Source of the DNA: an uncultured Planctomycetota bacterium
Lineage (GTDB): Bacteria > Planctomycetota > Uabimicrobiia > Uabimicrobiales > JABWCH01
Direction of reading: 5' to 3'
Length of the DNA: 64,000 nucleotides
NCBI GenBank assembly: GCA_964585305.1
Contig: CAZPDM010000013.1
Location: forward strand, 1-64,000
In this document: positions 1 to 64,000 of the stretch, piece after piece
Position numbering within the stretch: the stretch's first letter is position 1
Layout: the number at the start of each line of letters is the position of its first letter
Translations under genes and position numbers: made by a program
Notes under the pieces: generated by a model
The model's database searches: none
Told to the model about the DNA's origin: nothing
The model's input: only the letters and a program-made list of their open reading frames with translations

Positions 1-330
1 GAACAACCCAAAGTTGAAACTCCTGTTGAACAACCCAAAGTTGAAACTCCTGTCGAACAACCTAAAGTTGAAACTCCTGTCGAACAACCTAAAGTTGAAA
101 CTCCTGTTGAACAACCTAAAGTTGAAACTCCTGTCGAACAACCCAAAGTTGAAACTCCTGTTGAACAACCCAAAGTTGAAACTCCTGTTGAACAACCCAA
201 AGTTGAAACTCCTGTCGAACAACCTAAAGTTGAAACTCCTGTTGAACAACCTAAAGTTGAAACTCCTGTCGAACAACCCAAAGTTGAAACTCCTGTCGAA
301 CAACCCAAAGTTGAAACTCCTGAACCTGCT
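1..330 (+). repeat. Tandem 27-bp coding repeat, 12 full copies (gaacaaccYaaagttgaaactcctgtY), encoding EQPKVETPV in the peptidase reading frame; a degenerate copy follows at 325-357
   Basis: Direct reading. Period is 27 bp. Copies differ only at third-codon positions (ccc/cct, gtt/gtc). Frame 1 is open across the repeats and continuous with the ORF at 334. Confidence 0.9.
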
Positions 331-1959
331 AAAGTGGAGCCTGTTAAAATGGAAGAAGCTGCCCAAAAATTTATCCAAGAAGAAGTCGCCAAACTCGCGC
401 CATTATCTAAAGGTATTGCTTTGGCATATTGGGAAGCCACTGGTACAGGTAAAAAAGAAGCTTACGAAAAAGCTGCCGATTTTGAATTGCAAATCCGCAA
501 AGTTTTTAGCAATAAAGAATCCTACGCTCAAGCTAAAAAATTCTTGGAAAGCAATCTACAAGATGCAATGCTAAATCGTCAACTTAAATTGCTTTGCTTT
601 GGCTACATGGAAAACCAAATGGATCCACAATTAATGGAACAAATGGTAAAATTATCTTCAGAAGTAGAAAATAGTTTTAACACTTTCCGTGCAGAATTTG
701 AAAGCAATAAAGTTTCAGATAATGTACTTGTAGAAGTACTCAAAACCGAAAAAAAGGTAGAACGTCGCAAAGCCGCATGGGAAGCATCTAAAACAGTTGG
801 CGAAGCAATTGCCCCTAAATTAGTTGAACTAGTTAAACTTCGCAATAAAATTGCTCAATCTATGGGCTTTGCTAACTACTATGAAATGCGCTTACAAATG
901 GCCGAACAAAATCCAAAAGATATTGAAGCTATTTTTGATGATTTGGCCAAAACAACTGAACAACCTTTTATTGAAATCAAAAAACTCATTGATGCTAAAT
1001 TACGCCAAAATTATGGACTAGCTGAAAATGAACCCATGTATCCATATTACTATCAAGACCGTTTCTTTCAGGAAACACAAGATATTGGTGGTGTTAATAT
1101 GGACGAATATTTAAAAGACAAAGATGTAAAAGTCATTGTTGAAGCTTTTTATAATGGCATGGGATTGCCTGTAACTGAAATGTTCAATCGTTCAGATCTT
1201 TATGAACGTGAAGGCAAATATCAACACGCATATTGTATGGATGTTGATCGTGAAGGCGATGTTCGCACCATGATGTCTTTACGCAATAATCGCGATTGGC
1301 TTTCCACAACTCTTCATGAACTTGGACATGGTGTATATTCGATGAATATTGATCGAAGTTTGCCTTGGCTTTTACGTGAAGAAGCTCATATTTTCACTAC
1401 CGAAGCAATTGCCATGATGATGGAAGGTTGCACAACTAATATCAATTGGCTAAATAAAATGGTTGGCATTCCAGAAGACGTTCTCAAACAATGGGAATCT
1501 ACTTTGAATTTAGAATATAAAATGGACAAATTGATTTTCTGCCGTTGGACATTAGTCATGTATAACTTCGAACGTCAACTTTACACCAATCCTGAGCAAG
1601 ACCTCAATAAATTATGGTGGGACTTAGTAGAAAAATACCAAATGGTTACTCGTATTCCTGATCGCAATAAAGCAGATTGGGCAGCAAAAATCCATTTTAC
1701 TTCTTCCCCAGTTTATTATCATAACTATATGCTTGGCAATTTAATGGTTTCTCAAATGAAACATTTCATTGCAAAGAAAATTCTAAAAGAAGAAGATCTT
1801 AGCAAAGTTACCTTTATCAACCAACCAGAAGTCGGCAAATTTTTACGCGAAAAAATCTTTGCTATAGGGAAAAAATATCATTGGACTGATATGATTGTTA
1901 ACGCATTTGAAGAACCTCTTACTGCTAAATATTTTGGTATGGATGTTGAAATGAAATAA
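1..1959 (+). CDS. Zn metallopeptidase, M3 (oligoendopeptidase F)-like, 5'-truncated by the window edge; N-terminal Pro/Glu-rich EQPKVETPV repeat linker
   Basis: HEXXH motif HELGHGVYS with downstream Glu residues, and a catalytic-domain length of about 540 aa typical of M3/PepF-like enzymes. Frame 1 is open from nt 1 through the repeat into the annotated ORF 334..1959, so the true start lies upstream of the window. The frame-2 ORF 14..574 (KLKLL repeats) is a wrong-frame artefact. Confidence 0.6.
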   Translation, partial: EQPKVETPVEQPKVETPVEQPKVETPVEQPKVETPVEQPKVETPVEQPKVETPVEQPKVETPVEQPKVETPVEQPKVETPVEQPKVETPVEQPKVETPVEQPKVETPEPAKVEPVKMEEAAQKFIQEEVAKLAPLSKGIALAYWEATGTGKKEAYEKAADFELQIRKVFSNKESYAQAKKFLESNLQDAMLNRQLKLLCFGYMENQMDPQLMEQMVKLSSEVENSFNTFRAEFESNKVSDNVLVEVLKTEKKVERRKAAWEASKTVGEAIAPKLVELVKLRNKIAQSMGFANYYEMRLQMAEQNPKDIEAIFDDLAKTTEQPFIEIKKLIDAKLRQNYGLAENEPMYPYYYQDRFFQETQDIGGVNMDEYLKDKDVKVIVEAFYNGMGLPVTEMFNRSDLYEREGKYQHAYCMDVDREGDVRTMMSLRNNRDWLSTTLHELGHGVYSMNIDRSLPWLLREEAHIFTTEAIAMMMEGCTTNINWLNKMVGIPEDVLKQWESTLNLEYKMDKLIFCRWTLVMYNFERQLYTNPEQDLNKLWWDLVEKYQMVTRIPDRNKADWAAKIHFTSSPVYYHNYMLGNLMVSQMKHFIAKKILKEEDLSKVTFINQPEVGKFLREKIFAIGKKYHWTDMIVNAFEEPLTAKYFGMDVEMK

Positions 1960-2051
1960 TTGCTTATCCAAGCAAAATAAAAAAGAGACCATCTAAAGGC
2001 TATTCTTAGCTTTTAGACGGTCGTCTTTTATTTATAGAAAGAAAATATATT

Positions 2052-3227
2052 ATGTCAAAAGAAGTTATTATTGGCTTAGATGGCGGGGCTACAAAAATCC
2101 GTGGGGCGATTGTAGAATTAGATGAAAACGGTCTTGCATTGGATTGCAAAACTCCATATTATGAAGTTATTTATCGTGATATTTCTGAGTTTAATACTTC
2201 CTTTGTCCCTATTCCCTTAGCAATACAATTGCAACAATTTCAAGCTCAACATATAGAATTATCTGATGCAGAAGTAACCCAGGGAGATGCAATTATTCAC
2301 GCTGCAGTTTCTGTAATAGAAAAAATATTGGAGTCTAGTTTTCAAACAAAGGAAATTTCTTTTCCTTCTATTTTATTAGGAATTGGAATGCCAGGACTCA
2401 AAACTTTAGATAAACTTGGAATTGCAGTTATGGCGAATGGCCCAAGAATTCCTGAATATGGAATTAAACTGGCTAAAAAACTTCAAGAAAGAGGAATTTC
2501 ATTGGTGTCCTCCATTTCAGGATTGGGAAGCGATGCGGATTATTGCGGCATAGGAGAAAATTTGAGCCATATCGGAAAACTTAAAGATATTGAAACAGGC
2601 TATTACATAGGCATTGGAACTGGAATTGCTGATGCCATGAAAATTGCAGGAAAGATGGTTACTTTTGACGAGGCCAAACCTTGGATCGCGAAAAGCTGGG
2701 AAATCCTAGCTTCTCCTGGAATTACCATGGAAAAAATAATTTCCATGTCTGGAATTTGGCAAGCATTTCAAAATCGCCATCCAGAATTTTCTGAGGGACA
2801 TGCTGGAATCATATTTGAATTGGCAGAAAATGGGAATACTACAGCGCGAAATTTTTTAGCTGAAATCGCCCAACATTTTGCACGTTTAATTTATGATCGC
2901 ATCCATACCTTAGCAGTTGGCAATACTACTTTAAACTTTTCCAATACCACACGAAATCTTACTTCGCAGCATCCCTATTTAGGAATGACTTGGCAACGCA
3001 TTATTATTGGCCAAAGAATGGGGCATATTTGGGAAAACAAAAATTATTCAGAGTTCTTCCAAAATAAAGTAATTTTCCATATTAAAAATTTAATAGAAAA
3101 ACTTCCTCAAGAAATTTGTAAATACTATCAAAATAATCTGGAAAAAATAATTGTAGCTTCGCCTTTGGATCATGCTCCAATCTTAGGAGCGGCAATTACA
3201 GCTTATCATTCCTATAAAAAATGCTAA
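2052..3227 (+). CDS. ASKHA-superfamily ATPase, BadF/BadG/BcrA/BcrD or N-acetylglucosamine-kinase-like
   Basis: N-terminal IGLDGGATKIRGAI phosphate-1 motif typical of the BcrAD_BadFG / GlcNAc kinase family. Later glycine-rich GIGTGIADA motif. Confidence 0.5.
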   Translation: MSKEVIIGLDGGATKIRGAIVELDENGLALDCKTPYYEVIYRDISEFNTSFVPIPLAIQLQQFQAQHIELSDAEVTQGDAIIHAAVSVIEKILESSFQTKEISFPSILLGIGMPGLKTLDKLGIAVMANGPRIPEYGIKLAKKLQERGISLVSSISGLGSDADYCGIGENLSHIGKLKDIETGYYIGIGTGIADAMKIAGKMVTFDEAKPWIAKSWEILASPGITMEKIISMSGIWQAFQNRHPEFSEGHAGIIFELAENGNTTARNFLAEIAQHFARLIYDRIHTLAVGNTTLNFSNTTRNLTSQHPYLGMTWQRIIIGQRMGHIWENKNYSEFFQNKVIFHIKNLIEKLPQEICKYYQNNLEKIIVASPLDHAPILGAAITAYHSYKKC

Positions 3228-3229
3228 TA

Positions 3230-3871
3230 TTATTTTTGAGACAAATTTAAAAATGTGATCGCCTCATGAACAGAAAGGCTGCGTGCAAAGACACCATGCA
3301 ATGCTGCAATATATGAAGTATGAACATTTTCTGCTGAAACTGAAACACCGTTAAAGGATAAGGCTCTTGTAGCGCAAGCATCATGCACTAAAAGGCATTC
3401 AAATCCTAAATCCGCAGCCGCACGTGTAGTAGTATCTATGCACATGTGGGTCATCATTCCAATAATGACTAATCGAGTGATTTTATTTTTTTGCAAATGT
3501 TCAAGCAAGGATGTATTTCGAAAGCTACTTGGAAAGTGTTTTTGAATAATAGTTTCACCTTCTTTTGGAAATACGCATTCGTGAATTTCAGCCCCTTTTG
3601 TATTGGGGAGAAAAAATGTTGCTCCAGGATGAAGAGAAATATGTTGTATGTGAATAATAGGAAGTCCATTTTCTCGGAATGCTTCAAGCAACATTTTTGC
3701 TTTATTTCCTGCTTCTGTAGCACCAAACAATTCCATAGCTCCACCTGGGAAATAATCATTTTGGATATCAACAATCAGTAACGCAGTGGACATATTTTTG
3801 CTTTCTTGTGCAAAGACTAAACTTGTTAGTGACAATAAACAGATTAAAGATAAAATAATAGTTTTTCTCAT
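3230..3871 (-). CDS. Isochorismatase-family (cysteine hydrolase) protein with signal peptide
   Basis: RLVIIGMMTHMCIDTTTRAAADLGFECLLVHDACAT resembles the isochorismatase-like catalytic Cys region. The likely start is the ATG at 3871 (MRKTIILSL..., AAGGAA RBS) rather than the ORF-track start 3913. Hydrophobic signal sequence ending ...VFAQES. Confidence 0.6.
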   Translation of the reverse strand: MRKTIILSLICLLSLTSLVFAQESKNMSTALLIVDIQNDYFPGGAMELFGATEAGNKAKMLLEAFRENGLPIIHIQHISLHPGATFFLPNTKGAEIHECVFPKEGETIIQKHFPSSFRNTSLLEHLQKNKITRLVIIGMMTHMCIDTTTRAAADLGFECLLVHDACATRALSFNGVSVSAENVHTSYIAALHGVFARSLSVHEAITFLNLSQK

Positions 3872-3899
3872 AATATTCCTTTGTGAAAATATATAAAAT

Positions 3900-4721
3900 T
3901 TAATTTGATACAAATTCTTCTAAAGCTGCACGAAATTTTTGAGGTTCATCTGCATGACACCAATGTCCTGAACGCGGAAGTATAACATGCTGAACCTGAT
4001 TGTCTCTTTTTTGCCGAATCATTTCCTCAGCATGTTCCAAAATAAGATGATCGCTATTTCCTCCACGTACTAGTGTAATAGGGGCTTCTATTTGTCGCCA
4101 TTCCTCATAAAATGATAAATACTTAAGCTCCTCAACCAACTCTTGCAATCCTTCTAAATCTACACGCCAATGTAATCCTTGCTCATTTTCTTTCGCAGAT
4201 AAATTCGTTAAAAGGAAATCACATAATCGCTGATCAGTTGTAAATTGTTGCAACTGTTTGCGTGCCTCCTCAAAAGAGGCAACCGGAGTAGGAATAGCCT
4301 GTAGCCAAGATATAGCATTCGGAATATTAGGCGGAATTGGATCTAAACCAATATCTACAATCATTACTTTTTTGATAAGTTCTGGAGCTTGTGCTGCCAA
4401 ACGCATAACAACTTTTCCCCCTAATGAATGACCAATAAGGTACACAGGAGGTTTTCCAATATCTAAAATAAATTGGATCACATCAGCCACCATAGTTTGA
4501 AAAGGGCTAAGGCGATCAAATTTTGGGCTTCTGCCATGTCCTCTTAAATCAAGAGCGCAAGAACTCATTCCTTTATCATGCAACATCATTTTGAGAAATG
4601 TTTGCCAAAGTCTTCCACTTCCCAGTAATCCATGGATAAAAAACACTTGGCAAGGCAAACTTCCACATTGATAGTAATATAAAGAATGTTGAGAGTGTCC
4701 TTCAATTATATTAGGAAGCAT
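3900..4721 (-). CDS. Alpha/beta-fold hydrolase
   Basis: HGLLGSG oxyanion-region motif and GHSLGG nucleophile elbow (GxSxG). About 270 aa. Confidence 0.75.
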   Translation of the reverse strand: MLPNIIEGHSQHSLYYYQCGSLPCQVFFIHGLLGSGRLWQTFLKMMLHDKGMSSCALDLRGHGRSPKFDRLSPFQTMVADVIQFILDIGKPPVYLIGHSLGGKVVMRLAAQAPELIKKVMIVDIGLDPIPPNIPNAISWLQAIPTPVASFEEARKQLQQFTTDQRLCDFLLTNLSAKENEQGLHWRVDLEGLQELVEELKYLSFYEEWRQIEAPITLVRGGNSDHLILEHAEEMIRQKRDNQVQHVILPRSGHWCHADEPQKFRAALEEFVSN

Positions 4722-4967
4722 AAAAATCCTTTAAAATTATTGATGAAAATTTCTAATAAATAATCAGTCAACTAAGTCTTTGGACGTTTAATTGAGAGGA
4801 ATTGAACCCGCTGCTGCAATATATCGCCATTATTTTACGTTAAAGAATTGCTTTTTTCCAAGAAAAAATATTTTTCATTGGAGTTTTTAAAATTTTTTTT
4901 TATACTATAGCTCCAGTTGATATAGTTGTTTAAGCAGAAAATAGCAGAAATTTAGGACAAAAAGAAT

Positions 4968-7103
4968 ATGATTGATTTTGGGAATCTTAGAATTCATATA
5001 TATTCTGATACGTTATTTCGGATTGAATACCAACCTGATCGCAAATTTTTACATTTGCCAACACTATTGATGGGAAAAAAACTTCCTTCAGAAATTTCTT
5101 CTACCATTAAAACTTCTGAAAATACCCTGGAAATTCAAACAAAAAAATGCCAACTTCATTACCAGAAGTTGGGCAATCGTTTTGATCAAGATATATTAGA
5201 AATTCGGTTCCTATATGGAAATGAATTTCGCCTCTGGACTCCACAATATCAGCATACTACACCAATATATGAAATTTGGCGTAGTTTAGATGACTGGTCT
5301 CGTAACGTCTTACGCCAACCAAATCCTGTTATCATCAATAAAGATGGTTGGCATAAAATCGTTGACAATTCGGGATCTTATTGGAATGATGAAATTCAAT
5401 GGGTAACTATACAACGACCACCCTACTATGAAAACTGGTATTTGTTTTTTTATGGTGATGATCCTAAAATTGGATTTTTAGATTTTATCCACCTTTTTGG
5501 AAAACCTCCCTTATTACCACGCCAAGCTTTTGGCGCGTGGTATTCTCGCTGGTATCCCTTTCATCAGCAAGAACTCATTGAATTAGTAAAAAAGTATCGT
5601 GAGCATAATATCCCACTAGATGTTCTTGTTGTAGATGTTGACTGGCATCAAGAACATTGGAACGGTTATGACTGGCGAAAAGATTTATTTCCCAATCCTC
5701 AGCAATTTATTCAAACTATAAAAGATTGGGGAATTCGTCTTGTTTTAAATGATCATCCTGGTTATGAAAATAACGATCCTTTGCCAGAAAATGATAGCCA
5801 TTTAGTAAAAATCAAAGCCGAATTAAAAGAACCTCCATATAAAGCAATGTGGGCGTGCGATTGGACAAGAAAATCTTCTGTCCAAGCATGGGCCAATCAT
5901 TGTTTAAAAAACATTCTAGCTCAAGGAATAGATTGGTGGTGGATTGATGGTTGGACAGATTTTGGATTTTTAGATATTGATTCTCAATATTGGGTAAACT
6001 GGCAATATTATGAAGCAACCAAAGAATTCCATCCAGAAAAACGAGCATTGATCCTTTCCCGATGGGGAGGATTAGGCGGCCATCGTTATCCTATACAATT
6101 CAGCGGAGATACACATAGTAATTTCCAAGCATTAGCCAGAGAAATAGAATTTACAAGCTATTCTGGTGGTGTAGGCGCGAATTATTGGTCGCATGATATT
6201 GGTGGATTCCATGAAGGACAAATTGACGAAGAAGTTTATTTACGATGGCTTCAATACGGAGTATTCAGCCCTATCTTACGTACACATAGCAATCATGGAA
6301 TTCGAGAACCATTTAACTTTTCCAACCAAGCCTTAGAAATATCTCGTAGATTGATCAATCTACGCTCTTATATGATCCCTTATTGGGAGCATCTTAATCA
6401 CAAATATCAAAAAGATGGTTTCCCTAGCATACTCAATATGGCATTTCTTAATCCTCAAATATACGCTCATAACCAGCATAATCAACAGTATCTCATTGGG
6501 CAGGAAATTTTAGTATCACCTATTACAGCTTCACTACAAGGAAACAACAAAATTAGCAAAGAAGTTTTTCTCCCTGAAAAACGCTGGCTTGATACAATAG
6601 ATGGAAAATGGAAAAATGGAAATTGCCAAGTTACTACAATTTCTTCTATTTCACATATTCCTGTTTTCATTTGTTCAGGAGCTATTATTCCTACCAGCCC
6701 TTCTAATATTCCTACTGGTGCATACAAAGAATTACATATTCATCTTTTCGGAAATATTACAGAAAATGAATATCTATTTTCTTTAGATGATGGGGATACT
6801 GCCGAGGATAGCAAAGAATATCGTTCCACAACACTAATTATAAATGCCCAACAAAAAGAAAAGATTTTACAAATTCAATGTAAAATCTCAGAAAACCAAG
6901 AATTCTTGCCTCAAATGCTTCGATTTATCTATTATCCTGATCAACAAAATGTAAAACTTCTTAATATCTCAGCAGATGAAAATTCTCAAATATATTCTCT
7001 GATAACAAAAATCAATGAACAGACTGTCCCATGCTTAAGCTGGGGGATCAATCAAAAAGACTTAAAACCAGTAAATACTTTTGAATTAGAAATTCAACCT
7101 TAA
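4968..7103 (+). CDS. Glycoside hydrolase family 31-like (alpha-glucosidase / alpha-xylosidase type)
   Basis: GH31-like motif order: LPPRQAFGAWYSRW, DVLVVDVDWH, WWIDGW (nucleophile-region analogue), QFSGDTHSNF, IGGFHEG. Confidence 0.65.
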   Translation: MIDFGNLRIHIYSDTLFRIEYQPDRKFLHLPTLLMGKKLPSEISSTIKTSENTLEIQTKKCQLHYQKLGNRFDQDILEIRFLYGNEFRLWTPQYQHTTPIYEIWRSLDDWSRNVLRQPNPVIINKDGWHKIVDNSGSYWNDEIQWVTIQRPPYYENWYLFFYGDDPKIGFLDFIHLFGKPPLLPRQAFGAWYSRWYPFHQQELIELVKKYREHNIPLDVLVVDVDWHQEHWNGYDWRKDLFPNPQQFIQTIKDWGIRLVLNDHPGYENNDPLPENDSHLVKIKAELKEPPYKAMWACDWTRKSSVQAWANHCLKNILAQGIDWWWIDGWTDFGFLDIDSQYWVNWQYYEATKEFHPEKRALILSRWGGLGGHRYPIQFSGDTHSNFQALAREIEFTSYSGGVGANYWSHDIGGFHEGQIDEEVYLRWLQYGVFSPILRTHSNHGIREPFNFSNQALEISRRLINLRSYMIPYWEHLNHKYQKDGFPSILNMAFLNPQIYAHNQHNQQYLIGQEILVSPITASLQGNNKISKEVFLPEKRWLDTIDGKWKNGNCQVTTISSISHIPVFICSGAIIPTSPSNIPTGAYKELHIHLFGNITENEYLFSLDDGDTAEDSKEYRSTTLIINAQQKEKILQIQCKISENQEFLPQMLRFIYYPDQQNVKLLNISADENSQIYSLITKINEQTVPCLSWGINQKDLKPVNTFELEIQP

Positions 7104-7161
7104 GTTTGTATCAGCGGGCCATATTAAAAAAATATAGTCCGCTTAGTTTTTGGAAAAAATT

Positions 7162-7674
7162 ATGAAATATCGAAACAAATCTCGAGAAATAGCATTACAA
7201 GTTTTATATCAATACGATCTTCGTGGAGAGGAAATTCTTAATCAAATTCCTAACTTTTTAAAAGAAAAAAGCGAAGATCCTGAAATCCGTAAATATTCTT
7301 ATGAAGAATACACAGAAATTTTAAAATATGCTAAAGAATTAGTTGATGGATGTTTAAGCAATTGGAAAGATTTAGAAGGAACTATTGCAAAAGAAGCAAA
7401 AAATTGGACATTAGAACGTATGCCAGTTGTAGATCGAACAATTTTACGCATGGCTGCGTATGAAATGTGTTTTCGGAAAGATATTCCTCCAGAGGTTGCA
7501 ATCAATGAAGCTATTGAGCTGGGAAAACAATTTTCAACAGCAAATTCTGGTAAATTCATTAACGGATTACTCGATCAAATACGAAAAAACTTACCTAAAA
7601 CAAGTACCTCTCAAACTAATCTTCCAACTGTAAACAATAATCCAGATATAAGCACAGAAACAACCAATTTGTAA
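7162..7674 (+). CDS. nusB: Transcription antitermination factor NusB, with a roughly 35-aa low-complexity C-terminal extension
   Basis: RSREIALQVLYQYDL and the AYEMCF...IPPEVAINEAIELGK core are NusB signatures. The ORF-track start 7150 is a TTG; the ATG at 7162 is more plausible. Confidence 0.8.
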   Translation: MKYRNKSREIALQVLYQYDLRGEEILNQIPNFLKEKSEDPEIRKYSYEEYTEILKYAKELVDGCLSNWKDLEGTIAKEAKNWTLERMPVVDRTILRMAAYEMCFRKDIPPEVAINEAIELGKQFSTANSGKFINGLLDQIRKNLPKTSTSQTNLPTVNNNPDISTETTNL

Positions 7675-7889
7675 CAATTTGTAACATAAACTTTTATTAG
7701 GAACTATCCCACTTAAATTTTTCTATAAATAAAGTTTATAAATTAGTAAGGAAATAAGTGCATAATAACTATTAAATAAAGTTTACACCTTATTAACAAA
7801 ATAATATTCATTTTATTGGTATCATTTTTGCGAGAAATTTTTCTCTCGAAATGAATCGCTATTTGATTGCAAAATTTTTTTTATTTTTC

Positions 7890-7918
7890 TTGCTAAAATT
7901 GCTGAAACATTCTAAAAT
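7890..7918 (+). promoter_or_regulatory. Candidate sigma-70 promoter (TTGCTA, 17-nt spacer, TAAAAT) upstream of the C25 peptidase gene
   Basis: Hexamers and spacing read directly. The genome is AT-rich, so a chance match is possible. Confidence 0.3.
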
Positions 7919-8011
7919 AAAGAATGATCAAGATGAATTGATCGTCTTAAAGAAAAATGAGGTCCATAAAACCACTTTTTCTATGCAATTTAAAACATTA
8001 GGAGAATTCCG

Positions 8012-10069
8012 ATGAAAAGATTGAGCATAGCTCTCATAGCATTATTGATACTTGTTAGTTTTCTAACTGCACAAGTAAAATGGGTTTCTGTTGATGGCGT
8101 TACCAAAAAACCTGCGCCAATTCAAGTCAAACTCTTAAATGCTACTGCTGAAGAAATTAAATTTGAAGTAACCGTTCCTGGTTATATTGAACGCAAAGTT
8201 GTATTGCCAGATGGCAAAGAAGCTGTAATGATCCACATTCCAGAAACAGTTTGCACAATGGAACAAGGATTTCCCATGCTTCCTTCTTTTGCCAAACCAA
8301 TCAAACTTGCAGATCGTTGCGAAGCTGAATTGAAACTTTTAGGGAAAGAAGAAGCTGAATTCAAATTGAGCTTACCAGTAGTCCCTTCTAAAGGTCATTT
8401 CACTCGTGATATTCCTGAAGCATCTGTTCCTTTTGCTTTTGGACCAGTCTATAAACAAGACGTATTCTGGCCAGCAGAAAAAGATCAATTCAAACTTGGC
8501 AAATCTTTCTTATTGCGCAACGTACATGGTGCAGTTTTCACCATGTTGCCAATTCGTGCCAACCATGTTCAAATGAAACTTCAAGTTGTCAGCAAAGCTA
8601 CTTTTGCTATCGTATGCAAAGAAGATGGCTTAATGATGGCAACCACTCGTACTCCTCAAATTCCTAGCAGAACTTACCAAAATTTAACTAGCAATTTTAT
8701 GGGTTATGAAGAACCTATGCCACTTCGTGGTGATGTTCCTTCTGAAAACTTGAAAAAACTAGTTGTTGTTACTCCTAGCAAATTCGCTAGTACTATTTCC
8801 TCTTGGGTAAATTGGAAAAAACAATGCGGCTATACTGTAACAGTTAAAGAAGTCGCAGATGGTGTAACAGCCAGTACTATCAAATCCTACTTACAAGGCC
8901 TTTATGATAATACCGACACCCGTTTCGGCTATGTTGTATTGATTGGCGATGCCTCCTACAATTCCAATTTTGAAGTTGCACAACCCATGCCAAGTTTCAA
9001 AGGAAGTATGGAAGGTGCTGCTGCTGATCGCGTTTATGTACGCTTAGCTGGTGCTGACAATTATCCTGATGCATTCATTTCCCGCATTTCTGCTACCACT
9101 GAAACTGAAATTACAAACCAACTTACCAAAATTATGGAATATGAAAAAGGTACTTATGCTACTGGATCATGGCTTAATACTGGTATTACCATTGCCAGTA
9201 ACCAAGGCAGTCCTACTGACTATGAACGCGCCAATTGGATTATCAATGGCGGCGGCACTGGACAAAAAGTACCTATCGTAACCGGTGGTCTTTCTAAATT
9301 CGGTTATAGCTTCCCAACAGAAAACAAAATCTATGATCCAACCGCTTCCGCAGCTAAAGTAACCGCAGCAGTCAACACTGGTGCTGGAATTATTTGCTAC
9401 ATTGGTCATGGTAGCGATACTTCTTGGGGCACTACTGGCTTCAGCGTATCCAATGTTAATGCTCTAACTAATGGTGGAAAACTACCTGTAATTTGGAGCG
9501 TAGCTTGCGTTAATGGTAACTTCTTAAAAGTTGGAACTTGCTTCGCCGAAGGCTGGCTACGTAAAGCTAATGGCGGTGCAGTTGCTATGGAAGCTGCTTC
9601 TACCAATGAATCTTGGGTACCTCCTTGCGATAAACAAGCCGCAACAATCAACGCCATCATCAACAAAAAATACAGCACTTTTGGTGCTTTGGAATGTGAA
9701 GGTGTAGTTGCTGGTTTGAATAACTGGAGTTCTACCAATAGCAGCGAAGGTAACAAAATGGCCGAACAATGCCATCTATTTGGCGATTGCACAATGATAG
9801 TTCGCACCAAAGCCGCGACAGCTCTTCAAGTATCCAAAGAACGCGGTCTAGACAATAACATCGTTTTCAATGTTATGACCGAAGAACGCTCTGTTGCAGA
9901 TGCAACCGTTACCGTCTATAACCAAGACTTCAGCATTATGGTCAGTGGCGAAACTTCTGAAGATGGTACAGTCAACATCATTCTACCAGAAGAAGCCGCA
10001 AACGCTGAACTATTCTACACTGTAGTTGGTCAAGACGTTATTGCTATTGACAATGAAAAATTAAACTAA
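8012..10069 (+). CDS. Secreted cysteine peptidase, family C25 (gingipain-like)
   Basis: Signal peptide. Catalytic His context YIGHGSDTSWG and Cys context IWSVACVNGNF, as in gingipain-family C25 peptidases. AGGAGA RBS. Confidence 0.7.
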   Translation: MKRLSIALIALLILVSFLTAQVKWVSVDGVTKKPAPIQVKLLNATAEEIKFEVTVPGYIERKVVLPDGKEAVMIHIPETVCTMEQGFPMLPSFAKPIKLADRCEAELKLLGKEEAEFKLSLPVVPSKGHFTRDIPEASVPFAFGPVYKQDVFWPAEKDQFKLGKSFLLRNVHGAVFTMLPIRANHVQMKLQVVSKATFAIVCKEDGLMMATTRTPQIPSRTYQNLTSNFMGYEEPMPLRGDVPSENLKKLVVVTPSKFASTISSWVNWKKQCGYTVTVKEVADGVTASTIKSYLQGLYDNTDTRFGYVVLIGDASYNSNFEVAQPMPSFKGSMEGAAADRVYVRLAGADNYPDAFISRISATTETEITNQLTKIMEYEKGTYATGSWLNTGITIASNQGSPTDYERANWIINGGGTGQKVPIVTGGLSKFGYSFPTENKIYDPTASAAKVTAAVNTGAGIICYIGHGSDTSWGTTGFSVSNVNALTNGGKLPVIWSVACVNGNFLKVGTCFAEGWLRKANGGAVAMEAASTNESWVPPCDKQAATINAIINKKYSTFGALECEGVVAGLNNWSSTNSSEGNKMAEQCHLFGDCTMIVRTKAATALQVSKERGLDNNIVFNVMTEERSVADATVTVYNQDFSIMVSGETSEDGTVNIILPEEAANAELFYTVVGQDVIAIDNEKLN

Positions 10070-10097
10070 TCATTCTAAAACGCTAAAAAATAAAAAA

Positions 10098-10125
10098 GGC
10101 AGTGAATTTTCACTGCCTTTTTTTG
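10098..10125 (+). terminator. Bidirectional rho-independent terminator (GGCAGTGA-ATTT-TCACTGCC, flanked by an A-run and a T-run)
   Basis: Perfect 8-bp stem with flanking A/T runs, between convergent genes (8012..10069 plus strand, 10189..12006 minus strand). Confidence 0.8.
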
Positions 10126-10188
10126 TTTTTATATTCCTACAAATGAAATAGCAGGCAGATTTAACATCTGTCCGCGTTCAGAATAATA

Positions 10189-20813: not shown

Positions 20814-20837
20814 TTTTCCTATAAAAACAGCAAGACC

Positions 20838-20866
20838 AGGCAAACTGCCTGGTCTTTAGAAAATGT
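20838..20866 (+). terminator. Hairpin (GACCAGGCA-aac-TGCCTGGTC) downstream of pruA; possible terminator
   Basis: 9-bp perfect stem. The T-tract is weak. Confidence 0.4.
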
Positions 20867-20912
20867 GTGCGCGGGTTAAGCCGCTTAAGCACAACTTCTA
20901 TTGCTGCTAGCC

Positions 20913-21095
20913 TCAGCCCCGGCGTTTATTCACACTACAAGAACTGCCAGAACCTGAAGCGGTAGAAAAACTGCCAACTAATTTTTTGCATTGAGCAGAG
21001 CCGCATTTGGGGCATTTTACTGCATCGCCTTCTTTGGCAACCATCTGTTCAAATTTGTGATGGCAAGTCTCGCATTCAAATTTGTAAAGTGGCAT
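20913..21095 (-). CDS. FmdB-family zinc-ribbon protein
   Basis: MPLYKFECETCHHKFE...CPKCGS: a CxxC...CxxC zinc ribbon with the FmdB N-terminal consensus (MPxYEYxCxxC). Confidence 0.65.
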   Translation of the reverse strand: MPLYKFECETCHHKFEQMVAKEGDAVKCPKCGSAQCKKLVGSFSTASGSGSSCSVNKRRG

Positions 21096-21216
21096 AAATT
21101 CTTTCCCAAAAAAGAAAATTAAATAAAACGAAAACTAATAAAAGTATACTTTTTTTTTTATAAAAATGCAATATATCCTAAAAAATAATAATAAATTTTT
21201 TTGAAGGGATTTAATT

Positions 21217-21795
21217 ATGATGGATGAAATCGCATTGACTCTTTCTATATTGAGTACAGTTATTGCAGTTGTTTCTGTTTATATTAGCCAGTTAAAACGG
21301 GGAAAAATTGTTCTGCCTTCTGTACGTGGATACCGTTTAGAACCCCTTAATTTTTATGTAGAAAATGAAGGTTATCGTGCCATACGTTTATCTCTTATGG
21401 TAACTTTTATGAATACAGGTGCTCAAACAGTCTCTATCAACGATTTGCGAGTAAAAATGCCTATTCCAGAAAAAGGAAAAGATTTGTTTTTACAATGGGT
21501 GGATGAATGTCCAGAACTTGCTTCCGAACAACGTAGTTTTGCTTCTCAACCGACTTTAGGACCTTATGGTAGTAGTAGTCATGTTTATACTTTTGTTAGC
21601 CCCTTTAAACCAGAATTTGGCCAATTAGTAAAATATCTTGAGGAAGTTTGTGAAAAAGAACCAGAAAAGTTATATGCTGCCAAGATTCAATTACGTTGCT
21701 GCAAAAATTGCTGGAGTAATTTAGCTGAAATTTATATTTGTCCAAATGGTCGTAATCATATCGAACGTGATTTTAATAAAATTAACGGGCTATAA
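21217..21795 (+). CDS. Hypothetical protein with N-terminal TM helix
   Basis: ORF with a hydrophobic N-terminus. No recognisable motif. Confidence 0.35.
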   Translation: MMDEIALTLSILSTVIAVVSVYISQLKRGKIVLPSVRGYRLEPLNFYVENEGYRAIRLSLMVTFMNTGAQTVSINDLRVKMPIPEKGKDLFLQWVDECPELASEQRSFASQPTLGPYGSSSHVYTFVSPFKPEFGQLVKYLEEVCEKEPEKLYAAKIQLRCCKNCWSNLAEIYICPNGRNHIERDFNKINGL

Positions 21796-21876
21796 TTAAA
21801 AAAACATGCTATTTAAACATCATTTTTAAAATTAAGAAATAGCATGTTTTATTACTTTTAAATTAGGGGGAGTGTT

Positions 21877-23706
21877 ATGGATGAAAGAGAACGATCGAAA
21901 CCGGCCGCTCGTAAAGTCTTCCAGCAACAGTTGGTTTTAAATGCAGTTTCAGAAGCTACTGATGAAAAAGAAGCTCAGGCTTTTTCAAATAGAAAAGATA
22001 TACGATTGCCCGATCAGAAAACTTCAGAAGAATTGCAACAAGAAAAAGGCGGTTTAAAAATTCGCGAAACTGGCTGGTGGTTCTGGCGAACTATTGTCCT
22101 TCCTCCAAATGCTTATGTTGTACATACAAGACGTGGTTGCAAAGCACCCATCACACTAGGATTGGGTATAAGTTTTCGATATAATCCTAATACAGATAGT
22201 TATATTACAGTTCCAGCAGCTTTGCAAACAATTGGTATTATTGCACAAGGGATTAGCAAGGAAAAGCAGGGCATTAGTATCTTAGCTTATGTACAATGGA
22301 TGATTAGTGATTTTGCAATTGCTTATCGGCATTTGGATTTTTCAGATAATAAAGATCCTATGGGAATTGTCAACGCTCAATTACGAGAGCAAGCAGAAGC
22401 TGCTATCAAAGATAAAATTTCTACCATGAGCGTACAGGAAATTCTTACAGACAAAGCCCCTATTATTAAAGAACTTACTCAACGGATGAAAGCTGTTGCC
22501 GAAGGAAAAGGTGAAGGCGGCGTAGGCGGTGGTTTGGGACTTCATATTGTTACAGTACAAATTAAGGAAGCCTTTGTAAGTTCTCAAAAACTTTGGGAAT
22601 TTTTACAAGCACCATTCCGTAATGAACGTGAACGCGAAGCAAGATTAAGCCGCTTGCGTGTTGAAGAAGAAATTCGACAACAGGAATTGGCCAATCGTAA
22701 AAGTATTGAGAATGCGGAGTCTCAAACTCAATCAGATATTTCTAAAATTAAAGCGAGTAAAGAAAGAGAATCTTTCGAAATTGTTTTAAAAGAACGCATC
22801 CGTCGGCAAGAATTAGAGAACGAAGAAAAACAACGTGTACTTGCTTTAGAACAAGAATTGCAAATGAAGAAACGCGAGTCTCAAAGAAGTTTGCAAGAAT
22901 ACGAGTTGTTGACAGAGCAAGAATTAAATATCATCAAGGCCAAACAAGCCCAATCTTTAGCTTTGCAAAAGATAACATTAGATTCTGAACAAACTTTAAA
23001 AGCAAAAGAAATTGAAGTTGAAGCAAGCGTAAAACAACTCGAAGCTGAAACAAAACTTAGAACTTCAGAATCAGAAGAGCAACAAAAATTAGATATTTTA
23101 AGAGCCAAACAAGAACAAGAACTTGCTTTGGAAAAAGCCCGTTTGAATGCTGACCAGCTTTTAACAGCAAAAGAAATCGAAATTACTGCCAATATGAAAA
23201 AAATTGAGGCAGAAACAAAACTGAAAGCATACGAATTTTCTTTACAGCTTCAACAATTAGAAGGTCAAAAAACTTTTTTGCAAAAAGAAGACGAGGTTTC
23301 GAAGATTGGTTTGCAATATAAGGTACAAAAAGAGCTTGCTGAAGCTGATCATAAACTTGCTTTACAACAAAAGACTTTTCAACAAACAAAGGCACAAGAA
23401 GAAGAAAGCTACCGTATTGCAAATGCTCAAAAGCAAAAAGAATTAGAATTCTTGCAGGCAAAACAAGCAATAGAAAATTCTGTTTCTCCTGAAAATTTAT
23501 CCAGCCGAATGATTTCTGTTCTACCAGAATTGGCCAAACAAATGCCGAAGATACAAGAATTACGTACGCTTAACATTTCAACAGATGGACAACATAGTGA
23601 TGGATTTTCCTTATTAGGAACATACCTTGCAAAATTATTAGAGATTGGACGTACATTAGGTATAAAACTTCCCAAGACAGAAGTAGAACAATCATCGAAA
23701 TCTTAG
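21877..23706 (+). CDS. SPFH/Band-7 (flotillin-like) domain protein with a long C-terminal coiled-coil
   Basis: N-terminal hydrophobic segment and an SPFH-like region (WWFWRTIVLPPNAYVVHTRRG...). The C-terminal roughly 350 aa is highly charged heptad-like repeats (Q/E/K/L rich). Confidence 0.5.
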   Translation: MDERERSKPAARKVFQQQLVLNAVSEATDEKEAQAFSNRKDIRLPDQKTSEELQQEKGGLKIRETGWWFWRTIVLPPNAYVVHTRRGCKAPITLGLGISFRYNPNTDSYITVPAALQTIGIIAQGISKEKQGISILAYVQWMISDFAIAYRHLDFSDNKDPMGIVNAQLREQAEAAIKDKISTMSVQEILTDKAPIIKELTQRMKAVAEGKGEGGVGGGLGLHIVTVQIKEAFVSSQKLWEFLQAPFRNEREREARLSRLRVEEEIRQQELANRKSIENAESQTQSDISKIKASKERESFEIVLKERIRRQELENEEKQRVLALEQELQMKKRESQRSLQEYELLTEQELNIIKAKQAQSLALQKITLDSEQTLKAKEIEVEASVKQLEAETKLRTSESEEQQKLDILRAKQEQELALEKARLNADQLLTAKEIEITANMKKIEAETKLKAYEFSLQLQQLEGQKTFLQKEDEVSKIGLQYKVQKELAEADHKLALQQKTFQQTKAQEEESYRIANAQKQKELEFLQAKQAIENSVSPENLSSRMISVLPELAKQMPKIQELRTLNISTDGQHSDGFSLLGTYLAKLLEIGRTLGIKLPKTEVEQSSKS

Positions 23707-23760
23707 TAAGTGGTTTGTCAACTAAATTGCTAGACATATTTTCCTTATCCTAGTGCACTA

Positions 23761-23900
23761 GTCCATGCACTGACGTGCATGGTAGGAATTAACCCGCCGC
23801 TTATAAATGATGGCTTTAACGAAAGAAAATTTGCAGCGGGTTCAATTCCTCACAGTTGAATCTCAAACACATAGTTGGCATATTTTTTAGTCCAAAAACT
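23761..23900 (+). ncRNA. Copy A of a roughly 135-bp repeated structured element (candidate sRNA or cis-regulatory RNA), upstream of 23957..24400
   Basis: About 85% identical to 29159..29297 in the same orientation. Conserved long-range stem GGAATTAACCCGCCGC / GCGGGTTCAATTCC. Followed by a perfect 13-bp hairpin at 23902..23933. Confidence 0.4.
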
Positions 23901-23956
23901 AAAGATGTATGAATTGAAATTCATACATCTTTAAATTATAGAAAGATAAAAAATTT

Positions 23957-24400
23957 ATGAGGGAAAACATTCTTGTATTCGCTTATAATATGGAACGTGA
24001 TTCTGCAAAATTTTATGCAAAAATGTCTAATCAAGTTAAAGGTAGTTATGTTAAAATTATGTTCAATGAATTATCTGAAGAAGAATTTAAACATCAACAA
24101 ATTTTGGAAAAAATGATAAAAAGACAAGTCGTTCCTAAATTGCCAAATGTTGAAATTCCAGATATTCATCTTTCTGATATATTAGATAAACCTGAACTTA
24201 CTGATGATATGGTTCCTAAAGACATTATTGCGTATGTAATTAAAATGGAAGAAGAGGCAATTTCTTTATATCAGTCTTTATATAACGCGGCAACAAATTT
24301 AGAAGATAAGGAAACATATTCAGAGTTGATCAAGATGGAATCTGTACATAAATATCGTTTTCAACGAGTGCTTGAAGATATTTCCTTGTGGGAAAAGTAA
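23957..24400 (+). CDS. Ferritin-like diiron-carboxylate (rubrerythrin-family-like) protein
   Basis: Two E...ExxH-type pairs (ERDSAKFY / EEEFKH; EEEAISLY / ESVHKY) spaced as in rubrerythrin/ferritin-like four-helix bundles. Confidence 0.45.
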   Translation: MRENILVFAYNMERDSAKFYAKMSNQVKGSYVKIMFNELSEEEFKHQQILEKMIKRQVVPKLPNVEIPDIHLSDILDKPELTDDMVPKDIIAYVIKMEEEAISLYQSLYNAATNLEDKETYSELIKMESVHKYRFQRVLEDISLWEK

Positions 24401-24432
24401 AAAAACAAGAGCTATCATTAGCTCTTGTTTTT

Positions 24433-25638
24433 TTACTTTTTAATGATAATATCTCTTCCAAAAATTGCAAAAAATATTGTTCCTATAATACCGCAAATTC
24501 CTGCAATTGCAAAATTTGTTTCCGGAGAAATTTCCCATAATGGAGCAGACGCAAGAGCCGCAAAAGAGACTATCACATCGCGAATAAGATAATATGTTCC
24601 AAATGTTACAGCTTTTGCATGTTCGGGTGCTAAATCCATAATAAGAGCTTTTCTAGTTGGCTCTCCAAATTCTTTGAGTCCTCTAATAATAAAGGCTAGA
24701 ATAAAAAGATAAAAATTGTTACAAAAAATTAACACCAATGGAAATAAAGTAAAAAAAATAAATGTGATCAAAACAAAACGTTTTTTTCCATATTTATCTG
24801 CCATATAAGCAATGGGAATATAAATTAAAACAGCTGTAATCATTTCAATTGTTGTTAAAATGCCAAATTTAGCTTCTGGAACATTATGATAGTTTACAAC
24901 CCAGAGTACAACAAAAGCATTTGGAATTTGCTCTGCGAACCGAATTAAAATATCAGATATGAGAAGATGCCTTAAATCAGGAGTAATATAGTTAAAAGAT
25001 TCGAGAATCCCAATTTCTTGCGTTTTTTCGTATTTATCTTCAATCCAAACAATTTGTATCCATATTGCAACTGCTGCAAAAATAAAGGCAATCCCAAATG
25101 CTAATCGAATACCAATTTGTTGACCATATTGGGCAATTAAAATACCTCCTAGCAATGGTCCTATTGCCATAGGAATACGTCGGATTAAAGAGTGCATGGT
25201 AACGCCCATAACACGTTTTTCTTTTGATGCAACTTTGTTTACTAAACTCATAATAGGAGGCAATGAAACTGCACTCCAAGCAATAAAAAGGATAGAAGCC
25301 GCCAATACAGCTTGCCAACTTGGAATCAGAATGACTATTGCATAACCAATCATCGCGATAATTGTAAAAAAAATAAGAGAACGTTTATATCCCCATGCTT
25401 GAGAGAGATATCCGCTAGGAAAAGAATATAACGCGCCAAGTAAATTTTGTAACGCATTAAAATAGCCAACAATATATACAGAGCCTCCTAGTGTTATTAA
25501 ATAAAGTGGCAAATATCGTTCGGCAATTCTTTCTCCCATGCCTACAAAAATTACCATGATTAGCATGGCAAACATGCTTGGATTGATACCAAAAAATTGA
25601 GAAATTTTTATATTATTATCTGAAAAATCTGTTTTCAT
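24433..25638 (-). CDS. MFS transporter
   Basis: About 12 TM helices, 401 aa, MFS-like loop motifs. Confidence 0.65.
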   Translation of the reverse strand: MKTDFSDNNIKISQFFGINPSMFAMLIMVIFVGMGERIAERYLPLYLITLGGSVYIVGYFNALQNLLGALYSFPSGYLSQAWGYKRSLIFFTIIAMIGYAIVILIPSWQAVLAASILFIAWSAVSLPPIMSLVNKVASKEKRVMGVTMHSLIRRIPMAIGPLLGGILIAQYGQQIGIRLAFGIAFIFAAVAIWIQIVWIEDKYEKTQEIGILESFNYITPDLRHLLISDILIRFAEQIPNAFVVLWVVNYHNVPEAKFGILTTIEMITAVLIYIPIAYMADKYGKKRFVLITFIFFTLFPLVLIFCNNFYLFILAFIIRGLKEFGEPTRKALIMDLAPEHAKAVTFGTYYLIRDVIVSFAALASAPLWEISPETNFAIAGICGIIGTIFFAIFGRDIIIKK

Positions 25639-25641
25639 ATT

Positions 25642-27612
25642 TTATTTTTGTAAAAAATTTTCTATTGCTTTTCTTAGTTCACTTCCAACTGCATAGATAT
25701 AGGGAAAATCTGAAATTACAATAGCATTTCCACCATTTAATAAATTTTGTCCAATGAAAATTTTCTTCTGTTGTTGAGGTGTAATAATTTTTAAACAATA
25801 TTGTGCTAGTTCTTCGCAACATTGAAATTTGCTTGCATCTTCTTTTTCTCCTAAAACTTCATCTGCCATAATCCAAGCACAGTGTCTTAAAACATTTTGC
25901 ATTTCTGGAGAGAAATAATTTTTATAAGAAGTTGTTTCTGAAATATTTTCTTTTTGAGATTTTATTGAAATTATGTCTATATTATTTTTTTGAGAGGATA
26001 TTTGAACTTCCTCTACATCTCCATAAATAAAAGCGTCTACACGAGTATTATAAAATTGAAAATGGCTGGAAAAAAATATTTCTTCTGTTGATAAAAATTG
26101 AGTGTTTTGAGTTGTTTTTTCTATAGGTTCAATACTATGTTTGGAAATAGAAAAATTTCTCCATAGAGTATCCTGATATAGAAGATGGGAGGAGCGGTTA
26201 TTGTCAAATATATATATATTTTGACGAACAAAGATATTTTCCTTTTCCCAAAACCATTCTAAATAATAGGTTTTATTAGAATTTATTTCTACCGCTAAAG
26301 AGTCCAATGTATGAGGAATATCTGTTCTTTGAAACTTTTGGGATTGAAGATTATCTAGACTATAAAAGAAATTGCTTACTTTTTTTGTTTCAATTTCCAT
26401 TTTCTTAGGTTCTTCTAATTCCCAATTTTTCTTAGAATTTTGAGATAATATCCAAGAAAATTGCGATTTTTTTTTGATACTAGAAATATTTTCCAACATT
26501 ATATTTTCTTCTGTAAATCGCAGAATTTTGGGATCTATCCATTGCTCTAAAGAAAGTGGAATATCTTTTAGCCAATAAGAATCTACTAAATATATATGAG
26601 AAAGACTTAATTTTTCTGGCATAAGTTCTATAGAGTAAAAATCTGTTAAAGTAATTTCTGCGCGTGCAACATAATAATAAGTATGACTATTTTTTTTGAC
26701 TTTATTTCCCACTAAAACAAATTCCACTTTTTCGTTTTGAGTTTGATATCCTAACAAATATGAATCTCTAAATTCTTCAATTGTTATATTGGAGGCATTT
26801 ACAAAATCTTGTATTTTAGCAGTACTTGCAAAACTCTCAAGTTTTTGAATAAGATAAGGCGATACACGATCTTGAAATGGACTTGTATTCTTATTTCCAT
26901 GAATTTCTTTAAGTTGCCAAATACCTTCTTCTTTTATGATAATTATTTTTTCTGTTCCGAATTTTTGCCAAGCCCAAATTAAAGGAAAATTCTTTTTAGA
27001 GATGTGAAATATTTTGCGGCTTCTCCAATCATCAGGACTTTCACGAATATTTTGAAGAGAAAAACGCATCTCTCCAGGAACTTGTAAAAGGATATTGCTT
27101 TGATTTAATCGCGCATAACTTGGCGTGTTATTTGCTAATACTATGTTTGATGTACTAGATGTATTTGATGTATTATCAGAAACATTAAATCCAAAATGTA
27201 AAATTTGTTGAGTATTACTATATTGTATTTGAATAGAATCCCCAAATGTTTCTAAATTGCTTAATCCATATTTAACCCATTCATTATCAGCAACTTTTTG
27301 GGGAGGGCTGCAAGATACTAATGTTGATAAAGTTTGTAAAAAATTGATAACAACAACATCATCAGCTACATCTTGTAAATGAGCATCTCTTTTTCGATAT
27401 TCTAATTTCCAACCAGTTGGCATTCGTTGTAATAATAATTGCGCTGTTCCAGAGTTTAAGATAATTTTCTGTATAGCAGAAAAATCAAAGCCTGTAAAAA
27501 TTGTTAAATCGGGTTGTTTTAATCTGTCTATATGAAGTGGTGGGTGCAAAAAAATTGCAGCAATACATAGTCCCACCGCTAAACTAAAAAGTATACATGT
27601 TTTTTGCAGCAT
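25642..27612 (-). CDS. Hypothetical secreted or membrane-anchored protein (656 aa)
   Basis: N-terminal signal/TM. No recognisable catalytic motif. Tightly packed between the MFS and epimerase genes. Confidence 0.4.
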   Translation of the reverse strand: MLQKTCILFSLAVGLCIAAIFLHPPLHIDRLKQPDLTIFTGFDFSAIQKIILNSGTAQLLLQRMPTGWKLEYRKRDAHLQDVADDVVVINFLQTLSTLVSCSPPQKVADNEWVKYGLSNLETFGDSIQIQYSNTQQILHFGFNVSDNTSNTSSTSNIVLANNTPSYARLNQSNILLQVPGEMRFSLQNIRESPDDWRSRKIFHISKKNFPLIWAWQKFGTEKIIIIKEEGIWQLKEIHGNKNTSPFQDRVSPYLIQKLESFASTAKIQDFVNASNITIEEFRDSYLLGYQTQNEKVEFVLVGNKVKKNSHTYYYVARAEITLTDFYSIELMPEKLSLSHIYLVDSYWLKDIPLSLEQWIDPKILRFTEENIMLENISSIKKKSQFSWILSQNSKKNWELEEPKKMEIETKKVSNFFYSLDNLQSQKFQRTDIPHTLDSLAVEINSNKTYYLEWFWEKENIFVRQNIYIFDNNRSSHLLYQDTLWRNFSISKHSIEPIEKTTQNTQFLSTEEIFFSSHFQFYNTRVDAFIYGDVEEVQISSQKNNIDIISIKSQKENISETTSYKNYFSPEMQNVLRHCAWIMADEVLGEKEDASKFQCCEELAQYCLKIITPQQQKKIFIGQNLLNGGNAIVISDFPYIYAVGSELRKAIENFLQK

Positions 27613-27629
27613 AATAATACTATATTTTT

Positions 27630-28610
27630 TTACACATACTTATTTTTTTTAAACCAATCTACAGCACGCATTAAAGCATCTTCAATACTTGTAGGCGCGA
27701 GACCTAATACTTTTTGAGCTTTTGTACTATCAAAAAACATAATCTTTTTTGCCATGCGAACGCCATCTAAAGGAACGCTAGGAGGTTTTCCAGTTATATT
27801 AGCTAAATTTTCAGAAATCAAACCAGCCATATAGGCAACAAAATATGGCATTTTGATTTTAGGGGCTTTTACTCCACTAATTTTTTCCAGTAATTGAAAA
27901 ATTTCTATCAGACGTAAATTTTGATGACCAAGAATATATCTCTCTCCTATTTGGCCTTTTTCTAAAGCTAATAAATGGCCTAAAGCAACATCTTCTACTG
28001 CAATTAAATTTAATCCTGTATCAAGATATGCTGGCATTTTTCCTTGTAAAAAATCTACGATAATTTTTCCAGTTGGTGTGGGTTTTATATCATAGGACCC
28101 TATTGGCGCACTAGGATTAACAATAACAATCGGTAATCCTTCGCTTGCTAATTCCATTGCAACTTTTTCTGCTAAATATTTAGATTTTTTATAATGACTA
28201 ACAATATCAGAAATTTCTGCTAAACTATTTTCGTCGGCACAAGAACCATCGCTATTTGCTTTTAATGTTGCTACAGAACTAGTATAAACGATTTTCTGTA
28301 TTCCAGCTTCAGCAGCTGCTATAAATAGATTTCTGCTTCCATCAACATTTATATCATAAAAAATTTGTGGATTTTTTTCCCATAAGCTATAATGAGCAGC
28401 TACATGAAAAAGATAATCACATCCGACTAATGCTTTTTGTAAAGAAGTAGCATCTCGTAAGTCGCCTGGAACAATCTCAATATTTAAATCTTGTAAATGT
28501 TGCGACGGCGTTCCTCTTACAATTGCTTTCACTTTAAATTTTGCTTCTACTAACTTGCGGGCTACCCAATAGCCTACAAATCCCGAAGCTCCTGTAACTA
28601 ATGCTTGCAT
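27630..28610 (-). CDS. NAD(P)-dependent epimerase/dehydratase (extended SDR)
   Basis: Rossmann TGASGFVGYWVARKL and YxxxK (YKKSKYLAEK). Confidence 0.75.
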   Translation of the reverse strand: MQALVTGASGFVGYWVARKLVEAKFKVKAIVRGTPSQHLQDLNIEIVPGDLRDATSLQKALVGCDYLFHVAAHYSLWEKNPQIFYDINVDGSRNLFIAAAEAGIQKIVYTSSVATLKANSDGSCADENSLAEISDIVSHYKKSKYLAEKVAMELASEGLPIVIVNPSAPIGSYDIKPTPTGKIIVDFLQGKMPAYLDTGLNLIAVEDVALGHLLALEKGQIGERYILGHQNLRLIEIFQLLEKISGVKAPKIKMPYFVAYMAGLISENLANITGKPPSVPLDGVRMAKKIMFFDSTKAQKVLGLAPTSIEDALMRAVDWFKKNKYV

Positions 28611-28686
28611 ATATATTTCTCCAATATCTTAGAAATTATTTTTCTACAAGAAAATTTTTTTCTTGCAGAAAAATAATAATAAATTC

Positions 28687-29067
28687 TTAGCACAAAGCTA
28701 TTGCTTCCATTTCAACTGCAACATCTTTTGGTAGTCTGCTGACTTCTACACAAGCACGTGCAGGTTTAGATGTCCCAAAATATTCTTGATAAATGTCATT
28801 AAGTTCTTTGAAATTGTTCATATCTTTAAGATAGATATTTACTTTAACAACTTTTTCTAAATTTGAACCTCCTGCAAGAATAACCGCTTTCAAATTTTCT
28901 AATACCTGGCGACATTGTTTTGAAAAAGATTCTGTAACAAGAGCATTTGTTTGGGGATCGATAGGGATTTGCCCGGAGATAAAAAGAAGATTTCCTGTTT
29001 TAACTGCTTGAGAATAAGGGCCAACAGGATTTGGGGCTTTCTCCGTATATACTATTAGTTTATCCAT
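28687..29067 (-). CDS. ridA: RidA/YjgF-family reactive-intermediate deaminase
   Basis: [25 protein letters not shown]...[11 protein letters not shown]...[11 protein letters not shown] is a classic RidA signature. The ATG at 29067 has an AGGAAA RBS; the ORF-track start 29091 is less likely. Confidence 0.85.
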
Positions 29068-29158
29068 TGTTTTTTTCCTATAAAGTAACAAATATTAACT
29101 GAACTTAAGAATTTATTATACATTCCTATCTCAATACTAACTTTAGCTAAGTAAACTT

Positions 29159-29297
29159 GTCCATGCACGGATGGTAGGAATTAACCCGCCGCTTATAGAC
29201 GGTGATCTTTAACGAAAAAAAAATTTGCAGCGGCGGGTTCAATTCCTCATAGTTGGATATCAAACACGTAGTTGGCATATTTTTTAGTTCAAAAACT
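29159..29297 (+). ncRNA. Copy B of the roughly 135-bp repeated structured element, upstream of 29423..30829
   Basis: Aligns along its length with 23761..23900. The same stem is preserved, with a compensatory-compatible insertion in the 3' arm. Confidence 0.4.
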
Positions 29298-29422
29298 TTT
29301 GTCTATTCATTTATCTTAGCTTTTGAGAAAGTAAAGTCAAGAAAAAATTAGCATTTGGTTTGACTTTGCTAGGATTATATATACAACTTTTAACATTAGT
29401 TTCTACCAAGGAGGATGCCACA

Positions 29423-30829
29423 ATGCGCCAATTTTGGAATCGTATTTTAGCTCGAAAATCTCCAGTCTTTTGGAGTATGGTAACTTTTTTTGTTGGAATA
29501 ACTTTGTTTGTGATCATTCAATTAGGAAGGAATTATCTTCCCTGGTTGGCCCAAGAAATACTTCCTAGAATTCCTAACCTTAATAATAATATTGAAATTC
29601 GTTTGGAAGTTAAAAATCCTACCAATGTTTCTGTTCAATCTAAATTGGAAACTTTTAAAGTTGGGACATCTGTTTATCGTTTTCAGCCTAAATTAGAGGT
29701 TTTAGGTTTTGTAAAAGATATTCAAATTAAGTCCGATCATGTTTTATTTTTATTGAGCATTTCTGCAAAATATAAAGATGCTATATTATGTGATACTACG
29801 AAGTTTGAGCTTTTACAAAGCTCTCCTTCTATGATTATGATTTTTCAGCGTTTTTTTGAAGGGCCAAATGCTCAACAGTTTAAACAAGAAATGAAGCGAT
29901 TAGCAGAAAATAACCAAAGTAAGATCAGTATTATTTTTCTTAGATTAACACAAATTCTAGGAAGTAAAATAAAAAATGAGCAGCAAGCAAAAGCTATTTT
30001 GGAAGATCCGCAGCTAAAAGCCATGATTTACGAGCAATTTCGCGAACAAATTACTACAAAAATAGATTTACAAGAACTTTGGGATAAGCTGGAACAAAAT
30101 CCCCATGCAAAACACACTGTAGAAATTTTTCAAAAAAATATTGATTGGAAAAAAGTTAAATATCGAGCTATTGCTGGTGCTGGTTCACAAGCATTGGAAG
30201 ATGCTTCTACAGCATGGCTAGATCCTAAAATGGTTTTTGATGATCCAAATACAGCAGCAAAAGCATTGTTTTCTGTAATGAATTTTATTATTGATCCAAG
30301 TACAACAACTAAACGTGGAACAGATGCTTTGATTCCAGGGGCAACAAAAGCAGCTGTAAAAGCTACAGCAAAGGAGGCAGGAAAGATTGCTAAAGAAAAT
30401 TTCCCGGAAATTTTAGAAAGCGGAAGTGAAGCAGCAATCAATGTTTTAACAGAAACTCAAACACCACAAAAAATCTGGGAAGGATTATTGAATTTATCAA
30501 AAAATAAACAAATTCGAGAATATACTCAAAAACGTTATGGCTCTAAAGTAACAGAGGCTATCAGTCAAACTTTTATTGAAGCTTCCAATGATCCTCAGAT
30601 TGTTACAAATTTTAATACAATTGTATCTGATATACAAAATATAACAACAGGATGGTTAGAAAAATTTCTGTTGGACGAAACGCATAGCGGCCCAAATCCA
30701 TTACTTTTAGTAGCTATTCGAGAAGGTATTTCTCAAAAAATAGAATCGCAAATTGTTTGTTATCCTGGAGAAAATGGCCGTCGAGTATCATCGGAAAATA
30801 TTTTTGTTACAATCTTTCAAGATTTTTAG
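29423..30829 (+). CDS. Hypothetical membrane-anchored protein (N-terminal TM; possible MCE/MlaD-like periplasmic domain)
   Basis: The ATG at 29423 has an AAGGAGGA RBS. One N-terminal TM helix (VFWSMVTFFVGITLFVIIQ). The downstream segment loosely fits an MCE beta-barrel pattern (inference only). 13-bp gap to the next gene. Confidence 0.4.
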   Translation: MRQFWNRILARKSPVFWSMVTFFVGITLFVIIQLGRNYLPWLAQEILPRIPNLNNNIEIRLEVKNPTNVSVQSKLETFKVGTSVYRFQPKLEVLGFVKDIQIKSDHVLFLLSISAKYKDAILCDTTKFELLQSSPSMIMIFQRFFEGPNAQQFKQEMKRLAENNQSKISIIFLRLTQILGSKIKNEQQAKAILEDPQLKAMIYEQFREQITTKIDLQELWDKLEQNPHAKHTVEIFQKNIDWKKVKYRAIAGAGSQALEDASTAWLDPKMVFDDPNTAAKALFSVMNFIIDPSTTTKRGTDALIPGATKAAVKATAKEAGKIAKENFPEILESGSEAAINVLTETQTPQKIWEGLLNLSKNKQIREYTQKRYGSKVTEAISQTFIEASNDPQIVTNFNTIVSDIQNITTGWLEKFLLDETHSGPNPLLLVAIREGISQKIESQIVCYPGENGRRVSSENIFVTIFQDF

Positions 30830-30841
30830 GAAGCAGCAATT

Positions 30842-32704
30842 ATGACAAATTCGCAAAACAATATAGAGAATAAAAACTCTCCAATATTGGATATTCAGGG
30901 AATTAGTATACAAACAGTAAAACCAACTGTGTTTGGTATTACAAAGAAAAAATCTAAAGAAAAAGATAAAATCGCAGCAAGTACAAATATAAAGGATATT
31001 GTAAAATCAGAGGTCAGTATTGAGCCTTTATTATGCAATTTAGAATTGAGTGCGTATCCCGGAGAGATTGTCCTTTTATTAGGTGCAAGTGGTACAGGAA
31101 AGTCTCTTCTTGCTAATCTTATTTTAGGATTTGTCTCCAGCGTTGATAAAGGAATTGTTATTAAATCTGATCATAGTAAAGCCCATTTTTCTGTAAAACT
31201 AGAGCAAAGTCCTACAGAATATAATCTTTTAAATCCTATATATCCTACAGATTTAGAAGGAAAAATTGGAGTCATGTTTCAATCTCTAGGACTTTTTGAT
31301 GATCTTACAGTAGGCGAAAATTGGGAGATTGCAAACGATCAATCACAACTCCCTCTTGCTGGGACAGAATGGAACGATTGGAAACGTGAAACTTTAAAGT
31401 CTTTGGGGTTAGACGATAGTGTTTTACAATCTAATATTCATAAACTTTCCGGGGGACAGAAGCAGCGTGTTGCATTTGGTCGTCTTTTGGCTTTTCAACC
31501 AGATATTATGATATTAGACGAGCCTACCAGTGCATTAGATATTTCTACTGCACAACAAGTTGTTGGAATGATCCAAAAAACTCATAAAAAGAAAATTTTG
31601 GAAAATAAAAAATGCCTGACTTTAATCATTACTCATGATTATGAAAATTTTATTCAAATTGCCGATCGAGTTTGGTACATATCTCCAGGAGGAATCATTC
31701 AAAAGGAAGATGGAACGACAGAAAAACGCACTGGTGGGCATGTTGAAAATCATTTTCCTCCCAAAAGTAAAACTTATTATGAAAAAGATCTTTGTACTAA
31801 ACGATATCCTGATGAACCATCAGATTATTCTCAAGAAGAATGGCTACGACATGAAGCACGTTGCCAAGATATAGCCTACAATACATTATTTCTGAGGTTT
31901 TTTCAAAGTTTAATCCGCGCCATGCGTCCTAAAAACTATCGTTGGTGGCGTAAATTTTTTGGTATTATGTGGAAATTGTTAGTAATGCGTGCGTTACTTT
32001 ATATCTTGGTGACAGGTTTTTTCTTAGGATTAGTTTGTACATATTTTTCTCTTAATCTGAATCTGGGTTCTGTCCAATTAGCAAGTGGAACAAAAGTAAA
32101 GGTCGAGCAATTTATTTTGCCAACTTTTTTCCGCGAAATGTTAAGCGGATTTGGGATTGTTATGTTTCGCGCACTTATTCCTTTGTTTACTTGTATTTTT
32201 ATTGCCGCTCGATCTGGAACTGCAATTACTTCTTATTTATCTTCTATGAGAGATAACGAACGAAGACAATGGGATTCTTTGCAAAACTTAGGTATTGAAC
32301 CGCATCTTTTTTTCTTTCCTCAAATTGTAATATGCTTTGTATTAGGATGTTGGATATTATCGTATCTTTCTTTTTTATGTGCTGCATTAGGCTCTCTTTT
32401 AGTGGCTCTAGCTACAAATCCTCTTTGTACCTGGTATACATGGATGGACACATTTTGGAAATATCTTTATCCCCAACCACTATTTGATGTAATAAGCTTT
32501 ATTCCTATTTTTGCAGGCTTTGGTATGTTTACTTTAAAAACAATGGTTGTTGGCTTTGCTATTGCCTGCATCTCTTTCTCCTGGGGAGTAAAATTAAGAA
32601 AAAATACATTGGAAACTATCCACCATCTTATGGGAGCTAATATTTGCAATATGGTTGCAATTTTGTTGGTTTTCTTTATCTTGTTAATTATAGAATTAGG
32701 ATAG
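30842..32704 (+). CDS. ABC transporter ATP-binding domain fused to an MlaE-like permease domain
   Basis: Walker A GASGTGKS, signature LSGGQKQRVAFGRLLA, Walker B IMILDEPTSALD, H-loop ITHD. The C-terminal roughly 250 aa has about 5 TM helices and MlaE/YrbE-like segments (FIAARSGTAITSYLSSMR; LQNLGIEPHLFFFPQIV). Confidence 0.65.
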   Translation: MTNSQNNIENKNSPILDIQGISIQTVKPTVFGITKKKSKEKDKIAASTNIKDIVKSEVSIEPLLCNLELSAYPGEIVLLLGASGTGKSLLANLILGFVSSVDKGIVIKSDHSKAHFSVKLEQSPTEYNLLNPIYPTDLEGKIGVMFQSLGLFDDLTVGENWEIANDQSQLPLAGTEWNDWKRETLKSLGLDDSVLQSNIHKLSGGQKQRVAFGRLLAFQPDIMILDEPTSALDISTAQQVVGMIQKTHKKKILENKKCLTLIITHDYENFIQIADRVWYISPGGIIQKEDGTTEKRTGGHVENHFPPKSKTYYEKDLCTKRYPDEPSDYSQEEWLRHEARCQDIAYNTLFLRFFQSLIRAMRPKNYRWWRKFFGIMWKLLVMRALLYILVTGFFLGLVCTYFSLNLNLGSVQLASGTKVKVEQFILPTFFREMLSGFGIVMFRALIPLFTCIFIAARSGTAITSYLSSMRDNERRQWDSLQNLGIEPHLFFFPQIVICFVLGCWILSYLSFLCAALGSLLVALATNPLCTWYTWMDTFWKYLYPQPLFDVISFIPIFAGFGMFTLKTMVVGFAIACISFSWGVKLRKNTLETIHHLMGANICNMVAILLVFFILLIIELG

Positions 32705-32713
32705 GTTAAAACC

Positions 32714-35293
32714 ATGCGACAAATTTTTTATCAAATATTACTTCTGGTTTTATTTTTCTTATTTTTCTTTATAGCTATTATCTTTGGAATTTCTGAAAAA
32801 ATGGTACTTTCTTTTATATCTTGTATTTGTTTTCTTTTTACAATATATCTACTAAAGATTGTTGCCCAAGCCAAAAAGAAATGTCAGCAAAATATTTTGG
32901 AAATTGCTGTTTTAGGCCCATCAGGAGCCGGGAAAACAACATTTTCTGCAACCTTAATCCAACAATTAGTAAGTGGTTTTCCAGAAGGCCAATCTGCTGG
33001 ACTATGCAAAGGAGTTGGATATTTAGATGATAACATTGAACGTGATTTACGAAAACTAGCAATATCTAAAAAAGATAGTGAAGGTTTTCTTCCCCTCCAG
33101 CGATTAACTTACGAAATGGCATCCACAGAATTAAAAAATTATTCTCAAGGAAAGCTAAATCCTACCCACGAACCAGAATGTCTATATTTGAAATTGTTGC
33201 ATGGCAATACTTGGTATCGTCTGGAATGGTATGATATACCCGGAAGTTATTTTGAAGAAGAAAATAAAGATTTTAGCTATATTAAAGATATATTACGACG
33301 TTGTCATGGCGTAATATTTTTAATAGATTCTACAAAATTACTAGATAATTCGTTTTCAAAAACAGAACTATCTATTTTTCTAAAAAATTATTTTACAGCA
33401 TTTGCTTTACGAATGTTTTCTGGAACAGTTGTTGGAAAATTTCCGCTTTGGATAGCCTTTACTAAAGGCGATTCTGTTTTGCAATCTCCCAATTATGAAG
33501 ATGAATTGACTCGCCAAACTTCCCAGATTATTATTCCTGCTAAACAACATGATGAACGATTAGAATTATTAGTAAGTACAATTTCAGCAAATGTTCAGGC
33601 GGAGCGTTTATATTTTAATATTCCATATTTTATGGGAAAGTTTTGCGAAAGTCTTTGGAATCAAATTACTGTCCGGCAAAAAGGATTTGCTATTTTAAAA
33701 AGATGGTTAATTTTTTGGTGTTTAATGTTGCTGTACTGTTCTTTAGAGACTACAGCATATTGGCATTTTTCAGAATTAACAAGGGTACAAGAAGCTGATA
33801 ACTTAACCATATCCTCTGCAATTGAGATATTAAACAGTCTATGTGAAAATCATAAAGGGGTAGGATTGCCTTCTTTTTATGTCTATCGAAAATCAGAACT
33901 ATTAGCTAAAGCAGAAATGGTACAATTTATGCTTTCTCGTTTACTTACAGAAAAAATGGAAACTATAGTTATTTCACAATCTCAATATCATGCTGATTTG
34001 CGGTTAATCCTAGATGCTATCTTTGCTTTAGAAAAAAGCATCAAAATTTTAAAAATGTCTCCAAAAGATTTTCAATATCAAAAACATTTTGCTGAATATT
34101 TAACCTCCTGGGATAAACATATACAAAATGGTTCTTCCTTAGTGAAAAAACTTGAGTTTAGTCAAAAAATTCCACAAACTCAATTTCAGTTAAAACAAGC
34201 TATTTTATCGGAAACTAAGATCGAATTGCAAAAAGAACTGGATCAATCTCAAAGCCTTGCTGATACTTATATTGGCGAACAGTATTACAACGATCGTCTT
34301 TTACCTTTAATCCAATGGTATAAAAATTATGGTGGAGTATTTACTGATTTAGATAATCTATGCAATAAATATCAAAATGAACATTGGGATTATTGTTGGC
34401 AAAGATTTTCTAAAGAACTCATGGAAAACTCAACCATTACTTTAGAACAGCAGGCGGAAAAGTTATATACATTTTTTCTTGCACAGCCTAAAGAAGATAG
34501 AAAAACACAACATCTTGGCCAATGTCCAGCTGCTATTTATTTAAGCTGGCAAAAAAAAGTTATACCTGTTTTACAAAAACTCGATATTACTCTAGCAAAA
34601 CATTTTTTATTATATGAACGCCTTCAAGAACAATTAGAACCTTCTATTAAGTCAGAAATAACTGGATTCCAATTTGATAAAACCATGAGGAATCTATCGC
34701 GAAAACTCTTGGATACTACATTTGATAACAAAAATGTAACTTTAGAAGAAATGGAAAAATCCCTTCAAAAATTTCAAACTGAATTTGCCCAATATCGCCC
34801 GGAAATGGCCAAAATTTGGCAAGAACGTTGTGCGTATTTTCGTAACCCACCAAGTTATGAAATTGACATTACTTTTCAAGAATATGGAACAAATGCAAAA
34901 AATAAAACAAAACGCTGGGATACTGGAATCTTAGATAAATGGTATCTTTATACAAAATTTTCTTCAGAAGAAAAACAAACGGTGTTATTTCTTGACTTAA
35001 GTCAAGGCGGTAATTTCCAAGGAAGTATCGAGCGAAAAATTTATTGGAAACCTTGGACAAAGATAACTATATCCTGGCTGGAAGCTGATGATGATGTAGA
35101 TGTTATTTTACGTGATGATATTATCTTATATAGTAAAGAATTCCGAAATTGCCTATCTTTACTTGATGCTCGTACTATCCATCAAATTCTTGAAAACCAA
35201 AATCAGGAAGAATATTGGATCAAATTTGATGTTAAAAAAATTGACGAAATTATTCCGGCTTGGTTGCTTGAAATATATTTACATCAAAATTAA
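32714..35293 (+). CDS. Membrane-anchored P-loop GTPase-like protein with a large uncharacterised C-terminal region (859 aa)
   Basis: Two N-terminal TM helices, then G1 GPSGAGKT, G3 WYDIPG (DxxG), G4 FTKGD ([NT]KxD). A further TM segment near aa 330. About 500 aa with no recognisable motif. Confidence 0.45.
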   Translation: MRQIFYQILLLVLFFLFFFIAIIFGISEKMVLSFISCICFLFTIYLLKIVAQAKKKCQQNILEIAVLGPSGAGKTTFSATLIQQLVSGFPEGQSAGLCKGVGYLDDNIERDLRKLAISKKDSEGFLPLQRLTYEMASTELKNYSQGKLNPTHEPECLYLKLLHGNTWYRLEWYDIPGSYFEEENKDFSYIKDILRRCHGVIFLIDSTKLLDNSFSKTELSIFLKNYFTAFALRMFSGTVVGKFPLWIAFTKGDSVLQSPNYEDELTRQTSQIIIPAKQHDERLELLVSTISANVQAERLYFNIPYFMGKFCESLWNQITVRQKGFAILKRWLIFWCLMLLYCSLETTAYWHFSELTRVQEADNLTISSAIEILNSLCENHKGVGLPSFYVYRKSELLAKAEMVQFMLSRLLTEKMETIVISQSQYHADLRLILDAIFALEKSIKILKMSPKDFQYQKHFAEYLTSWDKHIQNGSSLVKKLEFSQKIPQTQFQLKQAILSETKIELQKELDQSQSLADTYIGEQYYNDRLLPLIQWYKNYGGVFTDLDNLCNKYQNEHWDYCWQRFSKELMENSTITLEQQAEKLYTFFLAQPKEDRKTQHLGQCPAAIYLSWQKKVIPVLQKLDITLAKHFLLYERLQEQLEPSIKSEITGFQFDKTMRNLSRKLLDTTFDNKNVTLEEMEKSLQKFQTEFAQYRPEMAKIWQERCAYFRNPPSYEIDITFQEYGTNAKNKTKRWDTGILDKWYLYTKFSSEEKQTVLFLDLSQGGNFQGSIERKIYWKPWTKITISWLEADDDVDVILRDDIILYSKEFRNCLSLLDARTIHQILENQNQEEYWIKFDVKKIDEIIPAWLLEIYLHQN

Positions 35294-35492
35294 GAAATAT
35301 TTTATCTAAAAGACATGCGCTTCGCTATAAATGAAGAATTGGCGACTTTTCTCACTTTTTTAATACTTTTAACACTATTTAACATAAATTAGTAAGTTTT
35401 TTTCTTGTTTCCTTATAATAAATTGCTAATATTTAAGGTTAGATATTTTATTTAATATTTAGAAGGGTTTTTCCTTTTCAAGGAATATTTTT

Positions 35493-36821
35493 ATGCAACT
35501 TAAGCCACAGTTGAATTTTTTTCAAATTCTCAATATGAGTTTTGGATTTTTAGGAATTCAAATTGGTTTAGCATTACAAAATGCTAATGCCAGCCGCATT
35601 TTTCAAACCTTAGGTGCGGATATTGACAAAATTCCTCTTTTGTGGATTGCTGCGCCTGTTACGGGTTTGTTGGTTCAACCAATTGTAGGATATATGAGTG
35701 ATAGGACATGGTGTTCCTTAGGAAGAAGACGTCCATACTTTTTAATTGGTGCAATTCTCTCTTCTCTAGCATTATTTATTATGCCCAATTCTCCTATGCT
35801 TTGGATTGCAGCAAGCATGTTGTGGATACTAGATGCTTCAATCAATATATCTATGGAACCATTCCGAGCATTAGTTGCTGATATACTTCCTCCAGAGCAA
35901 CGAAATGTAGGCTTTTGTGTTCAAAGTTTTCTTATTGGCATAGGGTCTGTTGCGGCGTCTTGTTTGCCTTATATTTTAACCAATTGGTTTGGGCTTTCAA
36001 ATACTGCTCCAAAAGGAGAAATTCCGATTACAATTCATTATGCTTTTTATATTGGAGCAATATGTTTTTTTAGTGCGGTAGCCTATACAGTATTTACAAC
36101 TAAAGAGTATCCTCCTGAAAACCTCGAGGAATTTGAAAAACATAAAAAAGAAAGTGCAGGCTTCTTTAAAGGGGTTAAAGATATTGGACTTTCTTTAAAA
36201 AATATGCCGAAAACTATGAAACAGCTGGCTGTTGTCCAATTTTTCTCATGGTTTGCTCTTTTTAGCATGTGGATATATAGCACTCCTGCTGTTGCAGAAT
36301 ATTTTTACCATACCACAGATCCTAAATCAAAAGCATATAATGACAGTGGAGATTGGGTTGGTGTTTTATTTGCGGCTTATAATGCAGTGGCAGCTATTGT
36401 TGCAATATTTTTGCCAATTTTAGCTAATAAACTAGGACGTCGGAATGTTCATTCTATCAGCCTTATTCTAGGAAGTCTTGGATTTGCCTCTTTTTATTTA
36501 ATTCCAGATCCTAAATTATTACTCATTGCTGAAATTGGTATTGGCTTTGCCTGGTGTTCTATTTTGGCAATGCCTTATGCAATTCTCTCTAGCTCTATCC
36601 CCCCTGAAAAAATGGGCGTTTATATGGGAATATTCAACTTTTTCATTACTATTCCACAAATTATTTCCGCAGGTATTATAGGCCTTCTAGTAAAATATTG
36701 CTTTGGCGGCAAACCAATTTACGCTTTACTTGCTGCTGCAATCTCTTTTGCTCTTGCTGCGATTTTTGTGCAATATGTTGATGATAAAGATGATAAACCT
36801 TCAACATTAGGCAGAAAATAA
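35493..36821 (+). CDS. GPH/SLC45-like sugar:cation symporter (MFS superfamily)
   Basis: 12 TM helices. GRRRPYFL motif after TM2, as in sucrose/glycoside symporters. Confidence 0.6.
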   Translation: MQLKPQLNFFQILNMSFGFLGIQIGLALQNANASRIFQTLGADIDKIPLLWIAAPVTGLLVQPIVGYMSDRTWCSLGRRRPYFLIGAILSSLALFIMPNSPMLWIAASMLWILDASINISMEPFRALVADILPPEQRNVGFCVQSFLIGIGSVAASCLPYILTNWFGLSNTAPKGEIPITIHYAFYIGAICFFSAVAYTVFTTKEYPPENLEEFEKHKKESAGFFKGVKDIGLSLKNMPKTMKQLAVVQFFSWFALFSMWIYSTPAVAEYFYHTTDPKSKAYNDSGDWVGVLFAAYNAVAAIVAIFLPILANKLGRRNVHSISLILGSLGFASFYLIPDPKLLLIAEIGIGFAWCSILAMPYAILSSSIPPEKMGVYMGIFNFFITIPQIISAGIIGLLVKYCFGGKPIYALLAAAISFALAAIFVQYVDDKDDKPSTLGRK

Positions 36822-36927
36822 TCAAAACTTAGTTTTATAGGTAACATTTGCAAGTTTAGATAAATCTATTGCTCTTCTCCTATAAAAGATGTGGTTTCAC
36901 TCTTAATTTTCTACAAAATGCAAATTT

Positions 36928-38499
36928 ATGAATACTTCTCATTATGTAAAATCTGCCGGAATCGTAGGATTGAGTACCTTTGCTTCTCGATTATTAGGCC
37001 TAATCCGTGATATGGCACTGGCTGCAGTTTTTGGTGCAAGCTGGGTACTCGATGCTTTTTTATTAGCATTTACGGTTCCTAATTTATTCCGCCAATTTTT
37101 TGGTGAAGGTGCCGTATCCTCAGCTTTTCTGCCGGTGTTTACCGAAGTTAATCAAAAACAAGGTAAAGAAAAGGCTTGGCAATTAGCTAGTAACACAATG
37201 ACATTACTTTGTTTAGTTCTATTTATTTTAACTATTATTGGTATGTTATTGTGCTGGGGATTGGTAAGTATTCCTGGATTGTCAGAAAAAAATCAATTAG
37301 CTTTGGAATTGACAATATTGTTGATGCCATATTTAATGTTTATCTGTATCGCAGCATTCTTAGGAGCGATTTTGAATTCTTTGCAGCATTTTCTTACTCC
37401 TGCCCTTTCTCCAATTGTACTAAATATTTTTTGGATTGCTGGTATTTATTGGGTTTCTCCTTGTTTTGGGCATGAACAAATACATTGGGCGTATGGGATG
37501 TCCATTGCTATTTTAGTTTCTGGAATATTTCAAATCATATTGCAATATCCAGCTTTAAAAATTTGCAATGCTCAGTTGCGTCCAAGTTGGCAATTTCATG
37601 ATGTTGCAATGTCAAAAATTTTTTTACGACTTGGTCCAATTATTCTAGGAGCTGCTGCAGTTCAGATCAACGTTGTTGCAGATCGCCTTGTTGCTTGGTT
37701 TATGATTCCAGGTGATGGGGGGTTAACGATTTTGTATATGGCCAATCGTTTGATGCAATTTCCACTTGCTATTATTGGAATATCTATTGCAACTGTAGCA
37801 TTTCCCTTGTTTAGTCATTTTGTGGCTACAGATTCATGGATAGAATTTAAAAAAGCTGTACCAAAAGCATTGCAAATCTCTTTTTTAATTGCAGTTCCTG
37901 CATCTATTGGGCTTATTTTATTATCTCCTCCAATTATTAGGTTGATATACCAACGAGCACAATTCGATAGTTCTGCTGCTCTAAGGACAGGATATGTTCT
38001 TATGGCATATTCTTCCGGGTTATGGCTTTTTGTCTTAATGCAGATTATCTTACGCGGTTTTTATGCACTAGGTGATACAAAAACACCCATGTATGTTTCT
38101 TTAGCAGCAGTAGTAAATAATCTAGTTTGGAATATTATACTTGTAAGATATTGGCATGAAACAGGCCTAGCTATATCTACATCGGTTAATGCATTACTTC
38201 AAGTAAGCATTTTGCTATATTTTTTACAAAGAAAAATCCCATTAGATTGGACAGGAACAAAATCTGTCATAATAAAATGTATTATTGCAACTACAATTAT
38301 GGCCGCCTCAGTTTTAGGTTGTTTATATATTATTCAATTATATAGTGAAAATATTTCAATAAGTTTGAAACGATTCTTGATTGTTTTTGGCCCAATTTTT
38401 GTTGGAATTTCAATATATTTTGCTATAGGAAAAATACTTAATATTTCTGAATTTAATTATATTTTGCAAAAAATGCAAAAAAAAATATTAAAAAAATAA
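36928..38499 (+). CDS. murJ: Lipid II flippase MurJ
   Basis: N-terminal SAGIVGLSTFASRLLGLIRDMALAAVFGAS is the MurJ/MviN signature. 14 TM helices, 523 aa. Confidence 0.85.
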   Translation: MNTSHYVKSAGIVGLSTFASRLLGLIRDMALAAVFGASWVLDAFLLAFTVPNLFRQFFGEGAVSSAFLPVFTEVNQKQGKEKAWQLASNTMTLLCLVLFILTIIGMLLCWGLVSIPGLSEKNQLALELTILLMPYLMFICIAAFLGAILNSLQHFLTPALSPIVLNIFWIAGIYWVSPCFGHEQIHWAYGMSIAILVSGIFQIILQYPALKICNAQLRPSWQFHDVAMSKIFLRLGPIILGAAAVQINVVADRLVAWFMIPGDGGLTILYMANRLMQFPLAIIGISIATVAFPLFSHFVATDSWIEFKKAVPKALQISFLIAVPASIGLILLSPPIIRLIYQRAQFDSSAALRTGYVLMAYSSGLWLFVLMQIILRGFYALGDTKTPMYVSLAAVVNNLVWNIILVRYWHETGLAISTSVNALLQVSILLYFLQRKIPLDWTGTKSVIIKCIIATTIMAASVLGCLYIIQLYSENISISLKRFLIVFGPIFVGISIYFAIGKILNISEFNYILQKMQKKILKK

Positions 38500-38546
38500 T
38501 AGACAAATTCTTATTTTTTTTATATCTTAGAGAGGATGCCGCGAAC

Positions 38547-39713
38547 GTGTTCAATATTACATTAAAATATCTTCAAGAACAATTTCAAAATTATTATCAA
38601 CATCTTCCTGACATTATTGTTCGCGCGCCTGGACGAGTTAATTTAATTGGCGAGCATACCGATTATAACCAAGGATTTGTTTTGCCATTGGCTATCAATT
38701 ACTATGTTTGGATAGCTGCATCTTATAAACCTGCCGCATCTGTTCAAATTTATTCGTTGGATTTTAATGAGTTAAAATCGTTCCCATTAGATCAATCTTT
38801 AGAATTGCCTGATGAAGAAAAACGTTCTGCCCTTTCCTGGAGTGGATATATCGCTGGAAGTGTCTGGGCAATGAAACAACATGGATATAATATTCCCGGT
38901 TCATTTATGATGATAAAAGGGAATGTTCCAATAGGGGCAGGACTTTCATCGTCAGCGGCTGTAGAAGTAGCAACAACTCGCACATTTTGTAGATTAACAA
39001 ATACGTCTTGGGATGCGAAAAAAATGGCTCAAATTTCCCAACAAGCAGAAAATCAATGGATGAAAGTTAATTGTGGTATTATGGATCAAATGATCAGTGC
39101 TTGTGGAAGAGAAGCTCATACTTTACTTATTGATTGCCAAAATTTATCTACACACCATTTTCCTTTACCTAAAAACATTGCCATTATTGTAATGGATACT
39201 ATGACTCGCAGAGAGCTAAAAGAATCAAATTATAATAATCGTCGTCAGGAATGCGAACAAGCTGCTCGGATATTAGGTATTGCTTCTTTAAGAGACATTT
39301 CTCTTTCAGATTTTTATAAACATTCTAATAAACTTTCGGGAAATTTACTTCTACGAGCCAGGCATGTTATCAGCGAAAACCAGCGGGTTTTAGATGCCGT
39401 TGAAGCGATGGAAAAGAATGATTGTTCCCAACTAGGAAATCTTTTAAATGCAAGCCATGATAGTTTGCGCGATGATTTTCAAGTATGCAACAAAGCTCTC
39501 GATGTTATTGTACAAATCGCTCGGAAACAAAATGGATGCTATGGTTCGAGAATGACTGGGGCCGGTTTTGGCGGTTGTGCAATAGGATTGGTTGATAAAA
39601 CAAAAATTGAATCATTTATTCACAATGTTACATATAAATATCAAGAAATAATTGGAATTGTTCCCAATATTTATACTTGCTATGCTACAAATGGCGCGGA
39701 AGTTTTAACCTAG
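38547..39713 (+). CDS. galK: Galactokinase (GHMP kinase)
   Basis: PGRVNLIGEHTDYNQGFVLP is the galactokinase signature. GHMP motif PIGAGLSSSAA. Confidence 0.9.
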   Translation: MFNITLKYLQEQFQNYYQHLPDIIVRAPGRVNLIGEHTDYNQGFVLPLAINYYVWIAASYKPAASVQIYSLDFNELKSFPLDQSLELPDEEKRSALSWSGYIAGSVWAMKQHGYNIPGSFMMIKGNVPIGAGLSSSAAVEVATTRTFCRLTNTSWDAKKMAQISQQAENQWMKVNCGIMDQMISACGREAHTLLIDCQNLSTHHFPLPKNIAIIVMDTMTRRELKESNYNNRRQECEQAARILGIASLRDISLSDFYKHSNKLSGNLLLRARHVISENQRVLDAVEAMEKNDCSQLGNLLNASHDSLRDDFQVCNKALDVIVQIARKQNGCYGSRMTGAGFGGCAIGLVDKTKIESFIHNVTYKYQEIIGIVPNIYTCYATNGAEVLT

Positions 39714-39781
39714 TTTTTCTTTGACATACTTGGAAAGTCTAAGTCAGAGAAAAATATTTCATCAAAAAGGAACGATGCAAT

Positions 39782-40303
39782 ATGGAACCTTTAAACTGCC
39801 AAGAAATCGAATTTACTATTAACGGCCAAAAATGGCGTGGAAAAGTTCACCCCATGAAACGACTGTTGGACACAATCCGCGAAGATGTAGGATTGAAAGG
39901 CACAAAAGAAGGTTGTGGGGAAGGCGAATGTGGAGCGTGTACAGTATTACTAGATGGACTTCCAGTCATGAGTTGCCTAGTTCCTGTATGCCAAGCAAAT
40001 GGCCATGAAATTACTACTATTGAAGGTCTAGAATATAACCAACAGCTTCATCCTTTACAATCCTCTTTTCTAAATCGCGGTGGAGCCCAATGTGGAATAT
40101 GTACCCCTGGTATGATTCTTAGTGCTTTGACCTATTTAAAAAATCCCCAATTGGCCAAAGATTGGCAACATGCTTTATCAGGAAATATGTGCCGTTGTAC
40201 AGGTTATACAAAAATTTTTGATTCTTGTCATCATGCAGAAAAAGTTTCGGATTCTTCCCATACCTGTACATGTTCCTGCCAAAATGAAAATAACAAAAAA
40301 TAA
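39782..40303 (+). CDS. [2Fe-2S]-binding small subunit of a xanthine dehydrogenase / CO dehydrogenase-family molybdoenzyme (CoxS/XdhC-like)
   Basis: Plant-type ferredoxin Cys cluster CGEGECGACTV plus second-cluster Cys residues (CGICTPG, CRCTGY). Confidence 0.8.
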   Translation: MEPLNCQEIEFTINGQKWRGKVHPMKRLLDTIREDVGLKGTKEGCGEGECGACTVLLDGLPVMSCLVPVCQANGHEITTIEGLEYNQQLHPLQSSFLNRGGAQCGICTPGMILSALTYLKNPQLAKDWQHALSGNMCRCTGYTKIFDSCHHAEKVSDSSHTCTCSCQNENNKK

Positions 40304-40388
40304 AAAATTTAGATAATTCGCTATTGAGTCTTCTAGTGATTGATAAGCGCGAATTTTTTATCAAAAATTGGATATTAGGAAAAATTTT

Positions 40389-41300
40389 ATGAGAAATTAT
40401 CTTACTGGAATTCAAGTAGTAAATTGCACATCCTTAGAAGATGCCCTAAAAATAATGGCACAACCTACTCCACCAACTCCTTTAGCAGGTGGAACGGATA
40501 TTATGGTCAATCTAAATTTTAAAAAATTATCCGATGGTATTTATCTAAATTTACACAGTATTCCTGAACTTAAGAAAAATATTCGTATTACAAATAATGA
40601 AATTATTCTTTCAGCATTGACTACTTATACAGATGTAATCTATCATTCTTTTTTTCAAAATAAATATATTATTTTACCACAGGCTGCTGCTTCAGTTGGT
40701 TCAATGGGAATCCAAACCCGCGGAACTTGGGCTGGGAATATTATGAATGCTTCCCCTGCCGCGGATGGAGTTCCTGCATTGATGGTATATGATGCCCAGA
40801 TAGTTTTGATTTCTCAAAAGGGAGAAAGAATTATTCCTCTTTGCGAATTTTACCAGGGATATAAAAAAATGCAAAGGCTTCCAGATGAGTTAATCAAAGA
40901 AATCCGAATTCCTATTGTTGAGAATACAGGTTTTCAATATTTTCGCAAAGTTGGCGAACGTAAAGCACAAGCAATTGCAAAAGTAACATTAGCGGCAAGA
41001 ATTGTATTAGATCAAGAAGGTCGCGTTCAAAATAGCAGATTTATTTTCGGCAGTGTAATGCCATATAGTTATAGAATGTTAAATTTAGAAAAAATATTAG
41101 CCAATCGTTCTATTCACACAGAATTAGTTAGACAAGCAGTAGATGTTGTAGCTTACGATTTAAAACCTATCACCGATATTCGTTCAACAGCACATTATCG
41201 CCTTCGTGTAGCACAAAATCTTGTAGAAGAATTTTTGAATCAGACTTTGGAAAAATATAAATTTAGTACAGCAGAAACCCGAAGGATTCATTCTGTTTAG
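40389..41300 (+). CDS. FAD-binding medium subunit of a xanthine dehydrogenase / CO dehydrogenase-family enzyme (CoxM/XdhB-like)
   Basis: AGGTDIMV FAD-binding motif, CO-dehydrogenase flavoprotein-like C-terminal region. ATG at 40389 with an AGGAAAA RBS. Confidence 0.7.
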   Translation: MRNYLTGIQVVNCTSLEDALKIMAQPTPPTPLAGGTDIMVNLNFKKLSDGIYLNLHSIPELKKNIRITNNEIILSALTTYTDVIYHSFFQNKYIILPQAAASVGSMGIQTRGTWAGNIMNASPAADGVPALMVYDAQIVLISQKGERIIPLCEFYQGYKKMQRLPDELIKEIRIPIVENTGFQYFRKVGERKAQAIAKVTLAARIVLDQEGRVQNSRFIFGSVMPYSYRMLNLEKILANRSIHTELVRQAVDVVAYDLKPITDIRSTAHYRLRVAQNLVEEFLNQTLEKYKFSTAETRRIHSV

Positions 41301-41409
41301 TCAAGAGTTAAAGACTTCGGAATTTTCTTGCCGAAATTCTAATAAATTTGCGCTGCTTGTTAATCAAACAGCGCAAATTTATTGGTCTATCAATAAATAG
41401 GAGACTGCT

Positions 41410-42624
41410 ATGCAGCATATCTTTTCTAGATATATTCTTTTGTATATTCTTATTATTTGCAATATAGTAGGTTGCAGTTACTTTAATGTTATAGAACGAA
41501 GGAATGATGCTATCAATCCAGCAACTCCTCCTGAAGAGCTAATGAAACTTGCGAAAGATCGCGATATGTCTGTTCGCATTAAAGTAGCACAAAATGATAA
41601 TGCTACAGGTGATATTTTAGCTGTATTAGCAGTGGATGAAGACGAATATGTTCGTGAAGCAACAGCCAGCCATCCTAATATAAATACAGAATCCTTAGCT
41701 TTGATGGCGGCGGCTTCAGATATTACTCCAGAAATAAAATTGGCGATTGCTAGTAATCCTAATACGGATCGAAAAACTTTAGAAAAATTAGCAGAAGAAG
41801 CTGATCCTGAAATTAGAACAAAAGTAGCAGCCCATAATAATATTTCTTTAGAACTTTTAACAAAATTGGCTGAAGATGGTGAACCTTCTGTACGTGAACA
41901 AGTAGCATATCATGTTGATGTAACTCCAGAAATATTAGCAAAATTATCAGAAGATAGTAGTATTTGGGTTCGTACAGCTGTGGCAAAAAATCCTAAAGCA
42001 ACATTGCTTACTTTACAAAAATTATCTCAAGATCCAGATATTGGAATTCGAAGAGCTATTTTATATGCAAAACGTGAATATGTAAAAAGAGAAGACGCAT
42101 CAGGAAAAGATTTAGCTTTATTAGTAAATGATTCCGATGATGAAATTCGAATTTCTATTGCACGACATTCTAATACGCCAGAAAATATATTAGCTATTTT
42201 AGCTAATGATAGCAGTCCTTTTGTGCGGGAATCAATTGCTGCAAATCCACGCACTCCTTTAGAATACCTAGAAAAATTAACATTAGATCGTAATTCTAGT
42301 GTTCGTAGTCAAGCCTTAGCAAATCCCAATATTTCACCCAAGGCTACAAAAGATTATAAATTAGAAGGTGTTGACTATCGTTATGGATTAGCTGCTAATC
42401 CTAACACAATACCCCAAATATTATCCGAACTCGTTTTTGATTATCAAAAAAAAGTAAGATTGGCTGTTGCTAAGAATCCTAATACTCCTAGAGCAGCACT
42501 TGCACAATTAGCATTAGATTCTGAAAATGAAATTCGAGCTGCTGCTATGGCAAATCCAAATATTCCTAGTCTAGAGCGTATTCAAGAAGAAGCAAAACAA
42601 TTTCGAGTATCACAAGGAAAATAG
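41410..42624 (+). CDS. Lipoprotein made of HEAT/LRV-type (leucine-rich repeat variant) repeats
   Basis: Lipobox IVGC. At least 12 repeats of the type VRxxVAxNPNTPxExL. Confidence 0.55.
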   Translation: MQHIFSRYILLYILIICNIVGCSYFNVIERRNDAINPATPPEELMKLAKDRDMSVRIKVAQNDNATGDILAVLAVDEDEYVREATASHPNINTESLALMAAASDITPEIKLAIASNPNTDRKTLEKLAEEADPEIRTKVAAHNNISLELLTKLAEDGEPSVREQVAYHVDVTPEILAKLSEDSSIWVRTAVAKNPKATLLTLQKLSQDPDIGIRRAILYAKREYVKREDASGKDLALLVNDSDDEIRISIARHSNTPENILAILANDSSPFVRESIAANPRTPLEYLEKLTLDRNSSVRSQALANPNISPKATKDYKLEGVDYRYGLAANPNTIPQILSELVFDYQKKVRLAVAKNPNTPRAALAQLALDSENEIRAAAMANPNIPSLERIQEEAKQFRVSQGK

Positions 42625-42651
42625 ATTTTTATAGAATTTGGAGAATATTTT

Positions 42652-43746
42652 ATGAGAGGATATGTAAGTTTAGTATTTTTTCTTGGTATATATTTTTTTA
42701 TATCAAGCAAGCTCATTTTAGGCGATACTATTTTTTTTCAAAATGGAACAATGCGTTCGAATTTAACAGTAAAACAAGATCAATATGATAAAATTATTTA
42801 TGATACGGAAAATGTTCTCAATATTACCATTTCAAATCATATTGTTACAAGAATTGAATATTCAGATGCTCCAGGCGTTTATATCGATGGTCAAAATGCT
42901 TTACTCAGAGCAGATTATTCTGCTGCAACAAAAGCAATGGCGGATGCTATTGAAATTGCTAAAAAGCCTCCCTTGATAAGAGATTGGATTAAACATTATG
43001 CTTTATTTTATCAAGCTCGTGCATATCATGGATGGGCAGAACGCATACGCGATAATTCTAAATTTCAACAAGCAATTGAATATTATCAAAAAACATTGGA
43101 ATCCGATGAAAAAGGCCATTTTGTTTTGGAATGCTACTGGCAAAAAGCTAATATTTATATTAAACTTAAACAATATGACCAAGCTACAACAGAACTAAAA
43201 AAACTTAGCAATATTACACAAAATTTAGATTCCAAGGATTTATGGCAATTTCGTATTGTTTTTTTGCAGGGGCATCTTGCTAAGGCAAAAGGAAATTTTG
43301 ACGATGCAATAGAACAATATACAGAAGCTAGAAAAATTGCTATTGCACAAAAAAGAAGTTATGATATGCAGGAAGCCATTTTAGCTATTGGCGAAGTTTA
43401 TATTATTCAAAAAGATTTTTCTAAAGCCGAAAATTATTTTAGTAAACTCATTCAAGAATACCCTGGCCAAAAAGAAATAGAAGCAGGAATAAAAAATGGC
43501 TTAGCATGGTGTTCTTTTCATCAAAAAAATTATGATAAAGCTCGCACATTGGCCTTGGACGTATTTTTAAAATATCCACAAGTTGTTCAACAACAACCAA
43601 TGGCTTTATATATTTTGGCAAGATGTTATGAAAAAATCTCTAAGTCTGCCCCAAGCACAGATTCTCCTAGCCAAATTTATTATGATTGGCTGAAAACTTC
43701 TTACCCCGATAGCGAATGGGCTAAAAAAATTGGCATAGAAGATTAA
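42652..43746 (+). CDS. TPR-repeat protein with signal peptide
   Basis: Multiple 34-aa TPR-like units (W/LG/Y/A/F/A/P pattern, e.g. AIEYYQKTLESDEK..., AIEQYTEARKIA...). Confidence 0.55.
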   Translation: MRGYVSLVFFLGIYFFISSKLILGDTIFFQNGTMRSNLTVKQDQYDKIIYDTENVLNITISNHIVTRIEYSDAPGVYIDGQNALLRADYSAATKAMADAIEIAKKPPLIRDWIKHYALFYQARAYHGWAERIRDNSKFQQAIEYYQKTLESDEKGHFVLECYWQKANIYIKLKQYDQATTELKKLSNITQNLDSKDLWQFRIVFLQGHLAKAKGNFDDAIEQYTEARKIAIAQKRSYDMQEAILAIGEVYIIQKDFSKAENYFSKLIQEYPGQKEIEAGIKNGLAWCSFHQKNYDKARTLALDVFLKYPQVVQQQPMALYILARCYEKISKSAPSTDSPSQIYYDWLKTSYPDSEWAKKIGIED

Positions 43747-43748
43747 AA

Positions 43749-44684
43749 ATGATAAGAAGAAACTATATTTTGGGAATACTGATTTTAGTTATTTTACTTG
43801 GATGTTCACCATCTGAAAAATTTTCTGACAAGGAAAACAATTCCAAATCATCATTACAAATCTCTATAGAAATAGATAAATATCCCATTACTATAAAAGA
43901 TGATCGTGAAAAATTGATTGCAATTCGAAGACCTCCTGAAAAAATTGTGATTGTTGGAAATTGGATGTATTTAGAAATTTTACTTGATTTAGATGCAGGG
44001 AATCGTATTATAGGAATTCCAGATACTAAAGAAACATTGCCTATTTTTCATGCAAAAAATGTTGGTAATGTTTGGCAGCCAAATATAGAAATTATTACTT
44101 CCTTGCAACCAGATTTAATTTTAGGTGGATATGGGGAAGTGCGACAAACCTTAGAATCTTTGGGATTTACTACATTAAATATCGGACAAAAAGATGGCTA
44201 CTTATATAAAATAGAAGACATTTTTTCTCTGATTCTCTCATTAAGCCAAGTTCTATATGGTAACGTAGAAAAAGGAAGCATACTTGTTCATAAAATTAAA
44301 CAAGAAATTACAAAGTATGATAAATTCCTTTTAGGAAAAAAAACTCCATCTGTTGCAATTCTTTATGCAACAGGACAAAACCGTCCGGTATATGTTTGTG
44401 GTTCCCAAACAATAGAAAATGAAATTGTTGTACGTGCTGGAGGAAAAAATGCTTTTGCCGATATTTCTGGAGGATGTGAGTTAAGTTTTGAAACTTTACT
44501 CTTGCGAAATCCAGAAATTATTTTAACTGATCCACAACAAATTCAAATTTTAAAAGAACATCCTTTATTACAAACACTGTCAGCAATAAAAAATAAAAAG
44601 ATATATTCGGTTTCTTCAAATCAATGGGTTTCTTCTCGTGTTGGACAAACCTTTCAAAAAGTTGTCAAACTCATACATCAATAA
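43749..44684 (+). CDS. ABC transporter periplasmic substrate-binding lipoprotein, cluster A / class III (FecB/BtuF-like)
   Basis: Lipobox LLGCS. PEKIVIVGNWMYLEILLDL and LQPDLILGGYG resemble siderophore/cobalamin binding proteins. No cognate permease or ATPase adjacent. Confidence 0.6.
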   Translation: MIRRNYILGILILVILLGCSPSEKFSDKENNSKSSLQISIEIDKYPITIKDDREKLIAIRRPPEKIVIVGNWMYLEILLDLDAGNRIIGIPDTKETLPIFHAKNVGNVWQPNIEIITSLQPDLILGGYGEVRQTLESLGFTTLNIGQKDGYLYKIEDIFSLILSLSQVLYGNVEKGSILVHKIKQEITKYDKFLLGKKTPSVAILYATGQNRPVYVCGSQTIENEIVVRAGGKNAFADISGGCELSFETLLLRNPEIILTDPQQIQILKEHPLLQTLSAIKNKKIYSVSSNQWVSSRVGQTFQKVVKLIHQ

Positions 44685-44818
44685 CTCTGCTCTAAACAGT
44701 AGATGAAAATTTCCTCAAACTCTTAACAAGTTAAAATTAATAGATATAGAAACAGTGATAGACTGTTGTAAATGATTCAAATAATTTGATTTTGTAACAT
44801 ATCGAAAGGAGTATTTCC

Positions 44819-45424
44819 TTGAAAAATACCCTTGTAATTTTATTAATATTTTTGTTTTCGAATACAATTTTTGCCGCAAGCATTTCTTTGCAAGTAATTT
44901 CCGCTGGATATGATACCAGTGGCTATCCTGGTGGAGTTGCACGACTTTATGTAGATGGCGTAGATTACTCCAAAAACGGTCGTGGTATCAATATCGTAGT
45001 CATTGATAAAACTTATGGAAATGTTGTAAGCAGCGTAGTTTTTGACACATATTTAAGCACAACTGCCTCAGCAAATATGGTAACATTTATCAATAATATT
45101 GCTGCTGGAAATATTGTAATTGCAGCAGTAAAAGATGAAGCGACAGACAATATCACTTCTACTGCTATAAACGCTTTGAAAACCCTTGGTGCAAGTAGTT
45201 TTGCTCCAGGGTACCGCGGTTCTTGGGCTTTTATTGGCGAAAAGGGATTAGCAGCAGGGGCAGGATTACAAGATACCGATCCTCGTTATGGTGCAGCTAG
45301 TACCTTATCAAAAACAGTTGAACTTATGATTCCTGAACCTGGTACATATTTTTTATGTTTAATTAGTTTAGTTTTTGTAACATATCATAGAAAAAAAAGA
45401 AATTTATTTGTCATAAAGGAGTAA
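44819..45424 (+). CDS. ILEI/FAM3-like domain protein with C-terminal PEP-CTERM sorting signal, paralog 1
   Basis: GRGINIVVIDKTYGNVVSSVVFDTY...LGASSF.PGYRGSWAFIGEKG matches the ILEI/FAM3 domain pattern. C-terminus IPEPGTYFLCLISLVFVTYHRKKRN is PEP + TM + basic tail. TTG start with an AAGGAG RBS. Confidence 0.6.
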   Translation: MKNTLVILLIFLFSNTIFAASISLQVISAGYDTSGYPGGVARLYVDGVDYSKNGRGINIVVIDKTYGNVVSSVVFDTYLSTTASANMVTFINNIAAGNIVIAAVKDEATDNITSTAINALKTLGASSFAPGYRGSWAFIGEKGLAAGAGLQDTDPRYGAASTLSKTVELMIPEPGTYFLCLISLVFVTYHRKKRNLFVIKE

Positions 45425-45427
45425 CCA

Positions 45428-46024
45428 TTGAAAAATATTATGATATTTTTATTTCTTTTATGCTTCTTTATAACTCCATCCTTTGCTATTAGTATTTCTG
45501 TTGAAGTTCTTTCAGCCGGTTGGGAAGATCCTGGTTTTTATCCAGGTGGTGGAGTTAGAATTTCTGTCAATGGTGTTGACTATGCTGCACACGGTAGAGG
45601 TGTAAATATTGTAGTCATCGACCAATTTTCTGGCAATGTATTAAATAGTGTTGTCTTTGATACCTGCGGAAACACTTCAGCTTCGGCTAGTATGGCTAAT
45701 TATATTAGCAATATTGCGACAGGAAGAATTGTTCTTGCTGCTGTACAAGATGAAGCCTATCAATATATGTATAGCGATGGTGTAAATGCTTTGAAAACAC
45801 TTGGAGCTAGCAGTTTTAACCAAGGCTATCGCGGTTCTTGGGCTCTTATTGGAGCTAAAGGTTTGGCCACAGGAACGGGGTTGCAAGTTAGTGCAGTACG
45901 TGGCACTGGGCCAAGTACCTTATCTAAAATTATAGAATTAAATACTCCTGAACCTGGTACATATTTTTTATGTTTAATTAGTTTAATTTTTGTAACATAT
46001 CATAGAAAAAAAAGAAATAAATAG
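45428..46024 (+). CDS. ILEI/FAM3-like domain protein with C-terminal PEP-CTERM sorting signal, paralog 2
   Basis: About 55% identical to paralog 1 over the ILEI-like domain. The last 72 nt (PEP-CTERM) are identical but for one base. TTG start with the same RBS context. Confidence 0.6.
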   Translation: MKNIMIFLFLLCFFITPSFAISISVEVLSAGWEDPGFYPGGGVRISVNGVDYAAHGRGVNIVVIDQFSGNVLNSVVFDTCGNTSASASMANYISNIATGRIVLAAVQDEAYQYMYSDGVNALKTLGASSFNQGYRGSWALIGAKGLATGTGLQVSAVRGTGPSTLSKIIELNTPEPGTYFLCLISLIFVTYHRKKRNK

Positions 46025-46062
46025 AGCGTGAAATACACGTCTAAAGAACATATAGGAATAGT

Positions 46063-47475
46063 ATGGTAAATTTTTTTTCTTGTTTGCTATTTATATTTAT
46101 TTTTTGTCCAATATTTACTTTTTCTCAACAAATAAATAAATCCAACAACATCGCCGAAAGCAATAATAAAGAAGTTAATCAAGTTATTATACGCGATCCA
46201 TTTTTAGAAGATTTACAAAAACGATCTTTTTTGTATTTTTGGGAATTAGCAAATACAGAAAACGGTTTGATTCCAGATCGTTATCCTACGCCATCATTTT
46301 GTAGCATTGCTGCAGTAGGATTTGGCCTGGCAGCATATATTGTTGGAGTAGAACGTCAATGGATAACTAGAGAGCAAGCTGCGGAAAGAGTACTCATTAC
46401 ACTAAAATTTTTTTTTAGATCATCACAAAATTCCAATCCAATAGCTACAGGCTATCAAGGATTTTATTATCATTTTTTGGATATGCAAACTGGGCTAAGG
46501 TATAAAAATGTAGAACTTTCTACTATTGATACTACACTATTTATAGCTGGCGTACGTTGTGTTGCAAATTATTTTAATGACAGTACTAATCCTATTGAAA
46601 TGGAAGTCCAAAAACTTGCAGAAAACCTTTACCATCGCATCAATTGGCAATGGTTTTATCAAAAAAATAATACTATAAGTATGGGATGGCATCCTGAAAG
46701 TGGTTTTATACAAAGTAATTGGCACGGATATAATGAAGCAATGATTTTGTATATTCTTGCTTTAGGTTCAACAACATATCCAATTTCAAATGTTTCATGG
46801 GAAACCTGGTGTAAAACATACACTTGGGAAAATTTTTCTGGCTATGCTCATATTAATTTTTCTCCTTTATTTGGCCATCAATATTCACATATTTTTATTG
46901 ATTTTAATGGCATTCAAGATAAGTACATGCGTGAAAAGAAAAGCGATTATTTTGAAAATTCCAGACAAGCAACATATTCCAATCGTCAGTATTGCATAGA
47001 TAATCCCAATGATTTCGTTGGATATAGCAAAGATATTTGGGGACTTACTGCATCTGATGGTCCAAATAAAACAGCATTATATAAAGATAAACTTGTAAAT
47101 TTTAATGGATATTGGGCGCGTGGTGCAAGTATTCTGGAAATTTGTGATGATGGAACAATTGCACCAACTGCTGCAGGTGGGGCAATTCCTTTTGCGCCGG
47201 AAATTTGTATTCCTTGTTTAAAGAGCATCCATGCCAAATATAAAGATCGTATTTGGGGAAAATATGGCTTTTATGATGCCTTTAATTTAAGTTGTAGTAA
47301 AGAAGGGTGGTTTGATCCTGATTATTTAGGTATTGATGTTGGCCCAATCGTTTTGATGATTGAAAATTATTATACCGGGTTAATTTGGGAATTGATGAAA
47401 AAAGATCGCTATATTGTTGCAGGTTTAAAAAAGGCTGGCTTTCAGGGAGGCTGGCTAGAAGATGAAAAAAAATAA
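46063..47475 (+). CDS. Secreted (alpha/alpha)6-type glycoside hydrolase-like protein (DUF3131/GH144-like or glycoamylase-like)
   Basis: Signal peptide. Overall resemblance to DUF3131/GH144 beta-1,2-glucanase-type proteins, from memory only, so low confidence. Confidence 0.35.
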   Translation: MVNFFSCLLFIFIFCPIFTFSQQINKSNNIAESNNKEVNQVIIRDPFLEDLQKRSFLYFWELANTENGLIPDRYPTPSFCSIAAVGFGLAAYIVGVERQWITREQAAERVLITLKFFFRSSQNSNPIATGYQGFYYHFLDMQTGLRYKNVELSTIDTTLFIAGVRCVANYFNDSTNPIEMEVQKLAENLYHRINWQWFYQKNNTISMGWHPESGFIQSNWHGYNEAMILYILALGSTTYPISNVSWETWCKTYTWENFSGYAHINFSPLFGHQYSHIFIDFNGIQDKYMREKKSDYFENSRQATYSNRQYCIDNPNDFVGYSKDIWGLTASDGPNKTALYKDKLVNFNGYWARGASILEICDDGTIAPTAAGGAIPFAPEICIPCLKSIHAKYKDRIWGKYGFYDAFNLSCSKEGWFDPDYLGIDVGPIVLMIENYYTGLIWELMKKDRYIVAGLKKAGFQGGWLEDEKK

Positions 47476-47506
47476 GTCATTTTAAATTATTTTATTAGGA
47501 ATTGCT

Positions 47507-49180
47507 ATGCCCACATATCAGTATATTTATACTATGAAGGGAGTCAGTAAAAATTATCCAAATAAAACTGTACTCCAAAATATTTGGCTTTCGTTTTATC
47601 CAGGAGCTAAAATAGGCGTTATTGGTGATAATGGAGCAGGAAAAAGTACACTTTTGCGTATTATGGCAGGAATAGATAAAGAATTTGACGGCGAAGCACA
47701 ACCTGCTACTGGCATTAAAATTGGCTACCTTCCACAAGAGCCACAATTGAACATGGAAAAGAATGTTCTGGAAAATATTATGGAAGGTGTAGCAGAAAAA
47801 CAAGCTATTTTGCAACGTTTTGAAGAAGTTGGAAATCTTATGGGCGAACCAATTAGTGAAGAAGAAATGAACAAGCTCGTAGATGAACAGGCTAAACTTC
47901 AAGAAACAATTGACGCTCAAAATCTTTGGGATTTAGAACGAGAAATAGAAATTGCTATGGATGCCTTGAGATGCCCTTCAGGTGATAGCAAAGTTTCGAC
48001 CTTATCTGGCGGCGAAAAACGTCGTGTTGCAATTTGCCGTTTATTACTTTCCCACCCTGATATGCTACTTTTAGATGAACCAACAAATCATCTTGACGCA
48101 GAGTCTGTGGCATGGCTGGAAAGATTTTTACGAGAATATACCAGCACCGTAATTATTGTTACACATGATCGTTATTTCCTGGATAATGTAACAGAATGGA
48201 TACTAGAACTTGAAAATGGCCGTGGAATTCCCTGGAAAGCAAACTATTCTTCTTGGCTTGCACAAAAAGAAGAAAAACTTCGTGAATCCGAAAAGCAAAG
48301 CTCAGATCGTAGTAAACAAATTGAACGCGAATTGGAATGGGTTCGCCAATCTCCAAGAGGGCGTCAAGCAAAAAGCAAAGCTCGTATTAAAGCCTATGAA
48401 GATTTGCTACGACAAAATCAGGATAAGTTGCCAGGACCAGCTCAAATTGTCATTCCAGCCGGCCCACGTTTAGGAAACTTAGTTGTTCAAGGTGAATCTT
48501 TAACAAAATGGTATGGTGATAGAATTATCTTTGAGAACTTCAATTTTTCTTTACCTCCAGGCGGTATCATTGGTGTAATTGGACCGAATGGCGCAGGGAA
48601 AACTACGCTTATCCGTTTGATTACTGGCCAAGAAAAACCTGATCGAGGAAGTTTGCGAATAGGCGATACAGTAAAGATGGCATACTTGGATCAATCTCGT
48701 GAAACATTACATGATGAAAATAGTGTTTGGCAAGAAATTTCTGATGGACAAGATGAAATCAAATTAGGAACTCGTACAGTAAAAAGTCGCGCATATTGTG
48801 CATCATTTAACTTTCGCGGGCCAGACCAACAAAAATTAGTAGGGAAGTTATCTGGTGGCGAACGGAACCGTTTACATCTTGCTAAGATGATGAAAGAAGG
48901 AGCAAATTTGATTTTGCTTGATGAACCAACAAACGATCTTGATATTGAGACCTTGCGCACTTTGGAAGATGCTGTCTTAGAGTTTGCAGGATGTGCAGTT
49001 GTTGTTAGCCATGATCGTTGGTTTTTAGATCGTATTGCTACGCATATTATTGCTTTTGAAGGCGAAAGCCAAGTTCGTTGGTTTGAAGGCAACTATGCTT
49101 TATATGAAGAAGATCTCAAACGGAGCAAAGGAGAAGGCTATCAACCTCATCGAATCAAATATAGAAAGTTATTAAGATAA
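47507..49180 (+). CDS. ettA: ABC-F ATPase, energy-dependent translational throttle EttA
   Basis: N-terminal YIYTMKGVSKNYPNKTVLQNIWLSFYPGAKIGVIGDNGAGKSTLLRIMAG closely matches EttA. Two NBDs, 557 aa, no TM domain. Confidence 0.85.
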   Translation: MPTYQYIYTMKGVSKNYPNKTVLQNIWLSFYPGAKIGVIGDNGAGKSTLLRIMAGIDKEFDGEAQPATGIKIGYLPQEPQLNMEKNVLENIMEGVAEKQAILQRFEEVGNLMGEPISEEEMNKLVDEQAKLQETIDAQNLWDLEREIEIAMDALRCPSGDSKVSTLSGGEKRRVAICRLLLSHPDMLLLDEPTNHLDAESVAWLERFLREYTSTVIIVTHDRYFLDNVTEWILELENGRGIPWKANYSSWLAQKEEKLRESEKQSSDRSKQIERELEWVRQSPRGRQAKSKARIKAYEDLLRQNQDKLPGPAQIVIPAGPRLGNLVVQGESLTKWYGDRIIFENFNFSLPPGGIIGVIGPNGAGKTTLIRLITGQEKPDRGSLRIGDTVKMAYLDQSRETLHDENSVWQEISDGQDEIKLGTRTVKSRAYCASFNFRGPDQQKLVGKLSGGERNRLHLAKMMKEGANLILLDEPTNDLDIETLRTLEDAVLEFAGCAVVVSHDRWFLDRIATHIIAFEGESQVRWFEGNYALYEEDLKRSKGEGYQPHRIKYRKLLR

Positions 49181-49183
49181 TAA

Positions 49184-49228
49184 AAAACGATCAGTTTTTA
49201 TAAATCTAAAAACTGATCGTTTTTTTGT
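49184..49228 (+). terminator. Rho-independent terminator after ettA (AAAAACGATCAGTTTTT-loop-AAAAACTGATCGTTTTTTT)
   Basis: Long perfect inverted repeat followed by a T-run. Confidence 0.75.
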
Positions 49229-49491
49229 TTTCTCTGTTCTGCTTACTTACCCTTTTTTTTGGGGAATAGTACTATATGCCAAGCCATGTTGAGAAAGACA
49301 ACGTTTAAATAAACATCGTTGTTGTTAAATGAAAAAATGTGAAAAAATATTTTCGTTGAATTAAAAATTTTTTTATGATATAATTATCATGATAAAAATA
49401 TTTGCTAAGAAAAATTTAGTGTTGGAGACATTTAGTAGTATTATTTTATAATAGGAGCATTGCTCTATCTAGCTCTATTGGGAAAGTTTTT

Positions 49492-50733
49492 ATGATTTAC
49501 GTTTTACAAAATCCTATACAAAATTATTCTTGGGGATCACGCACATTGATGGCCGAATTATTGCGTCAGCCAGTTCCCGCAAGTGAACCACAAGCTGAAT
49601 TATGGATGGGGACTCATCCTAAATCCCCTTCAAAAATTGAGATACCCGGCGGTATTATGAATCTAGATAACTGGTTGAACAAAAATGCGTTGGATGCTTT
49701 AGGTGCAAATATTGCTAAAAAATTTAGTGGATGTTTGCCTTTTTTATTTAAAGTGTTAGCCGTTGCAACCCCACTTTCTGTTCAGGCACATCCAAATTCT
49801 CAACAGGCTATAGAAGGTTTTCAGAGAGAAAATGAATTGGGAATTGATTTAAAATCTCCGGAACGAAATTATAAAGATCAACAACATAAACCAGAAATTA
49901 TTTGTGCCTTGACACCATTTTGGATGTTAAATGGATTTCGAAAAATTTCTGATATTATTGATTTTCTTAAGAATTTACATGTATCACTATTAAATCCTTT
50001 ACTTCATACTCTTCAAAAAAATTCTAATCAAGAAGGATTAAGAAAATTTTTTAGTGCTTTACTTAGTTTGCCACATTGGCAGCAAGAACAAATTGTTCAT
50101 GAAACTGTTTCTTACATTCACAAAAAAACAGCATTAGAAACACATCAAAAAAATCCACTATCTTCTGATATTTTTAGCTGGATTTTACGATTGCATGAAT
50201 TCTATCCAACAGATATTGGAGTCATTTTTCCAGGCATTTTAAATTTATGTTGTTTGAAACCAGGAGAAGCCGTTTTTATAGAAAGTGGAAGACTTCATAG
50301 CTATCTTCAAGGTATGGGAGTTGAGCTAATGGCAAACTCTGATAATGTATTGCGATGTGCTTTAACAACAAAGCATAAGGATATTGAAGACTTGTTGCAT
50401 ATAATCAATTTTGAAGACTCTCCTATCACTAAAATAAATTCTCTAACTATTAACTCGGGAGAACGGATTTACCCTGCACCAGTATCGGAATTTCTTTTAT
50501 CAGAAATTGTTGTAACACCAGAATATTCTTATATTAGCCATTCTCATAGAAGTATTGAAATTATGATTTGTACAGAGGGATATGCGGAAGTCAAATGTCG
50601 CGAAGATTCTCAAATTTTACCCATTTTTCAAGGGACTTCTTTTTTAGTTCCATCAATAATTCCACATTATTCTATAGTAGGTAATGCAACGTTATATAAA
50701 GCAACCGTTTTTAGCAAAGAAAATTTAGAATGA
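49492..50733 (+). CDS. manA: Mannose-6-phosphate isomerase, class I
   Basis: N-terminal LQNPIQNYSWGS and cupin-type metal-binding regions (SVQAHPN; GEAVFIESGRLHSY) typical of type I PMI. Confidence 0.8.
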   Translation: MIYVLQNPIQNYSWGSRTLMAELLRQPVPASEPQAELWMGTHPKSPSKIEIPGGIMNLDNWLNKNALDALGANIAKKFSGCLPFLFKVLAVATPLSVQAHPNSQQAIEGFQRENELGIDLKSPERNYKDQQHKPEIICALTPFWMLNGFRKISDIIDFLKNLHVSLLNPLLHTLQKNSNQEGLRKFFSALLSLPHWQQEQIVHETVSYIHKKTALETHQKNPLSSDIFSWILRLHEFYPTDIGVIFPGILNLCCLKPGEAVFIESGRLHSYLQGMGVELMANSDNVLRCALTTKHKDIEDLLHIINFEDSPITKINSLTINSGERIYPAPVSEFLLSEIVVTPEYSYISHSHRSIEIMICTEGYAEVKCREDSQILPIFQGTSFLVPSIIPHYSIVGNATLYKATVFSKENLE

Positions 50734-52511
50734 ATCAAATAAAAATTTCACAATTTTCTCTAGCTTACCATCGCCAAGAAAAAGTTATTCATCCTCTAGA
50801 TATTACTATTTGTCCCGGGGATCGTATTGGTATTATTGGGGAATCTGGAGCTGGAAAATCTACTTTAGTACGAAGTATTTTTAATAATTTACTTGAAGTG
50901 GTACAAACACAAGGATTCATCCTAAGTGATACAACTCCTCTTTATCAAAACAGTAAGTGGAATATGAATATTCTCAAACGTTGGTGGGGAAAAGTTGTTA
51001 CTTTTATTGCACAGGAACCGATTGCTAGTTTAGCTCCGGATTATACTATTCAACAACAACTTGAAGATATTCTAAAATTTCAAGGAATTAGTAAAGAGCA
51101 TATAGAAGAATCTAGTAAAAAATTTTTAAATCTAGCCGCATTTCCATATTTACGTAGACACGCTATACCATGTCAATTAAGTGGCGGGGAAAACCAGCGT
51201 GCAAGTTTAGCTTTGGCGATGGCGGCAAACCCTAAAATATTAGTAGCAGATGAACCTACCACAGGATTGGATTTATTAGTAGAAAAACAAATTATTCAAA
51301 CACTACAATATATCTTAGAAAAAAATCCTGGTATGGCACTGCTTATGGTTACTCATAGTTTAGGTGTATTAAATCAGATTCTTCAAAATGGTGGAAAAGT
51401 TTTAGTTTTTCATCAAGGATATTTAGTAGATCAATTTCAAACATTTGCAGGACGACCTTTAGTTTCCCACATCTACAATCCTTCTCGGCATCCTTATACA
51501 ATAAAACTTTTACAAGACTATATTCAACAAGAAGAAAATGTAAAAAAGGAAAAAAATAGCCCAAATATCAATTTAGAAAAACAAAGAAATATAATGTATG
51601 CTGAAAATATTTTATTAGAAGCACAAAATTTTTCTACTGGTTATGATGCTCAAACTATTTTAAAAGATTTTAACTATACCATCAGAGAAAATCAACATGT
51701 TGCTATTATTGGTGAAACAGGATCAGGAAAAACTACATTAGCAAAAGGACTTAGCAATCTATTAAGTCCTAATCAATGGATAAAAGGAACATTACGTCGT
51801 TGGCATAATGGAAATTATTACGATGTGACTTCAATTCCATCATCAAAACTTTGTGAATATCATAACCTTAATCAACTTGTTTGGCAAAATCCTTCGGATG
51901 TATTTAGCCCATCTGAAAATGTCAGAGATATTTTATTTGATGCTTGTTTGGTATGGTCAAATTTACAAAAGATTTTCGAATCAAAGAAACATATAGAACA
52001 GCGTATCGAAAAGGTAATGAAAGATCTACTTCTTCTTGGACAAGATACCCTAAGCCAATTTTTCCAAAGATATCCTCAACACCTTAGCGGGGGACAGAGA
52101 AAGCGATTACTCCTTGCTCGTTCATTATTAGCTTGTGGTTATGGATACTCCGATTGGCAAAAAGAAAAGCCTGCACGTATTCTTTTTATAGATGAACCTA
52201 TGAGAGGAATTGATGTTTCTAATAAAAAAATAATCATGAAGTTTTTAAAAAATATAAGTGAAGAAGTTCGAGCAACGCTGGTTATCATTACACATGATTT
52301 ACAATTGGCACATTATTTTTGCCAAGATATTATTGTTTTATATCGTGGAGAAATTGTTGAAATGGGACCTATCTCTCAGATTATGGATGATAATTTTCAG
52401 CCTGTTGGAGATATTTCAAAACATCATCCCTATACACTAGATTTGCTTGCTGCTATTCCTAACATTACATCGTTTTGGGGAAATTTGGCAACCGGAACGG
52501 ACGCGATGTAA
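50730..52511 (+). CDS. Fused double-NBD ABC ATPase of the oligopeptide/nickel (OppD/OppF) type
   Basis: Two Walker A motifs (GESGAGKST; GETGSGKTT), two signatures (LSGGENQRASLA; LSGGQRKRLLLA) and two Opp-type C-terminal HPYT motifs. The start overlaps the manA stop by 4 nt. No permease gene adjacent. Confidence 0.7.
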   Translation: MNQIKISQFSLAYHRQEKVIHPLDITICPGDRIGIIGESGAGKSTLVRSIFNNLLEVVQTQGFILSDTTPLYQNSKWNMNILKRWWGKVVTFIAQEPIASLAPDYTIQQQLEDILKFQGISKEHIEESSKKFLNLAAFPYLRRHAIPCQLSGGENQRASLALAMAANPKILVADEPTTGLDLLVEKQIIQTLQYILEKNPGMALLMVTHSLGVLNQILQNGGKVLVFHQGYLVDQFQTFAGRPLVSHIYNPSRHPYTIKLLQDYIQQEENVKKEKNSPNINLEKQRNIMYAENILLEAQNFSTGYDAQTILKDFNYTIRENQHVAIIGETGSGKTTLAKGLSNLLSPNQWIKGTLRRWHNGNYYDVTSIPSSKLCEYHNLNQLVWQNPSDVFSPSENVRDILFDACLVWSNLQKIFESKKHIEQRIEKVMKDLLLLGQDTLSQFFQRYPQHLSGGQRKRLLLARSLLACGYGYSDWQKEKPARILFIDEPMRGIDVSNKKIIMKFLKNISEEVRATLVIITHDLQLAHYFCQDIIVLYRGEIVEMGPISQIMDDNFQPVGDISKHHPYTLDLLAAIPNITSFWGNLATGTDAM

Positions 52512-52657
52512 TACTAAACCATTTAAATTTTTAGCCACGCTATTTTTTTATATTTATAATATATTGTAAAATAATATGTTATAAAAAATTTGCATCATCA
52601 TAAAAAAAACACTTGCTTTTTTTTATAACTATGATATAATATCCCAATCAAGTATGA

Positions 52658-52733
52658 TCCCCGGTAGCTCAACAGGCAGAGCGCGTGGCTGTTAACCACT
52701 AGGTTATAGGTTCAAGTCCTTTCCGGGGAGCCA
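52658..52733 (+). tRNA. tRNA-Asn (anticodon GTT), CCA encoded
   Basis: Manual cloverleaf: 7-bp acceptor stem TCCCCGG/CCGGGGA, D-arm GCTC..GAGC, anticodon loop CTGTTAA, T-loop TTCAAGT, discriminator G, CCA. Confidence 0.85.
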
Positions 52734-52740
52734 TCTATTT

Positions 52741-52813
52741 TCCCCGGTAGCTCAACAGGCAGAGCGCGTGGCTGTTAACCACTAGGTTATAGGTTCAAGT
52801 CCTTTCCGGGGAG
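52741..52813 (+). tRNA. tRNA-Asn (anticodon GTT), second identical copy, 3' CCA not encoded (CTA follows the discriminator)
   Basis: Body sequence identical to the first copy, 7 nt downstream of it. Confidence 0.85.
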
Positions 52814-52827
52814 CTAGAAAAAAATAT

Positions 52828-52872
52828 AGACAGCACTTCATCATTTTCGGATGACGGACTGTCTTTTTTTTT
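52828..52872 (+). terminator. Rho-independent terminator after the tRNA-Asn pair
   Basis: GACAGC-ACTTCATC-ATTTTCG-GATGA-CGGACTGTC stem-loop followed by a 9-nt T-run. Confidence 0.7.
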
Positions 52873-52939
52873 GTTTTAGTTCTAAAATTTTTAGGGTTTT
52901 TTAGTTTTTAGAAATTTTTTTATATGAAAAGGCAAAAAG

Positions 52940-54475
52940 ATGAAAATTATTGTTATTCCTGTAGAGGAAGATAAAGGTTTAGAAAGCAAAGTATCATGCT
53001 GTTGCAATAATGAAAAATATTATTTAATTATTCATGCAGATGAAAAAGGCATTTCAAGTGTAGAAAGTCTAAAAGCAAATGATAAAGCATGTAGCAAATG
53101 GTATTGTAAATTAGATGAAGTACTTAAAAATGCTGGTGCAGATGTATTGCTTCTACCTAAAATAGGCAAAAAGAAATGCAACTATTTTAAAAGTGCTAAT
53201 ATTCAGGTTGCAATTGCTGCTGGAACTACTGCTCATGAAATTTTGGAATCTTATTTGAAGGGCAATTCTCATGCTCCCGATATTTATGAATCTTGCCCAT
53301 TTTCTCACGAAGGTATGTCAACTATTGCCGCTCATGCTGGTGGTATGGATGCTGTTACTGGAAGTGTGGTAACTCCTATTTACCAAACTTCAACATTTGC
53401 TTTTGAAAATTCTTTGCAAGGTGCAAATCGTTTTGCTGGAAAAGAATCTGGCTATATTTATACCAGAATGGGCAACCCTACTGTTAGAGCACTTGAAGAC
53501 ACTGTTTCAGCTATGGAAGGCGGCTGGGGTGGTTTAGCAACTGCTTCAGGTATGGCTGCTGTTGCCACAGTTTTTGTGGCTTTTTTGGATAAGAACTCTC
53601 ATATTGTTGGAACTGACTCTGTTTATGGGCCATCGCGCAGTATTATTGAAAGAGATTTTTCCAAATTTGGAGTAGAGTTTTCTTTTGTAGATACCTCTAA
53701 TTTGGATGAAATACGCAAAGCAATGCGTCCAAATACAAAGATTCTTTATATTGAAACTCCAGCAAATCCTACAATGAAGTTGGCAGATATTGCTGCTTGT
53801 GCTGAAATTGCACATCAACACAAAGCTGTTTTAATTGTAGATAATACTTTTATGAGTCCTTATTTACAAAGACCTTTTGAAATGGGTGCAGATGTCATAG
53901 TTCATAGTATGACCAAATTTTTAAACGGACATGCTGATGTTGTCGCTGGAATGATCGTTGCTAAGACACAGGATCTTTACAAGCAAATATATAAAACCCT
54001 CATTTACTGGGGTGGTACCATGGATCCTCATCAAGCATATTTGGTATTGCGAGGTATTAAAACACTTCCTTTGCGTGTAGAAAAAGCTCAAGAAAACGCT
54101 AAAAAGCTTGCCGAATATTTGGAAAAGCATCCTAAAGTTGAATCAATTAAATATCCAGGGCTTGCCAGTTTTACACAAAGTGAATTAGTCAAAAAACAAA
54201 TGAAAGGTACTGGATCTTTGATTTGTTTCGAAGTTAAAGGTGGTATTGAAGCAGGAAGAAGATTGATTGATTCCGTACATGTATGCGCACTTGCTGTTTC
54301 TTTAGGTGGCGTAGAAAGTCTTATCCAACATCCAGCCTCGATGACACATGCTTCCATGTCTAAAGAAAATCGAGAAAAAGCAGGCATTACTGACGGTCTT
54401 ATAAGACTTGCAGTAGGCTGCGAAGAATATGATGATTTGCGTACAGATCTTGAACATGCTTTATCTAAAGCATAA
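52940..54475 (+). CDS. Methionine gamma-lyase / cystathionine gamma-synthase-family PLP enzyme with an N-terminal roughly 120-aa NifX/NifB-like (dinitrogenase FeMo-cofactor family) domain
   Basis: C-terminal roughly 390 aa: AAHAGG, PIYQTSTFAFEN, YTRMGNPT, Schiff-base Lys in SMTKFLNGHADVVAG. The N-terminal 125 aa are stop-free and read MKIIVIPVEED...YYLIIHADEKG...AGADVLLLPKIGKKKCNYFKSANIQV, a pattern like NifX/NifB-C/NifY single-domain proteins (compare 62205..62561). Confidence 0.7.
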   Translation: MKIIVIPVEEDKGLESKVSCCCNNEKYYLIIHADEKGISSVESLKANDKACSKWYCKLDEVLKNAGADVLLLPKIGKKKCNYFKSANIQVAIAAGTTAHEILESYLKGNSHAPDIYESCPFSHEGMSTIAAHAGGMDAVTGSVVTPIYQTSTFAFENSLQGANRFAGKESGYIYTRMGNPTVRALEDTVSAMEGGWGGLATASGMAAVATVFVAFLDKNSHIVGTDSVYGPSRSIIERDFSKFGVEFSFVDTSNLDEIRKAMRPNTKILYIETPANPTMKLADIAACAEIAHQHKAVLIVDNTFMSPYLQRPFEMGADVIVHSMTKFLNGHADVVAGMIVAKTQDLYKQIYKTLIYWGGTMDPHQAYLVLRGIKTLPLRVEKAQENAKKLAEYLEKHPKVESIKYPGLASFTQSELVKKQMKGTGSLICFEVKGGIEAGRRLIDSVHVCALAVSLGGVESLIQHPASMTHASMSKENREKAGITDGLIRLAVGCEEYDDLRTDLEHALSKA

Positions 54476-54683
54476 TTTAATAGAACTATGATTCAGTTAT
54501 TGTATTTTTCAAATGCTTTCGTTACTAACTTTTGATGTTAGTGTGAAAGCATTTTTTTTATGAAGTATTTTTTTCTTGACTTTTATGAATTATTATTTAT
54601 TATAATGAATATATATTCATTTTATATAAACAATATTCGTTATTTACATAATTATTTTATCTATCTAAAGATAGGATATTATA

Positions 54684-55286
54684 ATGCCTAAATTTTCTAA
54701 AAAAGTTAGAGAAATTGTTACGGAAAATATGCGAAAGATTATTCTCGAAAAAAGCAAAGAAATTATTATTCAAGATGGTTTAGAATCCATGACAATGGAA
54801 AAATTGGCTTGTGAAGCAGAGATTTCTATAGGCAGTATTTATAATTATTTTCGGAATAAAGAAGAAATCTGTATTGGTATAATGGAAAACGAATTTATGA
54901 GGCTGTTAAATAATGTTCAAGAGATAGCAAATATGAAATTACCTCCAGTAGAAAGACTATATAAACTGACTGTTTTTATGTTTGAGAATTTTTCTAAAGC
55001 CCGACGATTGCACGAAATTATCATGCACCATCTTCCTATTCCTAGAGAAAAAATTAAAGAAGGTCATAGGCAATTAGTCAATTATATTTCCAAGATTATA
55101 CAAGAAGGTATAGATGAAAAAATATTTGCTCCTGTAGAAGTGTACTTTGCAGTATCAGCATTTTTAGGAATTCTAAGAGAATTACAATTTGATCCGGGTG
55201 ATATGTTTAAAAATATATCTCCTAAAAAACAAGCAAAACGTGTATTAGAATTTTATCTTTCAGGAATAAAATATAAGGAATCATAA
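54684..55286 (+). CDS. TetR-family transcriptional regulator
   Basis: N-terminal HTH (MTMEKLACEAEISIGSIYNYFRNKEE), about 200 aa, directly upstream of the efflux pump genes. Confidence 0.75.
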   Translation: MPKFSKKVREIVTENMRKIILEKSKEIIIQDGLESMTMEKLACEAEISIGSIYNYFRNKEEICIGIMENEFMRLLNNVQEIANMKLPPVERLYKLTVFMFENFSKARRLHEIIMHHLPIPREKIKEGHRQLVNYISKIIQEGIDEKIFAPVEVYFAVSAFLGILRELQFDPGDMFKNISPKKQAKRVLEFYLSGIKYKES

Positions 55287-55288
55287 TA

Positions 55289-56662
55289 ATGATGAAAAAA
55301 ATTATGAAGTCTATATGGTTTTCTTTTTTTCTTTTTTTTATAGGTATTGTTGCTACAGTTATCTTAATAAAGACTGGGCCAAGTCCTCTTAAAACTCCAA
55401 TTTTAGAACAAGAACAAGTAGTCTCTGCGATAAAAGTTTCTCCTATAAATGTTATTCCCTGGATAATAGGGTATGGCGAAGCACAACCTGCAAGAACGTG
55501 GAAAGCCGTTTCCCAAGTAGGTGGAAAAATATCGTGGAAGTCTCCCAAATTGAAAAATGGAGAATTTTTTGAAGCAGGAGAATTGCTTCTATCTATAGAT
55601 GATAGTGAAATTAAATTAAAAATTCTATCCGCAGAAGCAACGATAAAGAAGATTCAAGCTAAAATGGAAGAATTGACAACGACTAAAACGAATATGATGT
55701 CTCAATTAGCAATTCTCAAAAGTATTCTAGAATTTCAGGAAAAAGAATTTAAACGCCAGCAATCACTATTGACTTCTAAGAGCGTATCTGTTGTAACGGT
55801 TGAAAATCAGGAAATAGCTGTATTACAACAACGTAATACTATAGATGGACTCGAGTCAAATTTAAGATTGCTTCCTTCTCAAATATCCTATCAGGAAGCA
55901 GAATTAGCTATAGCTCAAGCAGAGTTGGCACAAAGAAAATTAGAGTTAAATTATGCGAAAATATATGCACCATTTGATTGTAGAGTTGATAGTGCATCAG
56001 TAGAAGAACAACAATATGTTTCAATTGGACAAAATATGGTTACTGTTGATTCTATAGACGAAATGGAAATATTTCTGCAATTCAGAATGGAACAAATTGG
56101 ATTACTTTTTGCTCAACCTCCTAATAATGGAAATGGTATAGAGAAAATTTCTGAGGAAAAAAGAAAAGCAACTCCTCCGAATTGGAAAATTAGCGTTAAC
56201 ATTAGTGGATTGGCTAATTCATATTCTTGGCCAGGTCAATTTCGGCGTATTGCATCAGGCATAGATACTACAACACGTATGATAAGCATGATTGTTGGTG
56301 TTCAAGAACCCTATCGGCGGAATAATAAAATACTTGGTCCTCCTCTTGCTAAAGGTTCTTTTTGCACTGTTAAAATTGAAGGAAAAGAACAAGAAAATTT
56401 ACTAGTTCTTCCTCGCTATGCTATTCACGATGATAAGATATATATTGCAAATAAAGATTCCAGGCTGGAAATTGTTCCTATAAAAATAAATTATCATTTA
56501 GGACAATATGCGATTGTTGGGAAAGGATTAAATATTGGAGATTTAGTTATTCTTAATGATCTAGTTCCAGCAGTTTCAGGAATGAAACTTCAGCTTGTTA
56601 TGGATGAAAATTTTTATCAACAAGCAAATACTGAGCTTAGCGGAAAAGAGGTAGTAAAATGA
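55289..56662 (+). CDS. Efflux periplasmic adaptor (HlyD/membrane-fusion protein family)
   Basis: N-terminal TM anchor, coiled-coil hairpin region, beta-barrel-like C-terminus. Overlaps the RND gene start by 4 nt. Confidence 0.7.
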   Translation: MMKKIMKSIWFSFFLFFIGIVATVILIKTGPSPLKTPILEQEQVVSAIKVSPINVIPWIIGYGEAQPARTWKAVSQVGGKISWKSPKLKNGEFFEAGELLLSIDDSEIKLKILSAEATIKKIQAKMEELTTTKTNMMSQLAILKSILEFQEKEFKRQQSLLTSKSVSVVTVENQEIAVLQQRNTIDGLESNLRLLPSQISYQEAELAIAQAELAQRKLELNYAKIYAPFDCRVDSASVEEQQYVSIGQNMVTVDSIDEMEIFLQFRMEQIGLLFAQPPNNGNGIEKISEEKRKATPPNWKISVNISGLANSYSWPGQFRRIASGIDTTTRMISMIVGVQEPYRRNNKILGPPLAKGSFCTVKIEGKEQENLLVLPRYAIHDDKIYIANKDSRLEIVPIKINYHLGQYAIVGKGLNIGDLVILNDLVPAVSGMKLQLVMDENFYQQANTELSGKEVVK

Positions 56663-59600
56663 TCAGATATTTTATACGACATCCTACAGCCTCTAATTTG
56701 TTGATGATATTTTTTTTGATTTTAGGATTGTTAGTTTTAAGCCATATCAGACGAGCAGGTATGCCAGATTTTACTACAAATGCTTTACAAATTAGTGCTA
56801 ATTATCCTGGAGCTACTGCTGAAGAAATAGAAGAAGCCATTGCTGTTCCAATTGAAGACGCTCTTGGAAAAGTTAATAATATAAAAAAAATTACTACAAC
56901 TGCGATGGAAGGCATGGTTTCTATAACTGTTGAGTTGCTTGATAATGCTGACTATCAGGAAGTATACAATGATGTGAAGACTGAAGTTGATGCAATTACC
57001 TCTTTTCCTAATCAATTAGAAAAGCTCATTATTAAACCGCAAAATCGCTTGGATCAAATTATTAGTTTGGCAATTTATGGTGATTTATCAATAAATGATC
57101 TTAAGAGCTATTGCGAAGATTTTAAAGATAAATTGATGGAATTGGGAGGAGGCATTCAGGTTGAAGTTAGCGGATTTGCTCAACGTGAATTTCGAATAGA
57201 ATTATTACCCATAGCATTGCATACTTATAAACTTAGCATCAATACTATTGCTCAAATTATAATTAGTCAAAATATAGATTTGCCTTCCGGGACATTAGAA
57301 ACTGGAGAGCAAGATATTAAACTTCGTTTTAGCGATCGTCGCAAAACGATTCAAGATGTTTCTTCAATACGTGTTTTATCTAGCGCGTCTGGAGCTGAAA
57401 TATTATTGGGAGATATTGCAAAAATTAGTGAATGCTTTGAAGCAAACGAAAATAAAGTGTTGTTTAATGGCTATCGTGCTGGAATTTTAAGTGTTTCCAA
57501 AAGCAAAAGTGCTGACAGTTTGAAAATTTATGCTAAAGTAATGGCTTTATTAGAAGAAGAAAAGACAAAAGTTCCTTCTGGAATAAAATTTGCCATTACA
57601 AGAGATCGCGCTAGTGATATACAGGCCAGACTTAATATGGTATATTTAAATGCCTTTCAGGGATTTTTTTTAGTTTTTGCTGCCTTATGGTTATTTTTGA
57701 ATTTGAAACTTTCAATATGGGTATCTATGGGGTTGCCAGTATCATTTTTAGGCGGGCTTTTTATTATGCACATTTTTGGCATATCCCTTAATATGATTTC
57801 TACCTTTGCTTTGATCATTGCACTTGGTCTTATTATGGACGATGCTATTGTAATCGCTGAAAATATTGCGGTGCATCTTAAAAAAGGCGAATCCGCTTTT
57901 GATGCTGCTGTAAATGGTGTAAAAGAAATTGGAAATGGAGTTTGTTCAAGTTTTCTTACTACAATTTGTGTATTTGCTCCATTGATGTTTTTAAGTGGGC
58001 AAATAGGAAAAATTCTTTGCGTTATTCCTCTTACACTAACTATTATTTTATCAGTGAGTCTTTTCGAAGCCTTTTTTATTTTACCTAATCATTTATCTCA
58101 TTCTTTTAAAAATGGGATGCCCAAGGAAAATATTTATCGTAAAAAAATTGATCAATTTATTTCTTTTTTATCTTTAAATGTTGTAGAAAAATTGTGTAGA
58201 AATTTGGTTTCATATCGTTATTTATTTCTCACTAGTATACTAGTAATATTTATTTTTTCAGTTGGAATGTTTCCTGCGGGGTACTTAAAATTTTTAGTAT
58301 TTCCTAGTGTGGACAGCGATACGGCAGTATGCAAAGTTATGCTTGCGCCAGGAAGTTCGATGAAACAAAGTGAACGTGCTTCAGAGCAATTATGTAAAGC
58401 TGCGGAGCGAATGAATCAAATTCTAACTAAACGACAGCCGCAAGAAAAACAATTGGTAAAATTTGTCTCTGTCAATTTTAGTGCAAATTCTGATTACAGA
58501 GATAGTGGGGCACATCTTTTTACTGTTTATGTTGATTTGCTGGCTGGAGATGAAAGAAAAAGCACTTTAGATGAAATCCTTCATGTTTGGCGACAGGAAG
58601 CTGGAGATATTCCGGGAGCGTTGAGTATAAAATTTGAAGATATGGCAATGGGTCCTGGAGGAAAAGCCATTGAATTAAGATTGCACGGAAAAGATTTATC
58701 TGTTTTAAAACTAGCAGCAAGTGCTTTACGTAGCAAACTTTCTTCGTATTCTGGAGTTTTTGATGTAACGGATAGTATGACGTTAGGAAAACCTGAAATT
58801 GTAATGTCTTTAAAACCTGGTGCATTAAAACTTGGGTTTACTGCTACAAATATAGCTCAACAATTAAGAGCCGCATACCAAGGCGAAAAGGCTGATGAAT
58901 TACAAATTGGAAGCGATAATTATGAATTTAATGTTAAGATGGCTTATAATATTTCAGAGAATTTATATAACTTTGATAATTTTCAATTAACAACTTCAAC
59001 AGGTATTAAAGTCCCCTTGCTGAATGTAGTTAATTTACGATATGCTCGCGGACTTTCCAGTATCAATCGATATAATAGTAAACGTACAGTAACAGTTTCT
59101 GCAAATGTCAACGATGCTATCGCAAATGCGCAAGATGTTTGTAACGATTTAACAAAAAATTATTTTCCTGACTTTGTAAAAAAATATCCTAGTATTACCT
59201 ATTCTTTTGGCGGGCAAGTTGAAGCAGGAAGTGAAACCGGTAGCTCTATGGGACAGGCTTTTCTCATAGGAATTATTGGTATTTTTATTATTCTGTCGCT
59301 ACAATTTGGAACTTTTATTGAACCGTTAATTGTGATGGCTACTATTCCATTGTCGATAATTGGAATTGTTTGGGGACATATTTTATTTGGCAGATCCTTT
59401 GATATGCAAGGCGTAATTGGAATGGTTTCCCTTGCAGGGATTGTGGTGAACAATTCAATTTTGTTAATGGATTTTATTAAAATGCGTGAGGCAGAAGGAA
59501 TGATTCCTCAAGAGGCAGCATGTAAAGCCTCCAGCGATAGATTCCGTCCAATTATGTTGACTAGCTTGACTACGATTGCAGGCTTATTGCCAATTCTTTC

Positions 59601-59745
59601 GGAAAAGAGCTTGCAAGCACAAATGGTAATTCCTCTTGCTTTAACTATAGTATGTGGGTTGCTCACATCAACTTTGTTAGTGCTATTTGTTACTCCCTCA
59701 TTATATCTAGTAGTACAGGATTTTCGTTCATTTATGAAAAAATGA
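56659..59745 (+). CDS. RND-superfamily efflux permease (AcrB/CzcA-like)
   Basis: 1028 aa, 12-TM topology with two large periplasmic loops. Conserved TM4-region motif (ALGLIMDDAIVIAENI). Confidence 0.85.
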   Translation: MIRYFIRHPTASNLLMIFFLILGLLVLSHIRRAGMPDFTTNALQISANYPGATAEEIEEAIAVPIEDALGKVNNIKKITTTAMEGMVSITVELLDNADYQEVYNDVKTEVDAITSFPNQLEKLIIKPQNRLDQIISLAIYGDLSINDLKSYCEDFKDKLMELGGGIQVEVSGFAQREFRIELLPIALHTYKLSINTIAQIIISQNIDLPSGTLETGEQDIKLRFSDRRKTIQDVSSIRVLSSASGAEILLGDIAKISECFEANENKVLFNGYRAGILSVSKSKSADSLKIYAKVMALLEEEKTKVPSGIKFAITRDRASDIQARLNMVYLNAFQGFFLVFAALWLFLNLKLSIWVSMGLPVSFLGGLFIMHIFGISLNMISTFALIIALGLIMDDAIVIAENIAVHLKKGESAFDAAVNGVKEIGNGVCSSFLTTICVFAPLMFLSGQIGKILCVIPLTLTIILSVSLFEAFFILPNHLSHSFKNGMPKENIYRKKIDQFISFLSLNVVEKLCRNLVSYRYLFLTSILVIFIFSVGMFPAGYLKFLVFPSVDSDTAVCKVMLAPGSSMKQSERASEQLCKAAERMNQILTKRQPQEKQLVKFVSVNFSANSDYRDSGAHLFTVYVDLLAGDERKSTLDEILHVWRQEAGDIPGALSIKFEDMAMGPGGKAIELRLHGKDLSVLKLAASALRSKLSSYSGVFDVTDSMTLGKPEIVMSLKPGALKLGFTATNIAQQLRAAYQGEKADELQIGSDNYEFNVKMAYNISENLYNFDNFQLTTSTGIKVPLLNVVNLRYARGLSSINRYNSKRTVTVSANVNDAIANAQDVCNDLTKNYFPDFVKKYPSITYSFGGQVEAGSETGSSMGQAFLIGIIGIFIILSLQFGTFIEPLIVMATIPLSIIGIVWGHILFGRSFDMQGVIGMVSLAGIVVNNSILLMDFIKMREAEGMIPQEAACKASSDRFRPIMLTSLTTIAGLLPILSEKSLQAQMVIPLALTIVCGLLTSTLLVLFVTPSLYLVVQDFRSFMKK

Positions 59746-59766
59746 ATTTCAGTTAGCGAATGAAAA

Positions 59767-59806
59767 CACTTAGCAAGAAATTTCAGAATCTGAATTTCTT
59801 GCTAAG
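59767..59806 (+). terminator. 14-bp inverted repeat (CTTAGCAAGAAATT / AATTTCTTGCTAAG) between the RND gene and the sigma-54 regulator gene; terminator or operator-like
   Basis: Perfect palindromic arms. The downstream T-tract is weak. Confidence 0.4.
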
Positions 59807-59827
59807 AAATTATTGAATTTTTTAGAA

Positions 59828-61243
59828 ATGGAACCAGAAATAATGGTGTGTAAATTAAAAAAAGAACCAAATACTCAAAATAAATCGAAAAGTCATCTAA
59901 GTACAGCTAACGCTAATGCTATTTTACAAAGTATTTCTGATGGTGTGTTTACTGTTGATACCAATTGGAAAGTAACTTCTTTCAATCGAGCTGCTGAAGA
60001 AATTACAGGAATTTCACCAAGCGAAGCTATAGGAAAATATTGTTTTGAAGTCTTTCGATCTAGTATGTGTGAAACAGAATGTGCATTGCGTAAGACATTA
60101 GAAACAGGAAATCCTATTGTTAATAAATCATGTTTTATTATTGACGCTCAAGGAAACCATATTCCAATTAGTGTATCTACAGCTGTACTTAAAGATGATG
60201 AAGGAAATATAATTGGAGGAGCAGAGACATTTCGTGATCTAAGCGATGTAGAAGACTTACGTAAAAAGGTAGAAGGTATTTTTAAAATTGGAGATATTAT
60301 TAGTCGTAGTCATACTATGAAAAAGGTATCTGTTATTTTACCTTCGATTGCAGCTAGTGATAGTACTGTTCTTATTCAAGGGGAAACTGGAACTGGAAAA
60401 GAACTTTTGGCTCGCGCAATTCATTATTCAGGAAGACGTAAGGAAAAACCTTTTATTGCCATAAATTGTGGAGCATTACCAGATACTCTTTTAGAATCCG
60501 AGCTATTTGGTTATAAAGCAGGAGCATTTACTGGAGCAAACAAAGATAAGCCTGGACGTTTTGCCTTAGCAGAAGGCGGAACATTATTTCTGGATGAAAT
60601 TGGAGAAATCAGCCAAATGCTTCAAGTAAAGTTGCTTCGAGTTCTGCAAGAAAAAAATTATGATCCACTTGGTGCAACTCAATCTGCAAAAGCTGATGTA
60701 AGGATTGTTGCCGCGACTCATAAAGATATTTATTCTTTAGTTAAACAAGGCCTTTTTAGAGAAGACTTGTTTTATCGTATTCACGTAATTAGAATTGATC
60801 TTCCTCCACTAAGAGAAAGAAAAGAAGATATTCCTTTATTACTTGATCATTTTATTGCAAAATTTAATAAAATCCAACGTAAAAATATTGCAGGGATAAC
60901 TCAAGAATCTCTTGCTTTGCTTATGTCTTACAATTGGCCTGGTAATATTAGAGAATTAGAAAATTTTATTGAACGGGCATTTATTCTTTGTTCTGAGGGA
61001 ATGATTGAACCAAAACATTTGTCAGAAAATTTTAGTTACTCGGAGACTAAAGTTCTAGTCTCACCATTTCATATTTCCGCTATTAAGCAAACGATTGAAG
61101 CAGAGGCAATTTTAGAAGCTTTAAAAAGAAATAATTTCAATCGTTTGGCGGCTGCAAAAGAATTGGGAATTCATAAAAGTACGTTTTTTCGTAAAATTAA
61201 ATCATTAGGAATATCTCTTCCTTCTAAACAAGAAGAAAACTAA
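59828..61243 (+). CDS. Sigma-54-dependent transcriptional activator (PAS sensor + AAA+ sigma-54 interaction + Fis-type HTH; no receiver domain)
   Basis: PAS-like N-terminus. Walker A GETGTGKE, GAFTGA motif (GYKAGAFTGA), Walker B LFLDEIGE. C-terminal HTH (NRLAAAKELGIHKSTFFRKIK). The start is uncertain (TTG at 59813 or ATG at 59828). Confidence 0.85.
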   Translation: MEPEIMVCKLKKEPNTQNKSKSHLSTANANAILQSISDGVFTVDTNWKVTSFNRAAEEITGISPSEAIGKYCFEVFRSSMCETECALRKTLETGNPIVNKSCFIIDAQGNHIPISVSTAVLKDDEGNIIGGAETFRDLSDVEDLRKKVEGIFKIGDIISRSHTMKKVSVILPSIAASDSTVLIQGETGTGKELLARAIHYSGRRKEKPFIAINCGALPDTLLESELFGYKAGAFTGANKDKPGRFALAEGGTLFLDEIGEISQMLQVKLLRVLQEKNYDPLGATQSAKADVRIVAATHKDIYSLVKQGLFREDLFYRIHVIRIDLPPLRERKEDIPLLLDHFIAKFNKIQRKNIAGITQESLALLMSYNWPGNIRELENFIERAFILCSEGMIEPKHLSENFSYSETKVLVSPFHISAIKQTIEAEAILEALKRNNFNRLAAAKELGIHKSTFFRKIKSLGISLPSKQEEN

Positions 61244-61245
61244 AG

Positions 61246-61272
61246 GACTAAGTTACACTTAGTCTTTTTTTT
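61246..61272 (+). terminator. Rho-independent terminator after the sigma-54 activator gene (GACTAAG-ttaca-CTTAGTC + T8)
   Basis: 7-bp stem followed by 8 T. Confidence 0.75.
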
Positions 61273-61362
61273 GCTACTTAAATAAAAAAATGAGTCGCAT
61301 TTTTGCGACTTATATAATTTGAATTACTTGATAAAATCAGCTTTCTACCGATTTATTTTATA

Positions 61363-61378
61363 TGGCATACATTTTGCT
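61363..61378 (+). promoter_or_regulatory. Sigma-54 (-24/-12) promoter: TGGCAT-ACATT-TTGCT
   Basis: The GG and GC dinucleotides are separated by exactly 10 nt, matching the TGGCAC-N5-TTGCW consensus. It lies about 105 nt upstream of the first NifX-like gene and directly downstream of a sigma-54 activator. Confidence 0.6.
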
Positions 61379-61484
61379 AGTTAAATGCTAATTAAAATAG
61401 AAGTGCGAGAATGTACCATCTTTTTAGAAGTGGTATTCGAAAAAATAATTTTATAACCGTTATTTTCGAGATAGGGGGAATTCT

Positions 61485-61859
61485 GTGAAAGTCGCCATTA
61501 CAATTTGGAATGAGCATATTTCTCCTGTTTTTGATGTATGTAAAAAAATGCTTATTTTAGATATTCAGGATAAGAAGATTATTTCGCAAAGAGAAGAAAA
61601 TTTTATTGATGACGATCCTTTAAAAAAAATATCTCAATTAAGTTATTTTTCTATTCATACATTGATTTGTGGGGCAATATCAAAAAACTTAGCCGATGAA
61701 CTTTCTTCTTTAAATATCAAAATTATCCCTTTTATCTCTGGAAAAATAGAAAATGTTATTTTCGCTTATATTTCCGACCAATTATTAGAAAGTTCTTTTC
61801 TTATGCCAGGATGCAGGAAGAGATGCCAAAGGCGAAAAAGAAATTGTTGTAAAAAATAA
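61485..61859 (+). CDS. NifX/NifB-like (dinitrogenase FeMo-cofactor family fold) small protein with Cys/Arg-rich C-terminal tail
   Basis: MKVAITIWNEHISPVFDVCKKMLILDI...LICGAISKNLADELSSLNIKIIP fits the NifX-like single-domain pattern. C-terminal PGCRKRCQRRKRNCCKK. Confidence 0.5.
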   Translation: MKVAITIWNEHISPVFDVCKKMLILDIQDKKIISQREENFIDDDPLKKISQLSYFSIHTLICGAISKNLADELSSLNIKIIPFISGKIENVIFAYISDQLLESSFLMPGCRKRCQRRKRNCCKK

Positions 61860-61883
61860 AAAAAATTTTTGAAAGGAAATGTT

Positions 61884-62174
61884 ATGCCAGGAAAAAATGG
61901 AATGGGTCCTAATGGATTAGGGCCAATGACAGGACGTGCTGCTGGATATTGTGCAAGAAATCATAATTTGGGGCAATTCGGATTTCAAGGGAGAAGGCGA
62001 AATTGTTTTTGTCAAAATAATATTCCAGGCTGGAGATGGGCAAATCAAAATATTCCACCAAATGTTGAATACGAAAAAAATTATTTAACAATACAAGCTC
62101 AGGAAATAGAAAAACAGTTATCTCAAATTAAAAATCGTCTATCTGAAATAGAATCTGCTGAAAAGCAAAAATAA
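61884..62174 (+). CDS. DUF5320-like small protein (Gly/Pro-rich N-terminus, C-terminal coiled-coil)
   Basis: MPGKNGMGPNGLGPMTGRAAGYCAR resembles the DUF5320 N-terminal signature (MPrgDGTGPmGmGPmTGRgaGyC). The ATG at 61884 has an AAAGGA RBS. Confidence 0.5.
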   Translation: MPGKNGMGPNGLGPMTGRAAGYCARNHNLGQFGFQGRRRNCFCQNNIPGWRWANQNIPPNVEYEKNYLTIQAQEIEKQLSQIKNRLSEIESAEKQK

Positions 62175-62204
62175 TAAAGACTACAAAGACAAAGGAGTCT
62201 AAGC

Positions 62205-62561
62205 GTGAAAATTGCGTTTACTACATCTGGAATAACTTTGAAAGATTCTTTAGATCCTCGTTTTGGACGTGCTCCTAAATTTTTGATTTATGATTTGGAA
62301 AATAATGTTTTTGATATAATAGATAATCAAAAAAATTTAAATGCAGCACAGGGAGCTGGTATACAATCTGCGGAAACAATAGTCAAGGCAGGTGTTAATG
62401 CTCTGGTTACTGGACATTGCGGACCAAAAGCATTTCGTGTTCTTTCTACAGCAGGAATTACTATTTATAACACAGATGCTACTACCATTGATCTTGCTCT
62501 AGATCAATTCCGATCTGGCAAACTTAATCAAGTTACATCTGCTAATGCTGAAGGACACTAG
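62205..62561 (+). CDS. NifX/NifB-like (dinitrogenase FeMo-cofactor family) domain protein
   Basis: MKIAFTTSGITLKDSLDPRFGRAPKFLIYDLEN...NALVTGHCGPKAFRVLSTAGITIYN is a canonical NifX/NafY-like pattern. GTG start with an AAAGGAG RBS. Confidence 0.75.
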   Translation: MKIAFTTSGITLKDSLDPRFGRAPKFLIYDLENNVFDIIDNQKNLNAAQGAGIQSAETIVKAGVNALVTGHCGPKAFRVLSTAGITIYNTDATTIDLALDQFRSGKLNQVTSANAEGH

Positions 62562-62563
62562 GA

Positions 62564-63403
62564 ATGCTTATTTCCGTAGCTTCAGGCAAAGGCGGCACTG
62601 GAAAAACAACAGTATCTGTTAATTTAGCTAGGATACTTGAAAATGTACAACTCCTAGATTGTGATGTCGAGGAACCAAATGCAAACTTATTTCTTAAAGG
62701 AAATATAACTAAACAGGAAACTGTTACAGTTTCTATTCCTGAAATTGATAAAAATATTTGTAATTTTTGCGGAGAATGTAGCAAATTTTGCCAATATAAT
62801 GCAATAGTTTCTCTTCAGCAAATGATTCTTATATTTACTGAGCTTTGTCATAGTTGTGGGGGGTGTTTAAAAGCTTGCCCTAATAAAGCCATTCGAGAAG
62901 TTGAAAAACGTATTGGGGTGGTTAAAACTTTAGAATCAAATAATATTACTCTGGTGCAAGGTAGTATTGATGTGGGAGTAGCAATGGTAACACCTGTTAT
63001 TAAAGCGGTTAAAAAACTTGCCCAAAATAAAATAGTAATACTTGATGCGCCACCAGGAACTTCTTGCCCTGTAATTACAACAATAGAAGGTTCAGACTTT
63101 GTAGTATTAGTTACCGAACCTACTCCCTTCGGAATGAATGATCTTAAATTGGCTGTAGAAATGGTAAAGAAAATAGATATTCCTTTTGGCATAGTCATCA
63201 ATCGCTTGGGAATTGGTGATGATAGAATCCATGTATTTTGTAAACAGCAGAATATTCCCATTCTTTTAGAAATTCCTGACGATCGTAGAATTGCTCAGGC
63301 TTATTCCAGGGGAGAAATTATAGTAGATTCTTTACCAGAATATAGAAATTATTTTGAAAACCTTTGGAAAAAAATTGTAGAATTACAAAAGAAGTCCATC
63401 TAA
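62564..63403 (+). CDS. MinD/ParA-superfamily P-loop ATPase with an inserted double [4Fe-4S] ferredoxin-like domain
   Basis: Deviant Walker A SGKGGTGKTT. Two CxxCxxCxxxCP motifs (CNFCGECSKFCQ; CHSCGGCLKACP). Confidence 0.75.
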   Translation: MLISVASGKGGTGKTTVSVNLARILENVQLLDCDVEEPNANLFLKGNITKQETVTVSIPEIDKNICNFCGECSKFCQYNAIVSLQQMILIFTELCHSCGGCLKACPNKAIREVEKRIGVVKTLESNNITLVQGSIDVGVAMVTPVIKAVKKLAQNKIVILDAPPGTSCPVITTIEGSDFVVLVTEPTPFGMNDLKLAVEMVKKIDIPFGIVINRLGIGDDRIHVFCKQQNIPILLEIPDDRRIAQAYSRGEIIVDSLPEYRNYFENLWKKIVELQKKSI

Positions 63404-63428
63404 AGTTAATGAATAAAGGGAATATAAA

Positions 63429-63680
63429 ATGCCAATTTATGAATATGAATGTAGTTCATGTGGTTTTAAATTTGAACGACAACAGAGTATGACAGATGCT
63501 CCAATTAGAGAATGCCCAGAATGCAAAGGTGAAGTTAAAAAAATTGTGAGTGGCGGTTCTGGTTTTATTTTCAAAAATTCTGGACAAAAAAATGGGCATA
63601 GTTGTTCTTTAGAATCGACAGGAAGAACTTGTTGCGGCAGAGAAAATCGCTGCGACAGTTCACCGTGTGGAAAAAACTAA
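63429..63680 (+). CDS. FmdB-family zinc-ribbon protein with Cys-rich C-terminus
   Basis: MPIYEYECSSCGFKFE...CPECKG, and additional Cys residues at the C-terminus. Confidence 0.65.
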   Translation: MPIYEYECSSCGFKFERQQSMTDAPIRECPECKGEVKKIVSGGSGFIFKNSGQKNGHSCSLESTGRTCCGRENRCDSSPCGKN

Positions 63681-63755
63681 ATTTTGTCAAAGATGGTCTA
63701 ATAGAAATAGATCAGCATTTTTATTTGATCAAAAGATAGAAAAAAAGGTAGAATT

Positions 63756-64000
63756 ATGAATGAATTGCGAACACAAATAAAAGAATTTGTGATTATTAGT
63801 GGAAAAGGAGGAACTGGTAAAACTAGTTTAACTGCGGCATTTGCTGCTCTTGCAAATCATCCTGTTATTGTAGATTGTGATGTGGATGCTGCAGATTTGC
63901 ATCTTATACTTTTGCCTCAAATTAAAAAATTGTATGAATTTCGCAGTGGACATGAAGCAACAATTCGTCAGGAAGATTGTGTTAAATGTGGAGATTGTTT
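63756..64000 (+). CDS. Second MinD/ParA-type ATPase with ferredoxin-like insertion (3'-truncated by the window edge)
   Basis: ISGKGGTGKTS deviant Walker A. CVKCGDC at the window edge begins a 4Fe-4S motif. Confidence 0.7.
   Translation, partial: MNELRTQIKEFVIISGKGGTGKTSLTAAFAALANHPVIVDCDVDAADLHLILLPQIKKLYEFRSGHEATIRQEDCVKCGDC

Follow-up and report, generated by a model that had tools for sequence, protein, structure and literature searches.

Three copies of a hairpin-forming intergenic sequence, possibly a lineage-specific dispersed repeat, in a 64-kb stretch of a poorly sampled bacterial genome

The DNA analyzed here (the window) is a single stretch of 64 kb, in which an element of about 145 nt occurs between genes. 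Copy A (positions 23758..23905, plus strand; 148 nt at full length, nhmmer E 1.8e-51) lies between two plus-strand genes, an SPFH/Band7 gene (21877-23706) and a rubrerythrin-like gene (23957-24400). Copy B (29156..29297, plus strand; 142 nt at full length, nhmmer E 6e-51) is in the divergent region between a RidA gene (28687-29091, minus strand) and an orphan/ABC-MlaE/GTPase operon with its first ATG at 29423. The extents of both were set by alignment. They are direct repeats, some 5.39-5.40 kb apart from start to start, and their alignment has 124 matches, 15 mismatches, and 16 gap columns, giving 89% identity over aligned bases, or 84.6% by blastn with gaps counted; the earlier note on this DNA had described two copies about 85% identical, in the same orientation and 5.4 kb apart, and all three of these statements hold. 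The 16-mer and 18-mer blocks common to A and B are far above shuffle expectation. The right edge of the homology is sharp, ending after ...AAAAACT, and the left edge fades over ~25 nt. The element has 39-40% GC (39% in copy A) vs. 27% for the intergenic background; raised GC is often seen in hairpin repeats.

Copy A ends 52 nt before the start codon of the rubrerythrin-like gene (ATG 23957), and copy B 126 nt before ATG 29423, which stands behind an AAGGAGG site and is the true start of the gene downstream, rather than TTG 29360. The distance first given was 60-130 nt upstream of a start codon. The operon following copy B (29423-35293; L057, L059, and L060) encodes an orphan protein of ~465-545 aa, an ABC-ATPase/MlaE-permease fusion, and a large protein of ~690-960 aa with only sub-threshold similarity to DO-GTPase2; the first and third are without a confident family assignment, and the gene order is kept in distant metagenome-assembled genomes at 50-61% identity. 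Directly after copy A there is a separate perfect 16-bp hairpin (23899-23934; TAAAGATGTATGAATT / AATTCATACATCTTTA), 22 nt before the rubrerythrin-like start, with a terminator T-run on the minus strand only, partly supplied by the end of the element. The minus-strand operon extending from RidA to an MFS gene ends at 24433, and because the 32-nt convergent gap there lacks a terminator, its transcript might read antisense through the rubrerythrin-like gene and stop at this hairpin.

The initial count of two copies missed a third, partial one on the minus strand (copy C, ~4750..4850), which is found by nhmmer with an A/B profile (E 2.4e-10) and can be followed in the sequence and alignment. It lies in another divergent region (4722-4967), with a GH31 glycosidase gene to one side and, to the other, an alpha/beta-hydrolase gene (3900-4721, minus strand) paired with an isochorismatase gene; the hydrolase gene begins ~30 nt downstream of the copy. 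C corresponds to the 3' 95 nt of the family only. A profile built from A, B, and C yields nothing else in the 64-kb window, and the copy count of three is a count for the window. A weak fourth match at 20963-20992 was rejected as chance, being inside a real gene: an FmdB-type zinc-ribbon gene (Zn_ribbon_8; 60 aa; 20913-21095, minus strand) within an apparent gap of 403 nt, which accounts both for the locally raised GC and for the weak match to the repeat profile.

Four parts can be distinguished in each of A and B: a short hairpin, a long stem of 17 positions, the loop of 32-37 nt that this closes, and a tail of ~55 nt. The short hairpin (hairpin 1) is intact in A (23763..23782, plus strand), where the fold and pair table give 8 bp in CCATGCAC-tgac-GTGCATGG; its counterpart in B (29161-29174) has a 6-nt deletion and one substitution, leaving ~4 bp. 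The description first given was incomplete in this respect, including, of the two hairpins, only the long stem. That stem, proposed as a long-range pairing of 14-16 bp around a loop of roughly 35 nt, is real: AGGAATTAACCCGCCGC pairs with GCGGCGGGTTcAATTCCT over 17 positions with one bulged C (the arm sequence is also given as AGGAATTRAACCCGCCGC), and 17 of 17 positions are paired in B and 16 of 17 in A, the exception being a C/A mismatch. The 5' arm is at 23784..23800 in A (AGGAATTAACCCGCCGC) and, from the fold and pair table, at 29176..29192 in B; the 3' arm, which includes a conserved core block, is at 23833..23851 in A (GCAGCGGGTTCAATTCCTC) and at 29230..29248 in B (GCGGCGGGTTCAATTCCTC), all on the plus strand. 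The 3' arm of A lacks 3 nt that the corresponding stretches of B and C have. Because the latter two are equally long there, the difference is a deletion in A, rather than the still-pairing insertion in B first described; opposite this deletion the 5' arm of A is unchanged, and the C/A mismatch now stands there. The conserved tail reported earlier is also genuine (AGTTGGCATATTTTTTAGT). In A (23852..23905, plus strand) it includes the heptamers CAGTTGA and TAGTTGG, in direct orientation and 19 nt apart, and TTGGCATATTTTTTAGTCCAAAAACT; in both A and B it ends TAGTTGGCATATTTTTTAGT(C/T)CAAAAACT.

Copy C has neither hairpin 1 nor the 5' arm, so that no long stem is possible in it. Its sequence extends from TCTTTAACG, in A and B a part of the "loop," through TTGCAGCAGCGGGTTCAATTCCTC and TAGTTG to a T-rich end. 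Its conservation is patchy: the core block (4796..4814, minus strand; GCAGCGGGTTCAATTCCTC) is identical to that of A at 19 of 19 positions, TCTTTAACG at nine of nine, and TAGTTG at six of six, with the remainder ~50-70% identical. On this comparison the conserved core of the family is the block GC(A/G)GCGGGTTCAATTCCTC, identical in A and C, and not the long stem, since C is without the 5' arm. These patches of perfect identity hint at constraint on specific motifs.

If the copies have a common function, it could be at the RNA or DNA level. The element is not a small gene: by our own frame-by-frame reading of the A, B, and C sequences, a frame of 27 codons open in A is interrupted in B by an indel of 1 nt, and C has its ATG in another frame. 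At the RNA level, the element might be a cis-acting structured RNA (a 5' leader) or a small RNA gene family, read in the plus sense, in which the long stem would alternate with a second structure and in this way switch the gene downstream on or off; we consider this unlikely. The second structure comes from RNAalifold analysis of the three cores, which finds a local 8-bp hairpin, GUUCAAUU with AGUUGAAU, in all of A, B, and C and mutually exclusive with the long stem. Three of the four substitutions within it keep the pairing by way of G-U/A-U, on the plus sense only; this is suggestive as a hint of RNA function, below significance. The placement of the copies is also consistent with an RNA, since all three face the start of the next gene at distances of 30-126 nt, as are the GC-rich stems within AT-rich intergenic DNA, a promoter-like TTGTCA-16-TATTTT ending 16 nt before copy A, and the strong but uneven conservation of the blocks in C.

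The folds themselves count against an RNA. Of the 25 pairs that make up the two main helices, none differs at both of its positions from A to B, for a covariation score of 0 (with three sequences, such tests have low power), and structurally these copies differ only through uncompensated indels: hairpin 1 of B has lost 6 nt, and the 3' arm of A has lost 3. The RNAalifold consensus has a free energy of only -7.3 kcal/mol over 116 columns, and the one double change in the consensus fold of A, B, and C is within a helix of A and U only. Fold z-scores are -2.9 and -1.8 for the plus strand and -4.2 and -3.0 for the minus strand; the two strands are thus similar in foldability, the behavior of a DNA palindrome rather than of a strand-specific RNA. 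Copy C, besides being without the long stem, folds no better than its shuffles (z +0.1 to -1.2).

Comparison with known RNAs also argues against an RNA function. In an Rfam scan of the whole window at gathering thresholds, only two tRNA-Asn genes pass, neither at a copy, and local searches (E<=10 around A and B, E<=1 around C) return only sub-threshold palindrome artefacts, for example mir-2518 at 26.6 bits vs. a threshold of 61. The earlier judgment that no Rfam family fits is thus upheld by the very scan proposed to check it. There is no promoter ahead of B matching the one ahead of A, nor any shared by the copies, and no intrinsic terminator follows any of the three. With riboswitches and other 5' leaders the element has in common its upstream position and a stable stem with possible alternative pairing; it differs from them in having no Rfam match, no covariation, no terminator, and no helix that would sequester a ribosome-binding site, in the lack of a functional link among the downstream genes, and in the loss of the stem from C.

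The genomic setting bears on both RNA- and DNA-level functions. A, B, and C occupy three unrelated intergenic contexts, in both orientations, within 64 kb, and the genes downstream (rubrerythrin-like; orphan plus ABC/MlaE plus GTPase; alpha/beta hydrolase plus isochorismatase) have no evident common function, which counts against an RNA and in favor of a dispersed repeat. The observation that the element is upstream of a co-oriented gene is true as a matter of placement, but is automatic for B and C; because a divergent region faces a gene either way, their co-orientation carries no weight. Of the three divergent intergenic regions that the window has, two contain a copy, with a chance probability, by our own estimate from intergenic lengths, of p ~0.03. 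A preference for promoter regions would also fit a regulatory role.

One such role is that of a promoter or operator module shared at the DNA level, with the core and heptamers bound by a single regulator and the three genes constituting its regulon. The putative binding sites would be the 19-nt core and two YARTTRR heptamers, 19-20 nt apart, and a -35-like hexamer (TTGGCA/TTGACT) near the 3' end faces the downstream gene. Two of the three copies are within divergent promoter regions, and what survives in copy C, diverged as it is, includes the core, heptamers, and TTGRC hexamer; nonetheless, this reading is distinctly unlikely. By our own reading of the sequences, no copy has an acceptable -10 hexamer 16-18 nt after the -35-like hexamer, the degree of identity between A and B (89% over 145 nt) far exceeds the usual sharing among operators of a regulon, and the genes have no common theme. 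It is compatible with a repeat origin, inasmuch as Correia and similar MITE-like repeats carry outward promoters and IHF sites (PMC10969869).

Promoter candidates within the element were rejected individually. For sigma-70, there is no -10 hexamer at the right spacing; a promoter scan found no plus-sense site inside A or B, and in C only a weak 9/12 site overlapping the 5' part (4861-4832), with nothing at the TTGACT hexamer. A sigma-54 reading, prompted by a slight likeness of the tail to such a promoter, also fails: the tails of A and B read TGGCAT-ATTTT-TTAGT, without the -12 GC, and that of C reads TGACTG-ATTAT-TTATT, without the -24 GG; no copy is within 2 mismatches of the consensus used (TGGCAC-N5-TTGCW). 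A site elsewhere in the window does come within this limit: a near-canonical sigma-54 promoter (TGGCATACATTTTGCT) at 61363-61378, intergenic, between genes for a PAS/AAA+/HTH_8 sigma-54 activator (59813-61243) and a dinitrogenase FeMo-cofactor-binding-like protein (61485-61859). The latter is followed by the longest intergenic stretch in the window (61860-62563, 704 nt), with a GC content of 0.35 vs. a background of 0.27 and no Rfam match at gathering thresholds.

It is highly improbable that the copies are att-type relics of site-specific integration at the 3' end of a tRNA or tmRNA gene, with A and B bracketing a 5.4-kb insert. This idea arises from a resemblance of GGGTTCAATTCC to a tRNA T-arm, and from the slightly lower GC content of the block flanked by these direct repeats (0.30 vs. 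~0.34). The CCTCA that follows the T-loop-like run does not pair back, however, so there is no T-stem; neither ARAGORN nor Rfam finds a tRNA or tmRNA at the copies; there is no integrase inside the block or nearby; repeats of 145 nt at only 89% identity are unlike att duplications; and C stands alone, with no partner copy. The only tRNA genes ARAGORN finds in the window are twin tRNA-Asn(GTT) genes, in tandem at 52658-52814, with identical Rfam-matched cores of 73 nt and 83 nt from start to start.

No transposase or integrase was found anywhere in the window by Pfam scans, in which 45 ORFs were covered, five of them by NCBIfam only. Integron attC sites, template or variable repeats of diversity-generating type (DGR), retrons, and IS200/IS605 ends are each unlikely, with no integrase, reverse transcriptase, or transposase nearby; adenines are not singled out by the differences between A and B, and conservation reaches beyond the paired region. 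The window does have repeated sequences of other kinds. Positions 1-403 comprise a tandem array of a 27-nt unit in at least 10 copies, 94-99% identical and decaying toward 403, which overlaps the 5' region of an M2/M3-type peptidase ORF and implies a 9-residue protein repeat. Two PMT_2-type glycosyltransferase genes in tandem (10189-12006 and 12111-13919) are 92% identical over 300 nt and have similar upstream regions, and there is a tandem pair of ILEI-domain genes (44819-45424 and 45428-46024).

Searches beyond the window indicate how isolated this sequence is. An 18-mer from the element has three chance matches only in 185,579 species genomes, from which it follows that the source genome is not among these. 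In JGI metagenomes a 25-mer has 0 matches and the 19-mer core 38, all in unrelated sequence; exact words (the 16-mer, core, and tail) have chance matches only in viral contigs; and blastn against plasmid and phage collections gives no match at all. The chance matches have unrelated flanks and are mostly within high-GC coding DNA. Neither the genome nor the metagenome scans turned up further DNA of the source organism. Proteins of the window are in single-member clusters; for the rubrerythrin-like protein there is one homologue, at 50% identity, and for the 468-aa leader protein of the operon there is none. The source, a singleton, belongs to a poorly sampled, low-GC lineage, possibly related to Planctomycetota or similar groups to judge from the names carried by distant homologues.

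A few loci can nevertheless be compared. Orthologues of the ABC/MlaE fusion are present in three distant metagenome-assembled genomes (61, 53, and 50% identity), with the operon conserved, but the element is absent at the orthologous operon in all three, in one of which there are only 47 nt of intergenic DNA upstream; it is also absent at the locus of the rubrerythrin homologue. At the evolutionary distance of these relatives, its absence argues against an ancient operon leader, and so against the RNA reading in that form, and says little about a young one.

Taken together, the best reading is a lineage-specific, hairpin-forming dispersed repeat akin to REPIN, ERIC, or MITE sequences, with C as a decayed half copy, to which we would assign a probability of about one half. 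We lean toward a repeat because the third copy fronts an unrelated gene and lacks the long stem; because there is zero covariation, with only uncompensated indels in the stems; and because the element is missing at the orthologous operon in the nearest relatives. The earlier note had offered a small RNA or riboswitch-like leader on the one hand and a miniature repeat on the other; it is the second that is favored here. Counting against a repeat are the small number of copies in the window, the lack of terminal inverted repeats, of target-site duplications, and of any transposase or integrase gene in the window, the blurred left boundary of A and B, and the patchy conservation of C.

As a dispersed repeat, the unit of ~145 nt would comprise a short subterminal hairpin, a longer one with a GC core and two inverted arms of 17 nt, and a tail of 55 nt, and C would be a decayed or truncated half unit in which one arm and the tail were kept. 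Its spread into intergenic DNA with promoters could have been the work of a transposase, encoded in another part of the genome and recognizing the hairpin arms, or of local duplication; IS200/IS605-type and RAYT enzymes recognize the hairpin arms of REP/REPIN sequences in this way. The copies would now be drifting through point changes and small indels, and a hairpin within a 5' untranslated region may incidentally affect expression of the neighboring gene. We infer both the mobility and the enzyme responsible for it. There is no sign of a dedicated sensor or RNA gene.

The closest analogy is to REP doublets (REPINs) with decaying singlets, with ERICs and Correia-type MITEs as looser ones. REPINs are present in tens to hundreds of copies, and the RAYT gene, which codes for a Y1 tyrosine transposase, is usually flanked by REPs. 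The structural arrangement characteristic of a REPIN is found in A and B, with inverted arms of 17 nt and a spacer of 32-37 nt, and C has a single arm, the 3' one. Like REPINs, the element is non-coding and intergenic, with two GC-cored inverted arms of ~17 nt that form a long hairpin around a less conserved spacer; a single-arm copy (C) occurs beside doublets (A and B), much as REP singlets have been read as decaying remnants of REP doublets (PMC3337134); and REPINs, too, lack both terminal inverted repeats and target duplications (PMC3337134). Unlike them, it is conserved beyond the arms, in a 25-nt 5' part with its own hairpin and in the tail of 55 nt; no hairpin forms within the spacer of A and B; and there is no RAYT gene in the window. 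REPINs were defined in proteobacteria, to which the source lineage is unrelated.

ERICs are intergenic imperfect palindromes of 127 bp in enterobacteria, in which internal indels and partial copies occur (PMC2759123). The element resembles them in its size (~130-150 nt), imperfect palindromy, position in intergenic DNA beside genes, internal indels, and occurrence as partial copies. The two are not similar in sequence, however, and ERICs fold over their whole length, whereas pairing in the element is confined to the central 70-80 nt. Correia/NEMIS, RUP, and BOX elements are likewise small non-autonomous repeats upstream of genes, forming hairpins in transcripts and sometimes carrying promoter parts (PMC10969869).

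The features that define MITEs, which have many copies in a genome and a related autonomous IS, are terminal inverted repeats and target-site duplications, and neither is present at the three copies. The ends, ACT(A/T)GTCCATG... and ...TTTTTTAGT(C/T)CAAAAACT, are not inverted copies of one another; the inverted arms lie inside the element, set back by 26 nt on the left and 55 nt on the right. No target-site duplication is visible at any of the three copies; the flanks are ..TAGTGC | AAAGATG.. for A and ..AAGTAA | TTTGTCT.. for B. With no terminal inverted repeats, target duplications, or nearby transposase, the element is not filed in any named family. Nothing observed departs from known kinds of elements.

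Regulatory readings are kept alive by the patchy conservation of C and the preference for promoter regions. Their common ground is the 95-nt module shared by A, B, and C, in which the invariant block, GCRGCGGGTTCAATTCCTC, contains the T-loop-like run. It is doubtful, to much the same degree as a shared operator, that this module is a functional, lineage-specific regulator of a few unrelated genes, either as a toggling RNA or as a platform for binding of a regulator; in the RNA form, the 3' arm would pair alternately within the long stem and within the local GUUCAAUU/AGUUGAAU hairpin. Were there few copies in the genome, all before genes, the uneven conservation of the core would point to a new regulatory RNA or operator, which present data do not favor. 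If the element is a dispersed repeat, it would be routine, one more species-specific family of intergenic hairpin repeats, and would provide a marker for binning or typing of this lineage, and a caution to annotators against calling such a sequence an RNA gene.

Follow-up and report, generated by a model that had tools for sequence, protein, structure and literature searches.

The MCE systems (Mla, Pqi, Let, Mce1-4 and the chloroplast TGD system) are, among known protein bridges, the principal means by which lipids pass between the two membranes of diderms, and their regulation, the control of their direction and the control of their assembly are still debated. They include MlaFEDB, the Mla inner-membrane complex of E. 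coli and A. baumannii, the mycobacterial Mce1/Mce4 systems, which carry six MCE paralogues, and PqiABC / LetAB of E. coli, which are built from multi-MCE chains. The envelope biology of Planctomycetota is itself unusual and poorly understood. Here we describe, in a stretch of 64,000 nt of DNA from an uncultured member of this phylum (hereafter the window, meaning the whole stretch analysed), a rare MCE/Mla variant in which an MCE protein, a fused ATPase-permease and a large membrane GTPase are encoded together, the last being a partner that no described MCE system has. No paper on MlaF fused to MlaE, or on an MCE system with an associated GTPase, was found in the literature searched, which was covered incompletely; this amounts to absence of evidence and no more.

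Three open reading frames on the + strand were confirmed between positions 29423 and 35293, as had been predicted from the sequence alone, and a Shine-Dalgarno-like site lies 5′ of every ATG (AAGGAGG, AGGAAG and AGGATAGG). The gaps are 12 nt between genes 1 and 2 and 9 nt between genes 2 and 3 (the 13 and 10 bp originally given reflect a mere difference in counting), and no convincing between-gene terminator was found within the three-gene operon. The operon and the region immediately upstream are laid out as follows:

29171..29297, no strand assigned: copy B of a repeated intergenic element, ~125 nt, upstream of the operon
29360..29422, + strand: leader, with the Shine-Dalgarno sequence AAGGAGG 7-8 nt 5′ of the gene 1 ATG
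29423..30829, + strand: gene 1, predicted MCE-domain protein (MlaD/Mce-like), 468 aa from the ATG
30842..32704, + strand: gene 2, MlaF-MlaE fusion, that is, an ABC half-transporter, 620 aa
32714..35293, + strand: gene 3, membrane-spanning GTPase, 859 aa

The mechanical ORF of gene 1 starts upstream of its ATG (29423), at TTG 29360. The TTGACT found at the same position is a possible sigma-70-like promoter, read by eye only and absent from the scan output. That the operon follows copy B of a repeated element, as originally stated, was also borne out. This copy contains a long hairpin (GGAATTAACCCGCCGC...GCGGCGGGTTCAATTCC) and shares 87% column identity with copy A at 23779-23900; its fold z-score is merely -1.45, and no link between the element and the operon was shown. 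The operon is flanked by chromosomal housekeeping genes (RidA, an epimerase, MurJ, galactokinase and EttA). Gene 3 was not found in plasmid and phage collections, on which ground cargo of a mobile element was ruled out. The operon itself contains no gene for an outer-membrane component.

Gene 2 encodes a complete ABC ATPase joined to an MlaE permease in one polypeptide:

31019..31711, + strand: ABC nucleotide-binding domain, residues ~60-290
31985..32686, + strand: MlaE-type permease domain (PF02405), residues 382-615

Residues 66-230 match ABC_tran above the Pfam cut-off (E 2.1e-25), and all catalytic ABC motifs are unchanged across 34 homologues: Walker A (G81-K87), the Q-loop (Q147), the signature (L202-R209), Walker B (D226-E227) and the H-loop (H265). 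The permease domain matches PF02405 (MlaE/YrbE) with E 2.9e-16 and 60.2 bits (cut-off 22.5), the alignment spanning positions 10-210 of the 212 in the profile, and its only sequence matches in the PDB are the MlaE chains 6ic4_G and 6z5u_A. A search seeded on generic ABC signature motifs returned 80 unrelated ABC ATPases (L007-L086) and was uninformative.

The assignment of gene 1 is less direct. That is, its MCE domain was detected neither by the Pfam MlaD model nor by PDB sequence profiles, and the identification is based on a structural model built from a 12-sequence alignment (mean pLDDT 67). According to this model gene 1 meets the criterion of a membrane-anchored MCE beta-barrel protein encoded with a transporter, with an N-in transmembrane (TM) anchor followed by the barrel, a helical region of ~300 aa and a conserved C-terminal GPNPLLL motif:

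29462..29530, + strand: transmembrane anchor, residues ~14-36, N-terminal and the only TM segment
29585..29827, + strand: predicted MCE beta-barrel domain, residues ~55-135

The single hydrophobic segment of gene 1 was predicted at residues 14-32, and the N-terminus ahead of the anchor carries a net charge of +4 and is therefore placed on the cytoplasmic side. A metagenome scan with gene 1 yielded one further short contig, L087, whose protein is the same as that of L001, and a k-mer-seeded homology search for its family alignment matched only the query itself. Assembly into a hexameric MCE ring on the permease dimer, and lipid binding, are inferred by analogy. Since the MCE gene of this locus has no Pfam match, sequence-based surveys under-count MCE systems.

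Gene 3 encodes a genuine GTPase fold, in which the TRAFAC criteria (G-domain fold, G1, G3 and G4) are met, set in a much larger membrane protein:

32891..33613, + strand: TRAFAC GTPase domain, residues ~60-300
32915-32938, + strand: G1 motif GPSGAGKT, residues 68-75
33233-33244, + strand: G3 motif DIPG, residues 174-177
33461-33472, + strand: G4 motif TKGD, residues 250-253
33689..33745, + strand: internal transmembrane helix, residues 326-344
33746..34855, + strand: all-helical region, residues ~345-714, predicted periplasmic
34856..35248, + strand: C-terminal beta domain, residues ~715-845

The conserved R130-x-T132 could be switch I and S291 could be G5. DO-GTPase2 of Pfam matches 10 of 12 members of the family (best E 2.9e-12), while the window protein itself scores 20.7 bits, below the cut-off of 27 and over the P-loop only. 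The family is tiny, with 14 matches among 1.84 billion representatives at E <= 1e-3; a k-mer-seeded search found nothing but the query, and hhalign did not link the gene 3 family to that of gene 1. Hydrophobic segments occur at residues 8-26, 34-52 and 326-344, so that the window protein has two N-terminal TM segments versus one in its relatives. A start at the internal Met30 would leave one TM as in the relatives and remains possible, but the Shine-Dalgarno sequence AGGATAGG ahead of the ATG at 32714 makes it less likely. The internal hydrophobic helix is conserved, although of only moderate hydrophobicity in some members (Kyte-Doolittle 1.0-1.4), and its G-domain flank is positive in nearly all members, whereas the other flank is neutral or acidic in most. 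From these flanking charges it is inferred that the C-terminal 500 aa, including the helical region, lie outside the cytoplasm, in the periplasm. The helical region is supported by AlphaFold secondary structure (pLDDT mostly 75-90), and the beta domain bears a conserved acidic motif, WxPW...D.DGD.D...DDD, and a terminal P-x-W-L. No relative of the beta domain was found among PDB sequences, and since neither it nor the helical part has recognisable relatives, the role of both remains conjecture. If the inferred topology is right, the family would add a new prokaryotic G protein architecture (TM, G domain, TM, periplasmic domain).

The three genes are conserved as a set. An MCE gene, the fusion and a gene 3 homologue follow one another in this order in 8 of the 11 neighbourhoods sampled from the close fusion clade (the window, L001, L003, L005, L088, L089, L090 and L091), with intergenic gaps of -19 to +96 nt and fusion identities of 40-65%, and the same sub-clades were recovered for all three proteins. 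G+C content is about 33% in the window and 40-54% in the seven other three-gene contigs; keeping the same order in contigs of such composition, the arrangement is therefore no chance juxtaposition. The named relatives come from metagenome-assembled genomes of Planctomycetota and Brocadiae. The conserved linkage is thus shown, as are the domain identities, folds and motif conservation. For the three remaining close fusion relatives (L004, L006 and L094; only neighbourhoods were considered) no adjacent gene 3 homologue was found, and the transporter can therefore apparently work without gene 3 nearby. Moreover, the GTPase motifs have decayed in three of the eight three-gene loci (L005, L090 and L091), which form a sub-clade in whose proteins the TM helices, helical region and WxPW/DGD domain are all retained. 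GTP hydrolysis is therefore not the universally required activity, and the retention of everything else in these pseudo-GTPases points to a structural role as the conserved core function.

Every element of the original prediction survived these analyses. It had described an ABC domain fused to an MlaE/YrbE-like permease, which held, both Pfam cut-offs being passed; a single-pass membrane protein as gene 1, which also held; and a weak MCE/MlaD-like barrel pattern in the latter, which is supported by the model and not by Pfam. For gene 3, the motifs GPSGAGKT, DIPG and TKGD and the further TM segment were confirmed, while the two initial TM helices hold for the window protein only, relatives carrying one. 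It had also asked whether the GTPase co-occurs with MlaFE fusions elsewhere, as it does in the neighbourhoods just described. Of the two outcomes named as refuting it, neither was met: the permease scores as MlaE and not as another ABC-2 family, and gene 3 does not belong to a family with an established unrelated role.

Our preferred reading, towards which the balance tips only modestly, is that genes 1-3 encode a single envelope machine: a divergent MCE transporter spanning the envelope, with gene 3 as an integral accessory subunit and GTP as a regulatory switch. The cargo would be lipids or hydrophobic molecules of another kind. The ATP-driven core in the inner membrane would consist of two MlaF-MlaE fusion chains and be topped on the periplasmic face by a ring of gene 1 MCE barrels, as in MlaD, PqiB and Mce1, with the helical part of gene 1 extending as a stalk into the periplasm. 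The G domain of gene 3 would lie next to the ABC domains on the cytoplasmic side, from where the chain would cross the membrane via its TM helix and place its helical-plus-beta part of ~500 aa alongside or beyond the MCE stalk. GTP binding and hydrolysis may then act as a switch tying the state of the cell to assembly or gating of the transporter, a role analogous to that of the cytoplasmic regulator MlaB, and the periplasmic part may be structural or bridging. Topology, physical association, stoichiometry, substrate, direction of transport and the regulatory role of GTP are all inferred, there being no direct evidence of interaction.

A bolder reading, which we consider less likely than not, is that the locus represents a hitherto unreported class of lipid transporter that spans the envelope and is powered or regulated by two nucleotides. 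An ATP-powered MlaFE/MCE core would be paired with a membrane-spanning G protein, the cytoplasmic GTP switch of which would be mechanically coupled through the single TM helix to the ~500-aa periplasmic arm. The acidic beta domain, possibly Ca2+- or lipid-binding, would in that case gate or dock a bridge to the outer membrane. If this is true, MCE systems would gain in gene 3 their first GTPase subunit, and bacteria an example of a G protein that transmits across the inner membrane.

Three other explanations were considered. Gene 3 could be a membrane-remodelling GTPase in its own right, of the kind of dynamin, atlastin or mitofusin, rather than a transporter subunit, its co-transcription with an MCE transporter being explained by a common role in envelope homeostasis. 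This is unlikely. A dynamin-like protein was ruled out: Dynamin_N matches only one of the 12 family members (E 0.004) and TM-scores against Sey1p are 0.15-0.19. The helical region is also predicted to lie on the opposite side of the membrane, whereas the stalk helices of dynamins are on the G-domain side. Alternatively, the system could be an MCE transporter in which gene 3 serves as a trans-membrane sensor or signal transducer and not for structure or gating; its periplasmic domain would detect envelope or lipid status and its G domain would relay this to cytoplasmic targets. This too we regard as improbable: no conserved downstream target is encoded nearby in the neighbourhoods examined, the loss of nucleotide motifs in three lineages that keep the remainder of the protein disfavors a pure signalling role, and the very tight translational coupling of gene 3 with the ABC gene suggests stoichiometric assembly. 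Finally, a DO-GTPase-type biological conflict (defence) system, with the GTPase as switch and the ABC/MCE proteins as membrane effectors, could be invoked from the DO-GTPase2 matches of the family, from the occurrence of such conflict-system switches, some with TM segments, also in planctomycetes (Kaur et al. 2020, PMC7159879) and from a neighbouring gene with a weak vWA domain in the pseudo-GTPase sub-clade, but it is very unlikely and was ruled out on the PADLOC result (nothing for genes 1 and 3), on comparison with PMC7159879 and on genomic context (housekeeping flanks without a defence island). Against it stand the lack of GAP1, the partner that defines such systems, and of variable effectors in any examined neighbourhood, eight of which have a gene 3 homologue, the lack of a GAP1 domain by Pfam in gene 3 relatives, the sub-threshold, P-loop-only match for the window protein, a constant rather than variable gene content, and the absence of gene 3 copies in plasmid or phage collections.

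The reading of the locus as a single MCE machine can be set against the systems to which its parts are related. With DO-GTPase2 (PF19993) the gene 3 family has the TRAFAC G domain in common, and some DO-GTPases are likewise TM-anchored and present in planctomycetes (PMC7159879); in contrast to those systems, there is here no GAP1 partner, second paralogous GTPase or variable effectors, and the gene sits in a transporter operon, not in a conflict system. Similarity to YcjX (the Shewanella 'stress protein' GTPase, PDB 6nz4/6nz5) covers only ~45 residues around the P-loop (profile match to 6nz5 at query positions 24-68 only, E 3e-4), and Pfam lists no YcjX family for any gene 3 family member, so that YcjX membership was rejected for want of full-length similarity. 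YcjX is paired with the membrane protein YcjF; unlike gene 3, it is itself soluble, without TM segments, a periplasmic region or MCE/ABC partners. The canonical Mla pathway (MlaA-F) is not represented either, since F and E are fused and MlaB, MlaC and MlaA were not found at the locus; no match to STAS, MlaC or MlaA turned up, either among the window genes covered by family-search annotation or in the neighbourhoods of the relatives. Compared with MlaFEDB, ATPase and permease are thus a single polypeptide, the MCE protein, at 468 aa, has a helical extension of ~300 aa and escapes the Pfam MlaD model, and an 859-aa membrane GTPase takes the place of MlaB (STAS), MlaC and MlaA in the operon. Compared with Mce1/Mce4 and PqiABC / LetAB, there is a single MCE gene, the half-transporter is fused, and a GTPase accessory, present in none of them, is encoded. 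This combination of a fused ATPase-permease, a diverged MCE subunit and a conserved GTPase partner constitutes a natural experiment on MCE regulation.

The three genes lie in tandem on the plus strand:

29423-30829, plus strand: gene 1, MCE-domain (MlaD/Mce-like) protein, 468 aa counted from the ATG
30842-32704, plus strand: gene 2, ABC ATPase-permease fusion, 620 aa
32714-35293, plus strand: gene 3, membrane-spanning GTPase, 859 aa

The three plus-strand ORFs of the original prediction thus held in coordinates and lengths, and so did their tight packing, the gaps measuring 12 nt (gene 1/gene 2) and 9 nt (gene 2/gene 3) rather than 13 and 10 bp. A Shine-Dalgarno-like sequence precedes each ATG (AAGGAGG for gene 1, AGGAAG for gene 2 and AGGATAGG for gene 3), and no convincing terminator was found between the three genes. 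The window is uniformly AT-rich (G+C ~33%), and the genes flanking the operon form an ordinary chromosomal, housekeeping context, with RidA, an NAD-dependent epimerase, a DUF4340 protein and an MFS transporter on one side and a sugar MFS transporter, MurJ, galactokinase, xanthine-dehydrogenase-type subunits and, farther out, EttA on the other.

Residues 66-230 of the gene 2 protein matched Pfam ABC_tran (E 2.1e-25) and residues 382-615 matched MlaE (E 2.9e-16), both well over the curated cut-offs; the HMM check proposed with the original prediction therefore upheld its reading of a complete ABC domain fused to an MlaE-like permease. Used alone, the C-terminal half had just two PDB matches, 6ic4_G and 6z5u_A, both of them MlaE chains. 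A search of 5.8 billion proteins returned ~55 close homologues sharing this architecture over their full length (E < 1e-96), together with a few more distant fusions at ~26% identity. Few of the sources carry names, these being Planctomycetota, Candidatus Brocadiae and 'Deltaproteobacteria' MAGs. Moreover, the catalytic ABC motifs are all invariant across 34 aligned homologues. Therefore, the fusion is real and defines a rare clade, and it is probably active.

No family in Pfam or NCBIfam matched gene 1, nor any of 12 family members scanned one by one at E <= 10, and profiles of 5 and 12 sequences found nothing meaningful in the PDB. In all members of the family, a positively charged N-terminus leads into a single TM helix, in agreement with the single-pass membrane protein originally proposed. 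An AlphaFold2 model built on a shallow, 12-sequence alignment (mean pLDDT 67) predicts that the TM helix is followed by five strands within residues 57-131 (pLDDT 70-87) and then by an all-helical region. Named alongside this model are Mce1A-F, LetB/YebT, PqiB and MlaD as it occurs in three cryo-EM complexes. The MCE/MlaD-like beta-barrel, weakly suggested beforehand, has five predicted strands and no match from sequence profiles.

With gene 3, a k-mer-seeded search returned only the query protein itself, and an exhaustive phmmer search of 1.84 billion cluster representatives gave 14 proteins (E <= 1e-3), almost all between 855 and 1067 aa long. The family members align end to end and share the following features, listed from the N-terminus:

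N-terminal TM helix (one in relatives, two in the window protein)
hhEIAVLGxxGxGKT
insert with R113 invariant and R130-x-[TS] nearly invariant
W(R)D[IV]PG
hW[IV]hhTK[GA]D
(S/T)S(A) element around the invariant S291
hydrophobic helix near residue 330, with basic residues ahead of it
~370 helical residues with scattered invariant Trp
C-terminal domain with WxPW...D.DGD.D...DDD and terminal P-x-W-L

The GTPase-like domain and additional TM segment predicted from sequence alone thus held across these aligned proteins, and the two N-terminal helices held for the window protein only. Membership of a known YcjX-type family had been a concern; YcjX is the best PDB match of the family profile, and the similarity is confined to the P-loop (E 3.3e-4). 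Pfam DO-GTPase2 was matched by 10 of 12 members (best E 2.9e-12), the window protein remaining sub-threshold (20.7 bits, cut-off 27). Nothing related to the helical and beta parts was detected, and they are unrelated to gene 1. In nearly all members the charge before the internal hydrophobic helix is net positive, and in most it is neutral or negative after it; from this asymmetry we infer that the G domain is cytoplasmic and that the last ~500 residues lie outside the cytoplasm.

Neighbourhoods were read for ten close homologues of the fusion and for a single distant homologue (close-clade total with the window, 11), flanking-protein homology being tested by BLASTP, phmmer and HMMs. Gene orders were as follows (L-numbers denote contigs from other genomes):

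Window, L001, L003, L005, L088, L089, L090, L091: MCE homologue, fusion, gene 3 homologue
L006: MCE homologue and fusion, then an unrelated Cys-rich protein
L094: MCE homologue and fusion, then a 23S-5S rRNA operon
L004: fusion alone, MCE homologue 5.8 kb upstream
L092: distant fusion (27% identity) without gene 3, preceded by a 461-aa protein that the gene 1 HMM does not recognise

The proposed neighbourhood check was thereby made on this small sample, and a GTPase homologue accompanied the fusion, as part of the full three-gene set, in 8 of the 11 close-clade loci sampled. Across these eight, the genes are separated by -19 to +96 nt, the fusions are 40-65% identical and G+C extends from ~33% (window) to 54% (other contigs). 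MCE homologues are 15-41% identical to gene 1 of the window; for gene 3, identity is 18-28% among relatives from the representative search and 27-30% for L001 and L003. Furthermore, all three proteins divide into matching sub-clades.

Several loci showed further features. In L094 (3986-7240), the two genes directly precede the rRNA operon, with no 16S gene upstream and no gene 3 homologue within the contig; its fusion is protein P0010, from a cluster that is named Planctomycetota by NCBI. In L092 (6034-9053), from a Planctomycetales MAG, the fusion overlaps the 461-aa gene by one base; that protein had no family match and may be a further cryptic MCE protein. At 2 kb downstream there is a 1026-aa protein that weakly matches LptD_N. 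L003 (1-1817; contig G+C 40%) carries, ~4.5 kb upstream of the three genes, the gene for a 3324-aa fungal/actinobacterial-style type I fatty-acid synthase (SAT, MaoC dehydratase, acyltransferase, FAS ACP and ketoacyl-synthase domains), accompanied by a phosphopantetheinyl transferase.

In L005, L090 and L091, the gene 3 homologues have lost the G1 lysine/threonine, DxxG and TKxD (reading IIGVNGEHRRL, DLLH and VQSS in L005). The two TM helices are retained, as are the helical region and the WxPW/DGD domain. This indicates that the structural part of the protein is the conserved requirement and that nucleotide switching is dispensable in some lineages, GTPase activity itself being inferred. These loci share an extra conserved neighbour:

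L005, 12592-14742, minus strand
L090, 12364-14826, minus strand
L091, 12210-14750, minus strand

Its products (716-846 aa) are 29-31% identical between loci, the L091 copy having a weak vWA match (E 8e-4). This protein may make up for the inactive G domain or work together with it.

Elsewhere in the window, an intergenic element of ~125 nt is present twice (87% column identity):

23779-23900: copy A, between convergent genes
29171-29297: copy B, in the divergent region upstream of the operon

In each copy, an 18-19-bp hairpin stem (GGAATTAACCCGCCGC / GCGGCGGGTTCAATTCC) encloses an A-rich loop of ~40 nt, and after the hairpin comes a conserved tail with TTTTTTAG at its end. No Rfam family matched at gathering threshold, and the fold z-score was only -1.45. 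At positions 1-403, within ORF 14-574, a 27-nt unit (a 9-aa repeat) occurs ~10 times in tandem, identity declining from 99% to 61% toward the 3' end, and 52658-52814 holds a tandem pair of tRNA-Asn (GTT) genes that are nearly identical and separated by 8 nt. Two adjacent paralogous pairs, of ~600 aa (10189-12006 and 12111-13919) and ~200 aa (44819-45424 and 45428-46024), keep stretches at 75-92% nucleotide identity, which suggests recent tandem duplication; the ~600-aa paralogue examined had no NCBIfam match. A 685-aa, C25-peptidase-like protein (8012-10069) resembles PorU, the sortase of type IX secretion (E 7e-17, well short of the family cut-off), an unexpected presence should the organism be a member of the PVC group.

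MlaFEDB, PqiB, LetB and Mce1 provide a template, in which a permease dimer with two ABC domains is joined by MCE barrels arranged in a ring, and helical extensions form periplasmic conduits. The simplest account is that the three genes encode a single envelope machine of this type. The ABC and permease parts, fused in one protein, would form its core; the MCE subunit would bring its own long helical tail; and the gene 3 protein would be a third, membrane-crossing subunit, with the G domain beneath and the large domain beyond, acting as a regulatory GTP switch and in periplasmic scaffolding or bridging. We favour this account, including the double role of gene 3, with moderate confidence, association, topology, substrate and direction all being inferred.

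Alternatively, gene 3 could encode a sensor or transducer, a less likely reading. That it is an independent dynamin-like remodelling GTPase seems unlikely. Least tenable is a DO-GTPase conflict system, defined by a GAP1 partner and variable effectors (PMC7159879), since both are absent from the neighbourhoods read, PADLOC gave no match for genes 1 and 3, the context is housekeeping and the gene 3 protein was not found in plasmid and phage collections.

As for the favoured MCE-type machine, no published description of an MlaF-MlaE fusion or an MCE-associated GTPase was found in the full-text literature searched. A broad phylogenomic Mla survey (PMC10665443) contains neither 'fused' nor 'fusion', and it would miss the gene 1 protein because it depends on sequence detection of MlaD. 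The three-gene system clearly belongs to the MCE transporters, and it differs from the known ones in its fused ABC-permease core, its HMM-invisible MCE subunit and its conserved membrane GTPase partner.

What the first reader, a model, noticed from the sequence alone, without database searches (positions are those of the whole stretch)
44819..46024. Two tandem ILEI/FAM3-like domain proteins carrying PEP-CTERM anchors; near-identical 72-nt C-terminal ends
The roughly 150-aa core (GRGINIVVID...VVFDTY...LGASSF.PGYRGSWAFIGEKG) matches the ILEI/FAM3 (PANDER-like) domain pattern known from animal secreted FAM3 cytokine-like proteins and the POMGnT1 stem domain. Here it is fused to a PEP-CTERM exosortase sorting signal. 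The paralogs are about 55% identical over the domain, but the last 72 nt (PEP-TM-RKKRN) differ at one base, pointing to gene conversion or strong constraint on the sorting tag. Both use TTG starts behind the same AAGGAGTA RBS. No exosortase gene is in the window, so the sorting machinery is encoded elsewhere.
Basis: partly seen in the sequence, partly recalled or inferred. Interest (0 to 1): 0.55.

Follow-up and report, generated by a model that had tools for sequence, protein, structure and literature searches.

The report
Tandem bacterial ILEI lectin-like PEP-CTERM proteins
Two neighbouring genes in a Planctomycetota-like bacterium each encode a small secreted protein with the sugar-binding fold of the animal FAM3/POMGnT1-stem family, joined to a bacterial PEP-CTERM sorting tail that gene conversion has kept almost identical between the two; the finding is real and tidy but fairly ordinary.

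Summary
ORFs 44819-45424 (201 aa) and 45428-46024 (198 aa) are 62% identical paralogs. Each consists of a signal peptide, one ILEI/GG-type lectin domain and a PEP-CTERM-type tail.

- **Domain:** Pfam PF15711 scores E = 4e-26 and 1.7e-23. The AF2 model has pLDDT 88. The best PDB match is the POMGnT1 stem (target TM-score 0.82, 30% identity).
- **Sugar-binding residues:** The POMGnT1 triad Arg129/Asp179/Arg207 is conserved as R55/D106/R133.
- **Tail:** TIGR02595 scores are 16.0 and 15.1 against a cutoff of 16.
- **72-nt 3' ends:** They differ at one base. Synonymous sites in the core are saturated (41 of 96 codons identical, 41.2 expected). In the tail all 23 of 23 are identical (P about 1e-8). 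This is localized gene conversion, not protein-level constraint.

About ten further ILEI + PEP-CTERM clusters exist in metagenomes and MAGs, including Desulfobacter and a Brocadiia MAG. NCBI already names one "interleukin-like EMT inducer domain-containing protein". The fold is also common in phage tail fibres.

No exosortase lies in the window, and the rest of the genome could not be reached.

Most likely role: exosortase-sorted lectins of the cell surface or exopolysaccharide matrix. This is a new member of known kinds, of modest interest.

The parts
44806..44813 (+). Shine-Dalgarno-like AAGGAGTA, 5 nt upstream of the TTG start of gene 1
   Evidence: Read directly from the sequence.
44819..45424 (+). 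Gene 1: 201-aa protein made of a signal peptide, an ILEI/GG-type lectin domain and a PEP-CTERM tail
   Evidence: ORF list. PF15711 E = 4e-26. TIGR02595 scores 16.0 bits, equal to the cutoff. NCBI calls the same 201-aa product (P0154).
44819..44875 (+). Predicted Sec signal peptide of gene 1 (aa 1-19, MKNTLVILLIFLFSNTIFA|AS)
   Evidence: Read from the sequence. AF2 gives an N-terminal helix with low pLDDT. Homologs carry equivalent N-termini. The cleavage site is inferred.
44876..45328 (+). ILEI/GG lectin-like domain of gene 1 (aa 20-170), with the putative sugar-binding triad R55, D106, R133
   Evidence: AF2 pLDDT is above 92 over the core. Foldseek matches the POMGnT1 stem 5ggj at E = 5e-11, target TM-score 0.82, 30% identity. 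The sequence profile scores E = 1.2e-18 against 5ggj. The triad is mapped with a constant offset of 86 to Arg129/Asp179/Arg207.
45329..45403 (+). PEP-CTERM-type tail of gene 1 (aa 171-195, IPEPGTYFLCLISLVFVTYHRKKRN)
   Evidence: TIGR02595 matches aa 171-194. AF2 predicts helix 176-200.
45332..45403 (+). 72-nt repeat, copy 1 (homogenized tract)
45416..45423 (+). Shine-Dalgarno-like AAGGAGTA of gene 2, which overlaps the stop codon of gene 1
   Evidence: Read directly from the sequence.
45428..46024 (+). Gene 2: 198-aa paralog with the same architecture
   Evidence: ORF list. PF15711 E = 1.7e-23. TIGR02595 scores 15.1 bits. 62% identical to gene 1. NCBI starts it at the ATG 4 codons downstream (P0002, 194 aa), but that ATG lies 18 nt from the RBS.
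45947..46018 (+). 72-nt repeat, copy 2 (1 mismatch, G to A, V to I)
46063..47475 (+). Downstream neighbour, 38 nt after gene 2: a secreted GH144 endo-beta-1,2-glucanase homolog. It may be co-transcribed; a functional link is not shown.
   Evidence: PF10091 E = 5e-82. E = 4.7e-138 to XcSGL 8XUL and 7.5e-55 to 5gzh (PMC12102758). No terminator-like site lies between the genes. The linkage is not conserved in related loci.

Best explanation
These are two old tandem paralogs. Each encodes a small secreted protein that is a single ILEI/GG-type lectin domain, of the POMGnT1-stem/FAM3 fold, followed directly by a PEP-CTERM sorting signal.

Proposed mechanism:
1. The N-terminal signal peptide takes the protein across the inner membrane.
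2. The C-terminal helix and the HRKKRN cluster hold it in the membrane.
3. An exosortase encoded elsewhere in the genome cleaves near the PEP motif and passes the domain to the cell surface or the exopolysaccharide matrix.
4. There the conserved Arg-Asp-Arg pocket binds a beta-linked sugar (GlcNAc, Glc or Man type).

The two sorting tails are kept almost identical by short-tract gene conversion, so both cargoes keep matching the same sortase.

What is shown: the domain identity, the fold, triad conservation, the tail architecture, and homogenization of the tail. What is inferred: exosortase processing, the surface or matrix location, and the sugar ligand.
For: Domain:
- PF15711 scores 91.8 and 83.3 bits.
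- The profile hits the POMGnT1 stem at E = 1.2e-18, TMEM2 at 1.5e-15 and FAM3A/B/C at 1e-9 to 1e-11.
- The AF2 model has pLDDT 88.1.
- Foldseek's top 21 PDB hits are all POMGnT1 stem, FAM3A/B/C or TMEM2.

Ligand site:
- R55/D106/R133 align with POMGnT1 Arg129/Asp179/Arg207. These are the residues reported to bind beta-linked GlcNAc (PMC9802357; PMC9437275).
- The triad is intact in both paralogs and in 10 of the other 12 full-length family members.

Tail:
- TIGR02595 scores sit at or just under the cutoff.
- 7 of 13 family members hit TIGR02595, the best at 2.9e-6.
- Homologs carry textbook tails such as VPEPTSLALLGLGGLVLCLKRRKRRR.
- In related loci the ILEI gene sits beside other PEP-CTERM cargo genes.
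- PEP-CTERM/EpsH is documented in Planctomycetes, and tails are known to be more alike within a species than between species (PMC1569441).

Gene conversion:
- In the core, 41 of 96 identical residues use the same codon, against 41.2 expected at random.
- In the tail, 23 of 23 do, against 11.5 expected, P about 1e-8.
- Core identity between the paralogs is 60%. That is no higher than to proteins of other genomes (58-59%).
- Tail identity is 92% within the window and at most 38% to anything else.
- Paralog monophyly has only 12% bootstrap support.
Against: - No exosortase is in the 64-kb window, and the rest of the genome could not be reached.
- Both PF07589 scores and one TIGR02595 score fall below threshold.
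- The tail helix lacks the Gly-rich LLGLGL pattern of classical PEP-CTERM.
- Only two PEP-CTERM candidates were found in the window.
- No ligand is known for any bacterial member.
- One family member (P0057) lacks the triad altogether.
- Distances within the triad could not be measured on the model, because its coordinates are not exposed.
Confidence: 0.62

Rival explanations
1. The tail is only a C-terminal membrane anchor, either a vestigial or an unprocessed PEP-CTERM. On this reading the proteins are inner-membrane-tethered lectins facing the periplasm. They would work with the adjacent GH144 beta-1,2-glucanase on periplasmic beta-1,2-glucans.
For: - HMM scores for PEP-CTERM are marginal.
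- No exosortase is in the window.
- The GH144 homolog starts 38 nt downstream on the same strand with no terminator-like site between.
- The POMGnT1 stem recognizes a beta-1,2-linked sugar and binds beta-Glc and beta-Man.
Against: - The GH144 linkage is absent from every related locus examined.
- Homologs carry clear PEP-CTERM tails and cluster with other PEP-CTERM cargo.
- Active homogenization of the tail argues that its exact sequence matters.
Confidence: 0.2
2. The domain is not a lectin here. It mediates protein-protein contacts, as was first supposed for the FAM3 'cytokines', or has some other non-glycan role.
For: - FAM3 family functions remain unclear, according to PMC9802357.
- No bacterial member has been characterized; the literature search returned nothing.
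Against: - The Arg-Asp-Arg sugar-binding triad is conserved.
- The closest solved relative is the carbohydrate-binding POMGnT1 stem, at 30% identity, rather than FAM3 at 17-18%.
- The same fold serves as a carbohydrate-binding module in phage receptor-binding proteins.
Confidence: 0.12
3. The 72-nt identity reflects a nucleic-acid-level functional element, such as an RNA structure, a protein-binding site or a mobile mini-repeat. Alternatively it reflects a very recent duplication of the whole gene, rather than gene conversion.
For: A 14-nt piece of the repeat, TTTTGTAACATATC, recurs upstream of gene 1.
Against: - The repeat has no significant fold (z = -0.46 and +0.42).
- There is no Rfam match.
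- There are no further copies in the window.
- A recent whole-gene duplication is excluded, because synonymous sites in the core are saturated.
Confidence: 0.04

Closest known systems
POMGnT1 stem domain (GG-type lectin / ILEI domain, PDB 5GGJ/5GGF)
   Same: The fold matches (target TM-score 0.82, rmsd 2.3-2.6 A, 30% identity). The profile scores E = 1.2e-18. The Arg129/Asp179/Arg207 sugar-binding triad is conserved. Like the stem, the domain has no disulfide framework.
   Different: Here the domain is a stand-alone secreted bacterial protein. In POMGnT1 it is the stem of a Golgi glycosyltransferase. The bacterial protein ends in a PEP-CTERM tail, and its ligand is unknown.
FAM3A/B/C/D (PANDER, ILEI) secreted animal proteins
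   Same: Same Pfam family (PF15711). Same beta-beta-alpha fold (Foldseek E about 1e-9, target TM-score 0.65-0.74). Both are small secreted single-domain proteins with a signal peptide.
   Different: Identity is only 16-19%. The mature domain of protein 1 has no cysteine and that of protein 2 has one. FAM3 proteins are disulfide-bonded; this last point is from my own knowledge and was not tested here. The bacterial proteins carry a bacterial sorting tail.
PEP-CTERM/exosortase cargo proteins (TIGR02595; Haft 2006), e.g. the floc protein PepA
   Same: Signal peptide at the N-terminus. At the extreme C-terminus, a PEP motif, a transmembrane helix and a basic cluster. Tails are near-identical within a genome. 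Cargo genes cluster in relatives.
   Different: The cargo is a recognizable lectin domain. Typical PEP-CTERM proteins are low-homology sequences. No NCBIfam PEP-CTERM subfamily model covers these proteins. The sortase was not observed.
Uncharacterized bacterial ILEI + PEP-CTERM proteins, e.g. WP_319395458.1 (uncultured Desulfobacter), and those in Ca. Brocadiia MAG JABWCH010000137 and MAG CALKWO010000171
   Same: Same architecture of about 200 aa. Core identity is 42-58%.
   Different: Each of those is a single copy in the stretch of contig seen. The tandem pair with a homogenized tail occurs only in this window.
ILEI/GG domains of phage tail fibres and receptor-binding proteins (T4-like gp35, Bacillus and Streptococcus phage Tal/RBP CBM_1)
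   Same: Same fold (BFVD Foldseek E down to 2e-10). A carbohydrate-binding role is proposed for them, with the conserved Arg/Asp.
   Different: There the domain is embedded in large multidomain virion proteins. Here it is a free sorted cell protein.

Membership tests
ILEI / GG-type lectin domain (Pfam PF15711) | Score above the Pfam gathering threshold (27 bits) | tested here: met
   91.8 and 83.3 bits, over the full-length model 1-89/90.
ILEI / GG-type lectin domain (Pfam PF15711) | beta-beta-alpha three-layer fold of FAM3 and the POMGnT1 stem | tested here: met
   AF2 pLDDT 88. The top 21 Foldseek PDB hits are all POMGnT1 stem, FAM3A/B/C or TMEM2. Target TM-score is up to 0.82.
ILEI / GG-type lectin domain (Pfam PF15711) | Sugar-binding Arg/Asp/Arg (POMGnT1 R129, D179, R207) | tested here: met
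   R55/D106/R133 align with a constant offset of 86 in 5ggj_A (residues from PMC9802357). Both paralogs and most homologs keep them. Actual binding was not tested.
FAM3 cytokine-like subfamily proper | Conserved disulfide-forming cysteines, and closest similarity to FAM3A-D | tested here: not met
   The mature domain has 0 cysteines in protein 1 and 1 in protein 2. Identity to FAM3 is 16-19%, against 30% to the POMGnT1 stem. That FAM3 proteins are disulfide-bonded is my own knowledge.
PEP-CTERM sorting domain (TIGR02595 / PF07589) | HMM score at or above the curated cutoff | tested here: inconclusive
   TIGR02595 gives 16.0 bits (equal to the cutoff of 16) for protein 1 and 15.1 bits for protein 2. 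PF07589 gives 17.4 and 15.9 bits against 20.7. 7 of 13 family members match TIGR02595, the best at 2.9e-6.
PEP-CTERM sorting domain (TIGR02595 / PF07589) | PEP motif, hydrophobic helix and basic cluster at the extreme C-terminus, plus an N-terminal signal peptide | tested here: met
   The tails read IPEPGTYFLCLISLVFVTYHRKKRN and TPEPGTYFLCLISLIFVTYHRKKRN, ending 6 and 1 residues before the stop codon. AF2 predicts helix 176-200. The signal-peptide-like N-termini were read directly.
PEP-CTERM sorting domain (TIGR02595 / PF07589) | An exosortase (EpsH/Xrt) is encoded in the same genome | not testable with these tools
   None among the window's ORFs of 120 aa or more. The window's own contig is not on record. 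The single genome scan did not return it.
PEP-CTERM sorting domain (TIGR02595 / PF07589) | Several PEP-CTERM proteins per genome (median 8 in Haft 2006) | not testable with these tools
   Only these two were found in 64 kb. Related loci carry 2-3 adjacent PEP-CTERM genes.
GH144 endo-beta-1,2-glucanase (the downstream neighbour, 46063-47475) | Full-length similarity to characterized GH144 enzymes | tested here: met
   E = 4.7e-138 to XcSGL 8XUL and 7.5e-55 to CpSGL 5gzh. PF10091 matches. Catalytic residues were not checked.

The most novel reading that the evidence does not exclude
The pair and the adjacent GH144 gene form one module for beta-1,2-linked glycans. In it, exosortase-delivered GG-lectins would capture beta-1,2-glucan or a beta-1,2-linked surface glycan, much as the POMGnT1 stem reads GlcNAc-beta1,2-Man. 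More broadly, such stand-alone bacterial GG-lectins would be the prokaryotic source of the animal FAM3/POMGnT1-stem domain.
Probability: 0.1. Interest if true: 0.55.

Novelty: new member of a known kind. Interest (0 to 1): 0.3.

Why it matters
- The finding gives a concrete, small, probably soluble bacterial representative of the FAM3/POMGnT1-stem lectin fold. It may be easier to study than the animal proteins, whose molecular function is still debated.
- It adds a recognizable carbohydrate-binding cargo to the PEP-CTERM/exosortase system, whose cargoes are mostly featureless. That fits the idea that exosortase cargo decorates or cross-links exopolysaccharide.
- The contrast between a saturated core and a homogenized tail is a clean small example of short-tract gene conversion maintaining a sorting signal.
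- None of this overturns current understanding.

Tried and rejected
- **Finding the window's own record.** Look-ups by exact protein found nothing on record. The organism and the rest of the genome, including any exosortase, therefore stayed out of reach. Taxon was inferred only from EttA similarity.
- **Genome scan with the 13-sequence alignment.** It had no conserved stretch to search with, so it was repeated with 6 sequences.
- **Word-indexed homolog search.** It returned only 3-5 proteins. The exhaustive profile search was needed to find the family.
- **afdb50 fold library.** It was not available.
- **Kuwabara 2016 paper.** It is not held. The triad residues are cited through two later papers.
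- **An RNA or DNA element in the 72-mer.** There is no fold signal and no Rfam hit, so this was rejected.
- **A decayed third gene copy upstream of gene 1.** A similarity of about 33 nt exists. Gapless identity over 104 nt (43-46) lies within the window-wide background (maximum 50), so an extended relic was rejected.
- **A conserved operon.** The neighbours differ in every related locus, so this was rejected.
- **A sigma-54 or sigma-70 promoter upstream.** The scan found no more promoter-like sites than shuffles give, and no TGGCAC-like site was seen by eye.
- **Resolving the age of the duplication by NJ bootstrap.** The tree is unresolved.

Full report
**Observation.** The window holds two adjacent + strand ORFs, 44819-45424 (201 aa) and 45428-46024 (198 aa), both opening with TTG. 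AAGGAGTA lies 5 nt upstream of the first TTG and 4 nt upstream of the second. The stop codon of gene 1 sits inside the second AAGGAGTA. In gene 1 the first in-frame ATG is at codon 87, so the TTG start is needed to include the signal peptide. NCBI's own call for this product is also 201 aa (P0154). For gene 2, NCBI starts at an ATG four codons downstream (P0002, 194 aa). That ATG lies 18 nt from the RBS, and both proteins would otherwise begin MKN, so the TTG start is the better call. This last point is inference.

The proteins are 62% identical over 197 residues.

**Domain identity.**
- Both proteins match Pfam ILEI PF15711 end to end, at 91.8 and 83.3 bits against a gathering score of 27.
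- A 4-sequence profile finds the POMGnT1 stem domain (5ggj, E = 1.2e-18). It also finds the TMEM2 ectodomain (1.5e-15) and FAM3B, FAM3C and FAM3A (1e-9 to 1e-11) among solved structures.
- An AlphaFold2 model of protein 1, built on a 13-sequence alignment, has mean pLDDT 88.1, with values above 92 across residues 21-170.
- Foldseek against the PDB returns only POMGnT1 stem, FAM3A/B/C and TMEM2 above noise. The best match is 5ggj, with target TM-score 0.82, rmsd 2.3-2.6 A and 30% identity. FAM3 proteins match at 16-19% identity.
- The mature protein is therefore one ILEI/GG-type domain of about 150 aa. It is closer to the POMGnT1-stem type than to the FAM3 type.

**Ligand site.**
- The POMGnT1 stem binds beta-linked GlcNAc through Arg129, Asp179 and Arg207 (PMC9802357). 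PMC9437275 reports that it also binds beta-Glc and beta-Man.
- In the HMMER alignment these three residues map onto R55 (GRGIN), D106 (VKDEA) and R133 (GYRGSW) of protein 1. The offset is a constant 86 in chain 5ggj_A.
- Both paralogs keep the triad, as do 10 of the other 12 full-length members of the bacterial family.
- Carbohydrate binding is thus a well-founded inference, but it was not shown.

**C-terminal tag.**
- The tails read IPEPGTYFLCLISLVFVTYHRKKRN and TPEPGTYFLCLISLIFVTYHRKKRN. Each has a PEP motif, a hydrophobic helix (AF2 helix 176-200) and a basic cluster, at the extreme C-terminus.
- HMM support is marginal. TIGR02595 gives 16.0 bits (exactly the cutoff) and 15.1 bits. PF07589 gives 17.4 and 15.9 bits against 20.7.
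- Family context settles the matter. The exhaustive profile search found 3766 cluster representatives with the domain. About ten of them are proteins of roughly 200 aa with the same architecture of signal peptide, ILEI domain and tail.
- Several of these carry textbook tails, for example VPEPTSLALLGLGGLVLCLKRRKRRR and VPEPTSVILLGLGLMGVCARRKQNS. 7 of 13 aligned members hit TIGR02595, the best at 2.9e-6.
- No specific NCBIfam PEP-CTERM subfamily covers them.

**The 72-nt identity.**
- Positions 45332-45403 and 45947-46018 differ at one base. No other copy exists in the window, and none appeared in shuffles.
- Identity drops abruptly on both sides of the tract.
- Codon usage was taken from 26 window genes. 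In the core, 96 aligned identical residues (excluding Met and Trp) use the same codon 41 times, against 41.2 expected if synonymous sites were random. Synonymous sites there are saturated and the duplication is old.
- In the tail, 23 of 23 identical residues use the same codon, against 11.5 expected (P about 1e-8).
- At the protein level the paralog cores are 60% identical. That is no closer than win1 to P0025 (58%) or win2 to L010 (59%). The tails are 92% identical to each other and at most 38% identical to any homolog.
- A neighbour-joining bootstrap gives only 12% support for the paralogs being sisters.
- The tract has no unusual RNA fold (z = -0.46 and +0.42) and no Rfam match.
- The best reading is short-tract gene conversion, or an equivalent recent exchange, confined to the sorting signal. 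Protein-level constraint alone cannot explain untouched synonymous sites.
- This fits the published pattern that PEP-CTERM regions are much more alike within a species than between species (PMC1569441).

**Context and organism.**
- The window averages about 34% GC, and the two genes are compositionally ordinary.
- The EttA homolog at 47507-49180 is closest, among named proteins, to a Planctomycetota bacterium (71%) and to Candidatus Uabimicrobium amorphum (69%).
- The nearest genomic ILEI + PEP-CTERM homologs are in a Candidatus Brocadiia MAG and in an unclassified MAG, at 50-52% identity.
- PEP-CTERM/EpsH is documented in Planctomycetes.
- Upstream of the pair lies a periplasmic substrate-binding protein (PF01497).
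- Downstream, 38 nt after gene 2 and with no terminator-like site between, lies a signal-peptide-bearing GH144 endo-beta-1,2-glucanase homolog. It scores E = 4.7e-138 to XcSGL 8XUL.
- This neighbourhood is not conserved. In L002 and L003 the ILEI gene is flanked by other PEP-CTERM proteins and a beta-lactamase-like hydrolase. In L007 it is flanked by PKD and CBM96 PEP-CTERM proteins.
- What recurs across loci is clustering with other PEP-CTERM cargo, not any particular enzyme.
- No exosortase was detected among the window's ORFs of 120 aa or more. The rest of the genome was unreachable.

**How it most likely works.**
1. The protein is exported by the Sec system.
2. The C-terminal helix and basic cluster retain it transiently in the membrane.
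3. An exosortase cleaves at the PEP motif.
4. The lectin domain is delivered to the cell surface or the exopolysaccharide matrix, where the Arg-Asp-Arg pocket binds a beta-linked sugar.

Steps 1 and 2 rest on sequence features. Step 3 rests on family membership and the literature. The binding in step 4 rests on homology. The main rival is a merely membrane-tethered periplasmic lectin that works with the GH144 enzyme. It is not excluded, but the non-conserved linkage and the family's clear PEP-CTERM tails make it less likely.

**Comparison with what is known, and novelty.**
- The ILEI/GG domain is not confined to animals. NCBI names a Desulfobacter homolog "interleukin-like EMT inducer domain-containing protein".
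- The best-scoring hits in the profile search are metagenomic proteins with 5-6 ILEI repeats. The domain also occurs in an RHS-repeat protein and in a MopE/LTD protein.
- The fold is frequent in phage tail-fibre and receptor-binding proteins and in giant viruses. In phages it is interpreted as a carbohydrate-binding module.
- No paper in the held library mentions PF15711 or an ILEI domain together with PEP-CTERM. The subfamily is uncharacterized, but it is a combination of two known parts.

**Verdict.** The finding is real and was correctly interpreted. It is a new member of known kinds. The added value is a clean demonstration of gene conversion restricted to the sorting tag.

Noticed in passing
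window 44772-44803, compared with 45355-45386 and 45970-46001: The 14-mer TTTTGTAACATATC sits just upstream of gene 1's RBS and again inside both PEP-CTERM tails. The local alignment of about 33 nt is matched by only 0.25% of shuffles. In frame, the upstream copy reads FDFVTYRKE, against the tails' FVTYHRKKRN. It may be a duplication junction or a relic of an earlier copy. Similarity does not extend further.
   Followed up: partly
window 44777-44789: A 13-nt palindrome, TCAAATAATTTGA, lies in the 134-nt intergenic region upstream of gene 1. It could be an operator, or chance in AT-rich DNA.
   Followed up: no
window 46063-47475 (+): A secreted GH144 endo-beta-1,2-glucanase homolog (E = 4.7e-138 to Xanthomonas XcSGL, PDB 8XUL) lies 38 nt downstream of the pair.
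   Followed up: partly
window 10189-12006 and 12111-13919 (-): A second tandem paralog pair: two PMT_2 (ArnT/PMT-like glycosyltransferase) membrane proteins of 605 and 602 aa.
   Followed up: no
window 52658-52733 and 52741-52814 (+): Two tandem tRNA-Asn(GTT) genes, 7 nt apart.
   Followed up: no
window 8012-10069 (+): A gingipain-like C25 peptidase with its propeptide domain lies in the GC-richest 2-kb block of the window (0.413, against about 0.33 elsewhere). This may indicate horizontal acquisition.
   Followed up: no
window 14730-18938 (-): A 1402-aa protein whose C-terminal half is packed with WD40 repeats. A kinase-WD40 protein of similar size lies near the ILEI gene in the unrelated locus L007.
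   Followed up: no
window 59813-61243 (+): A sigma-54-dependent activator with PAS, AAA+ and HTH_8 domains. PEP-CTERM genes are sigma-54-regulated in some bacteria (the title of PMC9850573). No -24/-12 promoter was seen upstream of the ILEI pair.
   Followed up: no
L002 3651-4421 and 4358-5173; L003 9208-9885; L007 159-1118 and 2900-3535: In related loci the ILEI + PEP-CTERM gene is flanked by other small PEP-CTERM cargo proteins, including two Pfam-annotated as PKD and CBM96 in L007. This suggests islands of exosortase cargo with glycan-binding modules.
   Followed up: partly
proteins P0004-P0016: The strongest matches in the 1.84-billion-protein library are metagenomic proteins of about 1000 aa with 5-6 tandem ILEI domains and no other Pfam domain. 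Their organisms are unknown.
   Followed up: partly

Follow-up and report, generated by a model that had tools for sequence, protein, structure and literature searches.

Strict anaerobes contain Fe-S and Mo/W-S cofactors in very large number, and the question behind this study is where their sulfur comes from. We know of no sulfur donor for the SMS systems, nor of any function defined for the ORP complex since its first description. In the window, i.e., the whole 64,000-nucleotide stretch of planctomycetotal DNA analyzed in this study, one gene (positions 52940 to 54475 of the plus strand, as are all other features given with coordinates below) encodes a protein of 511 amino acids with an ATG start, in which an N-terminal PF02579 domain is joined by a linker to a PLP-dependent lyase of the PF01053 family. 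Such a fusion of a C-S lyase to an Fe-S-binding type of domain offers a concrete and cheap hypothesis for a source of sulfur.

The initial annotation described a stop-free N-terminal extension of 125 codons, and the open reading frame indeed contains neither a frameshift nor a stop codon. The N-terminal features quoted with it (MKIIVIPV, LIIHADEKG, AGADVLLLPKIG, and IQVAIAAG...EILESYL) are all present in the translation, and the public collection contains an identical protein (P0001). The window has a G+C content of approximately 33%, and the probability that 125 codons are free of stops by chance is 5e-5, given its base composition. An artefact, in which a sequencing error merged two adjacent genes or the real start is Met126 (the internal methionine of MSTIAAHAGG) behind a decaying upstream remnant, could be suspected because a split arrangement is known in one lineage (locus L091) and about 100 relatives begin near the internal methionine. 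This explanation is barely credible, however, given the low chance probability, the identical in-frame architecture and length shared by 17 independent clusters, which come from NCBI, ENA, JGI, and Logan assemblies, the confident fold predicted for the N-domain, and the invariant residues in the linker. That the more distant homologues, of approximately 395 amino acids, start near the internal methionine is due to fusion in one clade and does not mean that the start was mis-called. The fusion is a genuine two-domain enzyme that is conserved in one clade including Planctomycetota.

All 17 of the closest homologue clusters, defined at 90% identity, carry the extension (509 to 519 amino acids, 54 to 100% identity), so that the check on relatives proposed with the initial annotation came out in its favor. 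The architecture is rare, as a single 50%-identity cluster, out of 1.84 billion representatives, takes in all 17. At least two of the fusion-bearing lineages are Planctomycetota, as indicated by how the record of P0016 is named and by the GTDB label for PMZT01000246.1. Compared with the window protein, identity is 31 to 63% in the N-domain versus 60 to 87% in the PLP part, and thus the N-domain evolves faster. In a neighbor-joining tree, a single "unfused" protein, P0100, groups with the fusions, in a clade of 18 leaves. In its locus, L091, a separate PF02579 gene of 147 amino acids overlaps the lyase start by 4 nt, with a DUF134 gene downstream and a SulP sulfate transporter gene upstream of the pair. 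The fusions do not form a strictly monophyletic group (0 of 100 bootstraps), since this split form nests among them. The split pair is Rosetta-stone evidence for the supply role proposed below.

The N-terminal NifX/orange-protein-like domain (residues 1 to 117; 52940 to 53290) has the β-β-β-α-β-α-β-α fold of the solved PF02579/IPR003731 members. The NifX/NafY/NifB-C character first attributed to the extension from its appearance was borne out by the PF02579 profile, which matches residues 26 to 106 with 34.6 bits in the whole protein and 38.0 bits in residues 1 to 125 alone, above the curated Pfam gathering score of 26.3 bits. Relatives of the domain were collected with an exhaustive HMMER scan; a word-index profile search gave 17 stand-alone proteins or fragments and missed the known fusions. 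In the stand-alone relatives, positions 21 to 23 are occupied by His (140/210), Phe (201/210), and Gly (200/210). This motif after β1 is absent in the window protein, which has Cys21-Cys22-Asn23; the stretch Cys20-Cys21-Cys22 (52997 to 53005) stands at the place of the x-His-Phe of the canonical sequence. The x-Phe-Gly part is retained by 11 of the 17 fused homologues, and position 22 is Cys in all of P0001 to P0005.

The residues that are invariant in the N-domain and linker of the 17 fusions are Ile6, Ser16, Ala46, Trp54, Cys56, Gly76, Ala98, Cys119, and Pro120. Exactly three cysteines are conserved, namely, Cys51 (16/17), Cys56 (17/17), and Cys119 (17/17). Cys51 (53090 to 53092), Trp54, and Cys56 (53105 to 53107) are located in the β3-α1 loop (53075 to 53107), as placed by the AF2 secondary structure. 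The pair Cys119-Pro120 (53294 to 53299), which is followed by His (12/17) or Phe, belongs to the linker (residues 118 to 127; 53291 to 53320). In the predicted monomer model the linker is of low confidence, and Cys119 lies at the edge of the low-confidence stretch. Cys51 and Trp54 are almost never found in stand-alone PF02579 relatives. A tail cysteine equivalent to Cys119, followed by x-His and a His-rich tail, occurs in stand-alone PF02579 proteins encoded beside lyases. Cys67, which is present in 15 of the 17 fusions and absent in the window protein, was set aside as a fourth ligand because it appears to lie at the opposite end of helix α1 from Cys56 in the predicted secondary structure. 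By analogy with the three-Cys PF02579 domain of MrpORP, Cys51 and Cys56 in the loop and Cys119 in the tail are predicted to hold an Fe-S-type cluster.

It is improbable that the protein is an ordinary catabolic methionine/cysteine lyase whose N-domain carries no cargo and serves docking, oligomerization, or solubility. The loss of the canonical His-Phe-Gly motif in the window protein, the faster divergence of the N-domain, and the public annotation of the fusion as a methionine-gamma-lyase would all suit such an enzyme. The three cysteines and Trp54, on the other hand, are conserved over the 17 clusters down to 31% domain identity, the same three-Cys pattern recurs where PF02579 is a stand-alone protein, in both the split and the adjacent form, and a purely catabolic role leaves the repeated linkage to Fe-S-type genes (described below) unexplained.

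MrpORP (Orp9, DVU2109) of Desulfovibrio consists of an Mrp/NBP35 ATPase and a PF02579 "Di-Nase" domain, in which three conserved Cys residues bind a [3Fe-4S] cluster; transfer of this cluster to apo-aconitase was inefficient, and its role was left open (PMC6345978). Like the fusion, MrpORP couples PF02579 to a further member of the gene network it belongs to and has exactly three conserved cysteines, and its sigma-54-controlled orp cluster contains stand-alone PF02579, DUF5320-type, and MinD/Fer4 genes, as does the region from 59813 to 64000 in the window. It differs in that its PF02579 domain is C-terminal and is joined to an ATPase instead of a PLP lyase. The cysteine motifs of MrpORP are CXHFGHCE and CDH, whereas those of the fusion are C51-x4-C56 in the β3-α1 loop and C119-P in the tail; the first MrpORP motif, at the beginning of the domain, occurs in none of the 17 fusions. 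Cys119-Pro120 lies at the equivalent place in the tail, with a possibly equivalent function. This difference in cysteine positions speaks against a role in sulfur supply, as does the poor transferability of the MrpORP cluster.

Other members of the family provide further precedents. The orange protein (Orp8; PDB accession number 2wfb) is a stand-alone protein of 12 kDa that binds a Mo-Cu-S cluster non-covalently (PMC6345978); it has no lyase and shows only 21% identity. NifB is a radical-SAM enzyme with a C-terminal NifX-like domain where NifB-co is assembled or held (PMC5524996). Its design, i.e., a domain making a sulfur-containing product fused to a PF02579 domain, is shared with the fusion, but the chemistry is radical SAM rather than PLP elimination, and the nif gene context is missing: neither the scanned ORFs of the window nor the flanks fetched for the fusion loci contained a nif gene. 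The fusion thereby also differs from NifX and NafY proper, the carriers of FeMo-co or NifB-co in nitrogenase assembly, which are encoded with nifHDK, nifEN, or nifB. In Pyrococcus furiosus, IssA uses its PF02579/IPR003731 domain to bind inorganic iron and sulfide directly, and the domain can supply [4Fe-4S] assembly; the protein has been associated with growth on sulfide, not with cysteine desulfurase (PMC5524996). IssA is also characterized by a cationic Gly-rich C-terminal tail and thioferrate nanoparticles (PMC5524996, PMC6345978). Such a tail is absent in the fusion, where the PF02579 domain is followed by the short linker and the lyase.

The Cys/Met-metabolism PLP-dependent lyase domain (residues 128 to 508; 53321 to 54463) matches PF01053 with 486 bits (E = 6e-146) over profile positions 2 to 380 of 381, while the cysteine desulfurase family PF00266 gives only a 75-residue partial match (E = 1e-4). 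Its closest solved relatives by both sequence and fold are methionine gamma-lyases (MGLs; EC 4.4.1.11), such as those of Citrobacter freundii and Pseudomonas putida, and the best matches are the C. freundii structures (E = 1e-133, 54% identity). We know of no MGL with an N-terminal PF02579 domain. Tyr174, Arg176, Tyr229, Asp301, Ser323, Thr325, Lys326, Ser454, and Arg489 are invariant in 119 sequences (17 fused and 102 unfused relatives) and align with residues of the C. freundii MGL. The general catalytic residues are therefore kept, namely, the PLP-binding Lys326 (53915 to 53917), which aligns with Lys210 of the C. freundii MGL and forms the Schiff base, an Asp, the Tyr-x-Arg contributed by the partner subunit, and the Arg that binds the carboxylate.

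The features that define MGLs are different. The Tyr-Gly-Cys motif of true MGLs (Cys116 in P. putida, Cys115 in C. freundii), whose role in the active site has been described (PMC11568061), is absent. The window protein has Tyr229-Gly230-Pro231 (53624 to 53632) in the loop that aligns with Y113-G114-C115 of C. freundii, and this proline is found in 17/17 fused and 100/102 unfused relatives. The Lys240-Asp241 pair, which the neighboring subunit provides in MGLs, is also absent, as alignment of the C. freundii segment GLKDITGG with KTL-IYWGG leaves a gap at the Lys and places Ile at the Asp. The scores lie below the equivalog/subfamily cut-offs of TIGR01328 (472.7 versus 549.7) and NF004876 (487.7 versus 666). 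The earlier assignment to the methionine gamma-lyase family thus holds for an MGL-like PLP enzyme but fails for the residues and scores that would make it a proven methioninase. Judged by its sequence, the C-terminal part of 385 residues is a catalytically intact MGL-like PLP-dependent C-S lyase of a large "YGPSR" subfamily. By homology it should cleave a sulfur amino acid; cysteine or homocysteine would give sulfide, and methionine would give methanethiol. No solved or characterized enzyme with a YGPS loop was found.

The YGPS loop is followed by an invariant arginine, Arg233, and an arginine near this position is typical of cystathionine/acyl-homoserine enzymes. In addition, O-succinylhomoserine sulfhydrylase (421 bits) and OAH/OAS sulfhydrylase (394 bits) score only moderately below MGL (488 bits) with the NCBIfam models, and all three stay under their cut-offs. 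Together with the missing MGL-specific Cys and Lys-Asp pair and the SulP gene upstream of the split pair, these features would fit an assimilatory sulfhydrylase/gamma-synthase that forms homocysteine from O-acyl-homoserine and sulfide, the latter being delivered by the PF02579 domain from an Fe-S- or thioferrate-like store. We give little credence to this possibility, because MGLs make up all of the nearest solved relatives in sequence and in fold and because no gene for a homoserine acyltransferase or another step of methionine biosynthesis turned up in the contexts examined, where the neighbors are of the Fe-S type instead.

In the window, the fusion gene is monocistronic. A hairpin with a U9 run (52828 to 52873; -13.9 kcal/mol, z = -3.6) follows two tRNA-Asn genes, and we read it as separating the fusion gene from upstream transcription; a terminator-like hairpin with a U8 run (54511 to 54562) comes directly after the stop codon (-19.8 kcal/mol and z = -4.2 for the 87-nt stretch from 54476 to 54562). 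A sigma-54 promoter was looked for before the fusion gene and not found. The sole good intergenic site is TGGCATACATTTTGCT (61363 to 61378), with one mismatch to TGGCAC-N5-TTGCW, located between a gene for a PAS, sigma-54 activator, and HTH_8 regulator (59813 to 61243; domains from Pfam), which belongs to a probable partner system outside the fusion gene, and the first gene of an ORP-like run (61485 to 63403). As identified with Pfam, this run consists of PF02579 (61485 to 61859), DUF5320 (61869 to 62174), a second PF02579 (62205 to 62561), and a MinD/CbiA ATPase with two 4Fe-4S motifs (62564 to 63403). Both stand-alone PF02579 genes, previously placed 8 kb downstream, are real (30.5 bits at 61485, 81.1 bits at 62205), although the distance is 7.0 kb from the end and 8.5 kb from the start of the fusion gene; the protein encoded at 61485 has a cationic Cys/Arg/Lys tail. 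The final segment (63429 to 64000) contains a small Zn_ribbon_8 protein gene (63429 to 63680) and, from near 63756, a second MinD-type P-loop ORF that is cut by the end of the window. The ORP-like run probably encodes partners of the fusion protein.

The same gene set is found directly upstream of the fusion in a relative, L088, where the order is DUF134, PF02579, DUF1847, PF02579, DUF5320, two MinD/Fer4 genes, NifU_N, Mrp/ParA, the fusion, and CDF. The order in L081 is DUF134, DUF1847, NifU_N, ParA, the fusion, and CDF, and that in L082 is ferritin, PF02579, the fusion, and DUF134. None of these three loci contains a cysteine desulfurase gene. IscS, NifS, and SufS are the usual sulfur donors beside NifU/IscU. 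Like them, the fusion protein is a PLP enzyme for a sulfur amino acid, and its gene directly follows those of the NifU_N protein and the Mrp-type carrier in L081 and L088. The desulfurases differ in belonging to PF00266, not PF01053; the expected product of the fusion is free sulfide, not an enzyme-bound persulfide, and no catalytic Cys loop of the desulfurase type was identified in it. The chemistry of MGL-type lyases does not by itself provide for directed transfer, since it yields free sulfide instead of a persulfide on the enzyme. Of the 11 fused contexts, 7 have the gene by itself with unrelated neighbors, and these include every context of the window's subclade; this solitary arrangement, like the monocistronic gene without a sigma-54 promoter in the window, counts against a supply role.

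Unfused lyases show such linkage, too. Among 80 loci of relatives of approximately 395 amino acids, which were retrieved with PLP-domain patterns and include no fusion locus, PF02579-like ORFs occur in the flanks of 14, and an ORP-type ORF lies within 1.5 kb in at least 12. The density of ORP-type ORFs falls from 1.05 per 10 kb at less than 1 kb from the lyase to 0.23 per 10 kb at 7 to 10 kb. In L009, L020, and L046, the stand-alone PF02579 proteins beside the lyases contain the CXHFGHCE motif. The ORP-adjacent lyases are not the nearest kin of the fused clade (Mann-Whitney p = 0.67); thus, the lyase-ORP linkage is recurrent and not confined to one lineage. The hypothesis of a sulfur source is strengthened because lyase relatives in several phyla sit between NifU, Mrp, MinD/Fer4, and orange-protein-like genes. 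The link to metallocluster handling suggested in the initial annotation is accordingly backed by the gene context of the fused and unfused relatives and by the split form, with cluster binding and sulfur hand-off as its inferred parts.

The closest PF02579 relatives of the N-domain are fused to Mrp, CDF, and DUF134, which are the same partner families as in the fusion operons. PF02579 is attached to the cytoplasmic end of the CDF transporters in 5/5 tested, and in P0184 it is joined to the DNA-binding DUF134 in an architecture like that of a one-component regulator. The fusions to DUF134 and CDF suit a sensor at least as well as a carrier. In the main rival reading, which is possible although somewhat unlikely, the PF02579 domain of the lyase senses a ligand or cluster instead of being a site of assembly or hand-off; when loaded with an Fe-S or metal-sulfide species, it would throttle or activate the lyase so that sulfide output tracks cluster demand. 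The solitary position of most fusion genes is as expected of such a self-contained regulated enzyme, and the role of the not efficiently transferable MrpORP cluster was left open (PMC6345978). In L081 and L088, however, the fusion occupies the place expected of a sulfur donor, directly after the scaffold and carrier genes; IssA and NifB are precedents for the domain as an assembly or holding site (PMC5524996); and the monomer model with its low-confidence linker allows no allosteric path to be inferred.

We therefore consider it quite plausible, if a little short of probable, that the fusion is a sulfur-supplying member of an ORP/Mrp/NifU-type metallocluster network and that its tethered PF02579 domain binds an Fe-S-type cluster. 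The PLP site would make sulfide from a sulfur amino acid, and this sulfide, together with iron, would be captured on the tethered domain. The cargo could then be handed to a NifU-type scaffold, an Mrp/MinD-type carrier, and ORP partners; genes for these presumed partners lie next to the fusion in relatives and 7 kb downstream of it in the window. For SMS and MIS, the assembly of Fe-S clusters straight from sulfide is an accepted view (PMC13066941).

The occurrence of relatives of the fusion in metal-cluster assembly operons makes it a candidate for a new sulfur supplier for clusters in anaerobes. Methionine gamma-lyase is the label of a large set of genes that lack the methioninase signature and probably have another function; metagenomic inferences on methanethiol and sulfide production are affected by this. 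More speculatively, and we think this unlikely, the "YGPSR" lyases and the three-Cys PF02579 module, fused or adjacent, might constitute an unrecognized, desulfurase-independent sulfur-mobilization step for the ORP/Mrp/MinD-Fer4 system. If so, they would represent an extra route that feeds sulfide into Fe-S or heterometal-sulfide assembly, alongside ISC, SUF, NIF, MIS, and SMS.

The open reading frame assigned to 52940-54475 in the initial annotation was confirmed exactly (plus strand, ATG start, 511 codons). At the base composition of the window, whose G+C content is approximately 33%, 125 codons without a stop would arise by chance with P = 5e-5. A search of 5.8 billion clustered proteins placed the fusion of an N-terminal PF02579 domain to a PLP lyase in 17 clusters (54 to 100% identity, 509 to 519 aa; from NCBI, ENA, JGI, and Logan). 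The proposed extension is thus found in these 17 closest clusters and is missing from the relatives of approximately 395 aa that appear from the 18th match onward. In the alignment of the 17 fusions, Ile6, Ser16, Ala46, Trp54, Cys56, Gly76, Ala98, Cys119, and Pro120 of the N-domain and linker are invariant, even where N-domain identity falls to 31%, and Cys51 and Pro73 are almost invariant. When the N-domain profile was run exhaustively with HMMER against 1.84 billion representatives clustered at 50% identity, it recovered one fusion representative, P0010 (E = 7e-45), the sole match below 1e-30. The fusion is genuine; it is conserved and also rare, and an annotation or assembly artefact is extremely improbable. 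Two tandem tRNA-Asn(GTT) genes, 7 nt apart (52658-52814), lie directly upstream and are followed by a terminator hairpin with a U9 run (52828-52873, z = -3.6); a second hairpin with a U-run lies on the other side of the fusion gene (54511-54562, z = -4.2), which is therefore an independent transcription unit.

One fusion lineage (P0016) carries the record label Planctomycetota UBA2386, and the sole fusion sequence found in the literature, PMZT01000246.1, comes from a Planctomycetota MAG. The fusion was noted in one methioninase screen, where a lone sequence annotated "NifX_NifB" was recorded and then left aside (PMC11568061), and public databases hold the architecture under automatic "methionine-gamma-lyase" names. 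Searches of the available literature library found no paper with the two Pfam names together and no published description of a linkage between the lyase and orange proteins (ORPs). Since both halves come from known families, and fusions of PF02579 to a partner have precedents in NifB and MrpORP, the fusion is not a new category.

In the lyase half, the PLP lysine Lys326, Asp301, Tyr229, Tyr174-x-Arg176 (from the partner subunit), Ser323, Thr325, Ser454, and Arg489 are invariant across 119 sequences. The assignment to methionine gamma-lyase (MGL) stands as far as the general catalytic residues, which align with those of the Citrobacter freundii enzyme (54% identity). However, by the criteria that define true methioninases (PMC11568061), the Tyr-Gly-Cys loop is replaced by Tyr-Gly-Pro and the Lys-Asp pair by a gap and Ile, and the TIGR01328 and NF004876 scores are under the cut-offs. 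Because these defining features are absent, we use the name MGL-like C-S lyase. The YGPSR loop is common to 100 of the 102 unfused relatives, and a structure search found it in no solved structure. That the enzyme is a sulfide-consuming sulfhydrylase is improbable, and equally so that it is a simple catabolic lyase whose added domain serves for docking.

The PF02579 domain carries a cysteine signature: Cys51 and Cys56 lie in the β3-α1 loop and Cys119 in the tail past the last helix, according to the alignment and predicted structure. Among approximately 210 aligned stand-alone and multidomain relatives, cysteine occupies the Cys56 position in 33 and the Cys119 position in 41, while Cys51 and Trp54 are essentially limited to the fusions. 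In the window protein (Cys20-Cys21-Cys22) and the four proteins nearest to it, Cys-containing residues stand in place of the H-F-G motif canonical for the family. The loop-and-tail cysteine pattern of the fusions recurs in stand-alone PF02579 proteins of the split (L091) and adjacent (L082) loci, with a C-x5-6-C-H-H loop and a C-x-G-H tail followed by His-rich tails, and those beside unfused lyases in L009, L020, and L046 have HFGHC and a tail C-x-H. The latter correspond to the CXHFGHCE and CDH motifs of the MrpORP domain, in which three cysteines are conserved and binding of a [3Fe-4S] cluster was demonstrated (PMC6345978). Other documented cargoes of the fold are NifB-co, FeMo-co, the Mo-Cu-S cluster of the orange protein, and the thioferrate or inorganic Fe and S of IssA (PMC6345978, PMC5524996). 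The long His-rich tails of lyase-adjacent stand-alone proteins, e.g., HDHGHDHGHGHGHRHQHCHQHGHHDHH (L082:9552-10004, L091:7561-8004, L009:9573-9962, and L046:3080-3589), are similar to the tails with which Ni/Zn metallochaperones bind metal.

The HMMER scan also recovered the N-domain relatives P0198, P0208, P0227, P0239, P0278, P0184, and P0146. The nearest are in tandem or fused to Mrp/NUBPL ATPases (P0146, an Mrp protein with two PF02579 domains), CDF cation-efflux transporters (C-terminal PF02579 in 5/5 tested), or the HTH domain DUF134 (P0184). The module thus occurs in fusion with each partner family of the operons described below, and the combinations with CDF and DUF134 may themselves be architectures not yet characterised.

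In a distance tree built from the PLP domain, all 17 fused proteins fall within a minimal clade that takes in one more, the "unfused" P0100, whose separate 147-aa PF02579 gene overlaps the lyase start codon by 4 nt and which is followed by DUF134; the two overlapping genes represent the fusion in unfused form. Just upstream (L091:4048-6416) are genes for a universal stress protein and a SulP/STAS sulfate-family transporter. Three fused lineages lie in compact runs on one strand: DUF134, PF02579, DUF1847, PF02579, DUF5320, two MinD/CbiA ATPases with 4Fe-4S motifs, NifU_N, Mrp/ParA ATPase, fusion, and CDF (L088); DUF134, DUF1847, NifU_N, ParA, fusion, and CDF (L081); and ferritin, PF02579, fusion, and DUF134 (L082-84). 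None of these loci contains a cysteine desulfurase gene. In 7 of 11 sampled fused contexts, including 4/4 from the window's own subclade, the fusion gene is alone among unrelated genes. A FAD_binding_5 protein (molybdopterin-dehydrogenase FAD-binding subunit) and an LRV/HEAT protein occur both at window 40368-42624 and at L087:1-6978, near the fusion gene of P0006; this pair hints at residual synteny between the two genomes.

In the window, an ORP-like cluster (59813-64000) starts 7 kb downstream of the fusion gene. A PAS/sigma-54 activator gene (59813-61243) and a near-consensus sigma-54 promoter, TGGCATACATTTTGCT (61363-61378), are followed by PF02579, DUF5320, PF02579, MinD/CbiA with two 4Fe-4S motifs, Zn_ribbon_8 (63429-63680), and a second MinD-type frame cut by the window end. 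The gene set matches that of the sigma-54-controlled ORP cluster of Desulfovibrio (PMC6345978) and that upstream of the fusion in L088. As the host is probably not a Desulfovibrio, this module seems to extend outside sulfate reducers. The PF02579 protein at 61485-61859 has no HFG motif, and its strongly cationic, Cys-rich tail (PGCRKRCQRRKRNCCKK) resembles the cationic tail to which thioferrate binding by IssA is attributed. Among the window frames scanned, no gene for a cysteine desulfurase or for the SUF or ISC systems was found. Between the fusion gene and the cluster (54684-59745) are a TetR regulator, an HlyD-type adaptor, and an AcrB-type RND pump. Elsewhere, 10189-18938 on the minus strand encodes a pair of neighbouring PMT_2 glycosyltransferase paralogues (605 and 602 aa), an RsmE-like methyltransferase, and a WD40 protein of 1402 aa with numerous repeats. 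Such large repeat proteins (WD40; LRV/HEAT, 41410-42624; TPR, 42652-43746) fit a Planctomycetota/PVC-type genome. A gingipain-like Peptidase_C25 gene with propeptide (8012-10069), in a 2-kb block with a G+C content of 0.41 versus approximately 0.33 elsewhere, may be horizontally acquired.

For the initially suggested link between sulfide release and metallocluster handling, the analysis shows the domain identities, conservation, and gene linkage; we infer the substrate, cluster binding, and transfer. With slightly less than even confidence, we propose that the PLP domain would eliminate sulfide from cysteine or homocysteine (possibly methanethiol from methionine), that the tethered PF02579 domain would ligate an Fe-S-type species on Cys51, Cys56, and Cys119, and that sulfur would thereby be supplied to the NifU/Mrp/MinD-Fer4/ORP network. 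The tether (in the split form, coupled translation) would hold the volatile, toxic product near its acceptor. For SMS and MIS it is now accepted that Fe-S assembly uses sulfide directly (PMC13066941), and binding of inorganic Fe and S has a precedent in the IssA domain (PMC5524996). The main alternative, that PF02579 is a cluster sensor regulating the attached lyase, is rather unlikely; consistent with it are the fusions to DUF134 and CDF, the inefficient transfer of the MrpORP cluster (PMC6345978), and the often solitary fusion gene.

We also examined 80 loci with unfused relatives, from Bacteroidales, Acidobacteriota, Gemmatimonadota, Planctomycetota, Bacillota, Myxococcales, Krumholzibacteriia, and others. 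Their flanks contain PF02579-like frames (14/80), MinD/Fer4 (13/80), Mrp/ParA (11/80), DUF134 (8/80), and DUF5320 (6/80). In L009, PF02579 and MinD of an ORP-like run flank the lyase; its neighbours in L046 are MinD genes on one side and PF02579-Mrp on the other, and in L048 and L068 an Mrp-PF02579 fusion precedes it. ORP-type frames have a density of 1.05 per 10 kb at <1 kb from the lyase versus 0.23 per 10 kb at 7-10 kb, an internal distance control rather than a genome-wide null. YGPSR-type "MGL" genes in or beside ORP-like runs include L009:8509-12008, L046:1-4534, L048:704-3552, L014:218-2581, and L020:10001-11580, from Bacteroidales, Ozemobacteraceae, Acidobacteriota, Bacillota, and Terriglobia MAGs. 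Since the lyases next to ORP-type genes are dispersed across the tree and not grouped with the fused clade (p 0.67), the association is recurrent. The ORP-type linkage reaches the whole lyase subfamily, and a large block of MGL-annotated genes is without the YGC and KD methioninase signature.

Follow-up and report, generated by a model that had tools for sequence, protein, structure and literature searches.

What does a compact run of genes for NifX-like, zinc-ribbon and MinD-type proteins do, and to which signal does the sigma-54 activator encoded in front of it respond? The region lies at the end of the stretch of DNA analyzed here (64,000 nucleotides; the window), whose host is AT-rich (34% GC). 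What the window locus itself shows, namely its genes and their orthology, its motifs, and its promoter and operator, points to an orp locus (orange protein complex) accompanied by OrpR, the activator dedicated to it, an assignment that we regard as very probable. An initial annotation held that the gene set has no assigned function. This needs correcting in that the set has been studied as the orp cluster of Desulfovibrio vulgaris Hildenborough (DvH; PMC3897727, PMC6345978, PMC8359166), but it stands in that a 2021 paper describes what the Orp proteins do physiologically as "still unclear". The elements described earlier, a PAS sigma-54 activator without a receiver domain, a terminator, a -24/-12 promoter and six co-oriented genes, are all present, and Pfam/NCBIfam matches back the families that had been called (NifX-like twice, DUF5320, MinD-ferredoxin twice, FmdB):

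59828-61243, + strand: orpR-like gene for a sigma-54 enhancer-binding protein (EBP; PAS, AAA+ and HTH_8; Pfam, homology to OrpR)
60041-60082, + strand: codons of the PAS Cys triad and acidic residue, C-F-E-V-F-R-S-S-M-C-E-T-E-C, spaced as in DvH OrpR
60521-60538, + strand: GAFTGA loop of the AAA+ domain, the sigma-54 contact, as read from the sequence
61242-61272, + strand: intrinsic-terminator-like hairpin (12 pairs, loop of 3) with T-run, at the predicted end of the orpR transcript
61293-61310, no strand: predicted OrpR operator (UAS), the perfect palindrome AGTCGCA-TTTT-TGCGACT (7+4+7), from shuffles, recurrence and the DvH site
61363-61378, + strand: sigma-54 promoter TGGCATacattTTGCT, TGGCAT-N5-TTGCT (GG at 61364-61365, GC at 61376-61377)
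61485-61859, + strand: Orp7-like gene with a divergent NifX/Nitro_FeMo-Co domain (PF02579, 4.5e-7)
61884-62174, + strand: DUF5320 protein gene (PF17253, 1.2e-19)
62205-62561, + strand: ORP/Orp8 orthologue (orange protein; Nitro_FeMo-Co domain, PF02579, 7.7e-23)
62564-63403, + strand: MinD-type P-loop ATPase gene with an inserted 2x[4Fe-4S] ferredoxin domain (Orp4-like; Pfam, alignment)
63429-63680, + strand: FmdB-family zinc ribbon gene (TIGR02605, 1.5e-19)
63756-64000, + strand: 5' part of a second MinD-ferredoxin ATPase gene (Orp3-like; Pfam/NCBIfam), cut by the window end

The genes of the operon are separated by gaps of 2-75 bp. Comparison with a DvH-type locus (L151), valid as a reference since both the C52/D54/C61/C65 numbering and the GAFTDA loop known from publications are found in it, gave identities of 48% for OrpR (439 aa, E 1e-149), 46% for Orp8, 38% for Orp4 (first MinD-ferredoxin ATPase of each locus) and 28% for the gene in the Orp7 position, the last including an MPGC motif and the tail that follows it. 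Four of the six DvH orp genes thus have clear counterparts in the window. The DUF5320 protein, which probably starts at ATG 61884 (MPGKNG...), has three Cys residues and a coiled-coil-like C-terminal segment, and its gene occupies the same position in many related loci. It is possibly the Orp5 counterpart, a candidate assignment made from sequence; blastp against the L151 Orp5 candidate gave 23.5 bits in a low-complexity region, and a Pfam search of that candidate returned no domain match. An Orp9/MrpORP gene would sit beyond the window end.

The product of 62205-62561 has as its top PDB match the orange protein of D. (Megalodesulfovibrio) gigas (2wfb; 1.2e-18, residues 2-110), which is similarly long and has the same single Nitro_FeMo-Co domain. 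The same domain, present in both small proteins, also occurs in NifX/NafY carriers, and the first MinD-ferredoxin ATPase gives weak Fer4_NifH and HypA-type matches. The operon could therefore be an accessory part of nitrogenase or hydrogenase cofactor maturation, with NifX/NafY-type carriers and NifH-like ATPases, its main genes lying elsewhere or just downstream, where the contig runs on for another 4 kb past the window. We consider this extremely unlikely. The score for the nifX model TIGR02663 is 17.7, far short of its cut-off (112), the closest match of known structure is ORP rather than NifX, and no nif or hydrogenase-maturation (hyp) gene was found among the larger window ORFs scanned, in line with the absence of nitrogenase noted before.

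The surroundings of related genes argue in the same direction. Among 81 related loci, the window gene order is repeated in L004, L010 and L018, in L002 without a regulator on its contig, and with changes in L011 and L029. In at least L002, L004 and L010, what comes after the second MinD-ferredoxin gene is an Mrp/NUBPL gene and not nif/hyd genes; the downstream Mrp of the closest relatives has no Di-Nase domain, the defining feature of MrpORP. A gene for an Mrp/NBP35-type Fe-S carrier probably lies just past the window end. The cluster retains the same core form in many lineages, archaea included, which further disfavors a maturation accessory and bears out the earlier remark that the set recurs in anaerobic bacteria and archaea.

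The start of the orpR-like gene is ambiguous (TTG 59813, ATG 59828 or ATG 59843); the start at 59843 gives 466 aa, the length nearest to the closest homologues. Pfam analysis revealed PAS (PF13426, 1.6e-13), Sigma54_activat (1.4e-68), AAA_lid_14 and HTH_8 domains but no receiver domain, the same PAS-AAA+-HTH_8 arrangement as in OrpR (DVU2106), and none of the NCBIfam EBP equivalogs reaches its own cut-off. The PAS domain features a C-x-E-x6-C-x3-C pattern (Cys codons 60041, 60068 and 60080; Glu codon 60047), that is, C-x8-C-x3-C with Glu at +2, which is identical in spacing and in its acidic +2 residue to DvH OrpR (C52/D-or-E54/C61/C65). In DvH OrpR the three PAS cysteines hold a [4Fe-4S] cluster that senses redox potential, and the protein stays bound to DNA (PMC8359166). 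By analogy, the triad, which 19 of the 21 EBPs linked to the cluster retain (window counted), is predicted to provide the ligands of a redox-sensing [4Fe-4S] cluster. Because the window activator is an OrpR orthologue with the same triad, its signal is most likely redox potential, and not an unknown one as had been supposed for a PAS-only sensor. Such a regulator is not unusual either, as it adjoins orp genes in 20 of the 81 loci. NifA-type regulation likewise has a sigma-54 EBP with an N-terminal sensor gating the AAA+ domain, but the NifA sensor is a GAF domain whereas that of the window regulator is a PAS domain predicted to hold an Fe-S cluster. The window protein differs from DvH OrpR in its canonical GAFTGA loop, which is GAFTDA in DvH (PMC4641369), and falls into a subgroup with a VFRSSMC signature common to MAGs labelled Ignavibacteria and Holophagales.

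Between orpR and the operon, the centre of the 61293-61310 palindrome lies 61 bp upstream of the promoter TGG, at about -87 from the inferred start site. The initial annotation had overlooked this palindrome. Its core, TCGCA-N4-TGCGA, is found at a single place in the window and in none of 100 shuffles; operators of this class appear in 0.5% of shuffles of the window spacer and in 11 of the 21 EBP-linked spacers. We predict from the sequence that it is the OrpR operator. The published DvH site (GGGCGYRTTTTGCGCCC; at -88 for orp2) shares the GCA...TGC core, although its spacer is one base shorter (7+3+7 against 7+4+7) and its outer bases differ (GGGCGCA against AGTCGCA). The window has one full operator site, while two or three are frequent in DvH-type and Smithella loci. 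The promoter is the only exact match to TGGCAY-N5-TTGCW on both strands of the 64 kb, where about 0.25 would be expected by chance (about 5e-4 in the 244-bp spacer), and equivalent sigma-54 promoters are found in 15 of 20 related EBP-linked spacers. An IHF site had no support beyond chance level in the window, and rpoN was not found among its scanned larger ORFs.

The palindrome could instead be a second, bidirectional terminator next to a fortuitous -24/-12 match, in which case a sigma-70 promoter, or transcription continuing out of orpR, would drive the operon. The terminator scan does list it as terminator-like on the minus strand, and one exact promoter match per 128 kb is not significant alone (at least one in 23 of 100 shuffles). 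However, no minus-strand gene runs into the palindrome, and palindromes in the same register and with the same core recur upstream of orthologous operons despite differing flanks and match the experimentally defined DvH site. Promoter, operator and adjacent EBP gene follow the same order in many loci, and sigma-70 promoter signals in the region are at chance (15 found, 17.4 expected), which makes this explanation very unlikely.

The first MinD-ferredoxin ATPase features a deviant Walker A motif (SGKGGTGKT) and two CxxCxxCxxxC motifs (Cys66/69/72/76 and Cys95/98/101/105) that are invariant in 20 sequences. For the second, the window stops where the first CxxCxxC begins, but full-length counterparts occupy the matching place in L001, L002, L004, L010 and others. 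The FmdB protein between them has a conserved Cys-rich C-terminal module (C-S-x-E-x2-G-x-T-C-C-G-x4-C-x4-C) and recurs in the cluster (13 sequences, plus L082/L084).

ATPases of this type could place the septum of anaerobes in what would primarily be a cell-division or positioning system, the metal clusters acting only as redox switches. This was the original proposal for the DvH ORP complex, which is labelled "putatively involved in cell division" in the literature; OrpR inactivation in DvH reportedly causes morphological defects, MrpORP has been localized at the poles, and archaeal MinD proteins are the closest solved structures to the first ATPase. Against this, the MinD models score far under their cut-offs (TIGR01969, 65 against 201.75; TIGR01968, 30.5 against 212.9), the cluster has neither minC nor minE, all other products are small metal- or cluster-binding proteins, and the 2021 authors stress the Fe-S nature of the Orp proteins. 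We therefore judge a primary division function unlikely; a link to cell division of the kind put forward for DvH is possible, though an indirect one.

The Orp7-like protein has a conserved MPGC motif followed by a basic, Cys-rich tail (MPGCRKRCQRRKRNCCKK) in the family alignment, and thereby resembles IssA, in which the same domain and a cationic tail bind an anionic Fe-S polymer (PMC5524996). In an IssA-type device for iron-sulfur or thiometallate storage and detoxification under sulfidic, reduced conditions, NifX-fold proteins with cationic tails would sequester thioferrate or thiomolybdate-copper. The domain (IPR003731/PF02579) is present twice, MTH1175 (PDB 1eo1), the second-best PDB match of the window ORP, falls inside the IssA clade, ORP binds [S2MoS2CuS2MoS2]3- non-covalently (literature), the proposed chemistry is likewise the binding of anionic metal-sulfide species, and sulfidic conditions would fit expression limited to low redox potential. 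Nevertheless, the tails here are about 20 aa and Cys-rich whereas IssA tails are long and Gly/aromatic-rich, the Orp7-like gene sits within an ATPase-containing operon, a set of two Fe-S ATPases with an Mrp carrier is more suggestive of transfer than of storage, and there is no nanoparticle evidence for Orp proteins. Storage as the main role is thus improbable.

Most likely, the Orp proteins assemble into a complex that uses ATP to bind and pass on anionic metal-sulfide clusters (Fe-S, Mo/Cu-S), and the earlier guess of metallocluster trafficking or maturation appears right. Complex composition and Fe-S transfer by MrpORP have been described in DvH, from which redox sensing, Fe-S binding and complex formation are carried over here by analogy; cluster handling is put forward as a hypothesis. 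By orthology to the DvH system, we propose for the window locus a regulatory mechanism in which orpR would be transcribed alone, ending at its own terminator, and OrpR would bind AGTCGCA-N4-TGCGACT, some 87 bp before the point where transcription starts. At low redox potential, with a PAS [4Fe-4S] cluster held by Cys77, Cys86 and Cys90 and Glu79 nearby (numbered from the TTG start), OrpR would be on, and ATP hydrolysis by its AAA+ domain, through the GAFTGA loop, would open the sigma-54 promoter. As the potential rises, the cluster would be oxidized or lost and the PAS domain would block activation without release from DNA. A single mRNA would encode oxygen-labile metalloproteins, namely the Orp7-like, DUF5320 and ORP/Orp8 proteins, two MinD-type ATPases with two [4Fe-4S] sites each, FmdB and probably the Mrp/NBP35-type carrier, so that synthesis of the complex would be confined to cells reduced enough to let metal-sulfide clusters survive.

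The window locus is a further copy of the described ORP metalloprotein gene cluster with OrpR, and mostly known biology. As in DvH orp1/orp2 (DVU2103-DVU2109; Fievet 2011; PMC3897727, PMC6345978), it combines ORP/Orp8, two 2x[4Fe-4S] MinD-type ATPases, an Orp7-like protein of the NifX fold that carries MPGC and a Cys/basic tail, an adjoining dedicated activator gene, and a sigma-54 promoter preceded, at nearly the same distance, by a palindromic activator site (-87 here, -88 for orp2). Three aspects are modestly new. The orp genes are collinear in a single operon downstream of orpR with a single full operator, whereas in DvH two divergent operons, each with its operator, flank orpR. A conserved Cys-rich FmdB protein, absent from the listed ORP subunits, is encoded between the two ATPase genes. 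Finally, a published statement restricts OrpR to delta-Proteobacteria (PMC8359166), but Cys-triad OrpR proteins are also present in MAGs that carry the labels of non-delta-proteobacterial phyla.

The locus is a real gene cluster, but a further member of an already known system, the orp (ORP) genes described in Desulfovibrio vulgaris Hildenborough (DvH). The ORF list from the raw sequence contains seven co-oriented plus-strand genes between approximately 59.8 kb and the window end, with gaps of 2–75 bp, in keeping with the small, closely spaced genes of the initial annotation, and each of its domain calls was borne out by Pfam and NCBIfam.

Genes of the locus
Plus strand: activator gene; PAS (PF13426, 1.6e-13), Sigma54_activat (1.4e-68), AAA_lid_14 and HTH_8 domains, receiver domain absent (Pfam)
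61485–61859, plus strand: NifX-like protein with Cys tail; Nitro_FeMo-Co match weak, above threshold; C-terminus MPGCRKRCQRRKRNCCKK
Plus strand: DUF5320 protein (1.2e-19); real start probably ATG 61884, giving MPGKNGMGP
62205–62561, plus strand: ORP/Orp8-like protein; Nitro_FeMo-Co (PF02579, 7.7e-23)
62564–63403, plus strand: MinD-Fer1 (Orp4-like); CbiA/ParA P-loop ATPase with two 4Fe-4S motifs (CxxCxxCxxxC)
63429–63680, plus strand: FmdB zinc ribbon (TIGR02605, 1.5e-19)
From 63756, plus strand: MinD-Fer2 (Orp3-like); MinD-type ATPase, Walker A seen, window ending as the first CxxCxxC begins

The larger ORFs scanned in the window include no nitrogenase, as had been claimed, and no hydrogenase-maturation or rpoN genes; on its upstream side the locus is bordered by an efflux unit of TetR-MFP-RND type and by housekeeping genes unrelated to it. 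The interval from the RND pump stop codon (59745) to orpR holds a perfect 14 bp inverted repeat (CTTAGCAAGAAATT / AATTTCTTGCTAAG; 59769–59806), with arms 10 nt apart and no T-run directly after it; the repeat may terminate transcription of the TetR-MFP-RND unit (54684–59745) or serve as an operator.

Elsewhere in the window, which has a GC content of 33.9%, two tRNA-Asn(GTT) genes stand in tandem 8 bp apart (52658–52814), and two adjoining PMT_2-type glycosyltransferase paralogues of about 600 aa each (10189–12006 and 12111–13919, minus strand) lie beside a 1402 aa beta-propeller-repeat protein (14730–18938). At 40368–42624 the gene for a molybdopterin dehydrogenase FAD-binding subunit (xanthine dehydrogenase/CODH family) precedes one for a leucine-rich-repeat-variant/HEAT protein, with no large Mo subunit noticed in the vicinity. 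Weak T9SS-sortase-like matches occur among the window proteins. All window proteins checked are singletons at 90% identity; an identical FmdB gene is present on a 975 bp ENA contig (L205, sample ERZ27237243). For EttA, the closest relatives with a name are Planctomycetota, at 69–71% identity; the lineage is sparsely sampled.

In DvH, two divergent sigma-54 operons (DVU2105–2103 and DVU2107–2109) lie on either side of DVU2106, which encodes the regulator OrpR, and the ORP complex comprises the MinD-type ATPases Orp3 and Orp4 (two [4Fe-4S] motifs each), Orp5 (a small Fe-S protein of the DVU2105 type), Orp8 (ORP) and Orp9 (MrpORP, in which an Mrp/NBP35 domain is combined with a Di-Nase domain) (PMC3897727, PMC6345978). 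The window encodes a single-domain Nitro_FeMo-Co protein of the ORP/Orp8 type (62205–62561), whose best solved-structure match is 2wfb, the D. gigas orange protein (1.2e-18). It also encodes two paralogous MinD-type ATPases, the first complete and the second partial, with full-length second copies in relatives, and an Orp7 (DVU2107-type) protein, recognized by its match to the DvH-type comparison locus L151 and by MPGC in the family alignment. [quoted passage not shown] The layout differs from that of DvH, being a collinear single operon with one operator rather than two divergent operons flanking orpR.

Other assignments were considered and rejected. A NifX/NafY nitrogenase cofactor carrier would be expected to score far higher than the 17.7 bits obtained with TIGR02663 nifX (cut-off 112), and nif genes are absent among the scanned window ORFs. 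For a septum-site-determining MinD ATPase, scores were 65 against a cut-off of 201.75 (TIGR01969) and 30.5 against 212.9 (TIGR01968), and the cluster has neither minC nor minE. The full MrpORP model (NF041136, cut-off 450) is matched only in parts, with 19–54 bits for the window proteins.

A metagenome scan with the published DvH operator gave mostly chance matches in GC-rich DNA, and the only orp loci that it returned were L151, L152, L173 and L191. L151 has two operator sites 1.65 kb apart with the gene for a sigma-54 enhancer-binding protein (EBP) between them, and its layout is divergent: Orp7, ORP and Mrp+Di-Nase genes lie to one side, a small ORF and then MinD-Fer to the other. Its regulator, read from MALPRDIP..., has Cys exactly at positions 52, 61 and 65, Asp at 54 and the GAFTDA loop listed for DVU2106. 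This residue numbering, loop and layout qualify L151 as a DvH-type reference for the window proteins.

Blastp comparison of window proteins with L151
OrpR with L151 OrpR: 48% over 439 aa, E 1e-149
ORP with L151 Orp8: 46% over 118 aa
MinD-Fer1 with L151 Orp4: 38% over 296 aa
NifX-like protein with Cys tail, with the gene in the L151 Orp7 position: 28% over 92 aa, including MPGC and the Cys/basic tail
DUF5320 protein with the ORF in the L151 Orp5 position: weak, 23.5 bits, in a Gly-rich low-complexity region

The ORF in the L151 Orp5 position begins MPYGDGTGPFG, as DUF5320 proteins do. A Pfam search with it gave zero families and the blastp match is weak and of low complexity, so that DUF5320 is only a candidate equivalent of Orp5.

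The window regulator has the architecture of OrpR, with PAS, AAA+ (Sigma54_activat) and HTH_8 domains and no receiver (Pfam). DvH OrpR is a PAS-AAA+-HTH enhancer-binding protein whose binding site, the palindrome GGGCGYRTTTTGCGCCC, lies upstream of each of the two operons; its PAS domain carries a redox-sensitive [4Fe-4S] cluster that needs C52, C61 and C65 and has a conserved Asp/Glu at 54, and the protein activates only at low redox potential, the oxidized form remaining bound to DNA (PMC8359166). The signal of the window regulator had been called unknown; for its orthologue OrpR there is a published answer, redox potential (PMC8359166). In the window PAS domain (CFEVFRSSMCETEC) the stretch C-F-E-V-F-R-S-S-M-C-E-T-E-C gives C-x8-C-x3-C with Glu two residues past the first Cys, the same spacing as C52/D-or-E54/C61/C65 of DvH OrpR and as in L151. 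In the AAA+ domain the loop reads GAFTGA, the canonical form, and not the GAFTDA listed for DVU2106 (PMC4641369). This loop and a VFRSSMC signature are common to the window and to Cys-triad regulators beside orp genes in three comparison loci (L001, L008 and L028); the GAFTDA variant is a lineage trait and not a functional requirement.

Among the matches listed, 20 loci have 21 OrpR-like EBPs by the cluster, which with the window makes 21 loci and 22 regulators, 21 of them analysable. Of these 21, window included, 19 have the Cys triad and an Asp or Glu at +2. The OrpR paper describes the regulator as seemingly restricted to delta-Proteobacteria (PMC8359166), whereas Cys-triad OrpR proteins stand beside orp genes in MAGs labeled Ignavibacteria, Acidobacteriota/Holophagales, Planctomycetota and Vulcanimicrobiota (labels from record titles), which suggests that, in this comparison set and with MAG labels as given, OrpR is phylogenetically broader than published.

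The spacer between the activator gene and the operon contains the following predicted elements.

61242–61268, plus strand: terminator-like hairpin and T-run after the activator gene
61293–61310: predicted OrpR operator AGTCGCATTTTTGCGACT, perfect palindrome AGTCGCA-TTTT-TGCGACT
61363, plus strand: predicted sigma-54 -24/-12 promoter TGGCATacattTTGCT, the only exact TGGCAY-N5-TTGCW match in the window

The hairpin and the exact promoter match agree with the terminator and -24/-12 promoter of the initial annotation. Since approximately 0.25 exact matches are expected by chance on both strands of the whole window, the promoter is persuasive by its position rather than by its bare existence; sigma-54 control is indicated by this correctly placed, predicted consensus element with an EBP gene adjoining it. 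The operator core occurs once in 64 kb and in none of 100 shuffles, and a palindrome of the operator class appears in 0.5% of shuffles of this spacer. Its center lies 61 bp upstream of the promoter TGG, at about -87 from the inferred start, compared with -88 for the site of DvH orp2 (PMC3897727, PMC6345978). Compared with the DvH site, the GCA/TGC core is the same and the spacer is one base longer. The regulator gene adjoins orp genes, with a related palindrome upstream of a predicted sigma-54 promoter in the register of the orthologous loci. The window differs from DvH in having only one full operator site. A GCTACT half-site at 61271–61276, just upstream of it and overlapping the terminator T-run, matches the right half of the L001, L008 and L028 operators exactly and could be a weak second OrpR site.

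In most loci the regulator–operon spacer has a consensus -24/-12 element, and upstream of this element are perfect palindromes of the class xxxGC-N5/6-GCxxx.

Operator variants
GTCGC-N6-GCGAC: window, Smithella, Syntrophaceae
GTAGC-N6-GCTAC: L001, Holophagales
ATTGC-N5/6-GCAAT: Planctomycetes, Vulcanimicrobiota, Desulfobacteraceae

A candidate IHF site (AATCAGCTTTCTA at 61335) resembling the DvH IHF half-site was dropped as evidence because such matches are at or below chance in AT-rich DNA (222 one-mismatch WATCAR-N4-TTR matches against about 285 expected). The predicted stability of the leader of about 95 nt does not exceed that of shuffled sequences (z -0.42), and an Rfam search gave nothing above noise.

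Window proteins were mapped onto L001 and onto a comparison set of at least 80 loci, which were drawn from species-representative genomes with the very conserved MinD-Fer as anchor; the best match has 64% identity among the matches listed. The cluster recurs across genomes, as the initial annotation had claimed, including Smithella/Syntrophaceae and archaea. The order OrpR, Orp7-like, DUF5320, ORP, MinD-Fer, FmdB, MinD-Fer, Mrp/NUBPL is exact in L004, L010 and L018 (Smithella/Syntrophaceae). Its structural-gene part is found in an unclassified Deltaproteobacteria MAG (L002), on a contig from which the regulator is absent; the order is modified in L011 (unclassified bacterial MAG) and L029 (Planctomycetales MAG), and L008 (Ignavibacteria) has it only in part. 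Because relatives carry a downstream Mrp/NUBPL P-loop gene (PF10609, about 1e-102) without a Di-Nase domain, the window operon most likely continues past base 64000, where an Orp9/MrpORP counterpart would lie, with the rest of MinD-Fer2 and then an Mrp-type carrier. L151, in contrast to these relatives, has Mrp plus Nitro_FeMo-Co. In L004 (Smithella MAG, 14440–15729) the P-loop gene closing the orp-like operon encodes NifU_N fused to Mrp/NUBPL and lacks Di-Nase.

The core of ORP and two MinD-Fer genes occurs without an EBP in Bathyarchaeia, Methanocellaceae, Methanohalophilus and Thermoplasmatota. The Desulfovibrio-like loci closest to D. gigas ORP (L082, L083 and L084) have no OrpR-type regulator beside the cluster; L082 and L083 have a DUF134 protein and an unannotated 112 aa protein upstream (6942–7355 in L082). 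Cluster regulation therefore differs among lineages. In L082 and L083 the two ATPase genes are also followed by one NifX-like and one FmdB gene, and downstream of the cluster L084 encodes, on the other strand, a sigma-54 EBP with a receiver domain. A literature search linking DUF5320 or DUF134 with NifX/MinD found nothing relevant, and a Methanococcus thiomolybdate paper was set aside as a precedent since it concerns other genes than this set.

The FmdB zinc ribbon is recurrent in the cluster, its position varying between loci, and its C-terminal module C-S-x-E-x2-G-x-T-C-C-G-x4-C-x4-C is strongly conserved across several phyla (window, L002, L004, L007, L008, L010, L011, L018, L023, L026, L029, L065 and L066). 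Conservation of these cysteines points to a further site for a metal or cluster. FmdB is not among the ORP-complex subunits in the ORP papers examined, and the comparison set suggests that the orp cluster is accompanied by a Cys-rich FmdB protein. In the Orp7-like family MPGC is conserved and followed by a basic tail, and the MinD-Fer family alignment has invariant Cys33 (DCD), Cys168 (PPGTSCP) and Cys226 besides the eight ferredoxin cysteines; these three may be ligands of an additional, for example dimer-bridging, cluster.

A regulatory scheme is proposed, with good support from orthology to DvH OrpR, where OrpR would occupy the palindrome at 61293–61310 and, at low redox potential with the PAS [4Fe-4S]2+ cluster intact, would drive open complex formation at the sigma-54 promoter; oxidation would disable activation. 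From their sequences, the encoded proteins are predicted to be Fe-S ATPases and small proteins that bind Fe-S or metal-sulfide. In DvH the Orp proteins form a complex and MrpORP is able to transfer Fe-S clusters to them, and ORP binds an anionic Mo-Cu-sulfide cluster non-covalently (PMC3897727, PMC6345978). In IssA the same fold, with a cationic tail added, binds anionic thioferrate (PMC5524996). Our preferred reading is that the products would form an ATP-dependent complex, made under reducing conditions only, that holds and transfers anionic metal-sulfide clusters. A storage role like that of IssA is a live rival; a role in cell division, a hypothesis from the literature, is likewise a live rival to the transfer complex that we prefer. 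We put forward tentatively, as a joint proposal, that control of orp operons by the Fe-S PAS domain of OrpR is a widespread anaerobe module extending beyond delta-Proteobacteria and that FmdB, with its invariant T-C-C-G-x4-C-x4-C tail, is an unrecognized metal-binding component or maturation factor of ORP.

The ORP system is one of few widely conserved, anaerobe-specific metalloprotein clusters without a known cellular role. The window locus adds little by itself. What is modestly new is the collinear single operon with its lone full operator, the GAFTGA subgroup, FmdB as a conserved, Cys-rich partner and, by MAG labels, OrpR outside delta-Proteobacteria. The published regulatory design, that is, the Fe-S PAS sensor, the GCA/TGC palindrome at about -87 and the sigma-54 promoter (all predicted here), is kept whole in a distant AT-rich lineage with a simpler single-operon layout, and the breadth of OrpR together with the FmdB partner would help define the minimal ORP machinery.
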